64,000 nt of DNA from Actinomycetota bacterium (GTDB lineage Bacteria > Actinomycetota > Aquicultoria > UBA3085 > Oleimmundimicrobiaceae). This document shows, piece after piece, positions 1 to 64,000 of the stretch. The number at the start of each line of letters is the position of its first letter. The stretch's first letter is position 1. The notes below the pieces were generated by a model. That model saw nothing but the letters and a program-made list of their open reading frames with translations, searched no databases and had not been told where the DNA came from. Where the stretch lies: the NCBI GenBank assembly GCA_030017835.1, contig JASEGU010000004.1, positions 6,445 through 70,444 of the forward strand, in the 5' to 3' direction. A program made the position numbers and the translations under genes.

Positions 1-71
1 ATGTGCAGGCTCGAATTTATGGCGATCTTCGGACTCTTCGGTTTCATATTTGCGTCCTATGGGGGGAAGTG

Positions 72-614
72 ATGGACCTAAAAAGGTTTATGATTCTTTT
101 GAAAATATCAATCTTCTCAGGCTTGCTTCTCCCCTCCTTTGTAGGGGCGACCGCCTTTGCCCTGACATCATCCACCCAGCTAATCGAGGAGCATCAGGAC
201 TACAACGGTAAAACTGTAACCTTCGAGGGAGAAGCCATCGGAGACGTCATGATCAGGGGCGAAAGTGCTTGGATACATCTAAACGACGACCCATACGGCA
301 AGAACCGCTCCCGCGAACTATCCGGATACAATTCGGGCATGGCGGTATGGATTTCAGCCGATGAAGCAGGCAAAATAGAGACGCTTGGCAACTACAACAA
401 CTGGGGAGACCTGGTGAGAGTCGTCGGCACCTTCAATGCCGCCTGCTTAGAGCATGGAGGAGACATGGATATTCACGCAAGCTCCCTTTCCGTAATCAAG
501 CCGGGAGAGGGCATAGATCACCCTATAAGGGCGGAGCGGATCTTTTGGGCAGCAGGCCTTGGGTTTCTATCCGCGACCCTCTTTCTTCTTAACAGGCGCA
601 AGGCAAGATCATGA
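72..614 (+). CDS. hypothetical exported protein with N-terminal signal peptide and C-terminal TM anchor plus basic tail
   Basis: ORF 3..614 trimmed to the in-frame ATG at 72 (MDLKRFMILLKISIFSGLLLPSFVGATAFA). Hydrophobic N-terminus, and the C-terminus ends WAAGLGFLSATLFLLNRRKARS. No family recognised. Confidence 0.4.
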   Translation: MDLKRFMILLKISIFSGLLLPSFVGATAFALTSSTQLIEEHQDYNGKTVTFEGEAIGDVMIRGESAWIHLNDDPYGKNRSRELSGYNSGMAVWISADEAGKIETLGNYNNWGDLVRVVGTFNAACLEHGGDMDIHASSLSVIKPGEGIDHPIRAERIFWAAGLGFLSATLFLLNRRKARS

Positions 615-674
615 TCAGCCCCGGCGGTCGCCTGCAGCTTAACATGATTCAGTCGCTTGCTGTATAATCTTTTC

Positions 675-753
<79 letters not shown>

Positions 754-811
754 ACCATACTCCCAAAACATTTAATTAGCAGTGCTTCAAAGAGGCTCGT
801 GACCAAGGTGT

Positions 812-1162
812 CTACTTTTTCGGCGTCGCCTTCTTGGCCGCAGTCTCCTTCTTCGGCTTTTCGGCGCCCTTTTCCTCTTTCGGCTCAGGCGAAATGGCCT
901 CTTGGGACTCGGATGATTTCAATCTCTCGATCCCTTTTTCGAAATTTTTTGTAACCTCATCCACCTTTACCTTAAGCTCCTTGCTCTTCTTTGCAAAATC
1001 CTTCTTTCCGGCGGCCACAAGCTCTTCGCTTTTGGCCTTCAAGTCCTCCCTGGTCTCTTTGCCCGCCTTTGGGGCCATAAGAAGACCGAGGGTGGCGCCC
1101 GAGATGGCTCCGGCCAAGAAACCGAGTACGGTCTTTATGGGACCACGCTTGTCTTTGGACAT
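812..1162 (-). CDS. YtxH-domain (DUF948) general-stress-like membrane-anchored protein
   Basis: N-terminal GxxxG TM helix (LGFLAGAISGATLGLLMAPKAGKETRE) followed by a Lys/Glu-rich coiled tail, which is typical of the YtxH family. Confidence 0.6.
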   Translation of the reverse strand: MSKDKRGPIKTVLGFLAGAISGATLGLLMAPKAGKETREDLKAKSEELVAAGKKDFAKKSKELKVKVDEVTKNFEKGIERLKSSESQEAISPEPKEEKGAEKPKKETAAKKATPKK

Positions 1163-1296
1163 ATCCCTCTCCTCTCTTCCGCGGTTATATATTCGATTTT
1201 AGCCAAGCAAAAAGATATTATCAAATCGAAGGGCGAATCTGAGTATGAGCAGAAGGTGCGCTCTAAAGCAGAAACCCCTTTATTAGCTGGCCCGAT

Positions 1297-1323
1297 TTGA
1301 CACGGGCATAAGGCTATTATAAT
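1297..1323 (+). promoter_or_regulatory. sigma70-like promoter candidate (TTGACA, 15-nt spacer, TATAAT) upstream of the aminotransferase
   Basis: TTGACA at 1297-1302 and TATAAT at 1318-1323, about 100 nt upstream of the 1424 start. Confidence 0.35.
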
Positions 1324-1423
1324 ATTGGCTCAATTTTAAGCGCGCAAAACCCACCCTCAAATCTGAGCGATTTACGGGGCAGAAGACACCCTCCCGTTTG
1401 GACAATGGAACTTTGGAGAACCG

Positions 1424-2695
1424 ATGGCTCCAGAAATAAGGTTGGATAAATGGAAGGACCTATACTCTAAGCGGGCTCTGGCCCTAAAGTCCTCGGTAAT
1501 CCGCGACCTCTTCATCGTCGCCTCGCGCCCCGACATAATCTCCTTTGCGGGCGGCATGCCCGATACCCGGAGCCTACCGATGAATCTCATAGCCGATGCG
1601 ACCAGGAGGGTTCTGGAGAGAGAAGGGGCGGCGGCCCTCCAATACGGCTCCTCAGATGGGCATTTGGGTCTTAGGGAGCGCATAGCAAGCCTGATGAAGG
1701 ACGACGGCATGGTCGTCGATGTCGAAGAGATAATAGTGACCGACGGCGGCCAGCAGGCCCTCGATTTTCTGGGAAAGATCCTGATAAACCCGGGCGACGA
1801 AATCATCGTCGAAGGACCAAGCTACGTCGGAGCCATTCAGGCCTTCTCCAGCTATCAAGCAAGATTTTTGTCCGTCCCCCTAGATGACGACGGCATTCAG
1901 ATAGAGCCCCTTGAAAAACTCTTGAAAGACCTGAAGGAGGCGGGCAAAAGACCCAAGTTTTTGTATCTGGTGCCAGCCTTTCACAACCCGGCCGGGGTGA
2001 CCCTCGCACTCGAAAGGCGAAGGAGGATAGTCGAGATGGCCAGGGAGCACTCTCTCTTGGTGATAGAGGATAACCCCTACGACCAGCTTCGCTTCGACGG
2101 AGAGCCGCTTGCCACTTTAAGGTCGATGGATGATTCGATCGTCTACATGAGCACCTTCTCTAAAATATTCTCTCCCGGGGTGCGCCTGGGTTGGATCGCT
2201 GCGCCCAAGCCGATCTTGGAAAAGCTCAACTTTGCCAAGCAGGCAGCAAACCTCTGTTCGAGCTCGTTCTCCCAAAGGGTGGTCGAAGAGTACTTCAACA
2301 CCTGTCCCTGGGAGAAGTACCTCAAGAAACAGACCGACCTCTATAAGGAGAGACGCAACGTCATGCTCTCAGCTTTGGAAGAATTCTTTCCAAGCGAGGC
2401 CAGATGGACCCGCCCGATGGGAGGACTCTTCCTCTGGGTCACATTGCCCGACTACATTAATACTTCGGAGATGTTGGCCGAATCGATCGACCAAGCCAAG
2501 GTGGCCTACGTGCCGGGCGAAGCTTTCTTTACCGACGGCAGCGGCAAGAACTCGATGCGCTTAAACTTCTCCTATCCACACAAGGAGAGCATCAGAGAGG
2601 GGATTGAGCGGCTGGGAGATTTGATAAAATCACAGATGAGACTCTATGAGACCTTCACCAAGAAGCTTAAAATAGATGAGGATAAAAAGCGATGA
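1424..2695 (+). CDS. PLP-dependent aminotransferase, class I/II (AspC/LysN-like)
   Basis: 423 aa with fold-type I aminotransferase architecture (…FAGGMPD…, …YMSTFSKIFSPGVRLGW…). The Lys-containing SKxxxPGxRxG motif is present. Confidence 0.8.
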   Translation: MAPEIRLDKWKDLYSKRALALKSSVIRDLFIVASRPDIISFAGGMPDTRSLPMNLIADATRRVLEREGAAALQYGSSDGHLGLRERIASLMKDDGMVVDVEEIIVTDGGQQALDFLGKILINPGDEIIVEGPSYVGAIQAFSSYQARFLSVPLDDDGIQIEPLEKLLKDLKEAGKRPKFLYLVPAFHNPAGVTLALERRRRIVEMAREHSLLVIEDNPYDQLRFDGEPLATLRSMDDSIVYMSTFSKIFSPGVRLGWIAAPKPILEKLNFAKQAANLCSSSFSQRVVEEYFNTCPWEKYLKKQTDLYKERRNVMLSALEEFFPSEARWTRPMGGLFLWVTLPDYINTSEMLAESIDQAKVAYVPGEAFFTDGSGKNSMRLNFSYPHKESIREGIERLGDLIKSQMRLYETFTKKLKIDEDKKR

Positions 2696-2720
2696 TATGG
2701 ATGAGACATTAGGAGGAGAT

Positions 2721-3668
2721 ATGAGCAAGCCTAAAGTTGCCGTCCTGATGGGCGGACGCTCGCTGGAGAGGGAGGTCTCCCTAAAGAGCGGCCACCGAGT
2801 CTCCGAAGCCCTAAAGTCTAAGGGCTACCCCATAATCCAGATCGATGTAAGCGAGAACCTTGTAGATCTGCTCAAGCAAGAGCGGCCCGAGGTAGTCTAC
2901 ATCGCTCTACATGGCAAGTACGGTGAGGACGGAACGGTTCAGGAGCTCCTCGAGATACTCGACATCCCATATACCGGGCCGGGCGTCTACTCAAGCATCA
3001 TCGGATTCGACAAGGCCATATCGAAGGAGATCTTTCAGATAAATTCCATCCCAACGGCCCCCTTCGTCTCCTTGAGCGAGGGCGCCTTCAAAGAGATGGG
3101 AGCCTCCGCAGCCCTGGCCGAGGTGATAGCGAAGATAGGTCTGCCCTTGATCGTAAAGCCGGCCCGGCAGGGATCGGCCCTTGGGATCAAGTACGTCAAG
3201 GAGCGGGGCGAGCTGGCCGAAGCCCTCCTTGGTGCCTTAAGCTACGACAAGAAGGTGATAATAGAGAAATTCATAAAGGGTAAGGAGCTTGCCATCAGCA
3301 TCCTGGAAGAGGACGGCCAGCCTAAGGCCCTGCCGATAGTCGAGATCGTAACCGAAAAGGATTTCTTCGACTTCGAGGCGATGTATTCGATGGGAGAAAC
3401 CAAATATTTCGTGCCGGCCCGGCTTTCAAAAGACGAGACCAAAGATGTTCAAGAACTGGCTGTAAGGGTCCATCGGACCCTTCTCTGCCGCGACGTCTCG
3501 AGGGTGGATATGATCCTCTCTGAAGACGGCCCGATCGTTCTGGAGCTAAATACCGGCCCCGGCATGACCGAGACGAGCCTCCTTCCGATGGCGGCCGAGG
3601 CGGCGGGGGTAGAATATGGCGACCTAGTCCAGCGCCTGATAGTGATGGCCTTAAAAAGAAGATGTTGA
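2721..3668 (+). CDS. ddl: D-alanine--D-alanine ligase (paralog 1)
   Basis: MSKPKVAVLMGGRSLEREVSLKSG… is an ATP-grasp Ddl. The ATG at 2721 follows AGGAGGAG (2711-2718), and the ORF upstream extension is unlikely. Confidence 0.85.
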   Translation: MSKPKVAVLMGGRSLEREVSLKSGHRVSEALKSKGYPIIQIDVSENLVDLLKQERPEVVYIALHGKYGEDGTVQELLEILDIPYTGPGVYSSIIGFDKAISKEIFQINSIPTAPFVSLSEGAFKEMGASAALAEVIAKIGLPLIVKPARQGSALGIKYVKERGELAEALLGALSYDKKVIIEKFIKGKELAISILEEDGQPKALPIVEIVTEKDFFDFEAMYSMGETKYFVPARLSKDETKDVQELAVRVHRTLLCRDVSRVDMILSEDGPIVLELNTGPGMTETSLLPMAAEAAGVEYGDLVQRLIVMALKRRC

Positions 3669-3703
3669 CCCGCCCCGGCCGCCGCCCTATAATCTCTTTT
3701 TGG

Positions 3704-3779
3704 GCCCCCGTAGCTCAGGGGATAGAGCAAAGGTTTCCTAAACCTTGTGTCGCAGGTTCGATTCCTGCCGGGGGCACCA
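3704..3779 (+). tRNA. tRNA-Arg (anticodon CCT)
   Basis: Acceptor GCCCCCG/CGGGGGC, anticodon stem AAGGT/ACCTT, loop TTCCTAA, T-loop TTCGATT, CCA encoded. Confidence 0.8.
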
Positions 3780-3806
3780 TCTCTCTTTCATAATTTGCAA
3801 ATCAGC

Positions 3807-4310
3807 TTAAGAGAGCCTCTCGGCTATGGACAGGCCGAACCTATTGGCGGCCGCCGGGCCGTTTGCGGTGATTATTCTGCCGTCCACCACCACGTTCTCA
3901 TCGATTAAGATCGCCCCCTTCGACAGGAGGTCCCCCTTCATCGACCCAAAGACCGTAGCCCTCTTCCCTTGAAGCAGTCCGGCATTGGCGAGTATGACCG
4001 GGGCGATGCAGATGGCAGCAGTGATTTTTCCGGCTTTTAGAGACGCCTTGGCAAGATCCATGGCCACCTCGTCCTCGAAGTACTCCTTGGCTCCGGACCC
4101 GCCCACGAAGATGATCGCCTCGTAATCCTCCGCCCGTGCCTCCTTTAGGGCGATGTCGGCAAGGACGCGCGCCCCGCCAATCCCCCTCGACTCACGCCCC
4201 GTTGATGAGGCAACCGTAACCTTGGCTCCAAAAGACTCGAGAACGTGCCTCGGCTCCAGATACTCTTCGTCTCTGAAGTTATTGCTCGCAACAACCATCA
4301 AGACCTTCAT
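3807..4310 (-). CDS. DJ-1/PfpI family protein (intracellular protease/glyoxalase-like)
   Basis: 167 aa with the nucleophile elbow AICIAPVILANAGLL, typical of DJ-1/PfpI. Confidence 0.8.
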   Translation of the reverse strand: MKVLMVVASNNFRDEEYLEPRHVLESFGAKVTVASSTGRESRGIGGARVLADIALKEARAEDYEAIIFVGGSGAKEYFEDEVAMDLAKASLKAGKITAAICIAPVILANAGLLQGKRATVFGSMKGDLLSKGAILIDENVVVDGRIITANGPAAANRFGLSIAERLS

Positions 4311-4420
4311 CTTAAATCTCCTCCCCTTTTCTCGGTCGAAAAGACCGAGTAAAATCTTGTTAAATATTATGTTAAGCTATGGAGGATGATCCCTCAAGGA
4401 GGCGGGAAGGAGCTTAGCTT

Positions 4421-5314
4421 TTGATGGTAAGCATAGCGAAAGAGAGAGGTCTTGAGAAAAATAGACGCCTGATCAAGAGCCTTATCGGGCCAACCAGGGT
4501 AATATATACGGATGTGGACGGAACCCTGGTTGGCCCGAAGGGCTCTCTTTTTAGAGCGGCCGATGGCAGCCTCACTTTGGCTGCGGCCAAGGCCATAATG
4601 CTGGCGAGCGAACGTGGCATCGATATCGTGATGGTCTCGGGAAGAAGCGCCCGCCAACTCTTCGGCGATGCTCGAATTTTGGGCTTTAATAACTACATCG
4701 CCGAGATGGGCTGCGAGATAGTCTATGGAGGCGGATCGGAGATAGTCAAAAACTTCGAAGACCTGGCGGGGAGCGATGCCGGTCTCTATGAAGCCATAGC
4801 AAAATCCGGCTCGGTAGAGCTCCTCTTCGAGAGGTACCCTGGCAGGCTGGAATATCACACCCCTTGGTCCGAAGGAAGAAACTGCACTCATGTCTTTCGG
4901 GGTCATGTCGACATCGACCAGGCCATGAGCCTGTTGGAGAGGGAGGGCTTAAAAGATCTCAAGCTCATCGACAACGGAATAATCGCCCGTAGAGGCACGC
5001 TGGACAAATCCGTAAAAGAGATCCACGCCTATCACCTGATGCCGAGGTCGGCATCGAAGCAGAGCGGGCTCGCAAGAGATATGGAAATCCGAAAGATACC
5101 TAGGAAGACGACCATTGCCATCGGCGACGCCGTCTCGGACGTGGCAATGGCCGAGCACGTCGGAGTCTTCTTCCTGGTAAGAAATGCCCTGATGTCTAAA
5201 GAGTGCCTCGGACTTGAAGGGGAGATTGCAAAATACAAAAATGTCTTCGTCACCGAGGGCGAGGTGGGCGAGGGCTTTGCTGAGGTCGTTGAGCTTGCGT
5301 TGGAGGATCGATAG
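4421..5314 (+). CDS. HAD-superfamily (IIB-like) phosphatase
   Basis: Motif I is VIYTDVDGTLVGP, and the C-terminus carries GDAVSDVAMAE (motif IV). No further subfamily call. Confidence 0.65.
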   Translation: MMVSIAKERGLEKNRRLIKSLIGPTRVIYTDVDGTLVGPKGSLFRAADGSLTLAAAKAIMLASERGIDIVMVSGRSARQLFGDARILGFNNYIAEMGCEIVYGGGSEIVKNFEDLAGSDAGLYEAIAKSGSVELLFERYPGRLEYHTPWSEGRNCTHVFRGHVDIDQAMSLLEREGLKDLKLIDNGIIARRGTLDKSVKEIHAYHLMPRSASKQSGLARDMEIRKIPRKTTIAIGDAVSDVAMAEHVGVFFLVRNALMSKECLGLEGEIAKYKNVFVTEGEVGEGFAEVVELALEDR

Positions 5315-5330
5315 GATCACTTTCAAACAC

Positions 5331-5359
5331 AAAAAGGGAGGGCATTCGCCCTCCCTTTA
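5331..5359. terminator. bidirectional rho-independent terminator between convergent genes
   Basis: AAAAAGGGAGGGCattcGCCCTCCCTTT is a perfect 9-bp GC stem flanked by A and T runs. It lies between the HAD gene (end 5314) and glycerate kinase (end 5555). Confidence 0.7.
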
Positions 5360-5554
5360 GTCTATGGGTCGCCCTCGCTCATTTTAAGGCTTATTTCCAT
5401 CTGGCGTCGTCATGGACAGCCGCCTTCTGCTTTACAGCAGTACCACCGGTGCATTCTCATGTCAAACAATCAAATCACCTCCTTCCAAAGAGAAAGGATA
5501 TGGTATAGTGTAAATCAAAATTTTAGCATAGATTTAAGCCGCCTTCAAACCAGC

Positions 5555-6718
5555 TCAGCGGTCGAGGTGCTTTAAGGCTATCTCTTCACCAAGCTCCTTA
5601 AGCAATTCGGCCGCCCGCTCGATCGACTCGTCCTTTGAGCCACCCGCTCTCTCAAGAAGAGAATAAGCCGCGGTCGCCCCAGCCTCCAAGATGCTTTCAC
5701 CCGCCCCCTCTTCAACCACTCCGGCTACCACCACGCAAGGGACGCCAAGGCTCCTGGCAAGGCTAAGTACACCAAGGGGCGTTTTTCCGAAGGCCGTCTG
5801 GACGTCCAGCTTTCCCTCTCCGGTTATTACAAGATCCACCAAGGCCATTTTCTCCTTAAGATGAGAGACCGCGATGATGAGGTCGATGCCCGAATGCATC
5901 TTGGCCCCGAGGAAGACCATTAGGCCGGCGCCAAGGCCGCCCGCCGCTCCGGCGCCGGTCTTGTTCGCGACATCGATTCCAAGGTCCCTTAGGATGACAT
6001 CCGCAAAATTTCTAAGCCCCCGATCCAGCATCTCGACGATCTTCGGATCGGCTCCCTTTTGAGGGGAGTAGACGAAGGCTGCGCCGTCCGGACCGTAAAG
6101 GTGGTTCTTCACATCGGAGGCGACGATAAAGTCGACTCCCTTGATCCGTTCGTCGATTTTGGAAGCATCGATCCTTGCAACTTTTTCTAAAAGAGCTCCG
6201 GAGCCGAAATCCTTTATTTCCTCGGCCGCCTCGTCGAAGAATTTTACTCCGAGAGCCTGGGCCATACCCATGCCTCCATCGGTCGTCGCGCTTCCGCCTA
6301 TTCCTATGATAATCTTTGACGGCCGCCTTTTTAAGGCGGCCAAAACGAGTTCCCCCGTACCATAGGTGGTCGTAAATAAGGGATTTCTCTTCTCTTTCGG
6401 GATCAAGGATAGGCCTGAGGCGGCGGCCATCTCTAAAACCGCAACTTCCTCTTTCTTTTGGCCCAATTCCTCATTGATGAGACCAAAGAATGCCAGCGTC
6501 ATCTCGCCAAGAGGTCCCGTGACTAAGGCCTCTATGCGCTCTCCGCCAGCCCCGGCTATTAGGGCGTCGACCGTTCCTTCGCCGCCGTCGGCTAAGGGGG
6601 CGGTGATTATGTGAGTCGCTGGTCGCACCCTTTCCATGCCGGTTTTGAGGGCGGCGGCAACTTCGGAAGCCGAAAGGGAGTCCTTGAATTTGTCGGGAGC
6701 GATGAGGACGGTGGCCAA
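5555..6718 (-). CDS. glxK: glycerate kinase
   Basis: The N-terminus MATVLIAPDKFKDSLSA… is the glycerate kinase family signature (IAPDSFKxSL). Confidence 0.85.
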   Translation of the reverse strand: MATVLIAPDKFKDSLSASEVAAALKTGMERVRPATHIITAPLADGGEGTVDALIAGAGGERIEALVTGPLGEMTLAFFGLINEELGQKKEEVAVLEMAAASGLSLIPKEKRNPLFTTTYGTGELVLAALKRRPSKIIIGIGGSATTDGGMGMAQALGVKFFDEAAEEIKDFGSGALLEKVARIDASKIDERIKGVDFIVASDVKNHLYGPDGAAFVYSPQKGADPKIVEMLDRGLRNFADVILRDLGIDVANKTGAGAAGGLGAGLMVFLGAKMHSGIDLIIAVSHLKEKMALVDLVITGEGKLDVQTAFGKTPLGVLSLARSLGVPCVVVAGVVEEGAGESILEAGATAAYSLLERAGGSKDESIERAAELLKELGEEIALKHLDR

Positions 6719-6751
6719 CTTGTCCCCTTTGCCTTCAGGGCCTCTTAAGAT

Positions 6752-7666
6752 CTATGCCTCTCTTAAGAATGCTTTCTCTTCTGCGGTGTCGAGCATCTTA
6801 GAGACCTTGACGATCTCATAGCCCTCTTCAAACAAAAAATCTATGACCTTGGGCAGCGCCATTATCGTGTTTGTCCGGTTCTTCTGCTTGCACCCGATCA
6901 AAGAGCCGTTATCGTGAAAGAGGATTATCGCGCCATCGCGCACAAAGAGCTTGACCCGCCAGAGAATAGCCTTGGGCTTTACCCCTCGCCAATCGAGCGA
7001 GCTTAAGGTCCAGAGAACTATCCGATAGCCCTCTTTGAGAATCTCTCTTCTGGTCTTAGTCCTGGTAAATCCGCGGGGAGGACGGAAGATGTTGGTCTTG
7101 ATCCCAGTGGCCCGAAATATCGATTCTTCGGCCCGAGCTATATCGCTTAAAATGGCTTTGTCCTTAGAGAGACCCATTTCGATGTGGCTGTGGGTATGAT
7201 TACCTATCTCGTGGCCTTCGGCTACGATGCGTCTGGCTAGCTCGGGATACTTGTCGACGTAGCTGCCGGTCAAAAAAAAGGTCGCCTTGACGCCCTTATC
7301 GCTTAGAATATCCAGAATCTTTGGGGTGTTTTTGGGACTTGGACCGTCGTCGAAGGTTATGGCGACCATTTGGCTTAAGAGTCCTTGGCGAAAGACCCCC
7401 TCTTGACAGCCGATGCCATGATACTCCGAGTAGCTGGCAAAGATGGCCAGGGCCGCATATAGGACGAGGAATAAGAGGATGTAGCTCTGGCTTCCCCTGC
7501 CAATCTTAAGCAGGACGTTTCCATAAGGCAGGCTCCTAAGAAAGATTACCCCCGCTATCGACAAGGTCAGACCATAGGTTAGTTTGGGAAAAAAATACTT
7601 AAAGTACCTCTTCAAACAGCTTTTCTCCTTAAGAAGGATGGGGCTTCGAAGCGGAGCCCCATCCAC
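6752..7666 (-). CDS. polysaccharide deacetylase (NodB homology) with N-terminal TM helices
   Basis: VAITFDDGPSPKNTPKILDILSDKGVKATFFLTGSYV plus HTHSH are the NodB catalytic motifs. Confidence 0.8.
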   Translation of the reverse strand: MDGAPLRSPILLKEKSCLKRYFKYFFPKLTYGLTLSIAGVIFLRSLPYGNVLLKIGRGSQSYILLFLVLYAALAIFASYSEYHGIGCQEGVFRQGLLSQMVAITFDDGPSPKNTPKILDILSDKGVKATFFLTGSYVDKYPELARRIVAEGHEIGNHTHSHIEMGLSKDKAILSDIARAEESIFRATGIKTNIFRPPRGFTRTKTRREILKEGYRIVLWTLSSLDWRGVKPKAILWRVKLFVRDGAIILFHDNGSLIGCKQKNRTNTIMALPKVIDFLFEEGYEIVKVSKMLDTAEEKAFLREA

Positions 7667-7675
7667 AATTATCCA

Positions 7676-8779
7676 TTACTCGCCCGGAACGAACCTGTCC
7701 TTTAGCTTCTCCATGACCATGGGCATCGTCGTGTATTCCATCTCTTCCAAGGGAAGACGATGGGGCTCGAAGGGGCCGTGAGCCCTTAAGTAATCGGCCG
7801 CATCCAGGGCCTTCTTCCTGGCATTGTCGTAGCTGGGATCGTCGAACATATCGCGCGGTCCCACGAAGTTACCGCCCGAAATCTGAAAGCCCAAGCAGAC
7901 GACCCTGGGCGGTCCATCGAACCTGGTCGGGTTGGCCTTCTCCACCGATACCGGCATGAGCGGACCATGATGGGAGCCGCGCATCCAGCCAGCCACCGCA
8001 TGGGGGAAAGAGAAGGGCTCGACGACTTCGCCCACGGCCGGCATGCCGCTCTGTGACCTGACGATCATCACCGGATCATCCTTTCCGACGTACCGACCGG
8101 CCATCAGGTTGAGCCGCTGGGTCGAGGTGACGGCCGCTATTTCGTTATCGCCCTTGCGGTAGACATGCTTGATGGCAAATCTGGAAGGGGCCCCGATGAA
8201 GATGAGCATGTTGTATAGCTCTTCGGGACAAGAGAAGGTGACCTTCTTGTGCTCCATCATATCGACGACCTCGAAGTTGAAGCCGTCATGCATATTCGGG
8301 TCTATAACCAGACCGATGGTGTTGAAGGGATCGGCAAACATCTTGTAGAGTGGCAGATTCCAGGCGCCAGGCTCCGTCTTGTCGGCCAAAAATATCAGAA
8401 TCGGCTCGCTCTTTCTCTCTTCAAACTCCATCTCGGCAAAGCCGGGACCCATCCCCTTTAGGTTGCCGGAGAATGCATCGGACAACAGGTCTTGGCCCGC
8501 CCCGTACAGCTTGAGCTTCTTGGCAACCTCGGTTGTCTTCATGAAGGTCTCCCAAGCAAATTTGTGGATCTTCTCGTTCTCGATCCCGTGCTCATGGGTC
8601 ATTATCAGAGCTATGTCATCACCCACGTGACCACAGTGAACATCGATGAGCAGACCGCTTTTCTTGGCCTTTTCGAGTTCTCCGGCCGACTCACCGAGCA
8701 GATCATCATGGACCGAAGAGTGACCGACATAGCCGCCCACGTCGGCCTTGATAACGCTCAGCGTAATCTTGTCTCCCAT
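7676..8779 (-). CDS. fbp: bifunctional fructose-1,6-bisphosphate aldolase/phosphatase (class V, archaeal-type FBPase)
   Basis: MGDKITLSVIKADVGGYVGHS… through …DPVMIVRSQSGMPAVGE…GWMRGSHHGPLMPVS… has motif-level identity to archaeal and deep-branching bacterial FBP A/P enzymes. Confidence 0.85.
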   Translation of the reverse strand: MGDKITLSVIKADVGGYVGHSSVHDDLLGESAGELEKAKKSGLLIDVHCGHVGDDIALIMTHEHGIENEKIHKFAWETFMKTTEVAKKLKLYGAGQDLLSDAFSGNLKGMGPGFAEMEFEERKSEPILIFLADKTEPGAWNLPLYKMFADPFNTIGLVIDPNMHDGFNFEVVDMMEHKKVTFSCPEELYNMLIFIGAPSRFAIKHVYRKGDNEIAAVTSTQRLNLMAGRYVGKDDPVMIVRSQSGMPAVGEVVEPFSFPHAVAGWMRGSHHGPLMPVSVEKANPTRFDGPPRVVCLGFQISGGNFVGPRDMFDDPSYDNARKKALDAADYLRAHGPFEPHRLPLEEMEYTTMPMVMEKLKDRFVPGE

Positions 8780-8938
8780 AAATCCTCCTTTAATTGAATA
8801 TTCAGATATACATTCTATCTCAAAGAAACAAATCGTGCCTTACTTGCCTTGCGCAACAATGGGTCAACTGGGTTATCGAAAAGAACTCCCCTGCGCTTTA
8901 CATAAAAGCCCCTTCTGATATTCTATTTTAATAGCAAT

Positions 8939-11641
8939 TTGAACAAATTAAACCCCAAAGATAATTTACTAGAAGGCGGCGATTTGAGCAACGTGGAGAC
9001 TTGGCACACAAAAGAGGTTTCTGAGGCGATCTTGTCCTTTAACACTTCCGGCGTGACCGGTCTTTCGGCTGCCGAGGCGAAAAAAAGGCTCGGCGAGGAC
9101 GGCCCCAATAGCTTCAGGGAAGCCGAGACCATATCGCCGATCTCCCTTTTCTTTTCGCAATTTAATGACTTTATGATCTGGGTTCTCATAGTGGCGGCCA
9201 TCATCGCAGGTCTCTTCTTGAAAGAGATGGTCGATGCGGCCGCCATTTTTGTGATCCTCATCTTGAATGCAGCCTTGGGTTTCATTCAGGAGTTTAGGGC
9301 GGAAAGGGCGATGGAGGCCCTAAAGAGGATGACCGCTCCCACGGCCCGGGTCTTAAGGGGCGGCCTGGAGAGCGTGATAGCGGCCGAGGACTTGGTGGCC
9401 GGAGACATAATCCTCTTGGAGGCTGGCGACTCCGTTCCTGCCGACGCAAGGATAATGGATTGCGCTGTATTCTACGTGGACGAGGCCTCCTTAACGGGAG
9501 AGTCTCTGCCCGAAGCCAAGGCGGCCGCTCGCCTCGCCGATGAGGGTCTCGCCCTTGGAAACAGGAGGAACATGATCTATATGGGAACCTCCGTCAAGAG
9601 CGGCCGGGCGAGGGCGATCGTCGTCGCGACCGGTCACTCAACCGAAGTGGGCAAGATAGCCGAATCTATCTTAAGCCCAAATGAGAAGACCCCCCTTCAG
9701 ATTGAGCTCAAGAAGGTGGGCAAGACCATAGCCCTCATCTGCCTCTTCATCTGCAGCATAGTCTTTGCAACCGGAGCGCTGGGCGGCAAAGACCCTTCGT
9801 TAATGTTTTTGACCGCCGTCAGCCTGGCCGTGGCCGCCATCCCGGAGGGCCTTCCGGCCATCGTGACTGTCTCTTTGGCGCTCGGCGTTCAGAGCATGGC
9901 CAGAAATAATGCCTTGGTCCGCAGGCTTCATGCGGTTGAGACTCTCGGCTCTACCTCGATCATATGTACCGACAAGACGGGAACATTGACCCTAAACAAG
10001 ATGACGGTAAGGCCAATTTATATTTCCAATCGGTTAATTCAGCTAGATGAGCCTCTTGCGGAATCCTATCCTAATGAGTTAAGTGACGACTTAAGAGCAC
10101 TTTTCATCACGGCCGCTCTCTGTAACGACGCCAGGCTGTCGGGAAAGGATCTCATCGGCGAGCCAACCGAAGCTGCTCTGCTCAAGGCGGCCATGGACTT
10201 CGGCCTCGATAAAGCCCTGCTGGAGAAGAGGATGAAAAGGGTTAACGAAATCCCCTTCGATTCCGACCGCAAGGAGATGACCACGCTCCACAAAAGCGAC
10301 GACGCCTTCCCCTTCGCAAAGGGCTTCGAATTCATATCCTTGACCAAGGGAGCTCCAGAGGCAGTAATCGCTCAATCAAAAGCCGTCCTCATCGAGGGCT
10401 CCATCCAGGAGCTAAGCGATGCCACAAGAGGCGAACTCTTGTCGGCCAACGAATCCTTGGCCGCCCAGGGATACCGGATGATGGCCGTGGCCTTTAAGGG
10501 AGCGAGGAATAAGGACGAAAAGGACCTCGAGAGTGATCTCATCTTCTCGGGCTTGCTCGGCCTGCTCGATCCGCCCAGAAAAGAGGTCTATGCGGCCATA
10601 GATACTTGCAAGAAGGCAAATATTCGGGTGATGATGATAACTGGGGATCATAAGCTTACGGCCGAGAGCATAGCCAAAGAGATCGGCCTTCTTGAGGGCG
10701 GCCAGACCCTTACCGGAAGAGAGCTCGATGAGATTGGCGACGACGAGCTCTCTGACCTTGTCTCAAGGATCTCCGTCTACTCTAGGGTCGCCCCCCTTCA
10801 CAAAGTTAGGATAGTCGATGCCTTAAGAAATAAGGGCTATATAGTCGCCATGACCGGCGACGGGGTCAACGATGCACCGGCCATAAAGCGGGCCGACATC
10901 GGCATCAGCATGGGAATAGTCGGAACCGATGTCACCAAGGAGGCCTCCGACATGGTCCTGGCCGATGACAATTTTGCCACGATCGTCGGAGCCGTGCGTG
11001 AGGGCCGCCTCATCTTTGACAACATCAGAAAGTTCATTCACTTCTTGCTCTCCTGCAACATAAGCGAGGTCTTGACGATGTTTATCGCTATGGTCGCCTG
11101 GGGAAGGCTTGCCCTCTTGCCCGTCCAGATCCTCTGGATGAATTTGATAACGGATGGCCTTCCGGCCATGGCCCTTGGAGTCAGCAAGCCGGAAGATGGC
11201 CTGATGACCAGGCCGCCGAGATCGAGGGAGGACGGCATCTTGAGCGGCATTGCTCTGAAGAAGACTTTGCAGCAGGGGCTTCTCTTGACCGCCTGCGCCC
11301 TCTCAATATTCTGGCTGGGACTCTTCCGTTTGGGCCTTCCCCTTGATAGGATTCAGACCATGACCTTCAGCTCGCTCGTGGCAATCCAGCTCTTCCACGC
11401 CCTAAGCTATGGAAGCGAAAAATCGATATTATCGAGGGATGCCTTCAAAAACATGTTTTTGCTCGGGGCCATAGGGGGCTCTTTCGTCCTGCAGCTCCTC
11501 ATAGTCTACTCCCCGCCGCTATCAAAAATATTTAAGACCACGCCGCTTCTTGGCAGCGACTGGCTCTATGTGGCAGCCTCGGTAGCCTTAACCGCGGGGG
11601 CCTTGGATCTTTTCAAGAGGTATGGAAGAGAAGGCCTATGA
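8939..11641 (+). CDS. P-type cation-transporting ATPase (P2-type, Ca2+/SERCA-PMCA-like)
   Basis: Contains ICTDKTGTLT (the DKTGT phosphorylation site), TGDGVNDAPAIKRADIG and a 10-TM architecture. The true start may be a TTG or GTG slightly downstream of 8939. Confidence 0.85.
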   Translation: MNKLNPKDNLLEGGDLSNVETWHTKEVSEAILSFNTSGVTGLSAAEAKKRLGEDGPNSFREAETISPISLFFSQFNDFMIWVLIVAAIIAGLFLKEMVDAAAIFVILILNAALGFIQEFRAERAMEALKRMTAPTARVLRGGLESVIAAEDLVAGDIILLEAGDSVPADARIMDCAVFYVDEASLTGESLPEAKAAARLADEGLALGNRRNMIYMGTSVKSGRARAIVVATGHSTEVGKIAESILSPNEKTPLQIELKKVGKTIALICLFICSIVFATGALGGKDPSLMFLTAVSLAVAAIPEGLPAIVTVSLALGVQSMARNNALVRRLHAVETLGSTSIICTDKTGTLTLNKMTVRPIYISNRLIQLDEPLAESYPNELSDDLRALFITAALCNDARLSGKDLIGEPTEAALLKAAMDFGLDKALLEKRMKRVNEIPFDSDRKEMTTLHKSDDAFPFAKGFEFISLTKGAPEAVIAQSKAVLIEGSIQELSDATRGELLSANESLAAQGYRMMAVAFKGARNKDEKDLESDLIFSGLLGLLDPPRKEVYAAIDTCKKANIRVMMITGDHKLTAESIAKEIGLLEGGQTLTGRELDEIGDDELSDLVSRISVYSRVAPLHKVRIVDALRNKGYIVAMTGDGVNDAPAIKRADIGISMGIVGTDVTKEASDMVLADDNFATIVGAVREGRLIFDNIRKFIHFLLSCNISEVLTMFIAMVAWGRLALLPVQILWMNLITDGLPAMALGVSKPEDGLMTRPPRSREDGILSGIALKKTLQQGLLLTACALSIFWLGLFRLGLPLDRIQTMTFSSLVAIQLFHALSYGSEKSILSRDAFKNMFLLGAIGGSFVLQLLIVYSPPLSKIFKTTPLLGSDWLYVAASVALTAGALDLFKRYGREGL

Positions 11642-12078
11642 AGCTAAGATACCTCATATTGACCGTAATGCCTTGGATAGAGCTTAGGGGAGCCATACCT
11701 TTGGCGATCAAAGATGGGGAGTATCTGGCCGTACCCTTCATAATGGCCATAAACATCCTCATCTTCTTCCCGACCTACTATGGCTTGGAGTTGATGAGGC
11801 GCTGGGTCAAGGAGGGCTCTTGGCTAAGCCGGCGGCTCAAAGTGGTCGAAGAAAAATCGGCGCCGCTGGTGAGGAGGTACGGTCTTTTGGGGCTTGCGGT
11901 CTTTGTCATGATTCCGCTTCCCGGAACCGGAGCCTATTCCGGCACGGCGGCTGCCTGGCTTCTTGGCTTTAGGAAGAGGACGGCCTTCTTTGCGGTGGCC
12001 CTCGGGGTGATCCTGGCGGGAATCATCGTCTCGCTAATAAGCCTCTCTGTAAGGAGCGGGTTATTTGGGCTCCTCTAG
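11638..12078 (+). CDS. small multidrug-export-like membrane protein (COG2426 / Sm_multidrug_ex family)
   Basis: 146 aa with 4 TM helices and the motifs IELRGAIP and PLPGTGAYSG. Its start overlaps the ATPase stop (ATGA). Confidence 0.5.
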   Translation: MKLRYLILTVMPWIELRGAIPLAIKDGEYLAVPFIMAINILIFFPTYYGLELMRRWVKEGSWLSRRLKVVEEKSAPLVRRYGLLGLAVFVMIPLPGTGAYSGTAAAWLLGFRKRTAFFAVALGVILAGIIVSLISLSVRSGLFGLL

Positions 12079-13014
12079 AGCAAGTTCGACTATCCTTGAA
12101 ACCAGATCTCCCATGTCCATGCCGGCCGCCTTGGCCGCATCGGGAAAGAGGCTTAAAGGGGTCATGCCCGGACTCGTGTTTATCTCCAGAACGTACGGCG
12201 TGCCGTCCTTTGAGACGATGAAGTCGACCCTGGAAAACCCCCGGCAAAACAGCATCTTGTGGACTCTGGTGGCGAGTTTTTGCGCCGCTTCGTTCGCCGC
12301 CCCAGGAATTCTGGCCGGAATCACATGATGACTCATTCCGGCGGTATACTTCGATTCATAGTCATAGATTTCACCCTCATAGGTGATCTCTAGGGTGGGA
12401 AGGGCAACAAGATCGCGGTTTCCAAGAACGCCGACGGTAATCTCCGTCCCCTCTATATGCTCCTCCACCAATACCTCTTCGTCATAGCGGAAGGCCTCCT
12501 TAAGGGCCGGACCAAGATCGGCCTCCTCCTTGACGATGCTCATCCCGATGGTCGACCCTTCGCAGGCTGGCTTGACGACTAGGGGTAGGTCCAGCTTAGA
12601 GATAATCTCCTTAAAAGCGTCTTTGGCCTCAAAAATAAAATCCGACCGCGTAAGGGGAATGAACTCGGCGGTCGGTACGCCCTCAAATTTGAGCAGTTTT
12701 TTGGTGACGATCTTGTTGAGACCAAGGGCGCTCGCCAGGATCTTGGAGCCGGTGTAGGGTATGCCGAGGATCTCGAGAAGACCCTGGATCGCTCCGTCCT
12801 CCCCCAGGCGGCCATGGAGGGCTATGAAGGCCACATCAGGCCGGGCCTCCTTTAGGCGCTCCGAGATATCTATATCCAGATCTATCTTGATTGCCTGGTA
12901 GCCCCGGCCAGCCAGGGCCTTGTAGGCCTCTTCGCCCGAGATGAGGGATATCTCCCTCTCTTTGGAGCTGCCGCCGCAGATTATCGCCACTCTAAGTCCG
13001 TTCATGTCCTCCAC
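12061..13014 (-). CDS. ddl: D-alanine--D-alanine ligase (paralog 2)
   Basis: LRVAIICGGSSKEREISLISG…EINTSPGMT is an ATP-grasp Ddl. It is a second copy, divergent from the one at 2721. Confidence 0.85.
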   Translation of the reverse strand: MEDMNGLRVAIICGGSSKEREISLISGEEAYKALAGRGYQAIKIDLDIDISERLKEARPDVAFIALHGRLGEDGAIQGLLEILGIPYTGSKILASALGLNKIVTKKLLKFEGVPTAEFIPLTRSDFIFEAKDAFKEIISKLDLPLVVKPACEGSTIGMSIVKEEADLGPALKEAFRYDEEVLVEEHIEGTEITVGVLGNRDLVALPTLEITYEGEIYDYESKYTAGMSHHVIPARIPGAANEAAQKLATRVHKMLFCRGFSRVDFIVSKDGTPYVLEINTSPGMTPLSLFPDAAKAAGMDMGDLVSRIVELALEEPK

Positions 13015-13020
13015 TAATGG

Positions 13021-13326
13021 CTAGGCTTCGCTCGCGTCGTAGCGTTTTAGGTCTTCTCTGAGCGACTCTATCTTCTTCCAAGCTATCTTCTCCTGCAGCC
13101 CCATCAGAGACTCGGCCCTCTCTATCAGGGCCTCCAGGCTCTTTTTAGTCTGCTCGATGAGTTCGTCGGCGATCAGCTTGGCCTCTTCGGTCCGCCTTGC
13201 TATCTGCATCCTGGTCGCTTCGCCGGACTGGGGAGCCATGAGAACCCCTATCAGAAGGCCGAGCGCGGCTCCAGCCAGTAGGCCGGCTCCGAAATTTTCC
13301 AGGCTGAACTCCCTCTCTTCGCCCAT
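13021..13326 (-). CDS. YtxH-domain (DUF948) protein, second paralog
   Basis: GAGLLAGAALGLLIGVLMAPQSGEATR followed by a coiled tail. It sits immediately upstream of ddl paralog 2 in the same orientation. Confidence 0.6.
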   Translation of the reverse strand: MGEEREFSLENFGAGLLAGAALGLLIGVLMAPQSGEATRMQIARRTEEAKLIADELIEQTKKSLEALIERAESLMGLQEKIAWKKIESLREDLKRYDASEA

Positions 13327-13358
13327 CTCTCTCCTTTCAAAAAGACCGATTTTATGGT

Positions 13359-15515
13359 TTATCTCTCTTCTTCTACAATAATATATAAGAGAGCGACAAT
13401 TGCAAACATTATGGTTGCCGCGGCAGCGGCCGCTCCGGTGTCGTTGAAGATGAAGGCGGCCAGCGCCCCAGATGAGGTGCCAATAAAGCCCGCGACCAGG
13501 CTGGGGCGCTCCCGCTTAAGCTTATCGAAGAAGCCGACCGGGCGGAAGAAGAGCATCGGGGAGACGAGCAGGGTGGCAAGGAGTATCCTCGTCCAGACCG
13601 TATATTTCATGCCCCGGTAATTCATGGCTATCTTCCGTCTTGTGATTTCCAACAGCTCCTTTACCCCGCCCTCGTAGATCATCATGACGCTCCGCCCCGC
13701 ATGGCTGGTCGCCCCGCCCCGAAATATGTCTATGGCCAAAAAGATGAGAAGGGCTCCGAGGGCGGCTCCGGCGACGTAGAGAAAGTGCCTCCTTTTGAGC
13801 GAGCCCTGAAACAGGACTATCAGAGTGATGGCGAAACCGACCGAGGCGGCTATGGTTCCTCCGACGTTGGCTCCCAGGGCGGGATGTCCTATCGCCACCA
13901 CCACGGCCGCAAACATCAGGCCGGCCAGAAGATGGTGCGCTCTCAATCGAAGCTTCTTTACATCGAGCAAGGATGTTATGCCGATTATGCTCGCCCCGAT
14001 CAGAATGCCCATATATTCGTTTCCGATGCCGTAAAATCTGGCTCCGATGTTGGGACAGTAGCCCAAGATTGAGGTCCTTATGAGGTTCCAGCCGGTCATC
14101 ATGTCAAGGGTCAGGATGACCACGGTCAAGAGGCAGATCAGGACTATCGGCATAAGTTGCGAGCCCTTGAAATAGCGGGCGCACATGACGATGGCGCCCG
14201 CTATGGCTGATACGAGGAGAATCGGCAGAATCATGTGACCGTAGTCGATGGGGGCGAATATTTCGAAGGCCACGGGTATGCTGAGCAGCCAAAGAAAGAT
14301 CACCTGGATGGCCCCCACCAGTCTCTTTGGGATATTTTTGAAGAATGAAACAAGGGCGGCCAGGATGACCATTATCGAAACTAAGGTAACATAGCCTTTG
14401 AGCAGCGGGACTCTGGCTATCGCTTTATTCTCATACCTGGTGCTCATCCGCCCCATGTAAGATGGGTCAACCCTTCTGTCCAAGAACCTTATTGGCCTGC
14501 CCGTCATCTCCTCTCCCTTTTCGGCGCCGAGGATGCTCAAGATGGTCGGGGCGATATCGGTGCTGTCGACTATCCCAGGCCACCTGGTCGTATCCGAGAT
14601 CAAAAGGCCTCCATCGACGCTAGCTCCGATCATAATTGCGGGAGCCAGAAAGTTGCCCCGCTCCATCGCCTCAGGCGGGTTGGAGGGAGCGAGGAGCATT
14701 AGGGTGGTATCATCACCCAAGATGCTCAAAACCTCGCCAAGATAGCGGTCGACCGCCTCCATCTTGAATTTGCGCCTCTTGATGATGGCCTCTTCCGTAT
14801 ATAGATTATTTCTGCTCTCAAGACGAGTCGTATCCCCGAGCTCGACGACCAGAAGGTCGGATGTGGCAAGCAGGTCCTTGGTCTTTGTAAAGAGCGCGGC
14901 GTAGTCGGTTATCGTTCCCGTCTCTTTAGAGATAGTGTTGGTCGCGGCCGAGACGTCGCCAAGGTAAGTCAAGCCCAGCTCGTCCATGGTTATCAATGAG
15001 GCCTCCCTGTGAGGCTCGCCCACGTTATCGCCGTTTCCAATGAGGGCCGCCTTGAGGCCACCCTCCTTTAGGGCTTTGCCCAGAGAGCCCGGCAGGTTGC
15101 TTCTGGGGATCGTCTTCGAGGTGGCTATGATGTTGGCGATCGAAAGGTTGGCTATGCTGCCCAAGGGAGGCTCGATGCCGGTCCTCTGGAGAAAGATGTC
15201 GGACGCAAGGATTCCGCTTGGATGGACCTCGTCCCGGTTGAAAGATTCGCCAGCCGTCCCGCCCGTCTTGGTCTTTGCCCCGACTCCAATGCAGAGATAG
15301 CCGTCATAAGGGTTTGGACCCGCCTGGGTCCTGACGTTCATGAGGCCTGCGGCGCCCTCTTTGGCAATTTTTGATAGGTTCGGCGCCGCGGCCTCGGCAA
15401 GCTCGCTCGCCCCAAGACCGTTGGTGATGACCATGATAACTTTTGGTTTGGCTTCTGCGGCCGCCTTGGGCGCGCCTCCCAGGGCGGCCGCAAGTAAAGA
15501 GATGAGGGCGAACAA
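13359..15515 (-). CDS. large membrane protein with an N-terminal exported alkaline-phosphatase-superfamily-like domain and a C-terminal polytopic (about 10 TM) domain
   Basis: Signal peptide, then a domain ending with the sulfatase/LtaS-like motif DIAPTILSILG, then many TM helices. Family assignment is tentative. Confidence 0.5.
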   Translation of the reverse strand: MFALISLLAAALGGAPKAAAEAKPKVIMVITNGLGASELAEAAAPNLSKIAKEGAAGLMNVRTQAGPNPYDGYLCIGVGAKTKTGGTAGESFNRDEVHPSGILASDIFLQRTGIEPPLGSIANLSIANIIATSKTIPRSNLPGSLGKALKEGGLKAALIGNGDNVGEPHREASLITMDELGLTYLGDVSAATNTISKETGTITDYAALFTKTKDLLATSDLLVVELGDTTRLESRNNLYTEEAIIKRRKFKMEAVDRYLGEVLSILGDDTTLMLLAPSNPPEAMERGNFLAPAIMIGASVDGGLLISDTTRWPGIVDSTDIAPTILSILGAEKGEEMTGRPIRFLDRRVDPSYMGRMSTRYENKAIARVPLLKGYVTLVSIMVILAALVSFFKNIPKRLVGAIQVIFLWLLSIPVAFEIFAPIDYGHMILPILLVSAIAGAIVMCARYFKGSQLMPIVLICLLTVVILTLDMMTGWNLIRTSILGYCPNIGARFYGIGNEYMGILIGASIIGITSLLDVKKLRLRAHHLLAGLMFAAVVVAIGHPALGANVGGTIAASVGFAITLIVLFQGSLKRRHFLYVAGAALGALLIFLAIDIFRGGATSHAGRSVMMIYEGGVKELLEITRRKIAMNYRGMKYTVWTRILLATLLVSPMLFFRPVGFFDKLKRERPSLVAGFIGTSSGALAAFIFNDTGAAAAAATIMFAIVALLYIIVEEER

Positions 15516-15615
15516 GAGAAGCGCCCTTAAGATGATGCTTTTACGAAGGGGGCCGGAAAAGGATATGTGGACTCATCCTCTCTTTAGAATTTAAGGGAGT
15601 TGTCTCGGCTCTATG

Positions 15616-16527
15616 CTACTCGGCCTCTTCGAGGTCTTGGTCGAAAGAGCTTGAGCCCATGACCGTTCGAAATATCCGCTCCAAGTCGTTTAATGACTTG
15701 AAGTCTATCTCTATCTTGCCCTTTTTTTCGGTCATCTTGATCCTGACCTTGGCAGAGAGCTTTTCGCTAAGGCTCCTCGCCATGGTCCTAAAGGCCTTGG
15801 GTTGAAGGGGCTTGGGGCCAGCGGCCTGCCTGCTGGAGGATAGAGATGACATCTTGACCGTGCTCTCAGTCTGGCGAACGGACATGCCCTCCTCCAGGAT
15901 CCTTCTGGCCAGCTCGATCTGTCTCTCCTCATCGTCTAGGGAAAGAAGGGCTCTGGCGTGGCCGGAAGAGATTTCGTTCTTCTCCAGCATGGTTCTTACT
16001 TCGGCGGGGAGCTGCAATAGCCTGAGCGAATTGGTTACAGCAACCCGGCTCTTTCCCACGATGGCCGAGAGATCGCCCTGGGTCAGACCAAACTTCTCTA
16101 TCAACTCTTTAAAGCCCTCGGCCTCCTCGATGGGACTTAGGTTCTCTCTCTGTATGTTCTCGATGAGGGCGAGTTCGAGCGATTCGATATCGCTGGAGTC
16201 CTTGACGATTGCCGGGATGGCCTCAAGACCAGCATCGGCAGCTGCCCTTAGCCTGCGCTCGCCGGCTATCAGTTCGAATCCTAACCCCTTGGTTCTGACC
16301 ATGACCGGCTGGAGCACGCCAAACTGTTTGACCGATGAGACCAGTTCTTCGAAAGCCTTGGGGTCGAATTTTTTTCGCGGCTGGTTTGGGTTGGGCTCGA
16401 CGGCCTTGATCGGTATCTCTTTTAAGATCGAGGAGTTTAAGATCGAGGAGTCGCCCCTTTCTTGGCCCTCTTGAGCCGCCGGAATCAGTGAATTTAACCC
16501 CTTGCCGAGGCCCCTTTTATTAGCCAC
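15616..16527 (-). CDS. parB: chromosome partitioning protein ParB/Spo0J
   Basis: ParB N-terminal box (GLGKGLNSLIP), HTH, and a position downstream of parA. Confidence 0.9.
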   Translation of the reverse strand: MANKRGLGKGLNSLIPAAQEGQERGDSSILNSSILKEIPIKAVEPNPNQPRKKFDPKAFEELVSSVKQFGVLQPVMVRTKGLGFELIAGERRLRAAADAGLEAIPAIVKDSSDIESLELALIENIQRENLSPIEEAEGFKELIEKFGLTQGDLSAIVGKSRVAVTNSLRLLQLPAEVRTMLEKNEISSGHARALLSLDDEERQIELARRILEEGMSVRQTESTVKMSSLSSSRQAAGPKPLQPKAFRTMARSLSEKLSAKVRIKMTEKKGKIEIDFKSLNDLERIFRTVMGSSSFDQDLEEAE

Positions 16528-17290
16528 GATCCATCACTTCCTTCGCGAACCCCTGGTAGGCAAGGGAGCCCTGACAGACCGGATCGTAGATGGTTATCGG
16601 CTGACCAAAACTTGGGGCCTCGCTCAGCCTGACCGTTCTTGGAATTATGGTCTTGTAGACCTTGTCCTTAAAATATTTGGCGACCTCGTCTACGACCTGC
16701 TGCGAGAGCTTGGTCCTTGAGTCGTGCATGGTCATTAAAACGCCAGCGATCTCGAGGTCGGGGTTGAGGTGCTGGCGTATCAACTTTACGCTCTCCAAGA
16801 GCTTGGAGAGGCCCTCTAGGGCGTAGTATTCGCACTGTATCGGGATTATGATCTGGTCGGCGGCCGTCAGAGCGTTCACGGTGAGAAGGCCCAGCGAAGG
16901 AGGACAGTCGATCAAAATATACTCGAAGTCTTCTCTCAAGGGTTCTATCGCCCTTTTAAGTTTGGTCTCTCTTGAAATGGTCGAGACCAGTTCTATCTCT
17001 GCGCCGGCCAGCTGGATGGTGGCCGGGACGACGAATAAGTTTTCGATCTGGGTCGACTCTATCAAATCCTTTATGGGAGCCTCTTCTATAAGGGCATTAT
17101 AAACGCAGCTGCTCCTGCTCCCCTTGTCCAAACCAAGCCCGCTGGTCGAGTTGCCCTGTGGGTCCAAGTCGACCAAGACGACCCGCCTTCCGGCCTGGGC
17201 CAGACAGGTTCCCAAGTTTATGGTCGTCGTGCTCTTTCCGACCCCGCCCTTCTGGTTTACGATGGCTATCGCTCTGCTTTTTCTGTTCAT
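16520..17290 (-). CDS. parA: chromosome partitioning ATPase ParA/Soj
   Basis: Deviant Walker A KGGVGKSTTTINLG. Confidence 0.9.
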   Translation of the reverse strand: MNRKSRAIAIVNQKGGVGKSTTTINLGTCLAQAGRRVVLVDLDPQGNSTSGLGLDKGSRSSCVYNALIEEAPIKDLIESTQIENLFVVPATIQLAGAEIELVSTISRETKLKRAIEPLREDFEYILIDCPPSLGLLTVNALTAADQIIIPIQCEYYALEGLSKLLESVKLIRQHLNPDLEIAGVLMTMHDSRTKLSQQVVDEVAKYFKDKVYKTIIPRTVRLSEAPSFGQPITIYDPVCQGSLAYQGFAKEVMDRG

Positions 17291-17294
17291 GTCT

Positions 17295-18035
17295 TCACCC
17301 TTTATCGGCCCCGCCTAGGGGCCTCTTCTTTGGAATCCCAGCCCTTCTGGGGTATTGCTTGGGCGTGGGAACCAGTTTTTTTATTATCACGATTGTTCTT
17401 TTGGCTTCAACGAAAGGAACGTCTATCTCTCTTGCGGAGACCATGGCGCCCCCAAGCTCGTTTGCTCCCCTCTCTGCCGCGTCGATCTCGCTCAAGCTCA
17501 AGTTTGCTTTCTGGGCCAAGAGCGAACCGCCGATCTTAAGGATGGGTAAGGCATATTCCGCCAGAACAGAGAGGGGCGCAACCGCTCTTGCTAGAGCCAG
17601 GTCGAACTGCTCTCTGTTGTCCCTATTTATACCATAATCCTCGGCTCGGCAACAGACCGCCTGGATCCCATCAAGGCCCATTCTCTCTATCAAGCCCTGT
17701 AAAAAATCAACCTTCTTCTTGATGGAGTCCAAAAGAATCGTGTTTAAGTGGGGAAAGGCTATCTTTAGGGGCAGGCCCGGAAGGCCTGCCCCGCTTCCGA
17801 TATCTATCACCCTCTCTGTGCAAGAGAAGTCGTGGACGAGCTTAAGGCTCAAGGAGTCAAGGAAGTGCTTGCTGGCGATCTCCTCCTCTTCGGTTATGGC
17901 GGTAAGGGCGGCCCTCTTGTTCCCTGCTACGATCTCGTCCAAAAAGATCTCAAAAAGCTTCATCTTTTCCTCATCAAGCTCGATCTTTAGGGCGCCAGCC
18001 CCCTTGACGAGAAGATCTCGGCTCTTCGCTCTCAT
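17295..18035 (-). CDS. rsmG: 16S rRNA (guanine527-N7)-methyltransferase RsmG/GidB
   Basis: SAM motif DIGSGAGLPGLPLKIAFP, and a position between mnmG and parA. Confidence 0.85.
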   Translation of the reverse strand: MRAKSRDLLVKGAGALKIELDEEKMKLFEIFLDEIVAGNKRAALTAITEEEEIASKHFLDSLSLKLVHDFSCTERVIDIGSGAGLPGLPLKIAFPHLNTILLDSIKKKVDFLQGLIERMGLDGIQAVCCRAEDYGINRDNREQFDLALARAVAPLSVLAEYALPILKIGGSLLAQKANLSLSEIDAAERGANELGGAMVSAREIDVPFVEAKRTIVIIKKLVPTPKQYPRRAGIPKKRPLGGADKG

Positions 18036-19924
18036 TCGTCCGCACTCCGCTTTTTCCGCTCCAAGTGGATCAACAGCGCCAAGGCATCGGCCGGGGTGAC
18101 TCCGGGAACCCGGGTGGCCTGCCCCAGCGAACGGGGGCCGACCCTGGCCAGGCCCTCGCGCGCCCTAAAGGAGAGGCCGTGAAGCTCGTGGAAGTCTGTC
18201 CCCTCGGGGATGAGCCTCTCTTCCATCTTCTTTTGGCGCTTTACCTGTTCCATCTGACGCTTGGTGTAGCCTTCGTATTTAATCTCCGTCTCGACAATTT
18301 TCTTGGCATCTGCCGAGACCTTCTCTCCTTTACGAAAATCTTCGTAAAGTTTAGGAAAGGATGCTTCGAGCTCATCGTGGCAGACTTCGGGTCGGCGCAG
18401 GATCTCGGCCAGGCTGGTCGGCCTCTTTATCCCACTGCTTTTCAGGGCTCTCAATGCCTCGTTGTTGGCCTGGCTTGGAACGAGCCTTGTGCTTTTAAGG
18501 CCGGCTGTCTCGACAAGAATGGCCCTCCTCTTCCTCTCCACCAGCTCCATCCTCTCTTTGGAGATGAGGCCAAGCTCGTGTCCTATCTTCGATAGCCTAA
18601 GGTCTGCGTTGTCTCCTCGCAAGATGAGCCGATGTTCGGCCCTTGAGGTATACATGCGATAGGGCTCGGCATGCTCCTTGGTCACCAGATCGTCTACGAG
18701 AACTCCCATGTAGGCCTGGGAGCGCTCCAGGACCAAGGGGGGCTTCCCTTTGACCTTTAGGGCGGCATTTATTCCGGCCAGAAGACCTAGGGCAGCCGCC
18801 TCTTCATATCCGGTCGTGCCGACTACCTGGCCGGCCATAAAAAGGCCGTCTACCAGCTTGGTCTCCAGATTCGGCTTGAGCTGGCTCGCGATGACGTAGT
18901 CGTATTCGACGGCATATCCCGGTCTAACCATCTTTGCCCTTTCGAGGCCGGGGGTGGATCTGACCACCTCCAGCTGCGCCTTGGCCGGAAGTGCCGTGGT
19001 GAGCCCTTGCAAGTAGACCTCGTTGGTCTCCAGGCCCTCGGGCTCGATAAAGACCGGGTGGCGGGCCTTTTCCGGAAAATTTACAACCTTTCTGTCGATC
19101 GAGGGACAGTTTCTCGGGCCGCGACTCTCTATAATTCCGGTCTTAATCGGAGAGAGATGCATCAGACCAAGAAGTTTCTTGTGCGTCGCCTCGTTGGTAT
19201 AGGTGAGGAAGCAAGGAATGTTGGGCGTCTTCCTGGGCTTGGAGGAGCCGGAGAAGCTCAAGGGGCCCGGGTCGCCGGGCTGAATCTCCATTTTCGAATA
19301 GTCGACGCTCCTTCCATCCAGCCTTGGAGGGGTGGCCGTCTGAAGCCTTCCCAGCTCAAAGCCAAGCTCCTTGAGGCTTCCGGAAAGCGCTCTTGCAGGC
19401 GCTTCGCCCATCCTGCCCCCCGCTATCTCAGTGTCGCCGATGACCAGGCGGCCATTTAGAAATGTGCCCGTCGTCAGGATGACCACGGAAGACCGATGGC
19501 CCCGCCCGTCCTCCAGTTCGACCCCAAGGATTCCCGTCCCTTCCTTTTTGATTCCGCTTACCGTTCCCGGAATTCGAGAGATACCTGCCCGCAAAAGGAG
19601 CTTTGCCATCTTGGCACCATATTTCCGTTTGTCTATCTGAGCTCTCAGTGCCTGGACGGCAGGGCCCTTGCTCCTATTTAACATCTTGATCTGGATCAGC
19701 GTCTCATCGGCGAGCCTAGCCATCCACCCACCCAGAGCATCAATCTCTTTTACCAGATGTCCCTTGCCGATCCCTCCGATAGATGGGTTGCAGGGCATCA
19801 GGGCCACCCTCTCCGCATCCATGGTTATTATGGCAACCCGCAGACCCATCCCAGCTGCAGCCAAAGCTGCCTCAGAGCCAGCGTGACCTGCTCCAATGAC
19901 GATGCAATCGAAGGGTTTTTCCAT
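18032..19924 (-). CDS. mnmG: tRNA uridine 5-carboxymethylaminomethyl modification enzyme MnmG/GidA
   Basis: 630 aa. FAD motif FDCIVIGAGHAGSEAALAAA. Full-length MnmG architecture. Confidence 0.9.
   Translation of the reverse strand: MEKPFDCIVIGAGHAGSEAALAAAGMGLRVAIITMDAERVALMPCNPSIGGIGKGHLVKEIDALGGWMARLADETLIQIKMLNRSKGPAVQALRAQIDKRKYGAKMAKLLLRAGISRIPGTVSGIKKEGTGILGVELEDGRGHRSSVVILTTGTFLNGRLVIGDTEIAGGRMGEAPARALSGSLKELGFELGRLQTATPPRLDGRSVDYSKMEIQPGDPGPLSFSGSSKPRKTPNIPCFLTYTNEATHKKLLGLMHLSPIKTGIIESRGPRNCPSIDRKVVNFPEKARHPVFIEPEGLETNEVYLQGLTTALPAKAQLEVVRSTPGLERAKMVRPGYAVEYDYVIASQLKPNLETKLVDGLFMAGQVVGTTGYEEAAALGLLAGINAALKVKGKPPLVLERSQAYMGVLVDDLVTKEHAEPYRMYTSRAEHRLILRGDNADLRLSKIGHELGLISKERMELVERKRRAILVETAGLKSTRLVPSQANNEALRALKSSGIKRPTSLAEILRRPEVCHDELEASFPKLYEDFRKGEKVSADAKKIVETEIKYEGYTKRQMEQVKRQKKMEERLIPEGTDFHELHGLSFRAREGLARVGPRSLGQATRVPGVTPADALALLIHLERKKRSADE
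18527..18905. repeat. 379-bp direct repeat copy 1 (internal to mnmG)
   Basis: Near-identical to 19931..20309 (378/379 by eye; the single difference is tatacatgcg versus tatgcatgcg). Confidence 0.85.
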
Positions 19925-20941
19925 CTAGCCCCTCTTCCTCTCCACCAGCTCCATCCTCTCTTTGGAGATGAGGCCAAGCTCGTGTCCTATCTTCGATAGC
20001 CTAAGGTCTGCGTTGTCTCCTCGCAAGATGAGCCGATGTTCGGCCCTTGAGGTATGCATGCGATAGGGCTCGGCATGCTCCTTGGTCACCAGATCGTCTA
20101 CGAGAACTCCCATGTAGGCCTGGGAGCGCTCCAGGACCAAGGGGGGCTTCCCTTTGACCTTTAGGGCGGCATTTATTCCGGCCAGAAGACCTAGGGCAGC
20201 CGCCTCTTCATATCCGGTCGTGCCGACTACCTGGCCGGCCATAAAAAGGCCGTCTACCAGCTTGGTCTCCAGATTCGGCTTGAGCTGGCTCGCGATGACG
20301 TAGTCGTATGCCCTGCTTGTTGATGTTGAGATTTTGTCTTTAGGGGGCGCCCCTTGCGACCTTGCGGGGCAAAGCCGAAAACCAAATTCTGTCAGGTCTT
20401 CTTTAAGATTTTTTTTGCGTCTGGACATGGTAAGAAAGGTGAAGCCGAGAGAGGCTTTTGGGGCTTTATGGCTTGGAGGGAGCCCCCCCGTCGCAAGGAG
20501 GACGGTCTTGGCGCCAATGTTTCCCCCGAACATGGTTTTGACTCCAGCGGCTCTTCCCTCCTTAACGATCAGCCCATCGACCAGATCCTGCCAAAAGGAG
20601 ATATTGGAAACCTCTTCTAGCGCCGTCTTTGTGTCGACTAAATGCTCTCGTTTCAAGGAGCGAGCCTCCCTGGCAACCTCATCTTGGCCGTCCCCGCCTT
20701 TAAAAGGAAAGGATCCGCTGACAAGCTCGATCTCTCGAAGCAAGGCCCCCCTTGCGGCCTCGCTAAAAGAGGGAGGATCTTCTCGGCGGATATTGTTGTC
20801 TAGCGAGAAAGAGACCATCAAAACCCTCATGCCCATGCGGGCTGCTGCCCAAGCTGCGCGGGCCCCACACGGGCTTGCCCCAACCACTATCAAATCATAT
20901 CTTTCTATCTTTTGCTCCTTTGATTCAACGCTATTTGCCAA
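19925..20941 (-). CDS. chimeric/degenerate MnmG-like FAD protein (possible pseudogene)
   Basis: The N-terminal ~210 aa are a highly diverged GidA-like FAD domain ([23 protein letters not shown]…[10 protein letters not shown]). The C-terminal 128 aa are identical to MnmG residues encoded by the 379-bp repeat. The ORF stop abuts the mnmG start. Confidence 0.5.
19931..20309. repeat. 379-bp direct repeat copy 2 (forms the 3' part of the chimeric ORF)
   Basis: Same as 18527..18905. Flanks diverge immediately outside the repeat. Confidence 0.85.
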
Positions 20942-20979
20942 AAGTTCTCGTCATGAGAACTTTTGGCAAATAGCGCTCT

Positions 20980-22362
20980 TCACTTTCCGATGCAGAACTT
21001 TGAGAATATCCTGTCCAAGAGCTCATGGTCGGCGCCCACACCCATTATCCCCTCCAGGCTGTCTATAGCCTCTTTGATGAAGAGGGCGACGCACTCCTCG
21101 GGCTCCTTCGTCCGCAGGCCACTCTCGGCCCGGTCGAGGCTGGCCCTGGCCTCATTCAGCGCCTTGTAGTGCCTTGCATTCGTTATCACGATCTCATCCT
21201 CTGCCATCTCGGATCCCAAGACGGCCCCGCCGATGAGCTCTTTTAGCTGTTCGAGCCCTTGGCCGAATTTTGCAGAGACCGAGATGCTCCCTTTGGCTGA
21301 AAAAATCCTCTCTGCCTGGGCAACCGCCGTCTCCAGCGCCGCGTCGGATTTATTCAAAACAACAATTGTCTTGTCTGGATCAAGCCGAGAGAAAATCCCG
21401 CAATCCTCCTCGCAGATCTCTTCGCTCGAGTCGAGAACAAAGAGGGTCAATTCCGACTCCGCCACAAGATCCAGGCTCTTGGCTATGCCCTTCTCTTCCG
21501 CTTCGTTCTCGGGTCTCCTGATGCCCGCCGTGTCGTTGATGACGACGGGAAGGCCGCCTATTTCCATCCCCTCTTCAATCACATCCCTGGTCGTTCCCGG
21601 AAAATCGGTCACTATGCATCTGTCTTGGCCCGTAAGGGCATTGAGCAGACTCGACTTCCCGACATTAGTCCGTCCTATTAAGGATATGACTGCCCCCTCC
21701 CGCAAGATGCGCCCTTTTCCCCAGGTGGCAAGGAGCTCGTCTATCCTTTCCAAAAGGTCTTTTGTAAGCCCTGCTCCCTCTTCGTGAAGCAAGGGGGGGA
21801 TGTCCTCCTCGGAAAAATCAATGTTGCACTCCAGTGCAACCAGGAGGTCCCATGCGCCGCACAGAACCCCTTTAATCCTTGAGGAGAGCGCGCCCTTGAG
21901 CTGCCTGTGCGAGGCGGCTAGGCTTCGTGCCGTTTTGGCGTTGATGGTGTCGATGACGGCTTCGGCTTGGGCCAGATCTATGCGGCCATTCAAAAAAGCC
22001 CTTTTGGTAAATTCTCCTGGTTCAGCCGGTCGCGCTCCGGCCTCAACCAGGGCGTGAAAGGTCTCCCGCAAAGGGATTCTGCCGCCATGACAGTTGATTT
22101 CGATGGTGTCTTCTCTGGTGTAGGTGGCAGGTCCCTTCATCGCCGAAACCAGAACCTCATCTATGGTGTCGGCCCGGCCCGGATGAGCAATATAGCCGTG
22201 AACGATCCTGTGGGTTGCCTCTCCGAGGTCCGTGCCCCTGGGGGAGCGAAATAGCTTTTCGGCTATCTCGAAAGCATCTGTGCCGCTCATCCTGACGATG
22301 CCTATTCCCGAGCTGCCGGGGGGGGTGGAGATGGCGACGATGGTGTCCTTTTCCTCTTTCAT
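20980..22362 (-). CDS. mnmE: tRNA modification GTPase MnmE/TrmE
   Basis: N-terminal TrmE domain, G-domain (GRTNVGKSSLLN) and the C-terminal CIGK motif. Confidence 0.9.
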   Translation of the reverse strand: MKEEKDTIVAISTPPGSSGIGIVRMSGTDAFEIAEKLFRSPRGTDLGEATHRIVHGYIAHPGRADTIDEVLVSAMKGPATYTREDTIEINCHGGRIPLRETFHALVEAGARPAEPGEFTKRAFLNGRIDLAQAEAVIDTINAKTARSLAASHRQLKGALSSRIKGVLCGAWDLLVALECNIDFSEEDIPPLLHEEGAGLTKDLLERIDELLATWGKGRILREGAVISLIGRTNVGKSSLLNALTGQDRCIVTDFPGTTRDVIEEGMEIGGLPVVINDTAGIRRPENEAEEKGIAKSLDLVAESELTLFVLDSSEEICEEDCGIFSRLDPDKTIVVLNKSDAALETAVAQAERIFSAKGSISVSAKFGQGLEQLKELIGGAVLGSEMAEDEIVITNARHYKALNEARASLDRAESGLRTKEPEECVALFIKEAIDSLEGIMGVGADHELLDRIFSKFCIGK

Positions 22363-22458
22363 ATCGCCTCAGAATTACTGGGGTATTTCCAGCTAACCAC
22401 CCTCGGGCAACTAGCTGTTTCACGTGAAACATGGATCTCTGTTCGAATATGCGATCCC

Positions 22459-22896
22459 TCAGTCCGGGCGAATTATAACCCTTCTTTCGGGATCAACGCC
22501 ATCGCTTTCCGTCTTAACTCTAGGATCGTCGTGCAGGCTCTCGTGGATTATCTTGCGCTCAAAAGCGCTCATGGGCCTGAGCGAAACGGGCCGCGCTTCG
22601 CGGACTGCCTTTTCGGCCATCCTTTCGGCCAAGCTGGCTAGCGAGGTCTCCAGGCGAGCCCGGTACTCCTCTATGTCCAAGGATATGAAGCGCTTATTCT
22701 CCTCGTCTTTGTTCTCAACGATTGAAAGTATGAGCTGAAGGGCCTGAAGGGTCGAGCCCCGTCTGCCGATTATAATTCCCAGGTCGTCTCCGCTAATGCT
22801 GTACTTTAGGACGCCCTCCGTTTCTTCGCAGTCAACCTCGGCCTCCAGCCCAAAGGCGTCCAGTACTTTTTGAAGAAGATTCATTCCTTTTTCCAA
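22459..22896 (-). CDS. khpB: Jag/KhpB RNA-binding protein (KH + R3H domains)
   Basis: R3H motif and KH fold, positioned downstream of yidC as in the spoIIIJ-jag pair. Confidence 0.8.
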   Translation of the reverse strand: MEKGMNLLQKVLDAFGLEAEVDCEETEGVLKYSISGDDLGIIIGRRGSTLQALQLILSIVENKDEENKRFISLDIEEYRARLETSLASLAERMAEKAVREARPVSLRPMSAFERKIIHESLHDDPRVKTESDGVDPERRVIIRPD

Positions 22897-22985
22897 CGAT
22901 TATTCCTCCGTGGAAGACCGATTGTTTCCGTCTGGTTGGCCGCTAAGGCGGGTTTCTCTCGCGACTCTTACAAGCCCCGCCGGGG

Positions 22986-23651
22986 CTAGTTCATCGCCCT
23001 GGCAATGGCCTGATGCTGAGCGACGCTCAACATATTATATACGACCCAGTAGATGAGGACGCCGGCCGGAAAGCTCAAACAGATGACTATCATAAATGCC
23101 ATCATCGGCAGCATCATCTTGTCTTGTTGCGGGTCCGTCGAAATAGCTTTCTGCATACCGTATTGGCTGATTATTACCAACAAGAAGAGTACGACGAACG
23201 GCCCTATTGCTGTGGCTTTGCCGCTCGAAAGTGCCGTCTTGAAGCTAGTTGTCAAGCTTGGAATGCCGAGGAAGCTCGCCTTTTCAAGTGTTTCGGTCAA
23301 GGGCCCGCCTGAGGAGAGGAGCCTAAAGAGCGCGAACAATATCGGAAGCTGGAGGAGAAGCGGAAGACATCCGCCAAAGGGGTTTACCTTGTTCTCCTTG
23401 TAGAATTTCATCAGCTCTTGGCCCTGCTTCTCCTTGTCGTTTTTGTGCTTCTCTTGGATCTTTTTAACCTCGGGTTGCCACTTCTTCATCCCCTCAGTGG
23501 CCCGGACTTGCTTGACCACCAGGGGGGTCATCAATAATTTTACCAAAACGGTCAGCGCAACAATTGACCAACCCCAATTATTAATGTAGCCATTGAAAAG
23601 CTTTAAAAAGAAGAGCAAAAGATCTATTATTGGCGTTAAAATTTGAGACAC
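22986..23651 (-). CDS. yidC: membrane protein insertase YidC/Oxa1 (short form)
   Basis: 221 aa with 5 TM helices and conserved YidC core motifs. Position rnpA-yidD-yidC. Confidence 0.85.
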   Translation of the reverse strand: MSQILTPIIDLLLFFLKLFNGYINNWGWSIVALTVLVKLLMTPLVVKQVRATEGMKKWQPEVKKIQEKHKNDKEKQGQELMKFYKENKVNPFGGCLPLLLQLPILFALFRLLSSGGPLTETLEKASFLGIPSLTTSFKTALSSGKATAIGPFVVLFLLVIISQYGMQKAISTDPQQDKMMLPMMAFMIVICLSFPAGVLIYWVVYNMLSVAQHQAIARAMN

Positions 23652-23667
23652 TTCTCACCTTCCTTGT

Positions 23668-23877
23668 CTATTTTAAGGGATCATGGCCCCCATCAGAGAA
23701 CGGATGGCACCTTAAGAGCCTCTTCGTTGCCAAGGCCGCTCCTCTTGCCGGGCCGTATTTATCGACCGCCTCGATGGCATACTGGGAACAGGTTGGAATG
23801 AATCGACATCTTGGGGGGAGCACTGAGGAAACCGTTCTTTGATAAGCTCTTATTATAGCAATAATAATTTTTTTCAT
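23668..23877 (-). CDS. yidD: membrane protein insertion efficiency factor YidD
   Basis: 69 aa with the YidD signature …[27 protein letters not shown]…. Confidence 0.9.
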
Positions 23878-24221
23878 TTAATAAGATCTTCCGCTCTTCT
23901 TGTGAGCCTTCTAAGCGCTTTTTCAATCTCGTGATAGCTCTTTCCTTTTATCTTTCTTCTGGCAATAAACACTATATCGGTGGACTTATTAAGCTCCAGC
24001 CCACTCAAACGAAACGCCTCTTTGAGGCGTCGCCTTATCCGGTTCCTCTCAACCGCCCCTCCGAGCTTTCGGCTGACCGAATAGCCGACCCGGCTCTGGC
24101 CGGTGCCTCCGTTTTTTAAAATTAACATCACCAGGAGGTCATTTTTTATGGCCCTGCCTTGAGCATAGACCTTTTCAAAATCTCTCTTGCTTTTCAGGCT
24201 TGCCGTTTTGCTTTCGCCCAT
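23874..24221 (-). CDS. rnpA: ribonuclease P protein component
   Basis: 115 aa basic protein with the RNR motif ([14 protein letters not shown]), downstream of rpmH. Confidence 0.9.
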
Positions 24222-24233
24222 GCCTGGCCCCTG

Positions 24234-24368
24234 TCAGGCTGAGATCTTGGCCCTTCCTTTTCGGCGCCTTGCGGCCAGGATTGCTCGGCCAGCCCTCGTG
24301 CTCATGCGCTTTCTAAAGCCGTGGGTTTTTTTTCTTTTTCTTACATTGGGCTGAAATGTTCTCTTCAA
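24234..24368 (-). CDS. rpmH: 50S ribosomal protein L34 (TTG start)
   Basis: Hand translation of the minus strand gives (M)[43 protein letters not shown]. The ORF track missed it because it starts on TTG and is only 44 aa. Confidence 0.85.
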
Positions 24369-24526
24369 GTATATCTTCCTTCTCTCGTTTAGCTTGCCCG
24401 TTAAAACTGAGTAATTATAGCGTGGGCCATTTGGGGTGTCAAGAAAAATGAGGCATTCTTGACATTAAAAAACCTGTTAGTCGGCGCCCTTCTTCTCTCC
24501 CGCCCTAGTCACCAGCGGCAAAATTT

Positions 24527-24535
24527 TGATATAAT
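24527..24535 (+). promoter_or_regulatory. extended -10 promoter element (TGaTATAAT) directed toward the GHKL-wHTH ORF and dnaA
   Basis: TGATATAAT at 24527-24535, with a weak -35 (TAGTCA) 18 nt upstream. Confidence 0.35.
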
Positions 24536-24634
24536 TTATTGGAAACTTTGGCGCTTTTTGAAGCGGCTTGAAAAGGATGAAAAGAGACTCTCGCCCCGAA
24601 AGGGCTTTTCTTCTCTGTTTTCTAAGCCTTTTCA

Positions 24635-24660
24635 TTTCTTTCCACATCTGTGGAAAGAAA
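24635..24660. promoter_or_regulatory. perfect 12-bp inverted repeat with 2-bp spacer containing two inverted DnaA-box-like 9-mers (TTTCCACA / TGTGGAAA)
   Basis: TTTCTTTCCACA-tc-TGTGGAAAGAAA. It sits upstream of dnaA in the rpmH-dnaA intergenic region. It could be an oriC element or the operator of the adjacent wHTH protein. Confidence 0.5.
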
Positions 24661-24763
24661 TGTGTAAAAGTGCGCCATTAGCCCTGTTGGCATGCTTCAT
24701 GAAAAAATTAATCTTTGGCTGAAGCTTAAGACGTCCTTGGTCCGGTGAGCTCGGCCGAACTCT

Positions 24764-25648
24764 TTGCGGGCCCCATCTTGGGCGGATACTTTTGTGGAGG
24801 AAGCTGTGAACAAGTTTTTGGAGAGGGTCCTGTCCGAAAAAGAAGATGCTAAAAAAGAGAGCCTCGCTCGGGAGGCCGCCCCTTCTTGCGCTGAGGAGAA
24901 GGGGGCCTCTTCCTTCAGGGGGTTTGCGCGAATAGCAATATATGACTCTCTCTCTTCGCCGCCACAGATAATTGAGCTCTCCTGCCAGGACCGCCAAGAG
25001 TTCATCGATTCTCTGGGAGCCAAGATATATCAGCTCTCTCACGAAGGGGGCGGGAACGCACCCTTTGCCGCCATCAAGGAGCTGGTCGAAAACCTCATAC
25101 ACGCCTCCTTTAAGGAGGTCGTCGTCACGATCCTAAACAAGGGGAACACCATAAGGATAGCCGACCAGGGGCCGGGAATCGCAAATAAAGACAAGGCCCT
25201 TGAGCCCGGTTTCTCGACTGCCACCAGCGAGATGAAGCACATCATAAAGGGGGTCGGCTCGGGCCTTCCAATCGTAAAAGAAATAGTGGGCCTATCAGGT
25301 GGGGTCATGAAGATAGAGGACAATCTTGTATCTGGGTCGGTAATAACCATGGAGTTTAAAAAGATCCCCGAGCTGGGCGGGGTAGAATTGCCCGCCAAAA
25401 AGAAGCCTTCTCCCCTTACGATGACGCTTTCCAATCGGCAAAAAAAAGTGTTATTCTTAGTTGCTGAGGTCGGCCCAATCGGTCCCTCAGAGATGGCCTC
25501 TGAGCTAAGCATGAGCCTTAGCACTGCCTATAGAGACTTAAGGTCTCTAGAGGACTTGGGACTACTTAGGGCTGACGACAGGGGCCGAAGGGTCTTGTCC
25601 CAAGAGGGCGTCGACTTTATGGAAAACTTTTTCGACCAAACAGGGTGA
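24764..25648 (+). CDS. GHKL (histidine-kinase-like) ATPase fused to a C-terminal winged-HTH, immediately upstream of dnaA
   Basis: N-box ELVENLIHASF, G1 ADQGPGI, G2 GVGSGLPIVKEIV, and a C-terminal MarR/ArsR-like wHTH (VLFLVAEVGPIGPSEMASELSMSLSTAYRDLRSLEDLGLL). The stop is 4 nt before the dnaA ATG. The start is uncertain; GTG/ATG alternatives lie downstream of 24764. Confidence 0.55.
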   Translation: MRAPSWADTFVEEAVNKFLERVLSEKEDAKKESLAREAAPSCAEEKGASSFRGFARIAIYDSLSSPPQIIELSCQDRQEFIDSLGAKIYQLSHEGGGNAPFAAIKELVENLIHASFKEVVVTILNKGNTIRIADQGPGIANKDKALEPGFSTATSEMKHIIKGVGSGLPIVKEIVGLSGGVMKIEDNLVSGSVITMEFKKIPELGGVELPAKKKPSPLTMTLSNRQKKVLFLVAEVGPIGPSEMASELSMSLSTAYRDLRSLEDLGLLRADDRGRRVLSQEGVDFMENFFDQTG

Positions 25649-25652
25649 TTTC

Positions 25653-27002
25653 TTGCAAGCAGACATCGCGGAGGCCTGGAAAGAGGCCGTAAAACAATTA
25701 AAGGCTGGGATGAGTGCTCCCATATCGAAGGCTTGGTTCGATAACACCTCGGCGGTTGATATGTCAAATGGTGTCGTCTTTATATCGGCTCCCAATAATT
25801 TCATCAAAGAGTGGCTCGAGACAAGACACGTCGACTCAATAAAAGAGACCCTGTCGGCTATCTTAAACGAGGATGTGCTCGTAAGCTTCATTTCTAAAGA
25901 GTTAGAAGGGGTCGCCACGTCGCCCAGGACCAAGATTCAATCAAAACCGCCAGAGACCGAGGCGAGGGGTGGGGCCGGCCTCTTAAATTCAAAATATACC
26001 TTCGAAGCTTTCGTGATCGGAAGCAGCAACCGGTTCGCCCACGCCGCCGCATTGGCCGTGGCGGAGCTTCCTTTTAAGGCTTACAACCCGCTGTTTATCT
26101 ATGGCGGCGTGGGCCTTGGAAAGACTCACCTGCTGCAGGCTGTCGGCAACTATGTCTCCCAGCATAACCGCGAACTTAAAATTAGGTATGTTTCGACGGA
26201 GAAATTTACCAACGACTTCATCAGCTCAATTGGAGATAGGGGCAAAATCTCTGGTTTTCAAAATAAATATCGCAAAGTTGATGTGTTGATGATAGACGAC
26301 ATCCAGTTTATAGCCGGCAAGGAGGCGACCCAAGAGGAGTTCTTTCACACATTTAATAATCTATATGAAGCGAATAAGCAGATGGTTATCACTAGCGACC
26401 GCCCACCAAAGGATATCTCAACCCTAGAAGACCGCCTTCGTTCGAGGTTTGAGTGCGGCCTCATCACCGATGTCCAGCCACCTGATCTGGAGACAAAGAT
26501 AGCCATTTTAAAGAGAAAGCTTAGCGATAACGACGTCGTCTCTTTCGAGGTTTTAGAGTTCATTGCTTCCAGGGTCCACTCGAATATTAGGGAGCTTGAG
26601 GGGGCGCTGACTAGGGTTCTTGCCTTTTCCTCCTTCACAAAAACCCCGATAGATATTAAGCTCGCCGAGGAGGTTTTAAGGAATATATTCTCAAACAAAG
26701 AGAGCCGACCGATATCGATTCAGGCCATACAGAATGAGGTCTGCCGCTTTTTTGGGATTTCAAAAACCGAGCTCGTCGGAAGCCGGCGGAGTCAGCCGAT
26801 TGTTTATCCTAGACAGATTGCTATGTACCTATCGAGAGAATTAACTGATATGTCTCTTCCAAAGATCGGCGAGGAGTTTGGTGGAAGAGATCACACAACG
26901 GTGATGCACGCCAATTTAAAGATAGAAAGGCTAATAAGCGAAAGGCGGGAGATATATAACCAGATTCAGGAGTTAATTAATAAGATAAAACAGAGATCTT
27001 AA
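25653..27002 (+). CDS. dnaA: chromosomal replication initiator DnaA
   Basis: AAA+ Walker A GGVGLGKTHLL, plus domain IV with the basic-loop/HTH C-terminus. Confidence 0.95.
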   Translation: MQADIAEAWKEAVKQLKAGMSAPISKAWFDNTSAVDMSNGVVFISAPNNFIKEWLETRHVDSIKETLSAILNEDVLVSFISKELEGVATSPRTKIQSKPPETEARGGAGLLNSKYTFEAFVIGSSNRFAHAAALAVAELPFKAYNPLFIYGGVGLGKTHLLQAVGNYVSQHNRELKIRYVSTEKFTNDFISSIGDRGKISGFQNKYRKVDVLMIDDIQFIAGKEATQEEFFHTFNNLYEANKQMVITSDRPPKDISTLEDRLRSRFECGLITDVQPPDLETKIAILKRKLSDNDVVSFEVLEFIASRVHSNIRELEGALTRVLAFSSFTKTPIDIKLAEEVLRNIFSNKESRPISIQAIQNEVCRFFGISKTELVGSRRSQPIVYPRQIAMYLSRELTDMSLPKIGEEFGGRDHTTVMHANLKIERLISERREIYNQIQELINKIKQRS

Positions 27003-27215
27003 TAACTCTAAGCCTGTTGATTATTTGTGTATCAATTATTAACAATTTTGGGATTTAAAAATTTCACAACTTTTATTAATAGTTCTAAATAATTTATTAG
27101 ATGTTTGTGAACAATTAAGAGACGGGGCAAGCTCTGTAATTAACAATTCAACAAGCTCTAATATTATTACTATTTTTATTTATTAATATATCAATCAATA
27201 CTAAGAGGTGTTTAA
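27003..27215. promoter_or_regulatory. oriC-type AT-rich dnaA-dnaN intergenic region (DNA-unwinding element plus degenerate DnaA boxes)
   Basis: About 25% GC over 213 bp, against about 58% for the surrounding window. Degenerate boxes TGTGTATCA (27026-34) and TGTGAACAA (27106-14). There are runs of TTATT/ATTAA. Confidence 0.55.
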
Positions 27216-28319
27216 ATGTTTATCACTTGTGAGCAGAAAGAGTTATTGGAAGAGATTCAAGTAGTTCAAAAGGCCGCATCCATCCGGAGCACCCTCCCCA
27301 TCTTAAGCGGCATACTTTTTAGCGCTTCGGCCGGCAGGCTACATCTTACCACCACCAACTTGGAATTATCTATACATTCCAGCCTGCCGGCCGAAGTCAA
27401 AGAAGAGGGATCTTTAGTCGTTCAGGCTCGCCTAATTGGAGAGATCATTAAAAACCTTTCTGATTTAAAAATAGAAATGTTTTTAGATTCCTCCACAAAC
27501 CAACTAAAATTAACCAATTCCAAGTCGGTCTTCAATATAAAAATCCTTTCGCCAGAGGACTTTCCAAAGTTTCCCACGGCCGAGTTGGACAATCAGTTCA
27601 CCATCAAGTCGGAAGACCTCTCTAACGCTATAAGACAGGCCATAAAAGCCGCCTCTATTGATGAGACTCGGCCCATCTTGACCGGCGTCCTTATTGTAGT
27701 AAATAAAAATAGGTTAAAGATGGTTGCCACCGACAGCTATCGTTTAGCCATAAAAGAGATCCCAATAATCAACAAAGAAGACGTCAAGATAAAGGCCATC
27801 ATTCCCTCAAGAACGCTCGGGGAGCTTCTTAAGATTGTCTCTGATGGACGGAGCGAAGTAGTGGTGGGAGAGATGGGAAATCAACTCGCCTTTAAGATTA
27901 AAAATACCACCCTGATAACTCGGCTAATAGAGGGGCAGTATCCAAACTATCAACAGATCCTCCCAGAAAAGTATGAGATGAATTTTGTGGTGGATCGAGA
28001 AAATCTTCTTGGCGCCGTAAAGAGGATATCCTTATTTACCCAAAGCAACTCTTTAATAAAAATGGCGGCAAGAGATGGCTCTCTTGAGCTCAGCGCCTCT
28101 GCTGCTGAACTTGGTGAGGCCAAAGAGGCAGTAGATTATAGGGGGACGGGAGACGGATTGACAGTGGCCTTTAATAGTCAATATCTGATCGACGGCCTTA
28201 GTAGTATTCAGGGAGAGGAGGTATCCTTTGATATGATAGACAACATGAAACCGACCTCAATCACAGGAGACAAGAAGGATGACTTCCTCCACCTCTTAAT
28301 GCCGGTTAGAACCGGATGA
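27216..28319 (+). CDS. dnaN: DNA polymerase III beta sliding clamp
   Basis: 367 aa, three-domain clamp, canonical position after dnaA. Confidence 0.9.
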   Translation: MFITCEQKELLEEIQVVQKAASIRSTLPILSGILFSASAGRLHLTTTNLELSIHSSLPAEVKEEGSLVVQARLIGEIIKNLSDLKIEMFLDSSTNQLKLTNSKSVFNIKILSPEDFPKFPTAELDNQFTIKSEDLSNAIRQAIKAASIDETRPILTGVLIVVNKNRLKMVATDSYRLAIKEIPIINKEDVKIKAIIPSRTLGELLKIVSDGRSEVVVGEMGNQLAFKIKNTTLITRLIEGQYPNYQQILPEKYEMNFVVDRENLLGAVKRISLFTQSNSLIKMAARDGSLELSASAAELGEAKEAVDYRGTGDGLTVAFNSQYLIDGLSSIQGEEVSFDMIDNMKPTSITGDKKDDFLHLLMPVRTG

Positions 28320-28355
28320 TAAAATATATTATTATATTAAAAAATAGGAAAAAGA

Positions 28356-29468
28356 TTGCATCTTTTTAGAGCAGAGCTCCTCAGCTTTAGAGGTCACAAA
28401 GAGGCTTCATTCGAGCCCATCCCTGGCATAAATGTGATAATCGGTGATAATGGCTGCGGCAAAAGCAACCCGCTAGAGGGAATCTTCGTCCTTATGAGAG
28501 GGAGGTCCTTTGGGACGAGCCAAGACGATGCTTTGATTCAACTCGGAGAGAGGGCGTCGGTAATTAGGGGGAGGTTTAAGGGAGAGAAGAGAGACTCTAA
28601 AATCGAAATGGGCATAAATGCTGACGCCGGAAAAGAGATTAGACTGAACGGCTTAAGGCTGGAGAAATTAAAAGATCTTAAGAGTTCTTTTGGAATAGTC
28701 ACCCTCTCTCCTGAGGATCTTAAGCTCGTCAAAGGTGGCCCCGAAGAGAAGAGGGCGCTCATGGATGAGGCTGGGGGGCCCTTGGCCCAAAATATGACCA
28801 TGCGAGGATGAGCCCTTTTAAGGTTTTAAAGCAACGAAACAACCTCTTAAAACAGATCAAATTTGGGAGAGCAGGCCCGCTCAAGCCCTGAGATATGGAA
28901 CGAGAGACCGATCATAACCGGAAAGAGGTTGATGGATGAGAGAAGAGAGACGGTTCAGCCTTTGAGCGAAGTCTGTCAAGATGTCTTCAATGAGATTTAC
29001 GGCCAGAGGCGCAGCCTGAGCCTAATGTGTTCGAACGAAATCTTTAAAAAAGACTCTCCGTCGAGGAGCCTCTCAAAGACCTCTTGGAAAAAGGGGGGGG
29101 CCGATGAGATTGAAAGGGGAACAAGCCTCATCGGCCCCCATAGAGACGACCCAACGATCCTTCTTGGGGGAAAAGAGGGGCCCAGGCCATATGTCTCCCA
29201 GGGCGAACAGAGGGCCATCAGCTTGGCCCTGAGGCTGGCCCACTATGAGCTCTTGTGTAGAGATGAACACGGGATGAACCTGTTTCTAATGGACGACGCC
29301 ATGTCGGAGATGGACGAGAAGAGAAGAGACAACCTCTTAAATTTCATCTCCGGGCTCAAACAGACCACAATCACCAGCACAAATCTCTACTACTTCAAGG
29401 ACGAGCATCTTAAAATGACGAACCTGATTGAAATGGGAGAAGGCGAGAGGAAGAGCAAGGCTTGTTGA
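28356..29468 (+). pseudogene. recF: recF disrupted by two compensating frameshifts (N-terminus and C-terminus in frame 0, middle ~100 nt in another frame)
   Basis: N-terminal Walker A GDNGCGKSN in frame 0. The middle segment …LGPKYDHARMSPFKVLKQRNNLLKQ… is in another frame. The C-terminal signature LFLMDDAMSEMD is back in frame 0. Frame 0 has three in-frame stops over 28809-28850. Shift sites are a G6 run at 28773-28778 and about 28855-28870. Confidence 0.7.
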
Positions 29469-29908
29469 GGGACATCAAGGATGTTTTACGAGACCTAATA
29501 TCCGACCTCAACATGGGCAAGCTGATGGAGGAGGCCAGGATCGTAAGGGGCTGGAGAGATATAGTCGGCGAGCACGTCGCCGAGAATAGCTCCCCAATCT
29601 CGCTTGTGCGCGGCACCCTCTTGATAGGAGCCTACAATTCAGCCTGGTCGAATCAGCTCAGCATGATGAGGACAGGCCTCGTGGAGGAGATAAACAGCCA
29701 CCTTGGCAGAGAGGTCGTAAAAGAGATAAGGTTCAAGCTGATCGAAAAGGCGAAGGAGGAGAGCGATGAGGCCGCCCCCGAAGAACGCACGAGTCTTTTT
29801 GGCGAGGGAGAGAAAAAGAAGATTCTTGGCGATCTCTTGTTAAATGTCGAGGATGCTGAGGTGAGAGAGAGCCTAAAAAGGGCCATTTTCCTAGATGATC
29901 AAAAATGA
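29462..29908 (+). CDS. DUF721 (DciA-like) protein
   Basis: Position between recF and gyrB, as Rv0004/YaaB. …RIVRGWRDIVGEHVAENSSPISLVRGTLLIGAYNSAWSNQL… matches the DUF721 pattern. Confidence 0.65.
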   Translation: MLRDIKDVLRDLISDLNMGKLMEEARIVRGWRDIVGEHVAENSSPISLVRGTLLIGAYNSAWSNQLSMMRTGLVEEINSHLGREVVKEIRFKLIEKAKEESDEAAPEERTSLFGEGEKKKILGDLLLNVEDAEVRESLKRAIFLDDQK

Positions 29909-29912
29909 TTAA

Positions 29913-31850
<1,938 letters not shown>

Positions 31851-31861
31851 GAGAATAATAG

Positions 31862-34327
31862 ATGTCATCACGAGCGCAGCTTTTTGGAAACAAAACAGAA
31901 CCGGTCTACATCGAAGAGGAGATGAAGCGCTCATACATCGATTACGCCATGAGCGTGATCGCCGGGCGTGCCCTGCCCGATGTGAGAGACGGCCTTAAGC
32001 CGGTCCACCGCCGCATCCTCTACGGCATGTACGATCTTGGCATGGTTCCGGGCAAGCCCTATATGAAGTGCGCCCGCATCGTAGGAGAGGTTTTGGGAAA
32101 GTATCACCCCCACGGCGACAGCGCCGTCTATGACGCTCTGGTTAGGATGGCCCAAGACTTCTCCTTGAGATATCAGCTCATCGATGGCCACGGAAACTTC
32201 GGCTCGGTCGACGGCGACAGCCCGGCCGCCATGCGCTATACCGAGGCTCGCCTCTCCAAGCCGGCCATGGAAATGCTGAAAGACATCAACAAAGAGACGG
32301 TCGATTTCGCCCCCAACTTCGATGAGACCCTGAGCGAACCGACGGTTCTGCCCTCGAGGCTTCCCAACCTCCTTATCAACGGCTCCTCGGGGATAGCCGT
32401 CGGCATGGCGACCAACATTCCGCCTCACAACATGGCCGAGGTCATCGATGCCGTCGTCATGCTGATCGATAAACCAGAGGCCGGCATAGAGGATCTGATG
32501 ACTCAGATTAAGGGACCAGACTTTCCTACCGGGGGACTCATCGTCGGCACGGCCGGCACAAAAGAGGCCTATCGGACCGGGCGCGGCAACGTGATTATGA
32601 AATCCAAAACCCACATCGAAGAGACGAAATCGGGAAAGCACAGGATCATCGTGACCGAGATCCCGTTTCAGGTCAACAAGGCGCGTCTGACCGAGAAGAT
32701 TGCCGAGCTCGCCAGGGAGAAAAAGATAACCGAGATAAGCGACCTGCGCGACGAGTCCGACAGGAGCGGCATGCGTCTGGTCATCGAGCTGAAGAGGGAG
32801 GCCGTTCCCAAGGTCGCCTTAAACAAGCTATTCAAATATACCCAACTCAAAACGACCTTCAATATCATAACGCTGGCCCTGGTCGACACGGCTCCCAAGG
32901 TCCTCAACTTGCTCGAGGCCCTGAAGTACTACCTCGACCACCAGAGAGAGATCATCGTTAGAAGGACGAGGTTTGATCTGGCCAAGGCTGAAGCCAGAGC
33001 CCACATTTTGGAAGGGCTTTTGGTTGCCCTGAACAATTTGGACGAAATGATAAAGCTTATCAAGTCGTCAAAGACGGTCGATATCGCCCGCTCAAGCATC
33101 ATGGAGCGCTTCTCTTTGAGCGAGACTCAGGCCCAGGCCATTTTGGATATGCGCCTACAGAAGCTGACCGGCCTTGAGCGCGAGAAGATAGAGACCGAAC
33201 ACAAAGAACTCCTTGAGGCGATCGCCGAGCTCAAAGCCATCTTGGCCGACGAGAAGAGAGTCTACGCCATCATCAAGAGGGAAATCCTTGAGATCAAGAC
33301 GAACTATCTCGACGAGAGGCGCACCAAGATAGTTCCGGCCGAGGATGACTTGGAGGAGGAGGACCTCATTGCCGAAGAGCAGATGATCGTCTCGATAACC
33401 AATTCGGGCTACGTCAAGCGCTTGCCCGTCGAGACCTACCGCCAGCAGCAACGGGGCGGCCGCGGGGTCATCGGCATGAATCTCAAGGACGGGGACGTGG
33501 TCGAGCACATGTTCGTCTCCTCAACCCACGATTACGTCCTCTTCTTCTCCAACGAGGGCAAGGTCTACCGGGTCAAGGTTCACGAGCTCCCCTTGGGCAG
33601 CCGCACATCCAAGGGGCAGGCCATCGTCAACATCCTTCCCTTTGGGCCGGGCGAAAAGATAGCGGCCGTCATCGCGGCCAAGGGTTTTGAGCAGAGCAAA
33701 TATATCATAATGGCGACCAAGCTCGGTCTGGTCAAAAAGACCGAGCTCAAAGAGTACGACACCGCAAGGCGTGGCGGGATAATTGGTTTGAACCTGAAAG
33801 AAAATGACGAGTTAATAGGGGTCAAGCTGGTAGATAAGGATGACAGAATAATCCTCGTCTCCGAGCTGGGTCAATCGATTTGTTTCGACGAGAGCGACGT
33901 TCGTCCGATGGGCCGGGCCGCCTCGGGGGTCAAGGGGATCACCCTAAATCTGGCCGACGTGGTCCTTGCGATGGACGTCGTAAGAAACCTCGGCGAGCTC
34001 TTCGTCGTCACCAATAACGGTTATGGCAAGCGGACACCGATCACCAAATACCCGGCCCAGGCTCGGGGCGGAAAGGGCGTTCGCACGATCAAAAAGTTTG
34101 AGAGCGGGGAAAGGCTGGCCGGGGCCAAGGTGGTAAGCGATGAGCACGAGATCATGCTCATCTCGGCCGAAGGCTTGGTGATCAGGACGGCGGCCAAAGG
34201 GATAAGCCGGATGGGCCGGAGCACCCGCGGGGTTAGGGTCATCAACCTTAAAGAGAACGATGTGGTGAGCACGGTCGCCAAAGTGGCCAGCGCCAGGGCC
34301 TCAGAGGAAAACGGGGATGGAGTCTGA
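31862..34327 (+). CDS. gyrA: DNA gyrase subunit A
   Basis: Active-site Tyr region, QRDR-like [14 protein letters not shown], and C-terminal beta-pinwheel repeats. Confidence 0.95.
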
Positions 34328-34760
34328 AAAAAAGGAGAGCCGCCCCAGGCCCTTTGAGGTTATAGAACATACGGCTGATGTCGGGATAATCGGCTACGGC
34401 GGGGACCTAAAAGAGGTTTTTGAAAACACCGCCATCGGCATGTTCAGTCTAATTACAGAACTTAACGCCGTTTCAAAAGATCTTGAGATTCAAGTGGAGG
34501 TCGAAGCGGAAGATGTTGAGGGACTGATGGTGGCCTGGCTTAACGAATTGATCTATCTCTTCGAGACCAAGGGGGTTCTATTTAAAGAGTTCGACATCCT
34601 GGAGCTCAGCGAAGAGGGGCTAAGGGCCGTGGCCCGCGGCGAGGAGTTAAATCCTATCAAACATGAGATCAAAACGGAGATAAAAGCAGCCACCTATCAT
34701 ATGCTCAAAGTGGAGAGCGAAAAAGAACGCTTAAAGAGCCGAGTCATATTTGACGTTTAG
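34317..34760 (+). CDS. archease (RtcB activator/chaperone)
   Basis: [16 protein letters not shown] … ATYHMLKV … VIFDV is the archease signature and C-terminus. Confidence 0.85.
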
Positions 34761-34850
34761 CCCAGTAAAAAAAGGGAGGCGGTTGCAATCAAGGGCATCG
34801 AAAAGATCGGCGAGTATTGCTACAGAATCCCCAAAGAGACCCGAAGCGAC

Positions 34851-36230
34851 ATGTTGGTCGACGGGATAATATTCTCCGACGAAAGCCTTTTTGCAACGGA
34901 CGAATCGTCTAAGGCGCTGGAGCAGGTGGCTAACGTCGCCACCCTTCCCGGAATAGTCAAAGCTTCCTTTGCTATGCCCGATATCCATTGGGGATATGGC
35001 TTTCCCATTGGCGGGGTGGCCGCTGTGCGAGAAGAGGACGGCTTCATTTCGCCAGGCGGGGTTGGCTTCGACATCAGCTGCGGGGTCAGGCTCCTGAAGA
35101 CGTCCATGATTGCAAGCGAGATAGAGCCCGATCTAAAATCCCTTATGCACGAGCTCTCCCGAAACATCCCCAAAGGGCTTGGGCGCAAAGGAAAGATCTC
35201 GCTTAACCAGAGCGAGCTCGAAGAGGTGCTGGACAAGGGGATCGAATGGGCTCGAAAGCGGGGATTTGCCAGTAAAGACGAGACGAATCGCATCGAGGAG
35301 AGCGGGCGGCTGGCCGGTGCAGATCCTGGCGCGGTCAGCAAGAGGGCCTTCGATCGAGGCGCTAGTCAGTTAGGCACGCTCGGCTCGGGCAACCACTTTT
35401 TAGAGGTGCAGGAGGTGACCGAGATTTTTGATTCGGCCAGCGCCAAGGCTTTTGGAATATTTAAAGGTCAGCTTATGGTCATGATCCACTCCGGCTCAAG
35501 GGGCCTTGGTCATCAGGTCTGCACCGACTACGTCAAGGTGATGGACGGGGTGGTCAAAAGAATGGGCCTTACCCTGCCAGACCGCCAGCTCGCCTCCGCC
35601 CCCATCGCTTCACCTGAGGGACGCAATTACTATGGAGCAATGGCGGCTGCGGCCAATTATGCCATGGTCAACAGGGGGCTTCTGGCCTTCTGGGCCAAAG
35701 AGTCCTTCGAGAGCACCTTCTCGGCGACCGCCAAAGAGATGGGCATCGAGCTTCTCTACGACGTCTCTCACAATTTGGCCAAATTCGAAGAGCATGTGGT
35801 GGACGGCAAGCAGATGAAGCTATGTGTTCACCGAAAGGGGGCCACCAGGGCCTTTGGGCCCAGCCTCTTGCCCAAAGATTCTCCCTATAAAGAGATCGGT
35901 CAGCCGGTCATGATCCCTGGGGACATGGGGCGAGCCTCCTACGTATTGCTTGGGACGGAGGAGTCAGAAGAGAGGGCCTTCAGTTCGACCTGTCACGGGG
36001 CGGGGCGCGTCATGAGCCGCACCCAGGCCAAGAAGAGCATCGGGCTGGACCAGTTGAGAAAGGACCTCGAAGAGAGGGGAGTCATCGTCTTGGCCGGGCA
36101 GAAATCAACCCTGGCCGAAGAGGCTCCGGGCGCCTATAAAGACGTCGATAGGGTGACTCTGGTTTGTGAAGGTGCCGGCCTCTCTAGGCGAGTGGCCAAG
36201 CTGCGGCCACTTGGCGTGATAAAGGGCTAG
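34851..36230 (+). CDS. rtcB: RNA-splicing ligase RtcB (3'-phosphate/5'-OH RNA ligase)
   Basis: …LPGIVKASFAMPDIHWGYGFPIGGVAAV… plus the conserved His/Cys metal ligands. The first canonical start (ATG 34851) removes about 21 RtcB-homologous residues that are encoded in-frame from 34788. See findings. Confidence 0.8.
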   Translation: MLVDGIIFSDESLFATDESSKALEQVANVATLPGIVKASFAMPDIHWGYGFPIGGVAAVREEDGFISPGGVGFDISCGVRLLKTSMIASEIEPDLKSLMHELSRNIPKGLGRKGKISLNQSELEEVLDKGIEWARKRGFASKDETNRIEESGRLAGADPGAVSKRAFDRGASQLGTLGSGNHFLEVQEVTEIFDSASAKAFGIFKGQLMVMIHSGSRGLGHQVCTDYVKVMDGVVKRMGLTLPDRQLASAPIASPEGRNYYGAMAAAANYAMVNRGLLAFWAKESFESTFSATAKEMGIELLYDVSHNLAKFEEHVVDGKQMKLCVHRKGATRAFGPSLLPKDSPYKEIGQPVMIPGDMGRASYVLLGTEESEERAFSSTCHGAGRVMSRTQAKKSIGLDQLRKDLEERGVIVLAGQKSTLAEEAPGAYKDVDRVTLVCEGAGLSRRVAKLRPLGVIKG

Positions 36231-36332
36231 GGAGCTTGGCCGCTCGGGATAGAAAAAATTAAACAGAACGCTAAGAAGTGTTTGATATATTTTAGTTTGC
36301 TGGTTAAAATAATGAGGCTAGATTTTGAGAGC

Positions 36333-36409
<77 letters not shown>

Positions 36410-36510
36410 TTTGAGAGAAGAGGCTATAACGCAAAAGGCGCGCAGAGCATATTTGGCGCCTTTGTTAATGGAGTCTCTTTGGGCCTTCTCTTAAGGCCGA
36501 TTGGCGAGTT

Positions 36511-38588
<2,078 letters not shown>

Positions 38589-38668
38589 CCTTCAAGAATA
38601 ACTTATTCTATCAGATAGAAAAAAAATCCAAAAGGAGAAATGAGGTCCTTTTTAATGGGGCGTAGCCG

Positions 38669-40069
38669 TCATTCGCTCTCTTTAAGGGCCTCTTTTAGCA
38701 CGAGCTTTGCCAAGGGAGCCGAAACCCTGCCACCTTGGCCCCCATTCTCTACCAAAACGGCGACCGCAACCCTTGGGCGGTCGGCTGGGGCAAAGCCCAC
38801 GAACCAGCCGTGAGGCTCGCCCTTGGCGAGCTCGGCCGTTCCCGTCTTTCCGGCCACCAGGACTCCGCCCACTCTGGCGGCCGCGGCCGTTCCGCTCTTA
38901 ACTACCTCGACCATCATCTCGGAGACGGCCGCGGCCGCCATAGGCCCTATTGGCCGGCCAAGTTCTTTTGGCTCGGCCTTAAAGATCGATTCCCCGCTCG
39001 GCCTCAATATCTCCTTGACGAGAAAGGGCTTCATCATGCGGCCGTCGTTCGCGATCGCTGAGGCGCAGAGGGCCATCTGAAGCGGGCTGACAAGCAGCTC
39101 TGCCTGGCCGACGGCGCTCCAAGCCAGCTCGACCTCGTCCATCTCGGCTGCCTTTGGAATTCGACTCTCCTTGACGGCCAGCTCGAAATCGATCTTCTCA
39201 TTGAAGCCGAACCGCTCCGCGTAGTCGACTAAGCCCTTGGCTCCCAAGTCGAGACCGACCTGAGCAAAGACGGTGTTGGCAGAGAGGGCAAAGGCGCTTT
39301 TTAGGGAGAGCGTGGAGTAGTCCTTCTTATCATAATTTGAAACGATGTTTCCCCCAACCTTAAGTTCGCCGGGGGCCGGATAGACTGAGCCCAAGGTGGC
39401 CTTGCCGGAATCCAGAACCGCCGCCGTGCTCAGCATCTTAAAGGAAGAGCCGGGAGGGTAGAGACCCTGGGTGGCTCGATTTAGAAGAGGTGAAGAGGGG
39501 TCATCTATCAAGGTAGACCAGCTATCGTCAAGCAGCATCGGATCGAAGGTCGGGCTGGTGGCCATGGCCAGGATCTCGCCCGTCCTTGGGTCTATGGCAA
39601 GAATCGCTCCCACCTTGCCCTCTAGAGCCGCCTCTGCGACCTTCTGGACGGGAAGCCGGATCGAGAGGACGACATCGTTTCCGGGCGGGTCGTTTCCGGC
39701 CAGCCGATCGAAGAATTCTTGGGCCGTATCATCGCCCGATCTTGCCAGCAGATAGTCGTTAAAGGCGAGCTCGATGCCGGAGCGGCCATACTTGATGCTG
39801 TTGAAGCCGATGACGCTGGAGGCCGTCTCGCCAAGAGGATATAGCCTCTTGAAAGACCCGTTAGAGGCGACACTCTCGGCAAAGACGGCCCCGTCGGCCG
39901 AGAGTATCCGGCCCCGCTCGACCTGAGCCTCTTCGGCTAGAGCCCGCCGGTTGGCGGGACTGGACAATATTCTTTTGGCTGCAAAGGCCTGAAGATATGA
40001 GAGATTCAAGATTATAAGGATGAAGGAGAGGGAGAAAAAGAGCCCCATCAGCCTAAGTCGCCTATTCAT
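38669..40069 (-). CDS. pbpA: penicillin-binding protein 2 (class B transpeptidase, PbpA-like)
   Basis: SxxK (STFK-like GSSFK), SxN and KTG(T) motifs. Position between rodA and pknB. Confidence 0.85.
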   Translation of the reverse strand: MNRRLRLMGLFFSLSFILIILNLSYLQAFAAKRILSSPANRRALAEEAQVERGRILSADGAVFAESVASNGSFKRLYPLGETASSVIGFNSIKYGRSGIELAFNDYLLARSGDDTAQEFFDRLAGNDPPGNDVVLSIRLPVQKVAEAALEGKVGAILAIDPRTGEILAMATSPTFDPMLLDDSWSTLIDDPSSPLLNRATQGLYPPGSSFKMLSTAAVLDSGKATLGSVYPAPGELKVGGNIVSNYDKKDYSTLSLKSAFALSANTVFAQVGLDLGAKGLVDYAERFGFNEKIDFELAVKESRIPKAAEMDEVELAWSAVGQAELLVSPLQMALCASAIANDGRMMKPFLVKEILRPSGESIFKAEPKELGRPIGPMAAAAVSEMMVEVVKSGTAAAARVGGVLVAGKTGTAELAKGEPHGWFVGFAPADRPRVAVAVLVENGGQGGRVSAPLAKLVLKEALKESE

Positions 40070-41337
40070 TCGCTCAAGGCCTCCTTGGGAGCCGAGATCA
40101 CGAGCAACAGGCCGAGCAAGATGAAGTTGGAGAGGATGGAGCTTCCTCCATAGCTCATGAAGGGCAGGGTTATGCCGGTGAGCGGTATCAGCTTGGTGGT
40201 GCCGGCCATGATTATACAGGCCTGAAGCGAAAAGATGGTTATTAGCCCAAAGGCGAGATATTTTCCGAAATCATCCCGGGCTCTTAGGCTGATCTTAAAG
40301 CCCCGATATGCCATGAGCATATAGGTCAGAACGACGGCCACTCCACCAAGAAGCCCAAGCTCTTCGGCCAGAGCCGAAAAGATAAAATCGGTATGTACGG
40401 CCGGAATTAGGGAGGGATAGCCGTTTCCAAGCCCGGATCCGAAGACGCTCCCGCTCGATACGGCAAAGAGGGACTGGACGATCTGATAGCCCTTGCCATC
40501 CGGATCGGTCCAGGGATTGAGCCAGATGTCGACCCGGGTCTGGATGTGAGTGAATATGAAATAACAGAATATGGCCCCGGCGGCAAAGAGAAGTGCCCCC
40601 GTGATGATGTAGGCGGGTCGGCCTGTGGCGACATAGATCATGGCAAGGAAGGTCCCAAAAAAGAGGAGAGAAGATCCGAGATCCTTTTCAAGGATCAGAA
40701 TGACGAGCGAAATCAGCCACATCATGATGAGTGGGCCGAAGTGTTTTATGTCGGGAATCTCCACCCCCTTAACTTTTCTTTTGGCCAGAGAGAGGAGCTC
40801 TCCCCTATCCTTCAGGTAGGCGGCCAGAAATACTATTATGCAGAGCTTGGCGATTTCCGCCGGCTGAAAGGAGAGCGGGCCGAGCCTCAGCCAGAGCTTG
40901 GCACCGTAGATCTCGCGGCCGAAGAAGGCCGGCGAGAGGAGGAGCATTATCGAGATGAGGGCAAAGACGTATTTGTAGTTCTCGAGCTCACGATATGGGA
41001 CTCTCTCGAAGAAGAGCAGAGTCAAAGTCATGGCCAGTATCCCGACGCCCGCCCAGAGGAGTTGGATCCAGACCAGGCCCGGCTTGAGCCGATAGATGGC
41101 GAGCGTCCCGAGCGATGTCAAGGCGAGGGCGAGCGGGAGCATAAAATAATCCGCCCTGGGAGCGAAGAAACGGCAAGCCATATGGGAGGCGACGGCCAAA
41201 AGGAGAAAGATCGAAGTGAAGAGGAGAGAGCCGGGCGAGATAAAACCATGGGTGGCCAGGTCCAAAGAGATGGTTCCCACGAAGGTGAAGGCCACCACCA
41301 AGATTAACAGGCGAGCCTCTACGTTTCTCGCCCTCAC
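40066..41337 (-). CDS. rodA: SEDS family peptidoglycan glycosyltransferase (RodA/FtsW)
   Basis: 10-TM FtsW/RodA/SpoVE family. C-terminal motif …MSYGGSSILSNF…. Confidence 0.85.
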   Translation of the reverse strand: MRARNVEARLLILVVAFTFVGTISLDLATHGFISPGSLLFTSIFLLLAVASHMACRFFAPRADYFMLPLALALTSLGTLAIYRLKPGLVWIQLLWAGVGILAMTLTLLFFERVPYRELENYKYVFALISIMLLLSPAFFGREIYGAKLWLRLGPLSFQPAEIAKLCIIVFLAAYLKDRGELLSLAKRKVKGVEIPDIKHFGPLIMMWLISLVILILEKDLGSSLLFFGTFLAMIYVATGRPAYIITGALLFAAGAIFCYFIFTHIQTRVDIWLNPWTDPDGKGYQIVQSLFAVSSGSVFGSGLGNGYPSLIPAVHTDFIFSALAEELGLLGGVAVVLTYMLMAYRGFKISLRARDDFGKYLAFGLITIFSLQACIIMAGTTKLIPLTGITLPFMSYGGSSILSNFILLGLLLVISAPKEALSE

Positions 41338-42182
41338 GACAAGGCCTCTTTGAGGCTGGATAGCGAGGCCAAAATAAGCGTTATGACCAGAAAGAAGGCA
41401 ACGAAGCAGCCGGGGTTCATTTGGGGCAGCGGCACAGAATTCTTCTTGGTCGTCAAGGTATCAAAGGTGAGCCCCTCTTCTTCGAGGTATTCGACCAAGA
41501 CCACGGTGACGTTATCCCTGCCGCCTTGGCGGTTAGCCGCAGAGACGAGCTCCTCGCAGACGGCCTGGGGCTCCTCTTTCTTGCCCACTATCTCAAGGAT
41601 CTCGGCGTCGCTCAACATCGAGTTCAAGCCGTCGCTTGCCAAAAGGAGGCGGTCGCCGTCTTTCAGCTTTAGGGTGAACACGTCCGGATCGGCCATTGCG
41701 CTTGCCCCGAGCGATCTGGTTATGACGCTTCTTAAGGGGTGGAGGTGGGCCTCTCTGCTCGTCAGCTTGCCCTCGGCTACCATCTGGGCTACCAGCGAGT
41801 GGTCCTGGGTCAACTGGACCAGCTCTCCGCCGCGCGCAAGATAGGCCCGGCTATCACCAATGTGCCCGATATGAGCCGCCCTGTTGCTTATGAGAAGGAC
41901 GGTCAAGGTCGTTCCCATCCCCTTGAGCTCGGGGCTAACGATGCTCCTTTGATAGATGCCCCGATTGGCCCTCCTCATCGTCGAGAGGAGGTTCTTTTTT
42001 GGATCGCCCTCCATCTTTAAGCTCTTTGCTATCGAGATGAGGGCCAACTTGCTCGCTATCTCGCCACCCTTGTGGCCGCCCATGCCATCGGCCACGGCAA
42101 ACAAGTTGCCGCCCGCGATATAGGCGTCTTCGTTGACCTCTCTAACCATTCCGATATCGGACTTAGCCCCGAAACTTATCAC
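41334..42182 (-). CDS. pstP: PP2C-family Ser/Thr phosphatase with C-terminal TM segment (PstP/PrpC-like)
   Basis: AVADGMGGHKGGEIAS and DGLNSMLSD are the PPM motifs. Confidence 0.85.
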   Translation of the reverse strand: MISFGAKSDIGMVREVNEDAYIAGGNLFAVADGMGGHKGGEIASKLALISIAKSLKMEGDPKKNLLSTMRRANRGIYQRSIVSPELKGMGTTLTVLLISNRAAHIGHIGDSRAYLARGGELVQLTQDHSLVAQMVAEGKLTSREAHLHPLRSVITRSLGASAMADPDVFTLKLKDGDRLLLASDGLNSMLSDAEILEIVGKKEEPQAVCEELVSAANRQGGRDNVTVVLVEYLEEEGLTFDTLTTKKNSVPLPQMNPGCFVAFFLVITLILASLSSLKEALS

Positions 42183-42188
42183 CCGTCA

Positions 42189-42623
42189 TCACTCCAAAAA
42201 TTCAAAGAGCGTCCGGCCGAGCTGAATCTTGTCGCCGACCTTCAAGGGACGAGCCCCCCAGAGCCGCTCGCCGTTTAAGAAGGTTCCGTTGGCGCTCTCC
42301 AAGTCATCCAAATAGAACGCATCGTCCTGGCCGTATATCAGAGCGTGTTCCTTGGAGACGAAGTCGTCCATGATCCTAACATCACTGGAGTCATCCCTTC
42401 CGATCGAGAGCTCGCCGCTTATCTCAAACATCCGGCCCGCTTCCAAGAACTGGCTGTCCAAGACGACGAGCCGCGGCTCCTTGGCCGGCCCCTCGGCCAT
42501 CTTCGTTCCAAGGGGCTGGCCTTCGTCAAGATCGCTCCCGATCCTCCTAATGAGCGAAAAGAGGAACAGATAGAGGAGGATCAGAAAAATGATCTTTAAT
42601 GCTATCTGGATCAGACTAAACAT
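42189..42623 (-). CDS. fhaB: FHA-domain protein with N-terminal TM helix (FhaB/FipA-like)
   Basis: C-terminal FHA fold (…GRDDSSDVRIMDDFVSKEHALI…NGTFLNG…). Confidence 0.8.
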   Translation of the reverse strand: MFSLIQIALKIIFLILLYLFLFSLIRRIGSDLDEGQPLGTKMAEGPAKEPRLVVLDSQFLEAGRMFEISGELSIGRDDSSDVRIMDDFVSKEHALIYGQDDAFYLDDLESANGTFLNGERLWGARPLKVGDKIQLGRTLFEFLE

Positions 42624-43320
42624 CGCTGATGTTAAACTCCAATCTGGTCTTTCCGACCGTTATGACATCCCCCTGTTTTAACTGGGCTGATTCCACCACG
42701 CAGTCATTGAGCAGGGTGCCATTGGTGCTGCCAAGATCTTTTAGGATATACCTTCGGCCGTCTTTTCTTATCTCGGCATGAAGGCGAGAGGCGCTCTGGT
42801 CCATAACGTTGATATCGCAGCCGGAAAGGCGTCCTATCGTAGTCGTCTCCTTTTCGAGAGGAAAGACGCTATCCTTCGAGCCCCGGCTGCCTCTCTGCAA
42901 AAGGCGGGCCTTTGGGTCTTTCTGCTCGAGCTCAAAGGCTTCAATGGCTATTGGGTCGACTTCGAGCGTCTCCACCCTCATCTCGCCCAAAGATAGAGAG
43001 ACGTCTTTAGTCAGCTCAACCTGGGGCTTGGCCAGAAGACGGCAGCCCTCCTTTTTGGCCGTTTCCTCCACAAAGTTCTTTAGTTCGGCCAAAAAGGTCT
43101 CTCTCATCGGTCCCGTAGCCTCGAAATCATCGGCGCTCAAGGCGACCAAAAAGGAGCTTGGGGCGATGAACCCGCTCAAGGAGAGCCGCTTCTTTCTCTC
43201 CATCTCCCTAGCCAGGCCCTTCGCTATCTCGACCGGATGGATGCCTGACTTAAATTGCTTGGCAAAAAAGCCCTCCACCAGGCCCTCCAGTCTTTTTTCC
43301 AGCTCGCCGAGCAGGCTCAA
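42616..43320 (-). CDS. fhaA: FHA-domain protein with N-terminal DUF3662 (FhaA-like)
   Basis: MSLLGELEKRLEGLVEGFFAKQFKSGIHPVEIAKGL… is DUF3662, and the C-terminus is an FHA domain. Confidence 0.8.
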   Translation of the reverse strand: MSLLGELEKRLEGLVEGFFAKQFKSGIHPVEIAKGLAREMERKKRLSLSGFIAPSSFLVALSADDFEATGPMRETFLAELKNFVEETAKKEGCRLLAKPQVELTKDVSLSLGEMRVETLEVDPIAIEAFELEQKDPKARLLQRGSRGSKDSVFPLEKETTTIGRLSGCDINVMDQSASRLHAEIRKDGRRYILKDLGSTNGTLLNDCVVESAQLKQGDVITVGKTRLEFNISDV

Positions 43321-43330
43321 TCCCCCCCCC

Positions 43331-45076
43331 TCATCTCTTCGGCCCCCAGGTTATCTTTATGTAGTGAAAGATGGCGATGAATATTATAAGCATTATAAAG
43401 GAAAAAGAGACCCTTTGCAGAGCCTTGCCCAAATCTAGGGGAGGGCTTGCGTGAAGCGTCGGGAGCCACATCTCTCCGAGGAGGAGGACGACGCCCCCAA
43501 GTCCGGCCGCGATGAGATCGGCCAAGAAGCGTTTGTTTTTGGCGAGCAAGGCCACCAGAAAGGCGGCGGCCGCCCAGATGAGGGGCATCAGGAGAAGCGC
43601 CGGATCCTCGATGAATGCTTCAAGCAGGATAAATAGGGTTGAGAAGGGGTTTGTGGTAGCTTTTATCTTTAGGGCTAACTGGGCTGAGCCGGCAAATAGG
43701 TCGTATGCCTCAAGCGCGAAGGCGCCGGCCGCGCCGCCTATGGCAGCCGGGATCGGATCCATGATGACTCCGATTGCAAGGGGAAAGAGATGCGAGAGGC
43801 CGAGTCGGCCAAGGAGCGGTGCAGCAAGGAAAGAGGCGCTGGCCTCGGGAAAGCTTCTTGCAAAGTTCAATATATAGAGGGAGGCTAGGGCTAAAAAGAT
43901 CAAAGAGAGGGAGAAGGAGAAGGCGCCTATGGCCAGCGCGGCGGCGAGCGCCACGGTGACCAAGCCAAGCAGAGGGGAGAAGAGGGCTACAAAGAAGGTG
44001 ACAAGGGATAGGATCGCCCCGATCTCCTCCGAAAAGAAGGAGGACCCCTTAAGGCCGAGAAAGAGGAAGCCCCCCAGAAGGGCGGCCGAAAAGAGCCTTG
44101 CCGCGACCAGGGCTCGCTTTCCCCCCATCTCTTCCAAGCCTTCTTTTATGAAAGCCAGCTCCTCGTCGAAGAGGCCGCCTTCTCCCACATACGCCCCGGC
44201 CGCCCTTGCAAAGAGGGGACTAAGCGTCCGCTTGGGCCGGCCTTTGGCCTGCAGCAGCCTTTCAAGCTTGTAGCGCAGACTCGTGACCGTCCTCTGCCTC
44301 TTGTCGGGGTTTTTATTTAAGGCTTCGGCAATCACGTGGTCCAACTCTTTTGGCACGCCGGGGACGACCCGGCTCAACGGCGGCGGCTCTATGTTGATGG
44401 TCTTGTATATGGTGGCCGCCGCCGTCTCGGCCTCAAAGGGGTTTTCGCCAGCCAGCATGGTATAGATTAGGACTCCCAGAGCAAAGATGTCGGTCGCCTC
44501 ATCGACGTAATCTCCCTTAGCCTGCTCCGGAGATACGTAGCCGAGGCTTCCCAAAAGCTCCTTATCCACTGTGAGGCGAGGCGCTTTCTTAAGGCGGGCT
44601 ATCCCGAAATCCATGACCTTGATCCGTCCGTCAGCAAGGAGCATTATGTTGTCGGGCTTGATATCCCTATGGATGACCTCGTTCTGGTGGGCATACTCTA
44701 AAGCCAGCGCCACCTGAGATGCTACGGCGACCGCCTCTTCGGGAAAGAGGGCCCCTTGCGTCTCAAGGATAAAGGTTAAAGTGAGCCCGTCTATGTATTC
44801 CATAATCAGATAAAAATTATCATCATCCTCGACGAACTCATATAGGGTCACGATATTTGGATGTTTCAAGAGAGCTGTCGTGTTGATCTCGCGCATCGTT
44901 CTAAGGTCGCTTTTGCCACCTTTTGCCACCTCTTTTATGGCCACCTCTCGCTCCATCTTGCGATCGAACGCCCGGTAGACCCGGGCAAAGCCGCCGGCTC
45001 CCAGCTCTTCTATGACTTCAAATCTCTCCAGAAAAAGGCCTCTATCCAAAATGTCTCCAACGATGGTTTTAATCAA
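43331..45076 (-). CDS. membrane Ser/Thr protein kinase (kinase domain plus about 8 C-terminal TM helices)
   Basis: Hanks motifs GAGGFARVYRA, HRDIKPDNIM, DFGIA, followed by a polytopic hydrophobic C-terminus. It heads the fhaA-…-pknB gene string. Confidence 0.8.
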   Translation of the reverse strand: MIKTIVGDILDRGLFLERFEVIEELGAGGFARVYRAFDRKMEREVAIKEVAKGGKSDLRTMREINTTALLKHPNIVTLYEFVEDDDNFYLIMEYIDGLTLTFILETQGALFPEEAVAVASQVALALEYAHQNEVIHRDIKPDNIMLLADGRIKVMDFGIARLKKAPRLTVDKELLGSLGYVSPEQAKGDYVDEATDIFALGVLIYTMLAGENPFEAETAAATIYKTINIEPPPLSRVVPGVPKELDHVIAEALNKNPDKRQRTVTSLRYKLERLLQAKGRPKRTLSPLFARAAGAYVGEGGLFDEELAFIKEGLEEMGGKRALVAARLFSAALLGGFLFLGLKGSSFFSEEIGAILSLVTFFVALFSPLLGLVTVALAAALAIGAFSFSLSLIFLALASLYILNFARSFPEASASFLAAPLLGRLGLSHLFPLAIGVIMDPIPAAIGGAAGAFALEAYDLFAGSAQLALKIKATTNPFSTLFILLEAFIEDPALLLMPLIWAAAAFLVALLAKNKRFLADLIAAGLGGVVLLLGEMWLPTLHASPPLDLGKALQRVSFSFIMLIIFIAIFHYIKITWGPKR

Positions 45077-45181
45077 TTTTACTAACTTTGGGCGTCATTA
45101 ACCAGCTTCGCTTCACCTCTTCAAAAAAATGATATAATTCTTGATAAATCGGCCCCATCGGGGCCGACCCGATCCACTTGC

Positions 45182-45268
45182 GCCGGGGTGGTGAAATTGG
45201 CAAACACGCTAGGTTCAGGGTCTAGTGCTCGAAAGGGCTTGCGGGTTCGAGTCCCGCCTCCGGCACCA
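45182..45268 (+). tRNA. tRNA-Leu (anticodon CAG), long variable arm
   Basis: Acceptor GCCGGGG/CTCCGGC, loop TTCAGGG, 15-nt variable arm, T-loop TTCGAGT, CCA. An extended -10 TGATATAAT lies at 45130-45138. Confidence 0.75.
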
Positions 45269-45368
45269 TCATCGATCAGCATCAGCAGTCAAAACAATCG
45301 GAAGGAAACCGCCTCCCATCATGTCCGAGCAACAAGGTAGATATCCTCCCAAGCGCAAAGTCAGATAC

Positions 45369-46394
45369 ATGAAGAAGCCCAGGAAGAAGAGGGCTTCGCC
45401 CCTTGGCCCCTTGCTTCTCTTCGTCATCGTGGCCGCCATCATCTACTTTGTCGCAAAAGGCGGCGGCGAAGACGTAAGCGCCTACGACTCCTATGTCTTG
45501 GAGATAAACAAGCTTGCCAGGGCCTCCAATGAGATTTCCAAAGATTTCTTCCTCCTCCGGGCCGAGGCCTTCACGATCACAAGGGGAGAATTTAGGGCGA
45601 GGATGGATAAGAATTATAACGATAGCTTTGAGATATTCGGAAGGGCGGCCGCGATCGAGCCGCCGCCCAGCCTGGAGGGGGCTCACGCCTATGCCAGGCT
45701 GGCCTTCGATTTAAGGGCGGACGGCATGGAGCTCTATGGTCCGGCCATGGCCAGCGTCCTTGAGGAGGATAGATCGGAGGCCGTCTCAAACAAGCTCTCG
45801 ACTGCTCTCAGATACCTGATCTTAAGCGACGAGGCCTATTTCCGCTTCGAAGAGGATGCCAAGGGCCTTCTTGCGACCAAGGGGGCGACCTCCTCCCTCA
45901 TAGGCTCAGAATTCGTCGAAGATGATGATATTTCGGACAGCTCCAAAGTCAGCGCCTATATCAAGGGGCCCCAGGCCCCTGAGGTCGAGGTCGAGACGGC
46001 GGCGGGGTCGGAAAGCAAAGTCCTTCGAGGGGTCGCCGTCACCGGCCTTGTGGTGAAGCCAGCCCGGATCGCCTATGACGAGGCGACCAAGGTGGCCACC
46101 CTGCCCGATGTCAGCGAGGTCTCGGTCGAGGTGACGGTCGAAAATCAGGGCGACCTGACCGAAAGCGACCTGACCGTCAGGGTTATCGTTGAGACGGCGG
46201 ATGGGACCGATGTGGGGGCAAGGAGCGCAAAGATAGTAAGCATCGCCTCCGGAGAGAAAAAGGTCGTCTCAATAAAGGGGATCAAGGTCGCAAAGGGCGG
46301 AGCGATAAATCTGCTCAAGGCGACGGCCGTCCCGGTCGAAGGGGAAAAGATCACCACCAACAATACTAGGGAGCTTAAGTTCAGGGTGGGCTAG
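45369..46394 (+). CDS. hypothetical membrane-anchored protein with C-terminal CARDB/DUF11-like beta-sandwich domain
   Basis: Start moved to the in-frame ATG at 45369, after the tRNA. Basic N-terminus plus TM (LGPLLLFVIVAAIIYFV). The C-terminus VSVEVTVENQGDLTESDLTVRVIVETADGTD resembles CARDB. Confidence 0.45.
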   Translation: MKKPRKKRASPLGPLLLFVIVAAIIYFVAKGGGEDVSAYDSYVLEINKLARASNEISKDFFLLRAEAFTITRGEFRARMDKNYNDSFEIFGRAAAIEPPPSLEGAHAYARLAFDLRADGMELYGPAMASVLEEDRSEAVSNKLSTALRYLILSDEAYFRFEEDAKGLLATKGATSSLIGSEFVEDDDISDSSKVSAYIKGPQAPEVEVETAAGSESKVLRGVAVTGLVVKPARIAYDEATKVATLPDVSEVSVEVTVENQGDLTESDLTVRVIVETADGTDVGARSAKIVSIASGEKKVVSIKGIKVAKGGAINLLKATAVPVEGEKITTNNTRELKFRVG

Positions 46395-47578
46395 GGCCCG
46401 GTCAAATCGGCCCTTGCCTGGCTCCGGGCCTCTTCGTAGACGGCCCTGATGGGAACCCCGTCCTTTAGGGCGGCCTCTCTGCAGTCCTCATATTCCGGCG
46501 AGGCGCTTATGGCCCCGCCCTCAAAATGGCCGATCTTGACCCCAATCTCGCCGTAAATGGTTTTGACCTTAACCGTCTTGCGGGCGGCCTTCTTCCTGGA
46601 AAGCGGGCTAATCCTGATTCCCAGACTCCCTGTCTCCAAAAAGAAGGCTCTTATCAGGCTCTCTTCCTTCTCCTTGTGGACGATGGCCGAGAGGGCGACG
46701 GCCGGGCGCATCTTTTTCATGTAAATCGGAGTCAACCAGGCGTCCAGGGCGCCCACCGTAAAGAGGCGCTCGATTATGTGGCCGAATAGCTTTGGCTCCA
46801 GATCGTCGATGTTGGTCTCGATGAGGATCACCTCATCCGCTCGGTCGGTCTCTCTCCCATCGCCCTCAGTCTCTCCGATTATCAGCCTAAAGATGTTTGG
46901 CGACTCTAAATCATAAGAGCCGGCTCCATAGCCGACAAAGAGCACTCTTGACGGGGGAATTGGCCCAAACTCGCTTACGACGGTCTTTATTAGGGCCGCC
47001 CCGGTTGGGGTAGTAAGCTCGAGGGGGATATCGCCGCCATAGATGGGAGCCCCCTTTAGAAGCTCCAGGGTGGCAGGGGCGGGCAAGGGGAGCTCGCCGT
47101 GGTCGCATCTGACCGTTCCGCTTCCCGTTTTGATGGGAGAGGAGAAGGCTTTTTCGATGGCGAAGTGGCTAAGGCCGACGGCGCCTCCGACTATGTCGAC
47201 GATGGAGTCGACTGCTCCGAGCTCGTGGAAGTGAACCGCCTCCACCGCTTGGCCGTGGAGGCGGCCTTCCACCTCGGCCAGGGCCAAAAAGATTTGGACG
47301 GCGAGCTCTTTGACGCGCACCTTAAGGGAGCTCTCTTCGATCAGGCGCTTAATATCTCTCCAGGGGCGAGCCTTGCCGTCCTCTTTTGAGACGATCTTAA
47401 TCGAAGTTGCGGCAAGGCCCGCCCTCGTCTCTCTGCTTGCGCGGATCTCGCAGCCCTGAAGGCCCAAGGAGGCGATGGCCTCTTCAACGGCATCTAGCGG
47501 CAGGCCGGCGTCTATCAGGGCTCCCAAAAACATGTCTCCGCTTATTCCCGATGAGCAGTCGAAATAGGCTATCCGCAT
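46391..47578 (-). CDS. larC: nickel-pincer cofactor biosynthesis protein LarC (CTP-dependent nickel insertase, DUF111)
   Basis: The N-terminus MRIAYFDCSSGISGDMFLGALIDAG is the LarC/DUF111 signature. Confidence 0.8.
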   Translation of the reverse strand: MRIAYFDCSSGISGDMFLGALIDAGLPLDAVEEAIASLGLQGCEIRASRETRAGLAATSIKIVSKEDGKARPWRDIKRLIEESSLKVRVKELAVQIFLALAEVEGRLHGQAVEAVHFHELGAVDSIVDIVGGAVGLSHFAIEKAFSSPIKTGSGTVRCDHGELPLPAPATLELLKGAPIYGGDIPLELTTPTGAALIKTVVSEFGPIPPSRVLFVGYGAGSYDLESPNIFRLIIGETEGDGRETDRADEVILIETNIDDLEPKLFGHIIERLFTVGALDAWLTPIYMKKMRPAVALSAIVHKEKEESLIRAFFLETGSLGIRISPLSRKKAARKTVKVKTIYGEIGVKIGHFEGGAISASPEYEDCREAALKDGVPIRAVYEEARSQARADLTGP

Positions 47579-47583
47579 CCCCT

Positions 47584-48336
47584 TTAATCCTCCCCCTTCA
47601 AGGCGTTTATTCTGGCCGCGATTGTGCCGGCCCCAAATCCGTTGTCGATATTTACAACGGCTATTCCAGGAGCGCAGGAGTTCATCATGGTCAGAAGGGC
47701 GGCCAGCCCTCCGAAGCTTGCGCCATAGCCGATGCTGGTTGGAACGGCGATTATGGGGCAGGAGACGAGTCCCCCCACCACGCTCGGAAGCGCTCCATCC
47801 ATGCCGGCGATGGCGATTATCACGTTGGCCGCCTCAAGCCGACTTCGGAAGGATAAGAGGCGGTGGACGCCGGCCACCCCGACATCGTATATCCTTTCGA
47901 CCTTGGCTCCGAGCATATCGGCCGCTATGGCCGCCTCCTCGGCGACCGGGATGTCCGAGGTCCCACCCGTAAGGACGAGGACCTCTCCTCGCTTGGGCAG
48001 GGTCCCTTGGCCCACGGTTATGATCCTTGCTCGCGGGTGGTATCTAGCCTTGGGCACTAAGCCTAAAACCAGGTCGAAAGCGGCCTGGTTGGCCCTGGTG
48101 GCCATGAAGCTCGTCCCTGTTTTGGCCAGTGACTCGGCTATCTCGCCGATCTCGGCCAAGCCTTTACCGGGGCAGAATATCGTCTCGGGCGCAGAGGTCC
48201 TCAAGGGCCGGTGATGATCCACCTTGGCAAAGCCGAGGTCTTCGAAGGGAAGGTCGCGGAGCGCCTCGAAGGCCTCGCCCGCTTCGATCTCACCTTCGGC
48301 GAGCCTTACCAGAAGCTCTTTTATCCTAGCCTCCAT
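47584..48336 (-). CDS. larB: nickel-pincer cofactor biosynthesis protein LarB (PurE-like NaAD carboxylase/hydrolase)
   Basis: PurE-like core (VLVLTGGTSDIPVAEEA…IIAIAGMDGALPSVVGG). Start chosen at the internal Met (MEARIKELL) preceded by AAGGAGG. The longer ORF to 48408 would overlap larE by 83 nt. Confidence 0.75.
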   Translation of the reverse strand: MEARIKELLVRLAEGEIEAGEAFEALRDLPFEDLGFAKVDHHRPLRTSAPETIFCPGKGLAEIGEIAESLAKTGTSFMATRANQAAFDLVLGLVPKARYHPRARIITVGQGTLPKRGEVLVLTGGTSDIPVAEEAAIAADMLGAKVERIYDVGVAGVHRLLSFRSRLEAANVIIAIAGMDGALPSVVGGLVSCPIIAVPTSIGYGASFGGLAALLTMMNSCAPGIAVVNIDNGFGAGTIAARINALKGED

Positions 48337-49153
48337 GGGCCTCCTTAAGCTGAGGCAGAGCGAGCGCTTCGCCCCCCTTTTCGCAGATGAATAGACGATC
48401 GAATCCAAAAGAGGAAAAGTCGGCGAGCAGATTCGCCTGAATCATCCTCTCGGCAAGCTTGGTAAGGCCGCCAAAATCCAGCTCTATCTTTGCGGACTTC
48501 GGGCCGAGCGATCTGACCCTTACATGGGAGATGCCCAGACCCTTGACGGCCGCCTCGGCTCGGTCGATTCGGCCGAGCAGCTCTGAGGTTATCCTCTGAC
48601 CATCCCCAATCCTTGTGGCAAGGCAGCTCTGAGGCGGCTTGTTCCAGAACGGGGAGCCCATCGTTTTAAGGATCATCCTAACCTCGCTCTTGCCCATGTT
48701 CAGTTCGGCCAAGGGGGAGAGGACGCCAAATTCTTTCAGGGCCAGAAGGCCGGGGCGGTCGTCCAAGAGATCGTCTGAGTTCGTGCCGTCAATGAGGGTC
48801 GAGGCGCCCACCTTGGATGCTGTCTCCATCATCTTAGATAGGATCAGCCGCTTGCAGAAGTAACATCTCTTTTTGCCGCTTTCCAAGAAATCTTCATCAC
48901 CCAAGGGGTCTATCTCGACTATCAGGGGCTTAACGCCGAGGGTGGCAGCCATCTTCATTGCCGCCTCAAGCTCGCCACTTGGAAGCAGGGGGCTGGCGGC
49001 GGTGACCCCGATTGCTCCAAATCCCAGCGCTTCTTTGGCGGCGGCAAGGACGAGGAGGCTGTCGGCTCCGCCGGAGAACGCCACCAAGACAGATTCAAAG
49101 GAGGCAATCCGTTTGACGAGGGAGTCGTAACAACTTGGCCTAGCCATATTCAT
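48326..49153 (-). CDS. larE: nickel-pincer cofactor biosynthesis protein LarE (ATP-dependent sulfur transferase, PP-loop)
   Basis: PP-loop SVLVAFSGGADSLLV, and a C-terminal Cys in a …C… context typical of LarE. Confidence 0.8.
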   Translation of the reverse strand: MNMARPSCYDSLVKRIASFESVLVAFSGGADSLLVLAAAKEALGFGAIGVTAASPLLPSGELEAAMKMAATLGVKPLIVEIDPLGDEDFLESGKKRCYFCKRLILSKMMETASKVGASTLIDGTNSDDLLDDRPGLLALKEFGVLSPLAELNMGKSEVRMILKTMGSPFWNKPPQSCLATRIGDGQRITSELLGRIDRAEAAVKGLGISHVRVRSLGPKSAKIELDFGGLTKLAERMIQANLLADFSSFGFDRLFICEKGGEALALPQLKEAHGG

Positions 49154-49261
49154 GCTCCTTAAGGCAGAGTTAAAATAAGTATATCAGGCTTAAAGCGAAT
49201 GCAAAGCGGCCAGCTTTTGTGTATAATTTTACAATCTTTATCTTCGCTTAGGAGGAGCAAG

Positions 49262-49778
49262 TTGACTTTTTTTGAAGGGAACCCCGCGACGACCATCGGC
49301 CTTGTGGCCCTTATTGCCCTCTGGCTTCTCATCTTGACCATTAGGTTCATATCCCTAAAAAGGAGCTTAAAGAGGGTGAACAAGGCAGCAAAGAAGGGCG
49401 ATGTGGCTGCCCTGATCGGTCAGCTCGCCGATGAAGTCATCTCGTTTTCCGGCCGGCTAAATGATCTAGAGGGGGCCCAAGCAAGGACCGCAACCCAGCT
49501 TAAGGGGGCGATTCAACGGGTCGGCCTCGTCAGGTTCGATGCTTTCGGTGACATCGGAGGGGGCTTAAGTTTTGCTCTGGCCATCTTGAACGAAAATGGC
49601 GACGGCCTGGTCATAAGCACAATAAACGGTCGCACCGACAGCCGCTCATATGCTAAGGTGGTAAAGGGCGGCGAACAGACCGCTCACTCCCTCTCGAGCG
49701 AGGAGCAGGGGGCGATTGCAAAAGCCATGGGTTCGAGGGGAGCTCATCGCGGCGAGGTGGCCGACAGGGAATGGCAAA

Positions 49779-49792
<14 letters not shown>
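49262..49792 (+). CDS. DUF4446-family protein
   Basis: TTG start 6 nt after GGAGGAGCAAG. N-terminal TM helix then …VRFDAFGDIGGGLSFALAILNENGDGLVISTINGRTDSRSYAKVV…. Confidence 0.45.
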
Positions 49793-51909
<2,117 letters not shown>

Positions 51910-52231
51910 ATAAGGTTTTGAGACTTGAGTCAAGCTCGATTCGATCATGGGATTATTGCCCAAGGAGTGATTTAAGCTAGGCCGATTGTTATTATTTTGT
52001 AATTCGAAATATTTTAAATCTGAAATATAATATCTAGCTAAGAGTGCTCGCGCCTTCTGTTTAAGGATTCTTAATAAGGCAAAGACAAGAAAAATTTTTT
52101 AAATTTCATCAATCCTCGTGATTTCTTTAAGCTGAGGGGCATAATAGGCGAAGAAATCGCATGGCAAGCCAAGCCGATCTTAAAGGCAAGTTTGTTTCTC
52201 TGCACAAAGCAGAAGGGGAGGTAGCAAAAAA

Positions 52232-53349
52232 TTGAGGAAGCTCATTTCTCTATCTCTTTCGCTAATCCTGTTTCTAGCCGTCTTTCCAGCAACGGCCCTC
52301 GCTGCCCCAGGGTCGTCATCACCGAGTACGACGCCGATTCCAGCATAGAGCCAGGCGAAGAATTTGACCTCGATCTTGCGGTGGAAAATGTCGGCGACGA
52401 TGATGCTGAGAACGTGGTGGTCACTCAAGTGCGGTGATAGTCTCGAACTATATAATGTCTCCTTCGGTCATCGCTCCCGGCGGCCGGTTCAAGCTTGACC
52501 TGACCCTAAAGAACGTCAGTGGCACCGACGTTGAGGATATCTCCGTCTCGGCTGTTGAGGCGAGCGGCGCCATAGCCGCCGTTGAGAGCGGAAATACTAA
52601 ATATATCGAAGAGCTTGGTTCTGGCGACAGTGAAAGGATAAGCTTCTCGATGATCTCGGAGGCGAGCGCGGCCAGTAAGATGCTAGTCTTAGATATCGCT
52701 TTGGCCTATGAAGACGAGGCGGGAGTGGCCGTGGTGGTCGGCACCGGAAGCGTGAAATATTTATCGAGCTCGGGTAGCGGGAGCAAGTCGAAGGTAGCCT
52801 TCGAGCTGGCGTCGGGCGCCTCTCTCTCCTCGGGCATATATAATTTTCCCATCAACTTCTCTTACGTCGATTCTAAAGGTAATATTAAGGCTTCTTCCCA
52901 GGCGAAGGCCTCATTGCCGCAAGGCAGCCAAATCTTGCCATAAGCTTCATAGATTATCCCGAAACTGTTTTAGAAGGGGAGTCCTTCGATCTCATCGTGG
53001 ACTTTGAGAACAGAAGCACTTTTGAGGTCAAGGAGGTCGTCGTCAAGGTCGAGGGAGAGGACTTCGATATAACCGCGGCGAGCTCTTCATCGGCACCTTA
53101 GACGGCGAGGAGGGCGACACGATGGAGGCGGTCCTTGTGCCTAAGAAGGCCGGAGACCTCGAGGCCACCCTGACCCTGAAATATACCGGTGACTTCAACC
53201 AGGAGCAGATGATCGAGAAGAAGCTTCCGGTCAAAGTGGAGCAGGCCGAAGCCTCCGAAAACGGAGCAAGCGGCGGCGCCACCGGTGCCAGATCGATCTT
53301 GGACTGGATAGTCTCGTTGATTAAAGGGCTGCTCGGTCTGGGCGGTTAG
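52232..53349 (+). pseudogene. fragmented gene for a secreted beta-sandwich-repeat (CARDB/S-layer-domain-like) protein with at least 4 frameshifts
   Basis: TTG start after GGGGAGG. The signal peptide LRKLISLSLSLILFLAVFPATALA is in one frame. The repeat units (…ITEYDADSSIEPGEEFDLDLAVENVGDDDAENVVV…, …IMSPSVIAPGGRFKLDLTLKNVSGTDVEDISVSAVE…, …IDYPETVLEGESFDLIVDFEN…, …EATLTLKYTGDFNQEQ…) are spread over three frames, with joins near 52305, 52425, 52940 and 53078. Confidence 0.55.
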
Positions 53350-53416
53350 TTCCGCTAGCCAAAGGGCGATAAGCCTTCTTTAGAAGGATTTTAAAGTTTG
53401 GGGGAAAGGGGTTCTT

Positions 53417-53656
53417 ATGGAGGAAGATGTCTCCAAAGAGACGATAGAGGACGCAGAGGAAGATCTCGAAACCGAGGCCCAAAAGGGTGGCTTTGACTGG
53501 AAGGGACTCCTTTTCGGGGGCTTTAGTCTGCTCAAGACCTCTACCTTCAGGTCCAAAGCCGTCATCGAAGAGGCGGGCATAATCGGAGCCTCTTTCGGCC
53601 TGGTCATTTTGTGGGCCATGAAATCGGTTCTCATAATCGGCTTTGACAAGCTTTAG
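53417..53656 (+). CDS. hypothetical small membrane protein
   Basis: 79 aa with an acidic N-terminus and two hydrophobic helices. Confidence 0.3.
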   Translation: MEEDVSKETIEDAEEDLETEAQKGGFDWKGLLFGGFSLLKTSTFRSKAVIEEAGIIGASFGLVILWAMKSVLIIGFDKL

Positions 53657-53737
53657 GGAGAGAGGAGCTCCTTTTGGAAGGCCCTTCCCTTGGCCGGCCT
53701 CACCTGCCCCCCATTTGCCTTGCGCAATCTTCTTTAG

Positions 53738-54007
53738 TTGATTTACATGGCGGCCACTTCGGTTCCGATAGTTCATAAGGGTTTATCCGCGCTTGCATCT
53801 TCCCCTGGCAGTCTTTCAGTAAACATCGAAAGCTCTCTCTATAGGCTACTTACGAGAGTGGACCTATTCATCATCTGGTCGGCTCTGCCCTTCTTTTTGG
53901 TGATGAGAGACCACGTCAAGCTGGATAAGAAGAGAGCGATGTTGGTGGCTGGTGCATGGTGGGGGCTTATAGCCACCCTTGTGCTCAGCTCACCCATGTT
54001 TATATAG
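53738..54007 (+). CDS. hypothetical membrane protein (possibly the 3' part of a frameshifted larger gene)
   Basis: 89 aa and hydrophobic. Upstream 53660-53737 has an open hydrophobic frame without a start codon. Confidence 0.3.
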   Translation: MIYMAATSVPIVHKGLSALASSPGSLSVNIESSLYRLLTRVDLFIIWSALPFFLVMRDHVKLDKKRAMLVAGAWWGLIATLVLSSPMFI

Positions 54008-54084
54008 CTTGTCATTTCTTCCAAGAGGTGTATAATTTTTCATTTCACCGACAGGCTTTAAGCAGAATATAATGGCCATCGCAA

Positions 54085-55431
54085 GTGGCGATGGCCATTT
54101 TAAATGGAGGCCAAGGGTTGGAGAAAGAAAAAGACGAAAGACCCATAGAGGTCCTGGCGACCGAAACCATCGAGGCAGAAACGGCCCACCCCGAGCCGAG
54201 GGTTGGCGCCCCGGTGGCCAAGGGCCTAAGGCGCCTCTTTGCCTCGCTCCTTTCGCGCGATTTTCGCTACTTCTTTCTGGGGGCGGTCTTCTCCAACGTT
54301 GGTACCTGGGTTCAGACGGTTGCCCTCGGCTGGCTAGTCTATGAGATCACCAAGTCCTCCTTCTATCTAGGTTTCATCAACTTCATCGGGAGCCTGCCCG
54401 TCCTGATCCTTGCCCTTTTTGCCGGGGCGATCGCCGACCGTTTGAATCGCAAGCTTTTGGTCCTCTGGACGCAAGGATTTCTGATGGCCTTCGCCTTTGT
54501 GCTGGCCATCTTCACGTCGCTTAGGCTTGCGACGATCTTCAATATCGGGGTCATAAGCTTTTTTGCCGGAATCGCCATGGCTTTCAGCTTTCCGGCTTGG
54601 CAGGCTATGATCTCGGACATCGTACCCAAAAAGGATCTTTTGAACGCCATCGCCTTAAATTCGGCGCAATTCAATACGGCCCGCCTGATTGGACCATCGG
54701 TGGCCAGCCTGATTCTCTCCAGCATGGGGATTGCAGCCTGTTTCTATGCCAACGGCATAAGCTACTTGGCCGTCATCGGAGCGCTCCTAGTCATCGGGGG
54801 CAATTTTGCTCCTCACAAGGGGAACGGTGAAAAGATCCTCTCTCACGCCCTGGGCGGCATCAGATACGCCAAAGAGCACAAAGCCATAGCCATCCTGCTT
54901 TTGGCCATGGCCGTCCTGATAGTCTTCGGCATGCCGTTTGCCGTGTTGATGCCGGTCTTTGCGGCTGAGATACTTGAGGTTGGGGCCAAAGGGATGGGCT
55001 TTCTTTTGGCCGCAAACGGCTTTGGAGCCCTTGTCGGCTCCTTGAATGTGGCCTACGTCTCGTCCGGGGGCAAGAAGAATGGGCTGATCGGGCCGGCCCT
55101 CTTCATCTTCGGCCTTGCTCTGGTCGTCTTCTCCCTCTCCAAGAACTATGCCCTCTCTCTTTTGATGATGGTCATCTCGGGGGCCGCCTTTTCGACCGTC
55201 GCCTCCTCGATAAATAACGCTCTGCAATCTGGCGTGCCCAACGAGGTGAGGGGCAGGGTCATGGGCATCTTCGTCTGGATATTCTTAGGCCTCATGCCGG
55301 TCGGAAGCCTCATTTTCGGCTCGGTGGCCGAAGTCATCGGCGCGCCCCTTGCGGTATTGATCGGGGCCATCTCCTGCATAATTATGGCGGCAGCCCTCAT
55401 CGTAAGGCCCGCCTTGATCATCGAGGCTTAG
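54085..55431 (+). CDS. MFS transporter (EntS/MFS_3-like)
   Basis: 12 TM helices, with the MFS motif GAIADRLNRK after TM2. Confidence 0.8.
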   Translation: MAMAILNGGQGLEKEKDERPIEVLATETIEAETAHPEPRVGAPVAKGLRRLFASLLSRDFRYFFLGAVFSNVGTWVQTVALGWLVYEITKSSFYLGFINFIGSLPVLILALFAGAIADRLNRKLLVLWTQGFLMAFAFVLAIFTSLRLATIFNIGVISFFAGIAMAFSFPAWQAMISDIVPKKDLLNAIALNSAQFNTARLIGPSVASLILSSMGIAACFYANGISYLAVIGALLVIGGNFAPHKGNGEKILSHALGGIRYAKEHKAIAILLLAMAVLIVFGMPFAVLMPVFAAEILEVGAKGMGFLLAANGFGALVGSLNVAYVSSGGKKNGLIGPALFIFGLALVVFSLSKNYALSLLMMVISGAAFSTVASSINNALQSGVPNEVRGRVMGIFVWIFLGLMPVGSLIFGSVAEVIGAPLAVLIGAISCIIMAAALIVRPALIIEA

Positions 55432-55488
55432 AGGTAATACCCACTTTTATTGCTCTCTTTTAAAAGGTAAAATATTCCTGCCCTTTGC

Positions 55489-55576
55489 GGAGGGGTGGCT
55501 GAGCGGCTTAAAGCGGCGGTCTTGAAAACCGTTGTCGCTAACGCGACCGGGGGTTCAAATCCCTCCCCCTCCGCCA
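55489..55576 (+). tRNA. tRNA-Ser (anticodon TGA)
   Basis: GGAGGGGTGGCTGAGCGG…, loop CTTGAAA, long variable arm, CCA. Confidence 0.8.
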
Positions 55577-55697
55577 CTAATCTTTCTGGGACAAGCCTAA
55601 GCCGCATTTCCCAAGTCCCACGGTGCTCCGGTTTGACAAAAACCAAAAATGCTAATAAATTATTGGCATATGCTATTTATTATCGAAAGGGCTCAAA

Positions 55698-56105
55698 TTG
55701 GTAAGACCGGTCAAGTGCAGAAGGGTCTCCTTCGCTCCGGATCACCGTTATTTCAAGCCGGCCGGCGTCCCCTTAAGCGAGCTTGCCGAAACTGTACTCA
55801 GCCTAGATGAGCTCGAGGCGGTCCGCTTGGCCGACCTGGAAGGGCTTTATCAAGAAGAGGCTGCAAAGAGGATGAACGTCTCGAGACAGACCTTTGGCAA
55901 CATCCTCTCTTCGGCCAGGAGAAAGATCGCCGAATCTTTGGTTGAGGGCAAGGCATTAAAGATCGAAGGGGGCCAGGTTCACCTGGCTGCAAAGAGAATC
56001 TTTACCTGTCATGACTGCGGCCACAGATGGGGCCCATGCTTTGGAGAGCGGCGGCCGCTCGGATGCGAGGTCTGTCAAGGCAAAAATATATACCGCTCAA
56101 AATGA
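55698..56105 (+). CDS. DUF134-family putative DNA-binding protein with C-terminal Cys4 zinc ribbon
   Basis: MVRPVKCRRVSFAPDHRYFKPAGVP…LDELEAVRLADLEGLYQEEAAKRMNVSRQTF is the DUF134/sigma-70 region-4-like HTH. The C-terminus carries CHDCGH…CEVC. Confidence 0.65.
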   Translation: MVRPVKCRRVSFAPDHRYFKPAGVPLSELAETVLSLDELEAVRLADLEGLYQEEAAKRMNVSRQTFGNILSSARRKIAESLVEGKALKIEGGQVHLAAKRIFTCHDCGHRWGPCFGERRPLGCEVCQGKNIYRSK

Positions 56106-56165
56106 CCGGCCTAAGCCTCTTGTCAAAACCGGTAAGGTCGGACAAAAACCTGAAAGGAGAGAGAG

Positions 56166-56540
56166 ATGAGAATATGTATCCCAACCAAAAACGATGAGGG
56201 CCTAGCCTCGATAGTCTATGGTCACTTCGGGAGCGCCCCCTACTTTTTGGTCTACGATACGGAGACTTCCAAGATGGAGGCGATAAACAACTCCGACCAA
56301 GGCCACGAGCACGGCAGGTGCAAGCCTTTGGCCTCTTTTGTTAACCATCCGATAGATGCCGTGGTAACCGGAGGAATCGGTCTTAGGGCTATGGAACGTT
56401 TAAGCCAAGGCGGCGTCAAGGTCTATCGCATGGTCAGTGAGCCCACCGTTTTAGAGGTGATTGAGAAGTATCGCCAGGGCTTATTGGAAGAGATAGCCCT
56501 AGATGATGCCTGCTCCCACGATCACGACTGCAATCATTAG
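56166..56540 (+). CDS. NifX/NafY/NifB-C-terminal-like dinitrogenase cofactor-binding domain protein
   Basis: MRICIPTKNDEGLASIVYGHFGSAPYFLVYDTET…AVVTGGIGLRAMERLSQGGVKVY matches the PF02579 pattern. Confidence 0.7.
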   Translation: MRICIPTKNDEGLASIVYGHFGSAPYFLVYDTETSKMEAINNSDQGHEHGRCKPLASFVNHPIDAVVTGGIGLRAMERLSQGGVKVYRMVSEPTVLEVIEKYRQGLLEEIALDDACSHDHDCNH

Positions 56541-56627
56541 TTACGCCAACAGGGGCAAAACTTAAAACGCTATTTTTACTCTAAGACTGGAAAATGTGAC
56601 CCATCCGAGGTAAACTGTATATCGCTC

Positions 56628-56721
56628 GGAGAGGTCGCATAGTCGGTCTAGTGCGGCCGCCTGCTAAGCGGCTTGGGGGTTATAAGCTCCCTCGAGGGTT
56701 CGAATCCCTCCCTCTCCGCCA
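56628..56721 (+). tRNA. tRNA-Ser (anticodon GCT)
   Basis: Acceptor GGAGAGG/CCTCTCC, loop CTGCTAA, long variable arm, CCA. Confidence 0.75.
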
Positions 56722-56766
56722 TCTTGCTTTTATCGGCTTAAGCCTTGCCGATCAGTATTTATAGAT

Positions 56767-56843
56767 GCGCCTGTGGCTCAATCGGATAGAGCATTGGACT
56801 ACGAATCCAAAGGTTGCAGGTTCGAATCCTGCCAGGCGCGCCA
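56767..56843 (+). tRNA. tRNA-Arg (anticodon ACG)
   Basis: GCGCCTGTGGCTCAATCGGATAGAGC, loop CTACGAA, T-loop TTCGAAT, CCA. Confidence 0.85.
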
Positions 56844-56904
56844 TTACATCATCGGATGAGACTTAAGGGGTCTCATCTTTTTGGTTTTTGGGGAGGAAAG
56901 TTCG

Positions 56905-57351
56905 GTGACTGACGAGGATTTCATGCGGGTTGCGATAGGGCAAGCGCAAATGGCGGCCGCCTCTGGCGACGTTCCGGCCGGAGCGGTGATTGTCCTGGGT
57001 GATGAAATCATCGCGAAAGCCCATAACGAGCGGGAGAAGAGGAACGATCCGACGGCCCATGCGGAGGTTTTAGCCATAAAGGCGGCCGCCGAAAAACTTG
57101 GCCGCTGGCGCCTTACCGGCTGCAAGATCTATGTGACCAAAGAGCCCTGTCCGATGTGCGCCGGAGCCATCTACCAGGCCAGGCTCGACGAGCTCATCTT
57201 CGGAGTCCAGGACGCCAAGGCCGGGGCGGCCGGCTCGCTCTTTAACATCACGGGTGATCCTCGCCTAAACCACCGGGTCAAAGTGAAGAGCGGCGTCTTA
57301 AAAGAGGAATGCAGGGCCCTCATACAAGATTTCTTCAAAGCAAGAAGATAA
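56905..57351 (+). CDS. tadA: tRNA-specific adenosine(34) deaminase
   Basis: CDA fold with HAEVLAI and PCPMCAGA zinc ligands. The GTG at 56905 lies 8 nt after GGAGG. Confidence 0.85.
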   Translation: MTDEDFMRVAIGQAQMAAASGDVPAGAVIVLGDEIIAKAHNEREKRNDPTAHAEVLAIKAAAEKLGRWRLTGCKIYVTKEPCPMCAGAIYQARLDELIFGVQDAKAGAAGSLFNITGDPRLNHRVKVKSGVLKEECRALIQDFFKARR

Positions 57352-57401
57352 ATCATCTTGCTTGAGGACGGGCAAAGGTTGTAACCTTATAGGGCGAAAA
57401 C

Positions 57402-57494
57402 GGAGGGGTGGCTGAGTGGCCGAAGGCGGCGCTCTCGAAAAGCGTTAAGCTCCTAATCCGAGCTTCGAGGGTTCAAATCCCTCCCCCTCCGCCA
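57402..57494 (+). tRNA. tRNA-Ser (anticodon CGA)
   Basis: GGAGGGGTGGCTGAGTGGCCGAAGGC, loop CTCGAAA, long variable arm, CCA. Confidence 0.8.
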
Positions 57495-57598
57495 GCTTTG
57501 TTTCTTCCGCTCCGTGATTCTAAGAGCTTCTCCAGCTTTGCAAACTATAAAATGGACAGTAATTCTTCCGACGCCAATGCATACAGGAAAATATAATT

Positions 57599-57979
57599 AT
57601 GAAGGACCAAATACTCTTATATCGTGAAATGTGTGATGCAGAAAAAGTTCAAACCCTACAAAGGGGAATGAATTATCGATTAAATACAAAGTGCTCGGTG
57701 ATCTTAATGTCTCAACGCTCTAACGCACCATATAATGACAAAATACATGATGATGGAATTACCATTGAATATGAAGGCCATGACATCCCGAGAACAAAAT
57801 ACGAAATGAATCCGAAGGAGTATGATCAGCCATATGTAACGATAACCGGGCGACTTACACAAAACGGGCTTTTTGCCAAAGCCGCAGAAGATTATGAGAA
57901 CAAGAGACGCGAAGCAGAAATTGTCAAGGTTTGTGTAAAAAATCCTTTTGGGCGCATGGTCAGAAAAAGGATTTTTTAG
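57599..57979 (+). CDS. hypothetical protein in AT-rich islet (possibly the N-terminal domain of a disrupted HNH nuclease)
   Basis: 126 aa, low-GC codon usage unlike the flanks. The 3' end overlaps the next frame at an A5/T6 run. Confidence 0.35.
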   Translation: MKDQILLYREMCDAEKVQTLQRGMNYRLNTKCSVILMSQRSNAPYNDKIHDDGITIEYEGHDIPRTKYEMNPKEYDQPYVTITGRLTQNGLFAKAAEDYENKRREAEIVKVCVKNPFGRMVRKRIF

Positions 57980-58304
57980 GCTTGTAGACTTTTGCTACAC
58001 AAGCGATGGGAAGAGAAGAGTTTTTCGTTTTGTGCTCGAAGAGACAATAGTTAATTTTGAAAATAAGAACTCCAAAGAGGATAGATTAAAGCCCAGAACA
58101 AGGGTTATCCCAACGCAAATAAAGAAGATCGTTTAGGAGAGGGATAATGGTAGGTGTGTTATATGTGGGGCAAGGGACGAGCTCCACTTTGATCACGACC
58201 TTACTTACTCAAGGGGCGGAACCAGCATTTCGCCAAAGAACGTTAGAATTCTTTGCGCAAGACATAACTTATCTAAATCAGCAAAGATTGAATGGTCTTC
58301 ATAA
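57948..58304 (+). pseudogene. HNH endonuclease remnant (frameshift at 57965-57975 plus in-frame TAG at 58134)
   Basis: After the TAG, the same frame encodes RCVICGARDELHFDHDLTYSRGGTSISPKNVRILCARHNLSK, which is an HNH motif (C-x2-C … HFDH … N … C-x2-H-N). Confidence 0.6.
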
Positions 58305-58454
58305 AATCTATTTGTATCCAACGCGGACATAAATTTTTTGCCTATCCCTTAAGCTTTCTCTCAGCTTTCCTTGCTATCCTAAGCCACACAACAACCTTGA
58401 TGGTAAAATGTTTATGCAAGCCTTTTGCCATCCAAAAACTTGGAGGTGTTAACG

Positions 58455-58741
58455 ATGGCACGGGACAAATGTAAGACCAACATCGTAGTCGATATCGCTT
58501 CAGCGGTCGCCTTCCTTCTCTCCTTGGTCTCGGGGATGGTCCTCTGGCTGGTCCTTCCTTCGGGCTCGGGCTTTCAGGGGGGCGCGGGAGCGGCGGGGCC
58601 GCCTATCTTCTTGGACTCGGCAGACACGACTGGCTGGCCATCCACATAGTTTTTAGCGTGGCCTTGGCGCTTTTGGTCGGATATCACCTGATCCTTCACT
58701 GGTGTTGGATCAAGAGGATTCCGGCTATGATGGAGAAGTAA
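58455..58741 (+). pseudogene. DUF4405-family small membrane protein with frameshift at a G7 run (about 58577-58583)
   Basis: MARDKCKTNIVVDIASAVAFLLSLVSGMVLWLVLPSG… in frame 1, and …RHDWLAIHIVFSVALALLVGYHLILHWCWIKRIPAMMEK in frame 2. Confidence 0.5.
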
Positions 58742-58759
58742 ACGATCAAAGGAGGCTAA

Positions 58760-58969
58760 ATGGGCATATTCGGATGGGCAAACGAGAGGGCAAAGCTTTT
58801 CGGCAACTTGCTCGACATAAAGCTTCTGGCCTTTACCGCCTTCATGCTCGGGCTTATCTTGGCCAAACCCTTTCCAGTCATATTGAGCCTGGATATCTGG
58901 TGGTATCTGATCATCTTCATCATGATTTCAGCTCGCACCTATTACGTGATGTTCTTCAAAAAGCTATGA
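58760..58969 (+). CDS. hypothetical small membrane protein
   Basis: 69 aa with two hydrophobic helices. Confidence 0.3.
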   Translation: MGIFGWANERAKLFGNLLDIKLLAFTAFMLGLILAKPFPVILSLDIWWYLIIFIMISARTYYVMFFKKL

Positions 58970-59035
58970 TGGTAATTGGGTCAGGCTTAGCCTAAGCGGG
59001 CAGGCTTCTGTCGGAATCTTAAGGGGGGTTGATTT

Positions 59036-59739
59036 ATGGATAAAGCCGGTAAATTAAAGCTCTTTTCGATTCTAAATTTTTGTATCTATTTTGCCATGGT
59101 TTATGTAAATTACCTGGCCGTAGCTCTGCCTCTGGGCGGCCGGGCGACCCTAGAGCTCTCCGATAAATACCCGAGCCTCTTTACGCCGGCCTTACCTTCT
59201 CCATCTGGGGTCTTATGTATACCCCTCTTCTGATCTTCGTCATTTACGGCCTCAAGGAGGCCCTTGGGGGCGGTCAGGAAACTGACTTCTTGGCCAAAAT
59301 CGGACCCCTCTTCATCGTATCGTCGCTTGCCAACGTCTCCTGGATCTTCGCTTGGCACTTTGAGAAGGTCGCCCTTTCGCTTCTCATCATGCTCGTCATC
59401 CTCGCAAGCCTGATCGTAATCTACCTGCGCCTTGGCACGGGAGCTTCTCAACCGTCAAAAGGAGAGGCCCTCTTCGTTCGACCCGCATTTAGTATCTATC
59501 TGGGTTGGATATCGGTTGCCACCATCGCCAACGTATCGGTCCTCCTCTTGAGCTTGGGCTGGAATGGATTTGGCATAAGCGCTGAATCCTGGACGGTCCT
59601 CATGATCGCTGCCGCCACCATCCTTGGATTGCTAGCCGTTAAGCTAAAGGGGGATATCTTCTATGCCCTGGCGATATATGCTGGGCGCTCCTTGGGACCA
59701 TCATCAAGAGGCTTTCGGTGGGGCCCTCTCCCATCATGA
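59036..59739 (+). pseudogene. polytopic membrane protein split by a frameshift near 59160-59175
   Basis: Frame A reads …GGRATLELSDKYPSLFTPA and frame B reads …LYAGLTFSIWGLMYTPLLIFVIYGL… Both halves are hydrophobic and read as one protein of about 235 aa. Confidence 0.4.
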
Positions 59740-59817
59740 GCATAGCCTTTACCGCCGGGGCGGGACTGGCAATCATTTTGCTCTTTGCTACCTATAAGAT
59801 GTTTTTAAAAGGGGATA

Positions 59818-60399
59818 ATGGCTCATAAATTCGATCCCAAAAAGATGCATAAGCTCGACTCGGCCGAGAGGAGGAGGCTTCCTCCAAAGGAGACCCTCTT
59901 AAAGCTCGGCCTGCGCGAGGGAGACGCTGTGGCCGATATCGGAGCCGGTATCGGCTTCTTCTCATTTGCGGCAGCCGAGATAGTCGGCAAAGCGGGCCAC
60001 GTTGCGGCCTTCGATATCTCGCCCGAGATGATAGATGAACTTAAGGTTCGAATCGAGAAGGCAAAAACCCAAAACGTCTCAGCCATCCTTTCAAAAGAGT
60101 ACTCCTTCCCGGCCGAAAAGGGGACCTTCGACTTCGCGCTCATGGCCAACGTCCTTCACGAGGCCCAAGATAGAGCCCTCTTTTTGAAAGAGGCGGCGGC
60201 CCTTTTGAAGGCGGGCGGAAAACTTGCCATTATAGAGTGGAAGAAGAACACCTTAACTGCTCTGGTCGGGCCGCCGCTGGGCGAACGCTTGACCGAGGCC
60301 GAAGTTTTGGCATTGCTTATCGAATTAAACTTTGCAGACATCAGCGCCATCGACCTCTCAAGCAACCATTTTGCGCTAACGGCCGTGAAATCTCATTGA
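59818..60399 (+). CDS. class I SAM-dependent methyltransferase
   Basis: Motif I DIGAGIGFFSFAAA, post-I acidic residue (AAFDIS), motif II/III. Confidence 0.75.
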   Translation: MAHKFDPKKMHKLDSAERRRLPPKETLLKLGLREGDAVADIGAGIGFFSFAAAEIVGKAGHVAAFDISPEMIDELKVRIEKAKTQNVSAILSKEYSFPAEKGTFDFALMANVLHEAQDRALFLKEAAALLKAGGKLAIIEWKKNTLTALVGPPLGERLTEAEVLALLIELNFADISAIDLSSNHFALTAVKSH

Positions 60400-60453
60400 T
60401 CATTTAATTCCCTCTCCAGCAAAAGATTAAATATTCTCATGACAAAGATTTGT

Positions 60454-60480
60454 AATAATTATTGATTAATAGCGATTATT
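60454..60480. promoter_or_regulatory. AT-rich imperfect palindrome; candidate Fur/PerR-type operator upstream of the fur-family gene
   Basis: TAATAATTATTGATTAATAGCGATTATT lies 30-60 nt upstream of the 60512 start. Confidence 0.25.
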
Positions 60481-60511
60481 TGCTAAGGTTATTTGAACCC
60501 AAGGAGGCGAC

Positions 60512-60922
60512 TTGATAGCCGAAGAGAAGATAGAAAAGCTGAAAGAAGAGGGTCGCGTCCCAACCATCCAACGCCTGGCTGTGCTCGAGTTCATGGAGGG
60601 CAACTTAGGTCATCCCACCGTGGAAGAGGTATATAGGGGTCTTAAGGACAGATATCCCTCCCTCTCACAGGCCACCGTCTATTCTACCCTGGAACTCCTT
60701 CGAGATCTCGGTCTCTTGCGTGAGCTGACCATTCTGCGCTCCAAGGTCTGCTACGATTCGATAATCGAAGCTCACCATCATTTTTCTTGCAAGGCTTGCG
60801 GGCGCGTCTTTGACGTCGCTGTCGATTGCGCTATTCCCAAAAAGGATCTGATTCAAGGCAACAAGGTCGATGAATTCCAGGCTTATATCTACGGCACTTG
60901 CTCAAATTGTTTAGAAGGGTGA
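60512..60922 (+). CDS. fur: Fur-family metalloregulator (Fur/PerR/Zur/Nur-type)
   Basis: wHTH N-terminus, HHHF metal site and two CxxC pairs (CKAC…CSNC). Confidence 0.8.
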   Translation: MIAEEKIEKLKEEGRVPTIQRLAVLEFMEGNLGHPTVEEVYRGLKDRYPSLSQATVYSTLELLRDLGLLRELTILRSKVCYDSIIEAHHHFSCKACGRVFDVAVDCAIPKKDLIQGNKVDEFQAYIYGTCSNCLEG

Positions 60923-60978
60923 TTTTGAGAAGAAGATAAAGTTTTACAAAAATCGGTCAATCAACAACGGAGGAGTCA

Positions 60979-61629
60979 ATGAAAGAGATCTGCATCGAAC
61001 AAGCTAAGAGAAAAAGCATTCAAAGCCATGCGTGGCTACTTCTTCCCCTGATAGTCTTTGGCGGGCTTAAGTGGCCATATTTGGGCTTTGGGGTCCTTGC
61101 CATGATGGGCTTTTTCCTCGTCATGGCGGCGATCAAAGGGAGGCACTGGTGCGGCTGGTTCTGTCCGCGCGGCTCATTTCTCGAGCGCATACTGGAGAGG
61201 GTGAGCTTAAATGGGAGAGTGCCCGCGCTGCTCAAAACGGCCCCCTTTCGCTGGAGCGTATTTGCTCTCATGATGAGCTTTATGTCGTTTCGTCTGATTG
61301 GGACGGGCGGAAACCCGGTTAAGATCGGCTCGGTCTTCATAACCATGTGTATCATCACCAGCATATTGGCGATAGGGCTAGGCCTCATCTTCAAGCCGAG
61401 GTCCTGGTGCAGCTTCTGTCCGATGGGAACCCTTCAAGGGGTCTTGGGCGCAAGCAAGAATCTGGTCTCGATAGGTGAGGATTGTATCGACTGCGGCGCG
61501 TGCGGGCGGGTTTGTCCGATAGGTACGGTCGCCATGGATTTCAAGGATAGCGGCCGCGTCGCCAGCATCGATTGCTTGCGCTGCAGAGAATGTTTGGCCA
61601 AGTGCCCGGTCGGCGCCCTTGATTGTTAA
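60979..61629 (+). CDS. NapH/MauN-like membrane-bound 4Fe-4S ferredoxin
   Basis: TM helices carry the CGWFCPRG and CSFCPMG motifs. The C-terminus has two ferredoxin motifs, CIDCGACGRVCP and CLRCRECLAKCP. Confidence 0.7.
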   Translation: MKEICIEQAKRKSIQSHAWLLLPLIVFGGLKWPYLGFGVLAMMGFFLVMAAIKGRHWCGWFCPRGSFLERILERVSLNGRVPALLKTAPFRWSVFALMMSFMSFRLIGTGGNPVKIGSVFITMCIITSILAIGLGLIFKPRSWCSFCPMGTLQGVLGASKNLVSIGEDCIDCGACGRVCPIGTVAMDFKDSGRVASIDCLRCRECLAKCPVGALDC

Positions 61630-61650
61630 TCTAAAGAACGGGGAGCACGC

Positions 61651-62469
61651 ATGAAGCTGGTGATATATGGCAAGGGCGGAATCGGCAAGTCCACGACGAC
61701 CTCGAATTTGGCCGTCGCCTTTGCCAGGCGCAAAAAGAGCGTTCTGCAGATAGGCTGCGATCCCAAACACGACTCCACCTTTCCGATAGCTCACAGTCTG
61801 ATACCGACCGCAACCGAGGTCCTAGCCGAGAAAGATTTCAACTACGATGAGGTCGACAAGGACGACATCATCTTCACCGGTTATGAAGGGATAGCCTGCG
61901 TCGAGGCGGGCGGTCCGGCGGCCGGGGTCGGTTGCGCGGGATATGTGGTCGGAGAGACGATTGGGCTCCTTAGCGATCTTGGCGCTCTGACCGCCTACGA
62001 TATAATCCTCTTTGATGTCCTTGGCGACGTCGTCTGCGGCGGCTTCTCGGTGCCGCTTCAACATGCAGATTACGCGGTAATCGTTGCGACTAACGATTTC
62101 GATAGCCTCTTTGCGGCCAACCGGATCGCCGCCGCCGTGGCTCAGAAGGGCAAGTCCTATCCGGTAAAATTTGCCGGCATGATCGCAAACCGCTGCAGCA
62201 AGAAAGATCTCATCGATGCTCTTTCGGCTAGGCTCGACTCCAAGACGATAGGCCTTATCGAAGAGAACTCCTCAATCCGTACCTCTCGTCTCGGCGGCAA
62301 GACCATCTTCGAAGCGGCCGAGAGCGACCCTGCCCTTGTGGCGCTTACCATGCCCTACATAGAGATAGCCGATTATCTGCTCTCAAACCCTGCCGCCCAA
62401 GAGACCCTGCCCCTCTCAGACCGCGAGGTATTTTCCCTCCTTACCGAGATTGAGTCCGCGGCCAAATGA
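61651..62469 (+). CDS. bchL: BchL/ChlL-like ATP-dependent reductase (NifH-family; DPOR L-subunit-like)
   Basis: [16 protein letters not shown]…[12 protein letters not shown]…[20 protein letters not shown]…[12 protein letters not shown]…LFAANRIAA…DREVFSLL. Both 4Fe-4S Cys ligands are present, and there is near-motif-identity to ChlL/BchL. Confidence 0.8.
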
Positions 62470-63734
62470 GTGAGGAGGCAAGGCTTGCCGTCTGCTACTA
62501 TTCATGGTGTCCGCTCGCCGCTATCGGCTGGTTTTCCAGAAGATTTGAAAATATTCACTTCATAAGCATCGGCATGCGCGAATGCGCTCACTTCATCCAG
62601 ATGGGGCTTTCTCGCCGAGGAGAACACGGGCTTTGCTTCTCTTTGGCCCTGCTCGAGGAGGAGGAGATCGCCACGGGTGAAATATATGAGCCGCTTTTAG
62701 AGATTGCCAAGGAGGCGGTTGGGGGTGGAGCCGAAATCATCGTCCTTATGGGCTCCTGCGCTCTTGAGATTATGAAGCTCGACCTAAAATCTCTGGTCAA
62801 GAGGCTGGGCGAGGAGCTTGGCGCAAAGGTTGTGGCCGCTCAATCTAGCGGCTTCTTCAAGGGCGAGGGGGAGGGGGAAGATATCATCATCTCGGCCCTT
62901 TTGGAGTTGATTAGTCCAAGCAGCGACGTCCAAGGTAGCCGAGGGGTTGTCCTCCTCGGTTCGGCCTCCAAGGAGACGGCGGCCGTTTTAAGGGCCGAGA
63001 TGGAGGCGCTCGGCATCTCCTTTGGCGGCTTCTTTCCCGGCAATAGCCCCTCTGATATGGCCAGGATCTCTAAAAGTTCTCTGGTTGCCCCGCTCTACCC
63101 CTATCTCTCCAAGAGCCTTCGAACGGTCAAAAATATTTTTGGAGCAACCATTTTGAGCTCGCTCTTTCCTCTGGGAGCCGACGGATCTGAGGATTTCTAC
63201 GGAGCGATCCTTCGCAAATTATCGCTGGACCCGGCCCCGCTTGCCGAAATGGCCAAGGAGGCTAGGGAGGAGGCGGGCGAGCGGGCAGCCCACCTGATGG
63301 AGAAGACGATCATGATAATTGGAAGCGGTCTTATAGAGCTGCCGCTCGCCCGCCTCTTTGCAGATCTTGGCCTAGGCGTTTTCGAGGTTAGCACGCCGAG
63401 CTTAAATGGCAGCCTTGCGGCGGAGCTTAATCGGTTGAAAGAGCTTGGGGTTGAGGTGATAGAGGGGGCCGATCTTTACGATCAGGTCAAAAGGGCCAAA
63501 GAGGCGGGGGTAGATCTGGTCTTTGCCCATCTCTCCTTGGCCAACTTCTTGAAGGAGAGCGGCTTTCTGACCGTGCCGAGCGCCGCCTATTTGCGCCTGG
63601 AGATGCTTGGTCTCGCTAACTCCAAAAATATCGTCGAGCCCGACCTCTACGGGAAACTGACCGGTCTTGCTCCCTTCTATCCCAAAGAACTCGAGAAGGA
63701 TCAGGTCATCACCATAAAGGGGCTTGGCCGATGA
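62466..63734 (+). CDS. bchN: BchN/ChlN-like subunit (nitrogenase component-1 family; DPOR N-like)
   Basis: [10 protein letters not shown]…[15 protein letters not shown]…[17 protein letters not shown] has three conserved Cys matching BchN Cys26/51/112. Translationally coupled to bchL (ATGA). Confidence 0.7.
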
Positions 63735-64000
63735 AGAGCGCAAAGTGGCTCTATGAGGGGCCGGCTATTTTTGGGGCGGCCATGATGACGGCAAGCCCTC
63801 GCGGGGCAAGCCTCCTCATTTTGGGAATGCTCGGCGACGGCTATCCTCTTTCCGAAATCGGTTTGGGCTTTGAAGTGGGCCGCCTTCCCGTCTCGACGAT
63901 CGCCCTCGGGCGGCGCGAGCTCTCGCTGGGGGCCCAAGAGAAGTTTTTGGCCGCCCTAAAGCGTCAGGACGAAGTGGTTTCCAACGGGGTTATAATGGTT
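63731..64000 (+). CDS. bchB: BchB/ChlB-like subunit (DPOR B-like), 5' partial; continues past the window end
   Basis: [21 protein letters not shown]…LILGMLGDGYP… matches the BchB N-terminus (MKLxxWxYEGPxHxGAMRVA…GPQGDTY), including the Asp36 equivalent. Confidence 0.65.
   Translation, partial: MKSAKWLYEGPAIFGAAMMTASPRGASLLILGMLGDGYPLSEIGLGFEVGRLPVSTIALGRRELSLGAQEKFLAALKRQDEVVSNGVIMV

Follow-up and report, generated by a model that had tools for sequence, protein, structure and literature searches.

A probable bifunctional FBP aldolase/phosphatase gene of bacterial lineage in the origin region of an Actinomycetota MAG

The open reading frame at 7676-8779 of the window (the whole 64-kb stretch of Actinomycetota MAG DNA that was analysed) is, with very high probability, an ordinary bacterial gene for a bifunctional fructose-1,6-bisphosphate (FBP) aldolase/phosphatase. 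The family scores lie far beyond chance and the observation is confirmed as real. The gene and its ribosome-binding site are placed as follows.

7676-8779, minus strand: fbp, the FBP aldolase/phosphatase open reading frame, 367 aa, ATG start
8784-8788, minus strand: Shine-Dalgarno sequence GGAGG, 4 nt 5' of the fbp ATG (upstream sequence …AAAGGAGGATTT-ATG)

In the Pfam profile search the protein matched PF01950 (FBPase_3) with an E value of 2.4e-187 and 622.8 bits (cut-off 25); its residues 4-363 cover profile positions 1-360 of 361. The NCBIfam equivalog model NF041126, named FBP aldolase/phosphatase, was passed with 601.9 bits against a cut-off of 520 over its full length (positions 1-356 of 356). 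An identical protein from an Actinomycetota MAG is present in GenBank (MDI6799421.1) and has been named FBP aldolase/phosphatase by NCBI. When all PDB chains were searched, the only matches were two archaeal FBP aldolase/phosphatases, namely ST0318 of Sulfolobus (Sulfurisphaera) tokodaii (3r1m/1umg), aligned in a single ungapped stretch of 360 residues with an E value of about 1e-153, and the Thermoproteus neutrophilus enzyme (3t2b-3t2g), with an E value of 2e-142. Identity with 3r1m amounts to 220 of 360 residues (61%), and since this identity to solved structures is ungapped, the prediction of a fold like that of 1umg/3r1m can be considered safe. The reading frame is intact, with no internal stops, no gaps relative to the crystal-structure sequence and a strong ribosome-binding site. 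The original prediction had assigned the protein to the class V FBP aldolase/phosphatases from its motifs and had proposed PF01950 as the profile to search with; this assignment is borne out, with FBPase_3 as the best profile match from end to end, NF041126 passed, and the residues essential for both activities retained.

Residues at the catalytic positions agree with those of the archaeal enzyme throughout the set that was checked. Y230 of the window protein is identical to the S. tokodaii residue at the aligned position, as are D13, H20, D54, D55, D97, K134, D234 and D235, and we take these Asp, His and Lys positions to be the Mg2+/phosphate-binding set of the crystal structures. The Schiff-base lysine is conserved as K233, within the motif RYVGKDDPV and aligned with K232 of 3r1m, and the phosphatase tyrosine is conserved as Y349, within EEMEYTTMP and aligned with Y348. 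According to PMC5080403, which cites Say & Fuchs (2010), the aldolase activity depends on Lys232 and the phosphatase activity on Tyr348, each being essential.

As homology to the archaeal enzymes of known structure suggests, DHAP would form a Schiff base with Lys233 (Lys232 of the reference) and would then condense with glyceraldehyde-3-phosphate by aldol addition, giving enzyme-bound FBP. The mobile loops would rearrange so that the same active site turns to phosphatase chemistry, and Mg2+-dependent hydrolysis, for which Tyr349 (Tyr348) would be needed, would remove the phosphate at C1, leaving fructose-6-phosphate. The two-step reaction as a whole would be effectively irreversible, and the upper Embden-Meyerhof pathway, as far as it runs through this enzyme, would therefore be gluconeogenic only. 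Judged from its sequence, the window protein is thus expected to convert DHAP and glyceraldehyde-3-phosphate to fructose-6-phosphate and inorganic phosphate in one direction, with no net cleavage of FBP.

Such a role is in keeping with what has been reported for the family. A unidirectional gluconeogenic step is established family knowledge as far as it is presented in the passages citing Say & Fuchs 2010 (PMC12525153; PMC5080403), and the bifunctionality has been explained as a way of trapping heat-labile triose phosphates as stable fructose-6-phosphate, which makes gluconeogenesis unidirectional (PMC12525153). Among the bacterial enzymes, Moth_2266 of Moorella thermoacetica has been characterised as unidirectional (PMC5080403). 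Within the 64 kb, no class I-III FBPase, class I or II FBP aldolase or phosphofructokinase was found by Pfam among the approximately 50 open reading frames of the window. The gene can be regarded as a modest metabolic marker, in that the MAG is probably gluconeogenic in its upper Embden-Meyerhof pathway, as anaerobic autotrophs and syntrophs typically are. Public databases and reviews already cover the enzyme family and its mechanism, its occurrence in bacteria (Actinomycetota among them) and this exact protein sequence, and beyond a correct annotation the finding has little value.

The window protein shares the fold family, 61% identity over 360 residues and all checked catalytic positions with S. 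tokodaii ST0318, which differs in being longer (385 aa), with a C-terminal tail past the aligned region, and in coming from a hyperthermophilic archaeon; the window protein (367 aa) ends only 4 residues past that region, like most bacterial homologues, whose lengths among the matches listed are 362-393 aa and mostly 364-376. The T. neutrophilus enzyme belongs to the same family and has two motifs in common with the window protein, KADVGG at the N terminus and RYVGKDDPV. It is, however, 407 aa long and carries two short insertions (approximately 11 residues together) at residues 277-289 of the window protein, which have no counterpart in either the window protein or the S. tokodaii enzyme. Bacterial FBP aldolase/phosphatases from Bacillota, Chloroflexota (Dehalococcoidia) and MAGs of Ca. 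Geothermincolia and Aquicultoria are 69-93% identical, of the same length class and identically annotated, and the sequence comparison detected no difference of functional significance between them and the window protein.

The family is abundant yet highly conserved. A word-indexed protein search returned at least 8000 clusters at E<=1e-20, the best 120 of which are 70-100% identical to the query; those of them that are named come from Actinomycetota, Ca. Aquicultorales, Ca. Geothermincolia, Bacillota/Clostridia, Thermodesulfovibrionales, TA06 and other groups. An exhaustive phmmer search of 1.84 billion 50%-identity representatives gave 1101 matches at E<=1e-3, 203 of them at E<=1e-30. When a single genome of each GTDB species was scanned with only six query-specific peptide patterns, 504 loci were confirmed, so that at least 504 bacterial species-representative genomes carry a relative. 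The best 80 of these 504 loci belong to Actinomycetota, to Dehalococcoidia and other Chloroflexota and to Bacillota, along with single MAGs of TA06, Brocadiia and a 'delta proteobacterium'.

A phylogeny had been proposed for this protein. A neighbour-joining tree was built from 83 sequences over 359 columns, with Kimura distances and 100 bootstraps, and rooted on two archaeal sequences; with the 80 nearest bacterial matches and the two archaeal outgroups as its sample, it does not reach back to how the bacterial clade first arose. The window protein is sister to its homologue in MAG GCA_037441605.1 (locus L001; 93% identical) with a bootstrap of 100, and the pair falls within a clade of 32 members (bootstrap 94), all from Actinomycetota save one 'uncultured bacterium' record. 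The sequences of Bacillota and of Chloroflexota group separately, with the two archaeal ones outside. According to NCBI taxonomy, the relatives Ca. Anoxymicrobiaceae and Ca. Subteraquimicrobium belong to Ca. Geothermincolia and Ca. Aquicultoria, which have been described as basal branches of Actinobacteria (PMC10746217). The placement agrees with a host in the basal actinobacterial radiation around these two groups, and the suggestion in the original prediction that the gene hints at the phylogenetic position of the organism is upheld by these nearest named relatives.

Two other parts of that prediction need qualification. The term 'archaeal-type' fits only in part and goes too far for a protein that nests among Actinomycetota. 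The restriction to 'a limited set of deep-branching or thermophilic bacteria' roughly fits the phylogeny, while the reference to thermophily is outdated; the enzyme is not a marker of thermophily, because many close relatives among the best 80 are, according to their record titles, MAGs from groundwater, fens, marine sites and deep mines. As for the host itself, the IVYWREL fraction of 21 window proteins (approximately 10,000 residues) corresponds to about 53 C by Zeldovich's formula, which is meant for whole proteomes, and gives only a weak hint of thermophily.

Had the gene been acquired recently from archaea by horizontal transfer, it would be mute on the phylogenetic position of its host. 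The enzyme is typically archaeal, with restricted transfers into bacteria (PMC12525153), and identities differ little from one bacterial phylum to the next (70-80%), both of which would suit such a transfer. Set against this, about 80 bacterial homologues are 69-93% identical to the window protein and the two archaeal references less so (61% for S. tokodaii), the protein is nested in the Actinomycetota clade (bootstrap 94), the GC content around fbp (0.53-0.54) equals the window average, and the neighbourhood is conserved in several actinobacterial MAGs. Given the monophyletic Actinomycetota clade and the at least 504 bacterial genomes with relatives, nothing suggests a recent archaeal origin, which identity, the tree, GC content and synteny led us to reject and which we regard as very improbable. 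The gene instead appears to have been inherited within Actinomycetota, which a 2025 review counts among the phyla of bacteria where the bifunctional enzyme is fixed (PMC12525153).

It is likewise very unlikely, if slightly less so, that the protein is a monofunctional class V fructose-1,6-bisphosphatase for which a separate aldolase makes FBP. The Pfam name FBPase_3 and the names of several matches still read 'fructose 1,6-bisphosphatase', as the family was first annotated, and a classical aldolase might sit in the genome beyond the 64-kb window; but the Schiff-base K233 and the neighbouring Y230 are kept in the YVGKDD motif, the equivalog model that was passed is the one for the bifunctional enzyme, and neither a class I nor a class II aldolase was found among the approximately 50 window open reading frames scanned. 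Moreover, bifunctionality is reported for the characterised members of the family, one of them bacterial (PMC5080403; PMC12525153). That the reading frame is an inactive relic or an artefact of MAG assembly is scarcely credible. The recF gene at 28356-29468 is broken into two open reading frames, so this assembly or genome has at least one disrupted gene, but fbp is of full length relative to the profile (1-360 of 361), retains every catalytic position checked, has a strong ribosome-binding site and is matched in an independent MAG (L001) by an orthologue of 93% identity that has the same neighbours.

The gene probably heads a small lineage-specific operon together with genes for a polysaccharide deacetylase and a glycerate kinase. 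The elements around it are these.

8780-8938, 159 bp: intergenic region between fbp (minus strand) and the divergent P-type ATPase gene (plus strand), presumed promoter region
6752-7666, minus strand: polysaccharide deacetylase gene (PF01522, 126.9 bits), beginning 9 nt 3' of the fbp stop
5555-6718, minus strand: glycerate kinase gene (PF02595, 441 bits), 33 nt past the deacetylase gene, third gene of the putative operon
5333-5358, minus strand: terminator-like hairpin with a T-rich tail, 11 pairs of which 7 are G-C, a consensus match only

The deacetylase scores beneath every NCBIfam equivalog cut-off (PdaB, PgdA and NodB). The glycerate kinase scores 430 bits with the subfamily model TIGR00045 against a cut-off of 168, and falls beneath the equivalog cut-offs of both the 2-kinase and the 3-kinase. 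The P-type cation ATPase gene, divergent and upstream of fbp, is nearest to the Ca2+ type IIA models and lies beneath their cut-offs. By tblastn, among the best 80 loci, fbp and the deacetylase gene are adjacent in eight actinobacterial loci, in three of which (L001, L008 and L025) the glycerate kinase gene follows them; the P-type ATPase gene is present in seven loci. The order fbp-deacetylase-glycerate kinase is accordingly seen in a subset of actinobacterial loci only. From the spacing of 9 and 33 nt together with this partial synteny, fbp would be co-transcribed with the two downstream genes.

The promoter of fbp presumably lies in the intergenic region at 8780-8938. A simple scan for sigma-70-like sites gave only one here, on the plus strand (8897-8924) and belonging to the ATPase gene; fbp had none. 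The hairpin at 5333-5358 is a candidate terminator of the fbp-deacetylase-glycerate kinase unit and perhaps of a convergent HAD hydrolase gene too; terminator-like sites in the scanned region were not enriched over shuffled sequence (7 found against 4.7 expected).

A metabolic link between the genes can be suggested, as a glycerate kinase, yielding 2- or 3-phosphoglycerate, would be a biochemically sensible partner for gluconeogenesis. A wider proposal, namely that the enzyme heads a conserved operon and provides the sole FBP aldolase/phosphatase activity of the cell, making this basal actinobacterium strictly gluconeogenic in the upper Embden-Meyerhof pathway, is tentative and on balance rather unlikely. 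If it were true, salvaged glycerate could pass by way of 2- or 3-phosphoglycerate to fructose-6-phosphate for cell-wall precursors, and strict gluconeogenesis would fit an autotrophic lifestyle, or one based on acetate or C2-C3 compounds, close to the root of Actinomycetota.

The window is a textbook example of an origin region in bacteria, with the following genes.

15616-24368, minus strand: parB, parA, rsmG, mnmG, mnmE, yidC, yidD, rnpA and rpmH
25653-27002, plus strand: dnaA
27216-28319, plus strand: dnaN
28356-29468, plus strand: recF, split into open reading frames 28356-28811 (RecF model positions 4-140) and 28863-29468 (positions 175-339 of 339)
29946-31850, plus strand: gyrB
31862-34327, plus strand: gyrA

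Genes change orientation near 24-27 kb, where the cumulative GC skew also turns (its minimum is at approximately 24.4 kb), and the spacer between dnaA and dnaN is very AT-rich (GC 0.32). Sites matching the E. coli DnaA-box consensus TTATCCACA with at most one mismatch were not enriched in the window (6 found against 7.2 expected), and looser DnaA-box-like 9-mers are densest in the kilobase containing the dnaA-dnaN spacer, with 10 there and 2.1 per kb on average. The origin is called from the genes present, the strand switch, the skew and the AT-rich spacer, and not from DnaA boxes. As fbp lies approximately 17 kb from dnaA, with dnaN, gyrB, gyrA, parAB, mnmG and rpmH also present, its description as 'oriC-proximal' is fair; no functional significance of this position is apparent. 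The split recF is either a pseudogene or the result of an assembly or sequencing error in the MAG.

Several other genes of the origin region are worth recording. A 294-aa protein with a HATPase_c domain and a C-terminal HVO_A0261-like winged-helix region is encoded at 24764-25648 (plus strand), directly 5' of dnaA and inside the rpmH-dnaA gap, a frequent site of oriC. At 19925-20941 (minus strand) a gene encodes a shortened MnmG/GidA-like paralogue of 338 aa that scores 244 bits with the MnmG model against a cut-off of 525; the stop codon of this gene directly adjoins the start codon of the full-length mnmG (18032-19924). Directly 3' of gyrA is a gene for an RtcB RNA ligase (34851-36230, plus strand, 570 bits), followed at 36333-36586 (plus strand) by a pair of tRNA genes, tRNA-Ile(GAT) and tRNA-Ala(TGC). 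The usual place of this pair is in the spacers of rRNA operons; here it stands alone, and rRNA was not found in the 64-kb window. A block of fhaA, a PP2C phosphatase gene, rodA, pbpA and a Ser/Thr kinase gene at 36.5-45 kb is presumably the conserved actinobacterial cluster adjoining oriC.

Two paralogues of the D-Ala-D-Ala ligase family were also observed, one at 2676-3668 (plus strand), overlapping the end of a class I/II aminotransferase gene (1424-2695, plus strand), and the other at 12061-13014 (minus strand), which in relatives is found near fbp and the P-type ATPase gene. Between ddl and parB lies an open reading frame of 718 aa (13359-15515, minus strand) for which neither Pfam nor NCBIfam gave a match at E<=1e-5. 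Further along, genes resembling those for the nickel-pincer cofactor (Lar) occupy 46391-49153 on the minus strand.

46391-47578, minus strand: LarC-like Ni-insertion protein
47584-48408, minus strand: AIR-carboxylase/LarB-like protein
48326-49153, minus strand: overlapping open reading frame with a weak NAD-synthase/PP-loop match, which could be LarE

The most unusual thing in the window is a rare and divergent DPOR-like (BchL/N/B-like) cluster at 60979-64000, which runs to the window end.

60979-61629: NapH-like ferredoxin (Fer4) gene
61651-62469: L-like (NifH-family) gene
62466-63734: N-like (BchN-like) gene
from approximately 63731: B-like (BchB-like) open reading frame, running past the window end (64000)

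The L-like protein passed the equivalog model for the DPOR subunit BchL with 381 bits against a cut-off of 345, compared with only 213 bits for the nifH model, and among solved structures it scored 285 bits with ChlL/BchL and approximately 160 bits with NifH. The N-like protein reached 237 bits with the BchN model, beneath the cut-off of 420, and keeps three cysteines aligned with the cluster cysteines of ChlN; NCBI names it only 'nitrogenase component 1'. The B-like protein is far beneath the model cut-offs. Its counterpart in a relative MAG (locus L081, 2073-6469) is 399 aa long, lacks approximately 110 C-terminal residues of BchB and retains the aspartate aligned with the 'LGDDY' motif of ChlB. 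In that locus the cluster is preceded by a gene for a PerR/Fur-like regulator, and no other bch genes were found within 15 kb around it. A search of 5.8 billion proteins gave a single relative of the N-like protein, 74% identical and from the same MAG as L001, the next matches being BchN of phototrophs at no more than 31% identity. The host MAG is presumably a non-phototrophic basal member of Actinomycetota, and the stand-alone cluster may represent a new branch of DPOR-like reductases, possibly with a new substrate.

Follow-up and report, generated by a model that had tools for sequence, protein, structure and literature searches.

Probable recurrent gene conversion between mnmG and a truncated mnmG paralog in uncultured Actinomycetota

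Introduction

RecA-dependent gene conversion is known to keep bacterial paralogs in concerted evolution, as in tufA/tufB of Salmonella and E. coli and in rRNA operons. Tandem paralogs can also be "mosaic", with conversion confined to islands (e.g. PMC3728101; bioRxiv 10.1101/2025.10.29.685298). The proteins closest to those treated here belong to the GidA group. MnmG (GidA), the best match by sequence and structure, is the FAD/NADH subunit of the MnmE-MnmG tRNA U34 cmnm5 synthase. Both of its catalytic cysteines are important (PMC12397908), and the exchanges G13A/G15A abolish FAD binding of E. coli GidA (PMC1635325). TrmFO ("small GidA", GidAS) is a folate/FAD tRNA m5U54 methyltransferase of ~450 aa (PMC1635325). 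A stand-alone GidA-like FAD domain without insertion and helical domains is represented by the GidA-related small protein of Thermus thermophilus (PDB 2CUL, 232 aa), for which no evidence of mnmG linkage or conversion was found.

The locus described here lies in a 64,000-nucleotide stretch of DNA from an Actinomycetota bacterium, called the window below. Similar to known concerted paralogs, copies from the same genome are closer to each other than to their orthologs only in a delimited tract, and the remainder diverges. Unlike the tuf, rRNA and mosaic cases, one partner, located 1.0 kb upstream and in direct orientation, is truncated and catalytically disabled, and a short tract of 0.3-0.4 kb is kept across lineages whose mnmG DNA is only ~60-76% identical. 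The truncated MnmG paralogs, whose genes lie between mnmE and mnmG, form an undescribed family and add a new example to a known process, the concerted evolution of tandem paralogs. A literature search for MnmG/GidA paralogs with gene conversion or truncation returned nothing relevant.

Results and Discussion

All genes of the locus are encoded on the minus strand; they are arranged as rnpA-yidD-yidC-jag-mnmE-ORF338-mnmG-rsmG-parA-parB (Table 1). A segment inside mnmG recurs at an offset of 1404 bp with 378 of 379 bases identical, in agreement with the first-pass annotation, and beyond both ends the same-offset identity falls to the random level of ~25%. A repeat of 379 bp cannot arise by chance, and a 1404-bp unit simply duplicated in tandem is ruled out, the similarity being confined to this segment. 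The lone mismatch (18652 A vs 20056 G) changes the minus-strand codon from TAT (Tyr) in mnmG to CAT (His) in ORF338. It had also been stated correctly that a 338-aa open reading frame has the second copy as its C-terminus and ends exactly at the start of mnmG: the stop codon TAG (19927-19925) directly abuts the ATG (19924-19922). The closing bases of this copy, GAGAGGAAGAGG, likely serve as the ribosome-binding site of mnmG, judged from their position. The window also contains a 30-nt repeat and an inverted repeat, both of which look like chance matches.

Table 1. Positions and assignments of the features at the mnmE-mnmG locus of the window.
Feature	Positions	Strand	Basis or remark
mnmE (460 aa), intact	20980..22362	-	ORF; protein identical to MDI6799431.1 'MnmE [Actinomycetota bacterium]'
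Stem-loop, 23-bp perfect, right after mnmE stop	20927..20977	-	3' arm overlaps the opening TTG of ORF338
ORF338, degraded member of the truncated-MnmG-paralog family	19925..20941	-	338-codon ORF
X, diverged N-terminal part of ORF338 (210 aa)	20310..20941	-	Remnant GidA FAD domain
Shine-Dalgarno AAGGAG (20920-15), then AAG ATA (20911-06)	20906..20920	-	Alignment with the starts of relatives
Tract copy B (putative acceptor), ORF338 codons 211-337	19931..20309	-	378/379 match to 18527-18905
GAGAGGAAGAGG, closing tract copy B, 6 nt ahead of mnmG ATG	19931..19942	-	Read from sequence
mnmG (630 aa), intact, both catalytic cysteine motifs	18032..19924	-	TIGR00136 743 bits; identical to MDI6799430.1
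Tract copy A (putative donor), mnmG codons 341-466	18527..18905	-	End of FAD domain and first helices of helical domain
rsmG (gidB), overlapping mnmG stop	17295..18035	-	ORF; same order across all related loci

The window mnmG carries the Pfam domains GIDA, GIDA_C_1st and SAM_GIDA_C, and its cysteine motifs align as CNPSIGG and GPRNCPSID. A cluster look-up identified the window MnmG and MnmE as NCBI proteins of a metagenome-assembled genome (MAG). ORF338 is not among them and is not listed as an NCBI protein; the accessions of MnmG and MnmE run consecutively. An exact look-up of ORF338, mnmG and mnmE in the contig index gave no record. The stem-loop behind mnmE (dG -41.6 kcal/mol, z -8.0) is the sole one of its kind in the window. 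Its core TTTGCCAAA...TTTGGCAAA is kept at the related loci L081, L083, L087 and L088, and a U-run trails it in L081, L087 and L088.

The N-terminal 210 aa of ORF338 (X) had been annotated as a strongly diverged GidA-like FAD domain. This assignment is confirmed by a match to positions 1-150 of the Pfam GIDA profile (PF01134, E 3.5e-15); identity of this part to the window MnmG is only ~35% over 62 aa. The best NCBIfam match of ORF338 is MnmG (TIGR00136) with 244 bits, below the curated equivalog cutoff of 524.85 bits. A TrmFO identity is ruled out, since ORF338 and the related paralogs reach 52-77 bits against cutoffs of 262 and 428.65 (TIGR00137 / NF003739). The match to PDB 2CUL is weak (~20% identity, TMq 0.42 compared to 0.66-0.71 for MnmG structures).

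ORF338 shows several losses relative to MnmG. At the FAD motif GASPCG replaces GAGHAG, so that the second glycine of the dinucleotide-binding GxGxxG is gone; L083 reads GRSPCG at this site, and paralogs of the L081 type retain GAGHAG. An internal in-frame deletion of ~135 aa in X extends up to the 5' edge of the tract; the region of the second cysteine motif is deleted. According to the alignment, the catalytic cysteines C47 (CNP[AS]IGG) and C277 (GPRYCPS) are missing in ORF338 and in the L081-type paralogs. The C-terminal helical domains PF21680 and PF13932, including the MnmE-binding helix, are absent from ORF338 and from the paralogs, which carry PF01134 only. While the paralogs as a group remain below the NCBIfam cutoff for MnmG, insertion domain 2 is additionally missing for the most part in the window copy, which reads GxSxxG. 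The start codon of the relatives (ATG in L081, L085 and L088; in L087 GTG by the printed sequence, at the beginning of the gene call) aligns to AAG in the window and in L083, where a canonical start is thus gone at the ancestral position. ORF338 would be expressed little, if at all. AlphaFold2 modelling (AF2) gave pLDDT values of 85-97 at residues 14-50 and 100-152 and below 40 at residues 153-213; the Rossmann core and the tract fold with pLDDT 85-97. Despite these losses, a long-dead pseudogene fits poorly: the reading frame of ORF338 remains open along its 338 codons, and dN/dS of X compared to L083 is 0.40, well below 1.

The order mnmE / truncated mnmG paralog / mnmG recurs in five other independent assemblies of related Actinomycetota. 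The relatives among the matches listed in a GTDB scan with MnmG had at most 52% identity. A word-indexed homology search with X alone gave no match, and a metagenome scan with X as protein found no relative; an exhaustive HMMER search with X found P0122/L083. The converted arrangement occurs in L081/L082, L084, L085, L086 and L087, and at least five loci from the GTDB scan (L001, L002, L003, L005, L052) carry upstream paralogs in unconverted form. With this distribution, the arrangement is ancestral. L081, L085, L086 and L087 encode a GIDA-only paralog of 457-480 aa; the copy of L084 is cut by the start of the contig. The paralogs are colinear with MnmG residues 1-467. Those of L081 and L003 score 480 and 451 bits with TIGR00136 and match profile positions 1 to ~466-469 only, which fits a single truncation point. 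Similar to TrmFO, they are GidA-like FAD proteins that are C-terminally shorter than MnmG and of comparable length. However, they reach only 57-77 bits on the TrmFO models (cutoffs 262-429) and 451-480 bits on the MnmG model; they are recent MnmG offshoots and not TrmFO. In the databases these paralogs are labelled 'FAD-dependent oxidoreductase' or 'MnmG, partial', or are dropped altogether.

Inside the tract the copies group by genome, outside of it by gene. Self-BLAST of five loci gave identities between the paralog and its own mnmG of 100% over 398 bp (L081), 97.6% over 420 bp (L084), 96.7% over 398 bp (L085), 91.2% over 419 bp (L086) and 99.7% over 314 bp (L087). All five tracts lie at the same position, and the 3' border falls at about mnmG codon 466-467 in four of them; that of L087 stops sooner, near codon 435. 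Identity matrices of the tract core revealed 97-100% between copies of the same genome compared to 66-96% across genomes. The values of 99.7% (window) and 100% (L081) may overstate the identity, because short-read assemblers can merge near-identical copies; loci with 10-16 mismatches between the copies still group by genome. L082 begins and L088 ends within the tract, as expected of a genuine repeat.

Among themselves, the L081-type paralogs share 58-62% identity in the N-terminal region, compared to only 46-51% with any mnmG, and X of the window is 44-50% identical to every compared sequence. A neighbor-joining tree of 201 N-terminal columns contains a group of 14 MnmGs at 100% bootstrap with no paralog among them. 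The paralog topology mirrors that of mnmG. The comparison of X with mnmG paralogs of relatives, part of a check proposed earlier, placed X (W_par) with the L081-type paralogs at 74% bootstrap in this distance-based tree, in which the paralog branches are long and long-branch attraction could inflate the inference of a single duplication.

The identity extends to synonymous sites. The two tract copies of the window differ at none of ~88 synonymous sites, and the tract dS between window and L083 is 0.30 (~88 synonymous sites). Selection alone as source of the tract identity is ruled out by these identical synonymous sites. The junction between X and the tract is common to the window and L083 (84-86% nucleotide identity, ~16% diverged), and the identity is therefore younger than the duplication. 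In L002 and L003 the homologous segment is present yet diverged (68-72% identity). Since these loci carry it in diverged form and the related paralogs are colinear with MnmG, homology of the segment is ancestral.

As the window derives from a MAG, and exact repeats of ~380 bp are hard for short-read assembly, the contig might pass twice through a collapsed repeat or join two populations, the true genome having a single tract. This misassembly, which the first-pass annotation had named as the alternative, would agree with the collapsed order X-tract-mnmG 3' end in the close relative L083 and with a scan of the metagenome contig collection, in which the exact tract-TAG-ATG junction found no match. 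However, five further assemblies, which differ in sample and pipeline, have the same two-copy architecture, on contigs including some of 250-340 kb. Copies with 10-16 mismatches (L084, L085, L086) cannot come from collapse, and the single mismatch in the window speaks for two separately resolved copies. Given the orthology of X and the N-terminus of the relatives' paralogs, mnmE and mnmG are expected to flank a further gene. Because the pattern recurs in related uncultured Actinomycetota, we consider the repeat real and an assembly error very unlikely; an odd repeat at a replication-origin-proximal housekeeping locus would then be genuine biology rather than a MAG artefact. The least probable of the readings considered is a recent single insertion or partial duplication of the 379-bp mnmG segment into a pre-existing unrelated diverged gene, without any history of conversion. 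Illegitimate recombination would indeed leave abrupt ends of identity and flanks lacking DNA homology. It is opposed by the X-tract junction, which predates the split from L083, by the same position of the homologous segment within a colinear MnmG-like protein in related paralogs, and by its diverged presence in L002 and L003.

Homogenisation could also have been selected for, if the paralog needs a segment identical to that of MnmG, e.g. for heterodimerisation with MnmG or FAD binding. The truncated paralog without catalytic cysteines would then be a working pseudoenzyme subunit, an asymmetric MnmG/paralog dimer would modulate the MnmE-MnmG complex, and ORF338 would be its minimal or dying version; selection for an identical interface would explain why the conversion tract persists. 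We regard this as unlikely, albeit less so than an artefact or an insertion. The N-terminal part of the paralog has dN/dS values of 0.29-0.45 in L081, L085 and L086, which indicates purifying selection in these sister lineages, and the value of X against L083 and the confidently modelled Rossmann core and tract of ORF338 point in the same direction. Furthermore, MnmG residues in contact with MnmE according to the cryo-EM structure of the complex (E. coli R427-S431; PMC12397908) fall within the tract, and the Tyr-to-His difference in that region is common to the window paralog and L083. This shared His could, however, be coincidence (probability ~0.05-0.07 at 14% divergence). Identity at synonymous sites makes recombination the direct cause instead of selection on the protein, the window copy is without its start codon and one glycine of the FAD motif, and the paralogs of L002 and L003 persist without a converted tract.

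Thus, we favor an ancient partial duplication followed by divergence of the N-terminus, recurrent conversion of the 3' tract and later decay in the window, an account that as a whole is highly probable. The upstream region of mnmG and approximately codons 1-467 would have been copied in tandem in an ancestor shared by several deep-branching lineages of Actinomycetota, which placed a truncated paralog behind mnmE and ahead of mnmG. Strong divergence affected its N-terminal two thirds, while the last 300-420 bp of the paralog would have been kept near-identical to the resident mnmG by repeated non-reciprocal homologous recombination (intrachromosomal gene conversion), independently in each lineage. 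A RecA-type mechanism is presumed, with mnmG as the probable donor and the paralog as acceptor. In the window lineage the ATG, the second GxGxxG glycine, ~135 aa in frame and the spacer ahead of mnmG were lost. The last two deletions leave a homologous segment of exactly 379 bp with non-homologous DNA on both sides, and the tract borders of the window are accordingly structural, the 5' border being the internal deletion junction and the 3' border the original end of the duplication.

This account retains the earlier reading of an old tandem duplicate with a recently converted tract, but not that of a central tract within a full copy: the duplication was partial and ended at about codon 467, hence the converted tract is the 3' end of the duplicate. 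The view that one copy decayed holds for the lineage of the window and L083, the window copy having lost start, FAD motif and ~135 aa; judged from sequence, clear decay appears limited to this lineage, and the paralog family is conserved elsewhere. Together, the loci would represent a clean bacterial case of long-term concerted evolution limited to a few hundred bases, the tract persisting in lineages with 25-35% DNA divergence elsewhere, and the conserved truncated paralog is a candidate for an MnmG partner with regulatory or structural function.

A possible outcome of the decay is seen in L083. Its homologue of X is 70% identical, the gene order is collapsed as described above, and frameshifts and nonsense codons are present. 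L083 may thus be a natural "end state" after recombination between the direct repeats, with decay now affecting the whole mnmE-mnmG module.

Repeat and gene layout

The first-pass annotation had described a near-identical 379-bp segment with diverging flanks, and a direct-repeat search with base-by-base comparison at offset 1404 bore this out. Bases 18527-18905 match 19931-20309 at 378 of 379 positions (99.7%, an upper bound, because in any short-read assembly bubble merging can make slightly different copies look identical), and outside both ends identity drops at once to about 25%, the random level. The sole mismatch, 18652 A vs 20056 G, gives on the coding (minus) strand a Tyr codon (TAT) in mnmG and a His codon (CAT) in ORF338, the open reading frame between mnmE and mnmG. 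As also described, the frame begins with a diverged GidA-like part of 210 aa (X; Pfam GIDA, profile positions 1-150, E 3.5e-15), which over 62 aa shares only about 35% identity with the MnmG of the window; the TAG of the frame (19927-19925) adjoins the mnmG ATG without a gap.

The minus-strand gene order rnpA, yidD, yidC, jag, mnmE, ORF338, mnmG, rsmG, parA, parB is the classical origin-proximal cluster. Between 26 and 30 kb the G+C content falls to 0.43-0.49 and the GC skew, negative until there, becomes positive (seen in 24000-30000); beside rnpA-yidC-mnmE-mnmG-parAB, this is consistent with a chromosomal replication origin inside the window. Directly downstream of parB a conserved multi-pass membrane protein of 718-729 aa without a Pfam match is encoded (13359-15515, minus; L081:10521-12710 in a related genome).

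Features of the mnmE-mnmG region and paralog/mnmG tracts of related loci (identity and length from self-BLAST)
Feature	Location	Strand	Properties
mnmE	20980-22362	minus	
ORF338	19925-20941	minus	338 codons
mnmG	18032-19924	minus	
Perfect hairpin directly 3' of mnmE stop	20927-20977	minus	23 bp, dG -41.6, z -8
Hairpin in relatives	L081:4346-4396; L087:3919-3969; L088:3911-3963; L083:~350-392		
Tract, L081			100% identity, 398 bp
Tract, L084			97.6% identity, 420 bp
Tract, L085 (251-kb contig)			96.7% identity, 398 bp
Tract, L086 (342-kb contig)			91.2% identity, 419 bp
Tract, L087			99.7% identity, 314 bp

MnmG and MnmE of the window match MDI6799430.1 and MDI6799431.1 exactly; both records belong to an Actinomycetota MAG, on a contig of 76.9 kb. 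ORF338 is absent from the protein collection containing both; since these accessions are consecutive, the depositor's annotation contains no protein entry for it. Full-text literature searches turned up no account of an MnmG paralog, truncated and beside mnmG, or of conversion there. Tandem paralogs evolving in concert through a conversion island are in themselves a well-known phenomenon.

Recurrence in related genomes

The closest MnmG relatives, P0002 and P0003, are 61% identical to the window MnmG; on their contigs, mnmE and mnmG flank a gene with a GIDA domain only. Among named organisms, Candidatus Oleimmundimicrobium (class Ca. Aquicultoria) is closest to the related loci. In L081 the paralog comprises 473 aa, of which the last ~135 are 100% identical to its own MnmG, with ~33% before that. 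The 3' border of the tract lies near mnmG codon 466-467 in four of five loci (L081, L084, L085, L086) and near codon 435 in L087. The 5' borders scatter over the equivalent of codons ~327-341, a few codons apart. The contigs L082 (the L081 organism, assembled independently by JGI) and L088 (Ca. Oleimmundimicrobium) break off within the tract, which is assembler behaviour at true repeats.

Erosion of the tract's 3' end takes a different form from genome to genome: in the L087 paralog, homology stops after EPYRMYTSR and an unrelated tail follows (L087:5297-5374), and a 7-codon insertion lies within the tract of the L086 paralog (L086:~5300-5330). Five more distant Actinomycetota MAGs (L001, L002, L003, L005, L052) have a short GidA-like gene upstream of mnmG without a high-identity tract. 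Two tandem mnmG-like genes of 66-70% DNA identity were also seen in Halobacteroidaceae/Halonatronum (L004:6001-9300; L014:5974-9730, full-length, 1.9-kb alignment). They lack a converted tract and form another kind of tandem arrangement, which apparently arose by a separate duplication.

Origin and homogenisation of the tract

In codon-aligned identity matrices the two copies of the tract core in one genome are 97-100% identical, compared with 66-96% for the tract between genomes. In the N-terminal region the L081-type paralogs share 58-62% identity with one another but only 46-51% with any mnmG; mnmG genes among themselves reach 70-72%. A bootstrapped neighbour-joining tree of 201 N-terminal columns gave a 14-member MnmG-only group (100%) with no paralog among the MnmGs, and the paralog topology mirrors that of mnmG. 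The comparison of the divergent N-terminus with relatives' paralogs, proposed in the first-pass annotation, placed X with the L081-type paralogs (74%). Since the paralogs, in addition, match the MnmG model only to profile position ~466-469, these data indicate one old partial tandem duplication, which would have comprised the upstream region and codons 1 to ~467, its 3' end then being homogenised repeatedly. Its single origin is the weakest link, because the tree was built from distances and has long paralog branches. The earlier reading of a tandem duplication with one decayed copy and a converted tract thus agrees with matrices, tree and decay, but the tract is the 3' end of a partial duplicate and not the centre of a full copy.

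An exhaustive HMMER search with X yielded one close homologue, P0122 (70% identity), on L083, a 2-kb contig (L083:1-1992; Logan SRR23882321) with DNA 84-86% identical to the window. The X-tract junction is common to both and therefore older than their split. Synonymous divergence of the tract between window and L083 is 0.30 over ~88 synonymous sites, but the window's two copies show zero synonymous differences, so that these were homogenised after the split. Given this identity at silent sites, protein-level selection cannot be the explanation.

The best-supported mechanism is that the two direct repeats, ~1 kb apart, recombine homologously and non-reciprocally, with the strongly constrained mnmG as likely donor. 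Misassembly is very improbable, as the structure recurs in independent assemblies, in some of which the copies differ by 10-16 mismatches. About as improbable is a recent single insertion of the segment, in view of the junction common to L083 and of homology that is ancestral in the relatives. A selective reading, in which pairing between paralog and MnmG maintains the identity of the tract, is unlikely; the data are explained without it.

L083 retains, in order, the mnmE 3' end, X, tract, mnmG 3' part and rsmG; the 1404 bp separating the tract copies and another 105 bp are gone. All parts before rsmG contain single-base indels and in-frame nonsense codons; rsmG itself is free of such lesions over its first 88 codons, which share 92% identity with the rsmG of the window. 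This would be the outcome expected of direct-repeat recombination in a lineage no longer needing MnmEG; a collapsed low-coverage assembly is a possible alternative. The MnmE-MnmG pathway appears to be being lost in this lineage. Many Actinomycetota lack it.

Structure and state of the paralog

Aligned with intact paralogs, X runs colinear with residues 1 to ~205 of the paralog/MnmG, up to a TGTPP-like 'GAPP' motif, and then jumps to the tract. ORF338 thereby lacks ~135 aa, mostly insertion domain 2 including the GPRxCPS motif. As judged from this alignment, the tract's 5' edge in the window is the right-hand end of the deletion; its 3' edge is where the original duplicate ended. From tract end to mnmG ATG, L081 and L084 have a 147-176-nt segment that is lost in the window, where only GGCTAG precedes the mnmG ATG. 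The purine-rich tract end GAGAGGAAGAGG is now at the expected position of the mnmG ribosome-binding site, a putative function that we infer. In an AlphaFold model of ORF338, pLDDT is 85-97 for the tract and for the Rossmann core (residues 14-50, 100-152), and below 40 for residues 153-213, which are modelled as disordered. Superposition of the model on MnmG structures gives TMq 0.66-0.71.

For the N-terminal 325 codons of the L081, L085 and L086 paralogs dN/dS is 0.29-0.45 (mnmG N-terminus 0.15-0.22), which indicates a purifying selection that is relaxed but real. They retain GAGHAG and lack both cysteines equivalent to C47 and C277, which are essential in E. coli MnmG (PMC12397908). An assignment as TrmFO was rejected by protein-family model comparison.

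The window paralog is further degraded. GAGHAG, whose first two glycines E. coli GidA needs to bind FAD (PMC1635325), is changed to GASPCG and TGTFL to TGGL. Where relatives have the start codon, window and L083 have AAG, and the sole in-frame start upstream in the window is a TTG inside the 3' arm of the hairpin. The open 338-codon frame and a dN/dS of 0.40 for X against L083 argue against ORF338 being completely dead. We regard it as a decaying remnant, which may retain weak expression from the SD-ATA context. The His at the tract mismatch (20056) is shared with L083 (~1262) and lies within EPYRM[YF]TS, a segment that touches MnmE in E. coli (PMC12397908). It is either an old paralog-specific residue resisting conversion or a coincidence (~5-7% chance at this divergence).

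The hairpin stem core TTTGCCAAA/TTTGGCAAA is kept across the clade. A U-run follows in L081, L087 and L088, as in an intrinsic terminator; the window hairpin has none. The hairpin could act as a terminator/attenuator that uncouples mnmE from expression of the paralog and mnmG; alternatively, it could be a palindrome bound by a protein.

Follow-up and report, generated by a model that had tools for sequence, protein, structure and literature searches.

A GHKL-type ATP-binding domain fused to a winged helix-turn-helix, encoded directly ahead of dnaA, is a candidate regulator of chromosome replication

Our analysis of a 64,000-nt stretch of DNA from an Actinomycetota bacterium (hereafter, the window) reveals that the rpmH–dnaA interval holds a genuine gene, co-directional with dnaA and almost abutting it, whose product comprises a GHKL-type ATP-binding domain and a C-terminal winged helix-turn-helix (wHTH), as the original prediction had proposed. 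By profile search and locus comparison, the gene belongs to a discrete, unnamed family with a near-obligate place before dnaA in hundreds of uncultured, Gram-positive-type bacteria, which makes it a strong candidate for a new regulator of chromosome replication. Specifically, we estimate a probability of roughly one half that the protein switches with ATP and, by binding DNA, regulates replication initiation and/or transcription of the dnaA operon, with DnaA autoregulating the joint expression of the two. Gene adjacency alone is no proof of a role in replication, and the sections of evidence considered below are the gene itself, the protein fold, the family, and the DNA element that precedes the gene.

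The gene order around dnaA is that of a classical origin region. In particular, the ORF listing of the window places trmE, jag, yidC, yidD, rnpA, and rpmH on the minus strand, followed after rpmH, on the plus strand, by the GHKL-wHTH ORF, dnaA, dnaN (27216–28319), and recF (Table 1), and the minimum of the cumulative GC skew falls at 24–26 kb of the window. The ORF stop codon (25646–25648) lies 4 nt before dnaA; the gap is as originally described, but the dnaA start is a TTG rather than the ATG that had been named. No plus-strand terminator-like site is present between the ORF and dnaA in the window. In the dnaA–dnaN spacer, the DnaA boxes are degenerate and are accompanied by a trio-like run and a stretch rich in AT; the same spacer in relatives contains canonical DnaA boxes and CTACTA-type trios. 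These features suggest a Bacillus-like bipartite oriC with its unwinding side downstream of dnaA, for which the dnaA–dnaN spacer is the likely location.

Table 1. Features of the rpmH–dnaA–dnaN region, in coordinates of the window.
Feature	Position	Strand	Basis or remark
rpmH (ribosomal protein L34)	24234..24368	-	Pfam Ribosomal_L34, 74.6 bits; ORF list; divergent upstream neighbour of the ORF
rpmH promoter, perfect TTGACA-17-TATAAT	24414..24442	-	promoter scan, 12/12; kept in loci L081 and L082
Candidate promoter of the ORF–dnaA operon, TAGTCA-18-TG-n-TATAAT (extended -10 TG)	24506..24535	+	promoter scan
DnaA box 1 (CTTTCCACA), left palindrome arm	24638..24646	+	relatives read T[TACG]TCCACA there
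DnaA box 2 (CTTTCCACA, minus strand), right palindrome arm, 2 nt from box 1	24649..24657	-	
DnaA box 3 (TTTTACACA, minus strand), tandem to box 2 across a 3-nt gap	24661..24669	-	kept in loci L081 and L082
Shine-Dalgarno GGAGG, 5 nt ahead of the GTG start	24796..24800	+	block GGAGGAAGCTGTGAA identical in the window, L082, and L081
GHKL-wHTH gene, 280 aa	24806..25648	+	Pfam, homologue alignments, upstream alignment, codon-position bias
N-terminal beta-hairpin and helix (conserved), plus HK/SpoIIAB-like GHKL domain (N, G1, G2 boxes)	24926..25360	+	Pfam, invariant residues, AF2 pLDDT ~90, PDB sequence and fold matches
C-terminal winged helix-turn-helix	25421..25633	+	recognition helix SLSTAYRDL nearly invariant
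dnaA, TTG start, 4 nt past the ORF stop codon	25653..27002	+	Pfam DnaA_N, Bac_DnaA, Bac_DnaA_C
dnaA–dnaN spacer	27003..27215		degenerate DnaA boxes, trio-like ATTATTACTATT run, AT-rich stretch

Read mechanically, the ORF extends from TTG 24764 to 25648 on the plus strand (294 aa, the length given in the original prediction), and the NCBI call begins at GTG 24794 (284 aa). The true start is most likely GTG 24806, giving 280 aa, because the window shares the Shine-Dalgarno–GTG block (GGAGGAAGCT-GTG-AAC) unchanged with both closest relatives (proteins 85% and 65% identical), and the sequences diverge immediately ahead of this block. Relative to the 85% relative, the ORF differs at 31, 15, and 70 sites in codon positions 1, 2, and 3, respectively, and an identical protein is on deposit as 'MAG: ATP-binding protein [Actinomycetota bacterium]'. 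An extended −10 promoter is present upstream, as originally noted (Table 1); it is predicted to drive the ORF–dnaA operon, and its conservation reaches the 85% relative but not the 65% relative.

Profile searches identify both domains of the protein. Pfam places HATPase_c (PF02518) at aa 102–199 of the 294-aa reading, with 43.4 bits against a gathering cutoff of 26.4, and HTH_IclR at aa 236–271, with 25.5 bits against a cutoff of 22. The same C-terminal stretch is matched by MarR, HTH_20, ArsR, and TrmB, all below cutoff, and the MarR alignment (MarR, 21.7 versus 24.6; MarR_2, 16.5 versus 27) covers the wHTH core alone, which leads us to reject the MarR family proper. A search of NCBIfam found no specific model for the protein, only generic sub-cutoff matches such as NifL, MutL, and assorted histidine kinases (HKs). 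Alignments of 25 and 52 homologues show an invariant N box (E-x-x-E-N-x-x-H-A), G1 box (D-Q-G-P-G-I), G2 box (K-G-V-G-S-G-L), and lid motif (P-G-F-S-T-A). Specifically, E92, E95, N96, H99, D120, G122, G124, G149, G151, and G153 (280-aa numbering) are invariant in the 52 sequences, and the sole invariant His of the protein lies inside the N box.

The AlphaFold (AF2) model has a mean pLDDT of 84, with both domains at ~90 or above and two linkers disordered. From the N-terminal side, the chain runs through a beta-hairpin and helix into a Bergerat-fold domain, and then by way of a flexible linker to a wHTH; the modelled ATP-binding domain adopts the alpha/beta sandwich of the GHKL superfamily, and the C-terminal domain is a winged HTH of the kind found in IclR/MarR/ArsR/TrmB-like regulators. 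The recognition helix is nearly invariant across phyla, implying a conserved DNA target.

The closest structural counterparts of the ATP-binding domain are the CA domains of sensor HKs. A profile search of the PDB returned histidine-kinase CA domains only, with KinB best (E = 2.6e-8) and a MutL match confined to the N-box stretch; KinB (3d36), HK853, and CpxA are the best matches by sequence and by Foldseek, and they share with the protein a lid motif of the EP-x-F-T-T type. Unlike sensor HKs, the protein lacks a DHp/HisKA domain, a phospho-acceptor His, and any sensor or transmembrane region, and its locus contains no response regulator: Pfam gives no HisKA match, merely a beta-hairpin and one helix stand ahead of the N-box helix in the AF2 model, and the neighbours are rpmH and dnaA. 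We therefore rejected a two-component sensor HK. We also rejected a GyrB/MutL-type ATPase, since the lid, the G2 box, and the fold fit the HK/SpoIIAB branch and a transducer domain is lacking; the originally proposed Bergerat ATPase, with its N, G1, and G2 boxes, is of the HK/SpoIIAB type. The N box bears a likeness to the ELVEN of MutL, which had prompted the MutL-type reading.

Two further groups of proteins were compared. Anti-sigma serine kinases of the SpoIIAB/RsbW type (PDB 1l0o) are similar at the superfamily level only: they are stand-alone GHKL proteins of ~140–160 aa with adjacent STAS antagonist and sigma genes, whereas the protein here is extended by a wHTH at its C terminus and by a beta-hairpin and helix on the N-terminal side, and its locus holds neither a STAS partner nor a sigma factor. 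Of the DIP2311/COG2865-type proteins, PDB 3lmm is ~550 aa long (target chain, 492–556 residues) versus 280 aa here, so that roughly 270 of its residues are without counterpart; identity is only 11%, and 3lmm is itself uncharacterised. This assignment was rejected because the large N-terminal domain was absent when Pfam was run on the protein and on longer family members, and we know of no linkage of such proteins to dnaA. With no DHp/HisKA, transducer, or response regulator, the protein is best described, from its sequence, as a DNA-binding domain joined to an orphan ATP-binding domain of the HK/SpoIIAB type.

Two database searches yielded 561 and 2149 homologues. Every named homologue is a metagenome-assembled genome (MAG) or metagenome sequence, with no cultured carrier among them, and the names are only 'ATP-binding protein', 'histidine kinase', 'ArsR/MarR regulator', and 'hypothetical'. 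At E<=1e-30, an exhaustive profile search recovered 391 representatives of clusters built at 50% identity; the number rises to 599 at E<=1e-10, beyond which the matches drop into generic HATPase_c proteins, a distribution that delimits a discrete, unnamed family of about 400–600 clusters at 50% identity. The architecture is constant across the longer members scanned; their N-terminal extensions contain no extra Pfam domains and are therefore probably over-called starts. The gene is found in the genomes of at least 525 GTDB species. The record labels of family members include Aquicultoria, Humimicrobiia, Coriobacteriia, and Thermoleophilia within the Actinomycetota, basal lineages of that phylum among them, together with Sysuimicrobiota, 'Armatimonadota', and Bacillota.

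Linkage to dnaA is nearly absolute. In the best 80 GTDB loci, dnaA is immediately downstream in 79, and in the 80th the contig ends first; rpmH is divergently upstream in 73. Three loci (L017, L044, and L077) retain the ORF–dnaA–dnaN unit without the rpmH cluster, and the ORF–dnaA order is the same in five further look-ups, including the Bacillota/Clostridia-labelled branch. No family member was seen in a non-dnaA context among the loci examined. Between the ORF stop and the dnaA start lies a median of 20 nt, and in 66 of 74 loci this gap does not exceed 80 nt. Orthologous ORFs occur at the corresponding position in all related loci examined, and the ORF is not a one-off insertion. Pairwise distances of the ORF correlate with those of DnaA (r = 0.85) and DnaN (r = 0.86), which fits vertical co-inheritance with the two; with other locus genes controlled, the partial correlations (DnaA, 0.33; DnaN, 0.38; YidC, −0.07; Jag, −0.10), a mirror-tree signal confounded by non-independent sequence pairs, hint weakly at co-evolution with DnaA and DnaN. 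Our literature search found nothing on this protein, on a gene between rpmH and dnaA, or on GHKL proteins near dnaA, and no homologue with a characterised function turned up; the family and its near-obligate dnaA linkage appear undescribed so far, the domains themselves being known.

The leader upstream of the gene contains a perfect inverted repeat that is unique in the window; TCCACANNTGTGGA occurs once in the 64 kb, versus 0.03 occurrences expected. The repeat had been described as a perfect 26-bp palindrome; it is indeed perfect but longer, at 14+2+14 nt (24633–24662). Its arms resemble DnaA boxes, as had been proposed: each CTTTCCACA has 2 mismatches to TTATCCACA, and a third box follows in tandem with the second, giving a triad (Table 1). 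All three boxes in the window have 2 mismatches, and the orthologous positions in relatives read TTATCCACA, TTTTCCACA, or TTGTCCACA, with box 3 often a perfect TTATCCACA. Among 80 related loci, about 70 carry the pattern T[TACG]TCCACA-NN-TGTGGA[AT]A, its spacer invariably 2 nt, at comparable distances ahead of the gene, and no other words are enriched in the upstream spacers nearly as strongly as DnaA-box k-mers. The triad is arranged → ← ← and, in Sysuimicrobiota-type loci, is flipped (→ → ←).

A scan of metagenome contigs for TCCACANNTGTGGAAANNNNTGTGGAYAA recovered 120 loci. The GHKL-wHTH gene is present in 38 of these; in 48 others, including low-GC human-gut contigs and high-GC contigs, dnaA follows the triad directly, 20–100 nt away, without the gene; and the remainder include recurrent non-dnaA contexts, such as rhomboid/crgA spacers and a site beside a gltD-like gene. 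The triad is thus present independently of the GHKL-wHTH gene, which is not needed for it and which, where present, sits between the triad and dnaA. Occurrence before dnaA in ORF-less loci and at non-dnaA loci indicates that the triad is a general operator/oriC module of dnaA leaders, predicted to bind DnaA, and is not evidence for a wHTH operator. The triad resembles the core of the E. coli DARS, in which DnaA boxes I–III, with I and II opposed across a 5-bp spacer, promote ADP release from DnaA (PMC6868365): in both, two of three boxes are opposed and the remaining one stands in tandem. The opposed boxes are, however, 2 bp apart here versus 5 bp in DARS, and the triad here lies in the dnaA leader, and we treat the likeness as a resemblance and a lead only.

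These results bear on the proposal, made in the original prediction, that the palindrome is an operator shared by the wHTH protein and DnaA. In such an arrangement, a wHTH dimer on the 2-nt-spaced boxes 1 and 2 would compete or cooperate with DnaA. The dyad symmetry, with half-site centres ~9–10 bp apart, suits a wHTH dimer, the recognition helix and the palindrome are both near-invariant across phyla, the k-mer analysis found no other conserved operator candidate, and sites for Spo0A, CtrA, or MtrA overlap DnaA boxes in other origins. As stated, however, the proposal is not supported: the same 2-nt-spaced triad precedes dnaA in the 48 ORF-less loci and recurs at non-dnaA loci, the module occurs in either orientation, the outer arm positions vary asymmetrically, and the element is explained by DnaA alone. 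Specifically, in the clade of L046, L076, and L080, the triad boxes and the dnaA–dnaN spacer box shift to TCAACA (with the exception of box 1 of L080, which is TTTTCCACA) together with an altered DnaA domain IV (DHS, HARQ), while the wHTH helix barely changes (SLSTSYREL versus SLSTAYRDL). Covariation of half-site and recognition helix was accordingly uninformative as evidence for the wHTH and favoured DnaA. We consider a shared operator unlikely. Discriminative k-mer analysis of upstream regions and dnaA–dnaN spacers against ORF-less loci revealed no cis element specific to ORF-bearing loci; enrichment was confined to DnaA boxes, trios, and promoter-like motifs restricted to particular lineages, CCTTGAAAAC among them.

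A different mode of action would place the contact on protein. The SpoIIAB-like GHKL domain might act as an 'anti-initiator' or partner-switching kinase, made in fixed proportion with DnaA from one mRNA, that binds DnaA or another initiation protein in an ATP-dependent manner and may phosphorylate this partner on serine, the wHTH tethering the complex to DNA at the origin or dnaA leader. The ExxxN N box, the P-G-F-S-T lid motif, and the lack of a DHp domain are in keeping with this idea, as is the partial co-variation of the ORF with DnaA and DnaN; anti-sigma factors are encoded just ahead of their sigma factor, an arrangement that the gene order and the 4-nt gap resemble. The ORF listing shows no STAS antagonist or sigma gene nearby, however, the strongly conserved wHTH favours a DNA-centred function, and we know of no precedent for a GHKL kinase regulating DnaA, so we regard an anti-initiator as improbable.

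The protein might instead be an ordinary one-component transcription factor unrelated to replication, for which the dnaA operon provides growth-coupled expression. A sensor-like nucleotide-binding domain joined to a wHTH is typical content for such a regulator, and no origin-specific operator was found; yet near-absolute dnaA linkage across phylum labels, kept even where the rpmH cluster is rearranged, is hard to obtain by chance, and the absence of any member seen in another context makes this explanation decidedly doubtful. Finally, a spurious ORF or recent mobile insertion, with the palindrome forming an RNA hairpin or attenuator in the leader, would account for the leader RNA fold (z = −3.1, stability mainly from the palindrome) but is effectively refuted by the 561 and 2149 homologues with invariant catalytic motifs, by the third-codon-position bias versus the 85% relative, by ORF distances that track DnaA and DnaN consistently with vertical inheritance, and by palindrome arms that vary independently of each other (so base-pairing is not the conserved property), a 2-nt 'loop' that is too short, and the lack of a following T-tract; a search of the leader against Rfam returned nothing relevant.

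The preferred reading, an ATP-switched DNA-binding regulator, can be set out as a mechanism. The GHKL-wHTH ORF would be the first cistron of a conserved operon that includes dnaA and probably dnaN as well, with transcription heading away from rpmH across a leader that carries a three-box DnaA operator (→ ← ←). Since the leader carries this operator, DnaA most likely autoregulates the ORF and dnaA jointly. The protein consists of a histidine-kinase/SpoIIAB-type domain without DHp, connected by a variable linker to the winged HTH. Binding or hydrolysis of ATP in the GHKL domain would set dimerisation or conformation, serving as a nucleotide-dependent switch that governs DNA binding by two wHTH domains at or near the origin or dnaA control region, and the outcome would be modulated access or activity of DnaA, affecting replication initiation and/or dnaA operon transcription. 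In this scheme, co-transcription, DnaA binding to the triad, ATP dependence, the DNA target, and the effect on initiation are predictions from sequence. The domains are found by profile search, syntenic orthologues are present, and the coding signal is not poor, so an 'uncharacterised regulator of replication initiation', the call made in the original prediction, stands as the most reasonable reading of the sequence.

The proposed role, accessory control of initiation, is that of YabA, SirA, Soj, Hda, DiaA, HobA, Spo0A, CtrA, and MtrA. The protein here would be nucleotide-switched like Soj or Hda and DNA-binding like Spo0A, CtrA, or MtrA. Searches of Pfam and NCBIfam detected no homology to known DnaA or oriC regulators, and to our knowledge none of these belongs to the GHKL proteins and none is encoded promoter-proximally in a dnaA operon.

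Most of what is understood about DnaA control comes from E. coli, Bacillus, and Caulobacter, and each known regulator is restricted to certain lineages. The unnamed family described here is locked to dnaA across several deep Bacillati lineages with few or no cultured, studied members. Present before dnaA in low-GC and high-GC bacteria alike, the triad (→ ← ←, gaps of 2 and 3 nt) is a widespread DnaA module independent of orientation and is useful for annotating oriC and dnaA promoters. The regulator hypothesis is sharply testable, as its components are DnaA, a small soluble protein, and a single defined stretch of leader DNA. Should the protein act on initiation, no earlier GHKL-type ATPase would share that role, and the protein would provide a direct handle on the coupling of replication to energy state in these bacteria. 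If the anti-initiator idea were true, deep-branching Actinomycetota, Sysuimicrobiota, and some Bacillota would possess an energy-sensing brake or licence on replication unlike that of any model organism.

The triad (the three-box DnaA module) is also present before dnaA genes that are not preceded by the ORF (the GHKL-wHTH gene). In particular, among the metagenome loci from the triad scan (L083-L202), 48 loci lacking the GHKL-wHTH gene contain TTATCCACA-NN-TGTGGAAAA-NNN-TGTGGATAA 20-100 nt 5' of the dnaA start (e.g., L087, L100, L119, and L141); some of these are on low-GC contigs from the human gut and others on high-GC contigs. The triad appears to be a dnaA-leader element of very wide distribution. 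In Sysuimicrobiota/'Armatimonadota'-labelled loci (L028, L033, L034, L038, L042, L051, L054-L057, L061, L067, and L068), the triad is located about 320 nt 5' of the ORF match and is flipped relative to the genes (-> -> <-, not -> <- <-), indicating that the module would work in either orientation.

The rpmH-ORF interval contains further elements (see table). In many ORF-bearing loci (L012-L079, Coriobacteriia-type), motif CCTTGAAAAC is positioned at a fixed distance, about 230 nt 5' of the triad; it is present in 0 of 28 ORF-less spacers compared, a contrast between ORF-bearing and ORF-less loci that is confounded by phylogeny. The motif may be a lineage-specific -35-like element.

Features of the rpmH-recF region (window coordinates)
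Feature	Position	Strand	Remark
rpmH promoter	24414-24442	minus	perfect sigma-70 consensus, TTGACA-17-TATAAT; kept in the two closest relatives
Inverted TTGACA copy	24459-24464	plus	near rpmH promoter
Motif CCTTGAAAAC	24563-24574		
AsdA match	26100-26179	minus	within dnaA coding region
dnaA-dnaN spacer	27003-27215		
Degenerate boxes	27015, 27026, 27036, 27106		in dnaA-dnaN spacer
recF	28356-29468		interrupted
RecF '...KVLKQRNNLLKQ' segment	around 28800-28890		other frame only
In-frame stop, N-terminal recF ORF	28809		
Original recF frame resumes	28863		

Downstream of the ORF, degenerate boxes, an AT-rich tract, and a trio-like run (ATTATTACTATT) give the dnaA-dnaN spacer the appearance of a bipartite oriC's unwinding half; the corresponding spacers of relatives contain canonical boxes followed by CTACTA-type trios. 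The Rfam match to AsdA (antisense RNA of dnaA mRNA) is sub-threshold (31 bits vs a gathering score of 52) and probably reflects conserved dnaA sequence, not an sRNA. The recF reading frame is interrupted, with the canonical RecF segment displaced from the original frame; two frameshifts this close together suggest that the MAG was misassembled here or that recF is a pseudogene.

Triads also occur away from dnaA (L103, L134, L176, L194, L096; L104, L123, L130, L142, L152; L155, L160, L167, L169, L170). Recurrent settings include the intergenic regions that separate a rhomboid gene from crgA or from a THUMP-like/PG_1098 gene, and a position adjoining a gltD-like (Fer4_20 + Pyr_redox_2) gene with DUF3169 nearby. 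These non-dnaA triads could possibly be DnaA-regulated promoters or sites like DARS (the E. coli DnaA-reactivating sequence) or datA.

Follow-up and report, generated by a model that had tools for sequence, protein, structure and literature searches.

The recF gene at positions 28356-29468 of the window (the whole stretch of 64,000 nucleotides analysed here) is probably a genuine pseudogene that was inactivated fairly recently. An earlier note on this DNA had left open whether the gene is a pseudogene or whether the sequence contains two indel errors, and the first alternative is favoured by additional indels, radical substitutions, faster divergence, and the lack of frameshifts in the other genes that were checked. 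Relative to the intact orthologues of three relatives (L001, L002, and L003, see below), its disabling lesions are four frameshifts and three premature stop codons, accompanied by an excess of divergence and set in clean surroundings. That these lesions arose by mutation and not through faulty assembly is our inference, and the order of events proposed below has the same standing.

The gene occupies the context expected for RecF, dnaA-dnaN-recF-(dciA)-gyrB-gyrA, with the same order in L002 and L003. It is flanked by dnaN (27216-28319), which encodes a 367-aa protein matching TIGR00663 with 318 bits, and by dciA, the TTG start of which overlaps the recF stop, as it also does in L001. The dnaA, dnaN, dciA, gyrB, and gyrA genes are all full length, in agreement with the earlier description of an otherwise intact locus. 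The features of the locus are the following:

25653-27002, dnaA, upstream of recF
28356-29468, plus strand, probable recF pseudogene, from its TTG start to the original TGA stop, with TIGR00611 matches to both ORF fragments
29462-29908, plus strand, dciA, intact, a control gene outside the defect (91.4% DNA identity with L001; match to positions 2-89 of the 89 of Pfam DciA at 2.9e-20)
29946-31850, gyrB, downstream of recF
31862-34327, gyrA, downstream of recF

Directly 3' of gyrA lie archease and RtcB RNA-ligase genes (34317-36230, plus strand), as they do in L002 and L003, followed by tRNA-Ile(GAT) and tRNA-Ala(TGC) (36333-36586). The G+C content of the dnaA-dnaN-recF stretch (26000-30000) is 0.43-0.49 versus ~0.55 in the rest of the window, and its GC3 is ~0.50-0.56 versus 0.75 in gyrB and gyrA; L002 has a similar GC3 contrast (0.42 in dnaN versus 0.71 in gyrB). 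A count of DnaA boxes based on the E. coli consensus gave 6 matches versus 7.2 expected.

Translation from the recF start stops after 151 codons, at the TGA at 28809. The corresponding frame-0 ORF (28356-28811, 151 aa) covers positions 4-140 of the 339 of TIGR00611, and a second frame-0 ORF (28863-29468, 201 aa) covers positions 175-339, whereas the ~34 profile positions between them are encoded in the -1 frame only (LGPKYDHARMSPFKVLKQRNNLLKQIKF). This -1 stretch includes the conserved LKQRNxLLK motif (here LKQRNNLLKQ, at 28826-28855), which is not in the frame of the ATPase motifs. Walker A, the ABC signature SQGEQR, and the Walker B motif LFLMDD are all present but split over the two ORFs, each of which falls below the TIGR00611 cut-off when left unrepaired (113.1 and 111.0 versus 172 bits). 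We found no Shine-Dalgarno-like sequence ahead of the TTG at 28863. The earlier note had described RecF homology that leaves frame 0 at the G6 run (28773-28778), continues in another frame through VLKQRNNLLKQ, and returns to frame 0 for the C-terminal signature, with TGA, TAA, and TAA met in between, and all of this holds, the return being placed at TTTGGG (28862-28867). The gene can be divided into five segments according to the frame that carries the RecF codons, all on the plus strand:

28356-28778, plus strand, segment A, frame 0, covering RecF residues 1-141 with Walker A GDNGCGKS (28443-28466), aligned without gaps to P0001
28779-28864, plus strand, segment B, RecF codons of ancestral origin lying in the -1 frame (LGPKYDHARMSPFKVLKQRNNLLKQIKF), with ~86% identity to P0002 across the segment
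28809-28850, plus strand, the three frame-0 stops (TGA 28809, TAA 28827, and TAA 28848)
28868-29051, plus strand, segment C, frame 0, GEQARSSPEIWNERPIITGKRL...NEIFKK, carrying window-specific L>P changes
29053-29087, plus strand, segment D, ancestral codons (LSVEEPLKDLLEK) in the -1 frame, where P0002 has GASVEGAFKDLLEKVG and L001 has ASVEGAFKDLLEK
29101-29468, plus strand, segment E, frame 0, with GPHRDD (29133-29150), SQGEQR (29196-29213), LFLMDD (29280-29297), and the C-terminus

Frame 0 is also open across segment D, where it reads the unrelated DSPSRSLSKTSWKKGG over 16 codons (29052-29099), between IFKK and ADEIERG.

The relatives used for comparison came from a homologue search with the stitched RecF translation, which recovered P0001 (a 369-aa RecF, 51% identity) and P0002 (a 234-aa partial RecF, 74% identity). 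The remaining matches had at most 40% identity, the named ones nearest the top being Actinomycetota/Actinobacteria MAGs and the lower ones including Bacillota. Judging from these sequences, the host appears to belong to an uncultured Actinomycetota-like lineage known only from metagenomes. The closest relative is L001 (a Logan contig, SRR23882321), with 86% DNA identity and a single-frame recF; it is 2.5 kb long and contains P0002 at its edge as well as dciA and the first 432 gyrB codons. The short length of P0002 is a contig-edge artefact (L001 1-13), since it begins at an internal Met, and not a sign of a short gene. Because L001 starts at the MDEVGG codons, the N-terminal 140 RecF residues lie outside the close-relative comparison. 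P0001 is found on L002, L003, and L004 (GCA_964637455.1, GCA_037441605.1), where the order dnaA-dnaN-recF-dciA-gyrB-gyrA-archease-rtcB is that of the window. In all these relatives recF is uninterrupted and in a single frame, encoding 369 aa in L002 and L003. The repaired window product has 79% amino-acid identity with P0002 and 51% with P0001 within an identical neighbourhood, but the single-frame genes of the relatives contrast with the five indels of the window recF and with its proline content over the C-terminal 234 residues (10 versus 2 in L001). Exact-protein look-ups with the window dnaN, gyrA, and archease retrieved no other assembly of the same strain. Scans of genome and metagenome contigs for related loci with the repaired RecF returned pattern matches and no relative, and a search of genome and metagenome contigs for the genus-specific peptide DNLLNFISGLKQ, run as a degenerate DNA pattern, had zero matches.

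We mapped the damage by nucleotide alignment of the window (28740-29480) with L001, the two being 86.4% identical over this region. Relative to L001 recF there are five indels, namely four frameshifting 1-nt changes (-1/+1/-1/+1) and one 3-nt insertion:

28773-28778, plus strand, indel 1, 1-nt deletion at the G6 run, shifting to the -1 frame (L001 has G7 then AT, L002 has GGGGGCGAC)
28865-28867, plus strand, indel 2, 1-nt insertion giving G3 at TTTGGG (28862-28867), back to frame 0 (L001 has GG)
29046-29052, plus strand, indel 3, 1-nt deletion beside an A6 run, leaving a single G at 29052 (AAAAAAG versus AAAAAAGG in L001)
29088-29100, plus strand, indel 4, 1-nt insertion in A5G8, back to frame 0 (L001 has A4 GGTGGGGG)
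29179-29181, plus strand, in-frame 3-nt insertion five codons before SQGEQR (GKEGPRPYVSQ versus GREA-RLYASQ in L001 and GKDA-RLYASQ in L002)

The first switch thus coincides with a G6 homopolymer, as had been noted, and the frame pattern is no product of chance, the alignment with L001 placing a 1-nt deletion there (against G7) and a 1-nt insertion at the G3 (against GG). Indel 1 is more than a miscounted run length: the window sequence is GGGGGGCC and that of L001 is GGGGGGGAT, which adds a substitution to the deletion. At the first indel pair, the ancestral single-frame state is confirmed by L002 and L003. The earlier claim of two compensating frameshifts was correct for both of them but incomplete, as it lacked the second -1/+1 pair, the 3-nt insertion at 29179-29181, and the many radical substitutions; indels 3 and 4 are easily missed because frame 0 stays open between them. 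Likewise, correcting a single G and a single A/T indel, as had been suggested, does restore an open frame but not the ancestral protein. When all four frameshifts are undone, the translation is 370 aa long, close to the continuous product of ~369 aa that had been anticipated and to the 369 aa of P0001.

Since three of the four frameshifting indels touch homopolymers (G6, A6, and A5G8), the classic sites of sequencing error, and since the -1/+1/-1/+1 alternation is strict and restores the frame each time, we considered that recF is intact in the organism and that local errors of sequencing, assembly, or polishing at short homopolymers produced the four frameshifts. These errors could derive, for example, from a poorly covered or poorly polished long-read stretch, in which frame-restoring polishing may leave short out-of-frame segments. 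Such an origin is a real but clearly less probable explanation. Walker A, GPHRDD, SQGEQR, and Walker B are still recognisable, which agrees with it. By contrast, the 3-nt insertion is left unexplained, and the sequence contains no N characters and no trace of a frame-correcting tool. The confinement of the errors to a single gene also speaks against it: with indels distributed evenly over coding DNA, the other three would have a chance of ~7e-6 of all hitting this 1.1-kb gene. A window-wide problem with homopolymers can be rejected, as 56 of the 70 homopolymers of at least 6 nt, including G8, A8, and T8, lie inside uninterrupted ORFs of this 64-kb window, 90% of which is coding. Among ~45 Pfam-matched genes that were checked, in a window of ~60 genes, we detected no split or frameshifted match, and most were covered end to end. 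Three gene pairs examined as candidate split genes (47584-48408/48326-49153, 49199-49792/49716-50627, and 42616-43320/43331-45076, the last with a C9 run in between) proved to be distinct genes, each with its own complete domains.

The G tracts also raise the possibility of phase variation, in which slipped-strand mispairing at poly-G would switch recF as a contingency gene and the assembly would show its OFF variant. Tracts of 7-8 G are prone to slippage, L001 has an in-frame G7 where the window has G6, and the window has a G8 tract at indel 4. Nevertheless, we regard this as very improbable, given that no single homopolymer can act as the switch and four separate indels would all have to revert for the ON state. 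Moreover, the G tract lacks conservation, L002 and L003 having GGGGGC; two of the indels, GG>G at 29052 and G2>G3 at 28865-28867, lie off long tracts; and the accompanying radical substitutions point to permanent loss.

Even further from plausibility is the production of a functional RecF from the sequence as it stands, either as a full-length protein made by programmed recoding or as a split ATPase formed by the 151-aa and 201-aa fragments. Preservation of the ancestral codons is good throughout all segments, and ATPase heads of the SMC/Rad50 type can be rebuilt from N- and C-terminal halves supplied separately. However, a split RecF would miss the conserved LKQRN segment, would contain 16 scrambled residues, and would depend on a second ORF devoid of a ribosome-binding site. 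We reject programmed frameshifting: there is no in-frame slippery X XXY YYZ heptamer at the G6 run (the frame-0 codons are GCT GGG GGG CCC), the 90 nt downstream of the shift fold no better than shuffled sequences (z = +0.81), four events of alternating sign would be required, and the shifts are absent from the single-frame genes of L001, L002, and L003. Efficient transcriptional slippage is disfavoured by tracts that are too short and of the wrong base, and a promoter and terminator scan carried out for the recoding reading revealed nothing notable.

The quality of the repaired protein bears further on whether the gene has decayed. The 370-aa translation matches TIGR00611 positions 4-339 with 261 bits, above the equivalog cut-off of 172 that only this hand-repaired version passes, which suits an error-ridden but functional gene; the scores of the intact relatives P0001, P0003, and P0005 are 321, 328, and 317 bits, respectively, and the C-terminal 235 residues score 137 bits versus 165 for L001. 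A loss of 27-60 bits therefore remains after repair, which counts against the indel errors. Of 61 columns conserved at 85% or more, the repaired RecF deviates at 12, whereas the 119 homologues deviate at 1.9 on average (sd 1.5, max 8). It also has 28 residues found in none of the 119 homologues, eight of which are prolines, mostly in place of conserved hydrophobic residues (L, I, and Y). Segment A contributes the unusual residues L39P, R53G, and F117L, the last in a column that is F in 119 of 119 homologues. Not all deviations are signs of decay: P308, L310F, L312M, and L319M, at conserved columns, also occur in L001, so they are traits of the lineage.

The divergence from L001 reaches 13.6% at the DNA level in recF, compared with 8.6% in both dciA and gyrB (Fisher p = 2e-4), and the excess ends at the recF boundary, dciA being normal although it overlaps the recF stop. 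Polarised with L002 as outgroup, the nucleotide changes in recF are 44 on the window branch and 30 on the L001 branch (p = 0.13), with 19 versus 8 unique changes at codon position 2; the unique amino-acid changes are 16 versus 8 (p = 0.15), while the control genes are symmetric (3 versus 3 in dciA, 12 versus 11 in gyrB). The 16 changes of the window are largely radical, including three L>P, F>P, I>T, Y>C, and Y>H, whereas those of L001 are mostly conservative. The loss of profile score, the polarised radical changes, and the faster divergence cannot be produced by indel errors. This substitution excess, the eight novel prolines, and the abrupt return to normal values in dciA are thus at odds with an intact recF obscured by sequencing. 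Pairwise dN/dS with L001 is 0.26 in recF, versus 0.31 in dciA and 0.13 in gyrB. A value of 0.26 is not pseudogene-like and in itself agrees with sequencing errors, and the overall branch asymmetry is not significant on its own, so that the signs of relaxed selection on the window branch point both ways; in the pseudogene interpretation that we prefer, the low dN/dS indicates that most of the divergence arose under constraint before the loss, that the relaxed phase was short, and that inactivation was recent.

The substitutions on the recF sense strand are asymmetric. Between the window and L001 (28760-29476) there are 35 T>C versus 14 C>T differences (p = 0.004), compared with 22 versus 27 in gyrB, and polarisation by L002 assigns 20 T>C changes to the window branch versus 4 to the L001 branch. 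Tandem TT>CC or TTT>CCC events, six in total, account for 14 of 38 T>C differences from L001 (unpolarised) and are found at 28813-15, 28908-09, 29021-22, 29227-29, 29240-41, and 29299-300; a search for tandem TT>CC in the neighbouring gyrB relative to L001 found none. A GC-ward neutral spectrum may explain part of the T>C asymmetry, GC3 being 0.75 in gyrB and gyrA and ~0.5 in recF, but leaves the strand asymmetry unexplained because A>G is not similarly raised.

If the lesions are real, decay would have begun with the 1-nt deletion at the G7 tract, now G6 (28773-28778), which would have ended translation at the TGA at 28809. The resulting 151-residue fragment keeps Walker A but lacks the LKQRN segment, GPHRDD, the signature, and Walker B, which precludes a functional ABC-type ATPase. 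After the death of the gene, the +1 change at 28865-28867, the -1 change at ~29052, the +1 change in A5G8, and the codon insertion at 29179-29181 would have accumulated neutrally, along with further radical substitutions in the absence of selection, mainly sense-strand T>C changes through which Pro and Ala codons replaced those for Leu, Phe, and Val. The alternation of -1/+1/-1/+1, expected by chance in about 1 in 16 four-indel histories, keeps most of recF in frame 0 and makes it look 'compensated'. For the first pair this compensation is functionally meaningless, as frame 0 runs into three stops before indel 2. The second pair might conceivably have arisen before the gene died, as a compensated frameshift tolerated in a variable linker. 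The recF locus would still be present because its inactivation is recent, and, as the dciA start overlaps the recF stop, transcription of dciA-gyrB-gyrA probably still has to run through the dead gene, which may explain why recF has not been deleted.

RecF (TIGR00611) is an SMC/Rad50-like ABC ATPase of the RecFOR recombination-mediator pathway. The window gene shares the position, gene order, and motifs of this family but differs in lacking a continuous ORF, in having a codon inserted beside the signature, and in replacing conserved hydrophobic residues with proline. Organisms with RecOR only are reportedly known from comparative surveys such as that of Rocha et al. 2005. The probable loss of recF in the window adds one more example to a familiar class of events, its only unusual point being the non-reduced genome around it. 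Loss or pseudogenisation of recF or recFOR is amply recorded for host-restricted bacteria such as insect and other intracellular symbionts, one example being Candidatus Sodalis pierantonius (PMC4948707), and recA or recF was lost by almost every intracellular bacterium investigated (PMC2246100), while the first papers found on Deinococcus and on the Rhopalodia spheroid body deal with intact recF and report no recF pseudogene. As in host-restricted symbionts, a recombination-mediator gene is inactivated in the window genome; unlike them, the window has no signs of genome reduction, with 90% coding density, full-length neighbours among those checked, and no other pseudogene seen. That this represents a real and recent loss of recF in a non-reduced, apparently free-living, deep-branching Actinomycetota-like lineage, with decay exposing a strand-asymmetric mutational signature, is a doubtful extension. 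The T>C signature could in that case stem from translesion synthesis at gaps left unrepaired without RecF or from a strong GC-ward neutral spectrum.

The appropriate annotation of the locus is a recF pseudogene carrying five indels rather than two short 'RecF' proteins. If real, it would add a case of recF loss outside host-restricted symbionts and offer a glimpse of the neutral mutation spectrum in an uncultured lineage; if an artefact, it would reveal a local problem of assembly quality right beside the replication origin. Its importance beyond annotation is small, and inferring the absence of the RecF arm of RecFOR in the lineage calls for caution until the reads are checked.

The window has several other features of interest. 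A 338-aa GIDA/Pyr_redox_2-like ORF (19925-20941, minus strand) adjoins a full-length mnmG (18032-19924, 630 aa); it matches the GIDA profile partially, in two stretches, and may represent a TrmFO-like enzyme or a short paralogue. Two D-Ala-D-Ala ligase paralogues, both full length (2676-3668, plus strand, and 12061-13014, minus strand), are less than 10 kb apart. The longest homopolymer of the window is the C9 run at 43322-43330 (G9 on the coding strand), which fills nearly all of the 10-nt spacer between a Ser/Thr kinase gene (43331-45076, minus strand) and an FhaA gene (42616-43320, minus strand). No Pfam match at E <= 1e-5 was obtained for a 718-aa ORF (13359-15515, minus strand) or for the ORFs at 3-614, 52434-52943, 53321-53776, 57599-57979, and 59215-59739. 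A cluster on the minus strand (46391-49153) encodes a LarC-like nickel-insertion protein (46391-47578), a LarB-like AIR carboxylase (47584-48408), and a LarE/NAD-synthase-like ORF (48326-49153), and its gene content suggests synthesis of the nickel-pincer cofactor. Within the region 56767-57351 (plus strand), a tRNA-Arg(ACG) is directly upstream of a TadA-like deaminase gene (MafB19-deam/dCMP_cyt_deam_1, 56881-57351), so that the likely substrate tRNA lies beside the gene of its enzyme. Finally, two plus-strand stretches (55698-56540 and 60979-63734) encode DUF134, a dinitrogenase FeMo-cofactor-binding-like protein, a 4Fe-4S protein, and Oxidored_nitro, a nitrogenase-component-1-like oxidoreductase (62466-63734), which by their domain composition may form a nitrogenase-like (Nfl/Cfb-type) cluster.

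Follow-up and report, generated by a model that had tools for sequence, protein, structure and literature searches.

The rtcB gene in the window (the whole 64-kb stretch of DNA that was analysed) has no canonical start codon where its conserved N-terminus begins, and we propose, with a probability of roughly 60%, that its translation starts at an AUC codon at position 34788, probably aided by coupling to the translation of the archease gene upstream (Table 1). The junction between the two genes recurs in a second genome and leads into an rtcB gene that is under purifying selection; from this we infer the use of AUC as the initiation codon, the contribution of coupling and any regulatory purpose. 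The initial annotation had put forward non-canonical AUC initiation, a mutated start codon or read-through of the archease stop codon. The first of these is favoured here, as the ATC recurs in the second genome, is preceded by a strong Shine–Dalgarno site at a conserved distance of 8 nt and is followed by an N-terminus with coding-like conservation.

Table 1. Features at and around the archease–rtcB junction, in window coordinates.
Feature	Position	Strand	Remarks
gyrA	31862..34327	+	from the ORF list; Pfam DNA_topoisoIV and DNA_gyraseA_C
archease, 147 aa, activator of RtcB	34317..34760	+	PF01951
archease stop codon TAG	34758-34760	+	preceded by GTT, followed by C
intercistronic spacer, 27 nt	34761..34787	+	stop-free, in frame with archease and rtcB
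Shine–Dalgarno site AAAGGGAGG	34771..34779	+	GGAGG core at 34775-34779; 8 nt before ATC
ATC, proposed AUC initiation codon of RtcB	34788..34790	+	8 nt past the GGAGG core
21 codons for the conserved RtcB N-terminal beta-hairpin	34788..34850	+	absent from the GenBank annotation
ATG, GenBank-annotated rtcB start	34851..34853	+	conserved internal Met in the GMRVP/DMLVD motif
rtcB as proposed, 480 aa	34788..36230	+	TAG stop at 36228-36230

The archease matched its Pfam family PF01951 over the full length (1-136 of 136, E 2e-44) and scored 128.7 bits with NCBIfam NF001617 (cutoff 126). RtcB matched Pfam PF01139 from 1 to 426 of 426 positions (E 7e-171), and the PDB chains 1UC2, 7LFQ and 2EPG aligned to it from window residue 9-13 to the C-terminus with E-values of about 1e-159. 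The active-site columns D95, C98, H203, H234, H328 and H403 were invariant in a 24-sequence alignment that included the window protein; the metal-binding and guanylylation residues of Pyrococcus horikoshii RtcB are Asp95, Cys98, His203, His234, His329 and His404. The stop codon of gyrA overlaps the archease start (ATGGAGTCTGA) and therefore gyrB, gyrA, archease and rtcB form one tightly packed operon. The same gene order was found in the loci L002-L004 and L085-L087.

As was noted in the initial annotation, archease and rtcB lie in one frame with a single TAG between them, and the sequence contains no ATG, GTG or TTG before the ATG at 34851. The frame is open from 34761 to this ATG for 30 codons, instead of the 22 that were first counted (the peptide quoted with that count also has 30 residues), and no canonical start occurs between the upstream stop and position +21. 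The first nine of the 30 codons (PSKKREAVA) form the spacer that contains the Shine–Dalgarno site; the earlier statement that the stretch aligns to the RtcB N-terminus holds from about 34785-34797 onwards, judged by structures and homologues, and does not apply to these nine. A run of 30 codons without a canonical start is by chance not rare, and we regard the junction as a real feature because the last 21 codons are homologous to the RtcB N-terminus in all relatives. These codons align to the PDB RtcB chains and to all 153 other junctions in our survey, and the beta-hairpin that they encode before the GM(R/L)V motif was found in 155/155 junction loci. In an AlphaFold model, residues 1-20 are predicted with confidence (pLDDT 87-92) to form a beta-hairpin, the strands of which span residues 5-8 and 11-14.

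Shine–Dalgarno strength was expressed as the duplex energy with the 3' tail of the 16S rRNA, for which proxy gene starts in the window served as reference. The site that had been reported 8 nt 5' of the ATC was confirmed, with duplex energies of -12.5 kcal/mol (window) and -11.9 kcal/mol (second genome) against a gene-start median of -7.5 kcal/mol. Only 1.5% of the proxy gene starts in the window reach the value of the window site, so that the site beats about 98% of them. Spacing between a Shine–Dalgarno site and the start codon has its optimum at 5-9 nt; the ATC, 8 nt beyond GGAGG, falls inside this range and is the sole near-cognate codon at a workable distance. In both genomes a hairpin was predicted that pairs the Shine–Dalgarno site with UCCC at about 34828-34831, without statistical support.

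The second genome, L001, is an independent assembly (Logan SRR23882321) with 93% nucleotide and 94% amino acid identity to the window, which means that 7% of the bases differ. Its junction reads GCA ATC AAG GGC, in which GCA ATC is identical to the window; there is no canonical start nearby in any frame and the Shine–Dalgarno site, AAGGGGG, likewise lies exactly 8 nt before the ATC. Since the ATC, the missing canonical start and the spacing are all the same in L001, a sequencing error does not explain them. A corrected sequence with ATG or GTG at this position had been named as a result that would speak against the initial annotation, and the independent sequence retains ATC. Between the two genomes the dN/dS of RtcB is 0.116 (69 synonymous and 30 non-synonymous differences over 1440 nt), which is near the 0.10 of gyrA and indicates that the gene was still functional after loss of the canonical start; archease has a value of 0.19. 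The 63 nt after the ATC show 4.8% divergence (two synonymous and one non-synonymous difference) and the rest of the gene 7%. In the spacer 5 of the 24 aligned bases differ (21%) next to a 3-nt indel, which is about four times the divergence of the 63 nt that follow (Fisher p = 0.034). ATC and spacing are thus conserved under purifying selection in one relative only, and since the carriers are two genomes, these comparative statistics rest on few sites.

The same data bear on two other possibilities, namely that a wrong base call or misassembly at 34785-34790 hides the start codon, or that a recent inactivation turned rtcB into a pseudogene. The window belongs to a metagenome-assembled genome, and on the same contig recF has two changes of frame in about 110 nt and a PASTA-kinase gene lacks the stop codon of its orthologues, which leaves some room for a local sequence quality problem or gene decay. 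Nevertheless, the GCA ATC junction is identical in a separately assembled run that differs at 7% of its bases, the low dN/dS over 1440 nt indicates that purifying selection continued after the shared loss of the start, and the RtcB catalytic residues are all intact. Error or inactivation is therefore highly improbable as an explanation.

Comparison with the orthologous junctions, as had been advised, showed that 153 of 155 archease–rtcB junctions have a canonical start at most 12 codons before or 6 codons after the ATC-equivalent position, with the window and L001 as the only exceptions. The ATC-equivalent position lies at a median of 23 nt from the archease stop in the 155 junctions, and the orthologues do not begin at the equivalent of Met-34851. 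The closest relatives with a canonical start read GTG ATT AAG GGC (L002-L004, 81% amino acid identity) or ATG ATC (L005 and L014), and in orthologues that start with GTG or ATG one codon earlier, the codon aligned with ATC 34788 is the second one, ATT or ATC for Ile. The NTG plus Ile codon of the relatives versus GCA ATC here indicates that the ATC is a former second codon. The proposal of a mutated start codon is thus correct in an evolutionary sense, but fails as a sequencing error or dead gene, given the same junction in L001 and the dN/dS of 0.12. Searches for further carriers gave none: the 90% protein cluster holds two members only, a degenerate pattern of the DNA that encodes the clade-specific N-terminus had zero matches in JGI metagenomes, and locus scans based on archease and RtcB gave only relatives with <=64% identity. 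RtcB homologues of 459-460 aa (P0043-P0051 and P0099-P0101) were considered as carriers and rejected, as the loci L085-L088 have ATG or TTG starts upstream; the short RtcB calls there are therefore gene-caller errors.

The GenBank entry for the window protein (MDI6799446.1, 459 aa) starts at ATG 34851, which was picked by PGAP and is preceded by no canonical start codon in frame; gene callers chose the equivalent Met in several other metagenome-assembled genomes. A start at this codon would give a 459-residue RtcB without the N-terminal hairpin, and the homology upstream would be a decaying remnant. However, the other genomes with short calls have a canonical start upstream and those calls are errors. 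The equivalent of Met-34851 is internal and invariant (Met-22 in alignment A1), with an ATG at +21 in nearly all loci. No Shine–Dalgarno site precedes ATG 34851, whose duplex energy of -2.9 kcal/mol is weaker than that of 61% of internal ATGs. Moreover, the residues that would be skipped form the confidently predicted beta-hairpin of the fold that is aligned in PDB chains, and their 21 codons are intact, without indel or stop and with far lower divergence than the adjacent spacer. It seems unlikely that RtcB starts here, and the GenBank start, 21 codons downstream of the ATC, is probably wrong.

Another start codon could be GTT 34782 (GTC in L001), as a GTY codon occurs two codons before the ATC in both genomes and an actinobacterial precedent for GTC and GTT starts exists in Streptomyces sigR (PMC5472188). 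The product, M-A-I-K-G..., would be near orthologue length, one residue longer than that of L002. Still, we give this codon very little chance, since the 2 nt between it and the GGAGG core are too few to place it in the P site. In addition, GUY shares one position with AUG where AUC shares two, and the third base varies between the two genomes. Initiation at the out-of-frame TTG 34783 followed by a frameshift was rejected, as L001 does not have that TTG.

The in-frame arrangement could also point to leaky or programmed read-through of the archease UAG, in which case RtcB would function as part of an archease-linker-RtcB fusion of about 637 residues. In both genomes archease and rtcB share a frame that is interrupted by one TAG and no other stop, despite the 3-nt indel in the spacer; retention of the frame across this indel is required for read-through and not for initiation. 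Both have a C directly after the archease stop, and UAG-C is the weakest UAG termination context in E. coli. Third codon positions account for three of the five spacer substitutions, which is not significant with so few sites (P = 0.21). Yet an in-frame layout is ordinary, as it occurs by chance in 26 of the 155 junctions, and in 23 of the 25 cases with a single stop rtcB has a normal start codon. TAG is not reassigned, since 17 of the 57 long ORFs in the window, among them rtcB and gyrB, terminate with it. No suppressor tRNA was present among the nine tRNAs of the 64-kb window, neither a stimulatory structure nor a recoding apparatus was found in this part of the genome, shuffled sequence folds as well as the junction RNA (z = -0.4), and Rfam matched downstream tRNAs only. 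In a chimeric-query search for natural archease–RtcB fusions, only P0121 and P0122 combined the two domains, and these are artefacts full of frameshifts. Furthermore, one of the strongest Shine–Dalgarno sites in the window, at a conserved spacing, gives RtcB its own initiation signal and has no function under read-through, and the spacer changes at roughly four times the rate of the codons next to it. A permanent tether between archease and RtcB would also not be obviously useful. The fusion suggested in the initial annotation is thus without specific support and we consider it improbable. A combination of both routes is very doubtful as well: read-through of the weak UAG-C at a useful rate would give fusion protein next to free archease, AUC would add a small supply of RtcB, and the frame would be kept across the 3-nt indel for that reason. 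Archease and RtcB would in that case be a bacterial pair of enzyme and activator whose coupling runs through translational recoding.

Initiation at AUC probably arose when the ancestral NTG start, one codon upstream of the ATC, was lost before the lineages of the window and L001 split. This left behind the very strong Shine–Dalgarno site AAAGGGAGG 8 nt before the former second codon. The initiator tRNA would then read AUC 34788 and yield a 480-residue RtcB with fMet as first residue and the N-terminal hairpin included. Ribosomes that end archease translation at the TAG 27 nt upstream probably help, either by translational coupling or by re-initiation. In E. coli, AUC initiates at roughly 1-2% of the level of AUG (0.02-3% depending on the construct) and the N-terminal Met was verified by mass spectrometry (bioRxiv 10.1101/063800). 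As AUC is a weak start codon in that organism, RtcB output might be very low. Such a start is probably of low efficiency and IF3-sensitive, and would hold RtcB at a low level compared with archease.

With AUC as the start, MDI6799446.1 would be too short by 21 residues that belong to the RtcB fold, and rtcB would be a natural AUC-initiated gene outside infC. Annotation pipelines misplace such starts because only ATG, GTG and TTG are allowed, and rtcB could be another example. The reach of the case is limited, as the feature occurs in a single shallow, uncultured lineage. The partner archease has a normal start, and the weak start of rtcB may set the ratio of ligase to activator or make it dependent on IF3. 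The rtcB start would join the known cases of infC (AUU or AUC), sigR (GUC) and ebpA (AUU).

Programmed stop-codon read-through is known from the A1 protein of phage Qbeta, which is such a fusion. The junction described here resembles read-through fusions in that the downstream gene is in frame with a single stop in between, but it differs in having its own strong ribosome-binding site and no stimulatory structure, linker conservation signal or fusion homologues. Other bacterial and archaeal archease–RtcB operons have the same gene pair, short spacers and all catalytic residues, although 153 of 155 use ATG, GTG or TTG, unlike this lineage. In Streptomyces infC begins with ATC, and like rtcB this gene (AUU in E. 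coli) combines an AUH near-cognate start with an otherwise normal gene and is routinely misannotated by software limited to ATG, GTG and TTG (PMC5472188). The infC start differs in being ancient and widely conserved with demonstrated autoregulation by IF3, whereas the AUC of rtcB occurs in one shallow lineage with two genomes and its regulation is hypothetical. A close parallel is ebpA of Enterococcus faecalis, which has an ATT start 9 nt after the ribosome-binding site and an ATG 120 bp downstream that was misannotated as the start (PMC4447247). In rtcB the annotated ATG lies 63 bp downstream; in both genes it has no ribosome-binding site and would remove a needed N-terminal element, the signal peptide in ebpA and the structural beta-hairpin in RtcB. 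The ebpA start was verified by stop-codon insertion and an ATT to ATG swap, while that of rtcB is predicted. Lastly, sigR of Streptomyces is, like rtcB, part of an actinobacterial two-gene operon with a non-canonical start and an extended, strong ribosome-binding site (PMC5472188). It differs in its codon, GTC, which is repressed by IF3 (PMC5472188), is backed by genetic proof and is conserved in 32 of 34 species. Its GUC start sets the ratio of the partner proteins SigR and RsrA, and we infer that the AUC of rtcB may act similarly on the stoichiometry of archease and RtcB.

The archease and rtcB genes share one frame with a single TAG between them, an arrangement that was confirmed in the window sequence (see the table). 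Archease ends with GTT TAG and, as noted in the initial annotation, the in-frame stretch that follows contains no ATG, GTG or TTG, but it comprises 30 codons (34761-34850) and not 22. Its first nine codons form a spacer, and the last 21 (IKGIEKIGEYCYRIPKETRSD) align with the beginning of RtcB in solved structures and in homologues. The Shine-Dalgarno sequence described earlier is indeed present, and its GGAGG core is followed by 8 nt and then by an in-frame ATC. By exact look-up, the window belongs to a metagenome-assembled Actinomycetota genome at NCBI, in whose GenBank annotation PGAP starts RtcB at Met-34851, giving a protein of 459 aa (MDI6799446.1) next to archease (MDI6799445.1). We propose that RtcB instead starts with AUC at 34788, to which we assign a probability of roughly 0.62, and that the GenBank start is most likely mis-annotated.

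The archease-rtcB pair is inserted after gyrA, whose stop overlaps the beginning of archease, and before the genes for tRNA-Ile(GAT) and tRNA-Ala(TGC); pknB-pbpA-rodA lies downstream on the opposite strand. The order gyrA-archease-rtcB was also found in several Actinomycetota MAGs (L002, L085-L087). The contig has two other oddities. The split recF leaves its first frame near a G-run (28773-28778), the motif KVLKQRNNLLKQ, conserved in RecF, is read in another frame for some 110 nt, and the reading returns to the original frame near 28885; the cause is either a pair of compensating frameshifts or an assembly error at this site. In the gene for the PASTA Ser/Thr kinase, GCT replaces the TAA stop of the L002 orthologue (...EGG*), and the ORF extends 77 codons beyond it, antisense over tRNA-Ala, either as a stop-loss extension or through an error.

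Features around the archease-rtcB junction (window coordinates)
Feature	Position	Strand	Remarks
Chromosomal origin region	25653-41337		Classical actinobacterial: dnaA, dnaN, recF, gyrB, gyrA
recF (split)	28356-29468	+	
Archease	34317-34760	+	Pfam PF01951, full length, E 2e-44
Archease stop	34758-34760	+	TAG
Shine-Dalgarno	34771-34779	+	AAAGGGAGG
Proposed rtcB start	34788	+	ATC
Annotated rtcB start	34851	+	ATG
rtcB	frame to TAG 36228-36230	+	PF01139, E 7e-171
tRNA-Ala	36511-36586	+	
PASTA Ser/Thr kinase	36522-38588	-	

Compared with orthologous junctions, the lack of a canonical start is exceptional. Scans of genomes and metagenomes yielded 155 archease-to-rtcB junctions, and for each we determined which codon corresponds to 34788. 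A canonical start was present within -12 to +6 codons of it in 153; the only exceptions were the window and L001, a separately assembled Logan contig. The equivalent of Met-34851, at +21, is an internal residue in nearly all of these loci and is invariant in an alignment of 24 RtcB sequences. Archease and rtcB are in frame in 26 of the 155 junctions, with the archease stop as the sole intervening stop in 25 of them, and nearly all such single-stop junctions carry ordinary start codons. Since this layout is common, the shared frame alone carries little information. The spacer has a median of 23 nt, and the junctions divide unevenly among the three frames (77, 52 and 26; raw locus counts that ignore kinship). 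TAG is the archease stop in 95 of the 155 junctions versus 17 of the 57 window genes, likely because TAG followed by G/A abuts or joins the RtcB Shine-Dalgarno in very short spacers. Several other RtcB proteins listed at 459-460 aa were rejected as further carriers, as each has a canonical start upstream and represents a gene-caller error. In public MAGs and metagenomes, short calls begin at the conserved internal Met (L085 1920-2001; L086 1232-1322; L087 1875-2001; L088 397-532), although a canonical start, ATG or TTG, is available some 20 codons earlier and has a Shine-Dalgarno site. Start-site mis-annotation recurs in the RtcB family.

Among about 15 billion proteins, the window RtcB has one close relative, P0001, which is encoded on L001 (run SRR23882321; rtcB DNA identity 93%). 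The L001 junction reads TAG CTC AGC AAA AAG GGG GCG GTC GCA ATC AAG GGC, sharing GCA ATC with the window; it has no ATG, GTG or TTG nearby in any frame, and its Shine-Dalgarno, AAGGGGG, is likewise exactly 8 nt upstream of ATC. Judged from these sequences, the missing canonical start in the window is not a sequencing error. The next relative, found in three assemblies (L002-L004; 81% aa), reads GAGGAGG TGCTTTTT GTG ATT AAG GGC, with a normal GTG start one codon ahead of the Ile codon; here archease is in another frame than rtcB and a second stop intervenes. In two further loci, L005 and L014, rtcB starts with ATG ATC. Ancestral rtcB therefore began with NTG-ATY, and the NTG was lost in the lineage of the window and L001.

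The rtcB genes of L001 and the window differ by 69 synonymous and 30 non-synonymous substitutions (dN/dS 0.116; gyrA, 0.10; archease, 0.19). Because both genomes share the start loss, this purifying selection postdates it. All catalytic columns are intact in the alignment, and rtcB is by these measures alive. An artefact or pseudogene, which would have to accommodate this constraint and the recurrence of GCA ATC in L001, is hardly credible. Constraint steps up only a few bases from the ATC: the 63 nt that precede the ATG, beginning with the ATC, differ at 3 positions (4.8%; two synonymous, one non-synonymous) and the remainder of rtcB at 7%, whereas the spacer directly upstream differs at 5 of 24 positions (21%) and by a 3-nt indel (spacer versus 63-nt segment, Fisher p = 0.034). 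The spacer difference closest to the ATC is at 34784. Initiation at another odd codon, the GTY at 34782, seems very improbable.

As a measure of Shine-Dalgarno strength, the 18 nt ahead of each candidate start were paired with the 16S 3' tail and the duplex energy was calculated. It was -12.5 kcal/mol for the ATC in the window, -11.9 kcal/mol in L001 and -15.2 kcal/mol for the L002 GTG, against a median of -7.5 kcal/mol for proxy gene starts in the window, only 1.5% of which match the ATC site in strength. The indel is located in an A/G run 5' of the Shine-Dalgarno core, so the distance to the ATC is unaltered. A truncated RtcB starting at Met-34851 is unlikely: the energy there is only -2.9 kcal/mol, which 61% of internal ATGs equal or exceed, and residues 1-20 are modelled by AlphaFold (24 sequences) as a beta-hairpin (pLDDT 87-92) that this start would remove.

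Alternatively, UAG read-through could yield an archease-RtcB fusion, in favour of which stand only the frame kept across the indel and a C after TAG in both genomes. Against this, of the 57 long ORFs in the window 17, gyrB and rtcB among them, end in TAG, which is therefore not reassigned, and a tether would, in our view, have no obvious reason. No suppressor tRNA was present among the nine tRNAs in the window, the junction RNA fold had z of about -0.4 versus shuffled sequence in both window and L001, and an Rfam search of the junction gave no match. A chimeric query of archease and the RtcB N-terminus retrieved only two two-domain proteins, P0121 (256 aa) and P0122 (391 aa); both have Archease and RtcB Pfam domains, but were rejected as fusions because they derive from frameshifted, indel-rich assemblies, and they show out-of-frame Arg-rich stretches. 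We consider read-through quite improbable.

The most likely reading is thus that an archease-rtcB operon, ordinary in other respects, uses a non-canonical AUC start for rtcB, and that this start is conserved within a single lineage, shallow and uncultured. Ribosomes would be drawn in by the strong Shine-Dalgarno or would come from the stop of archease, 27 nt upstream, and the initiator tRNA would be set on AUC 34788 to give an RtcB of 480 residues. Coupling to archease translation may contribute, and the weak codon could serve to keep RtcB at a lower level than archease or to subject it to control by IF3. In the minimum-energy fold, the Shine-Dalgarno G-run pairs with a downstream UCCC(C) and encloses the ATC (window 34774-34831; L001 2378-2434). 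Ribosomes that finish archease at its TAG could unfold this hairpin, but this is only a hint, since the stability of the fold does not exceed that of shuffled controls.

There are precedents for such starts. In E. coli, AUC initiation reaches about 1-2% of AUG (0.02-3% by construct) and mass spectrometry verified the N-terminal Met of an AUC-initiated product (bioRxiv 10.1101/063800). Where a stop lies a short way upstream, Shine-Dalgarno sites enhance re-initiation (PMC2268962). The E. faecalis ebpA gene has an ATT start 9 nt past its RBS, and a downstream ATG was annotated in error (PMC4447247). In Streptomyces, the sigR gene, which has a GTC start behind an extended RBS, is subject to repression by IF3, and the SigR:RsrA ratio is set in this way; the same paper states that infC starts with ATC (PMC5472188).
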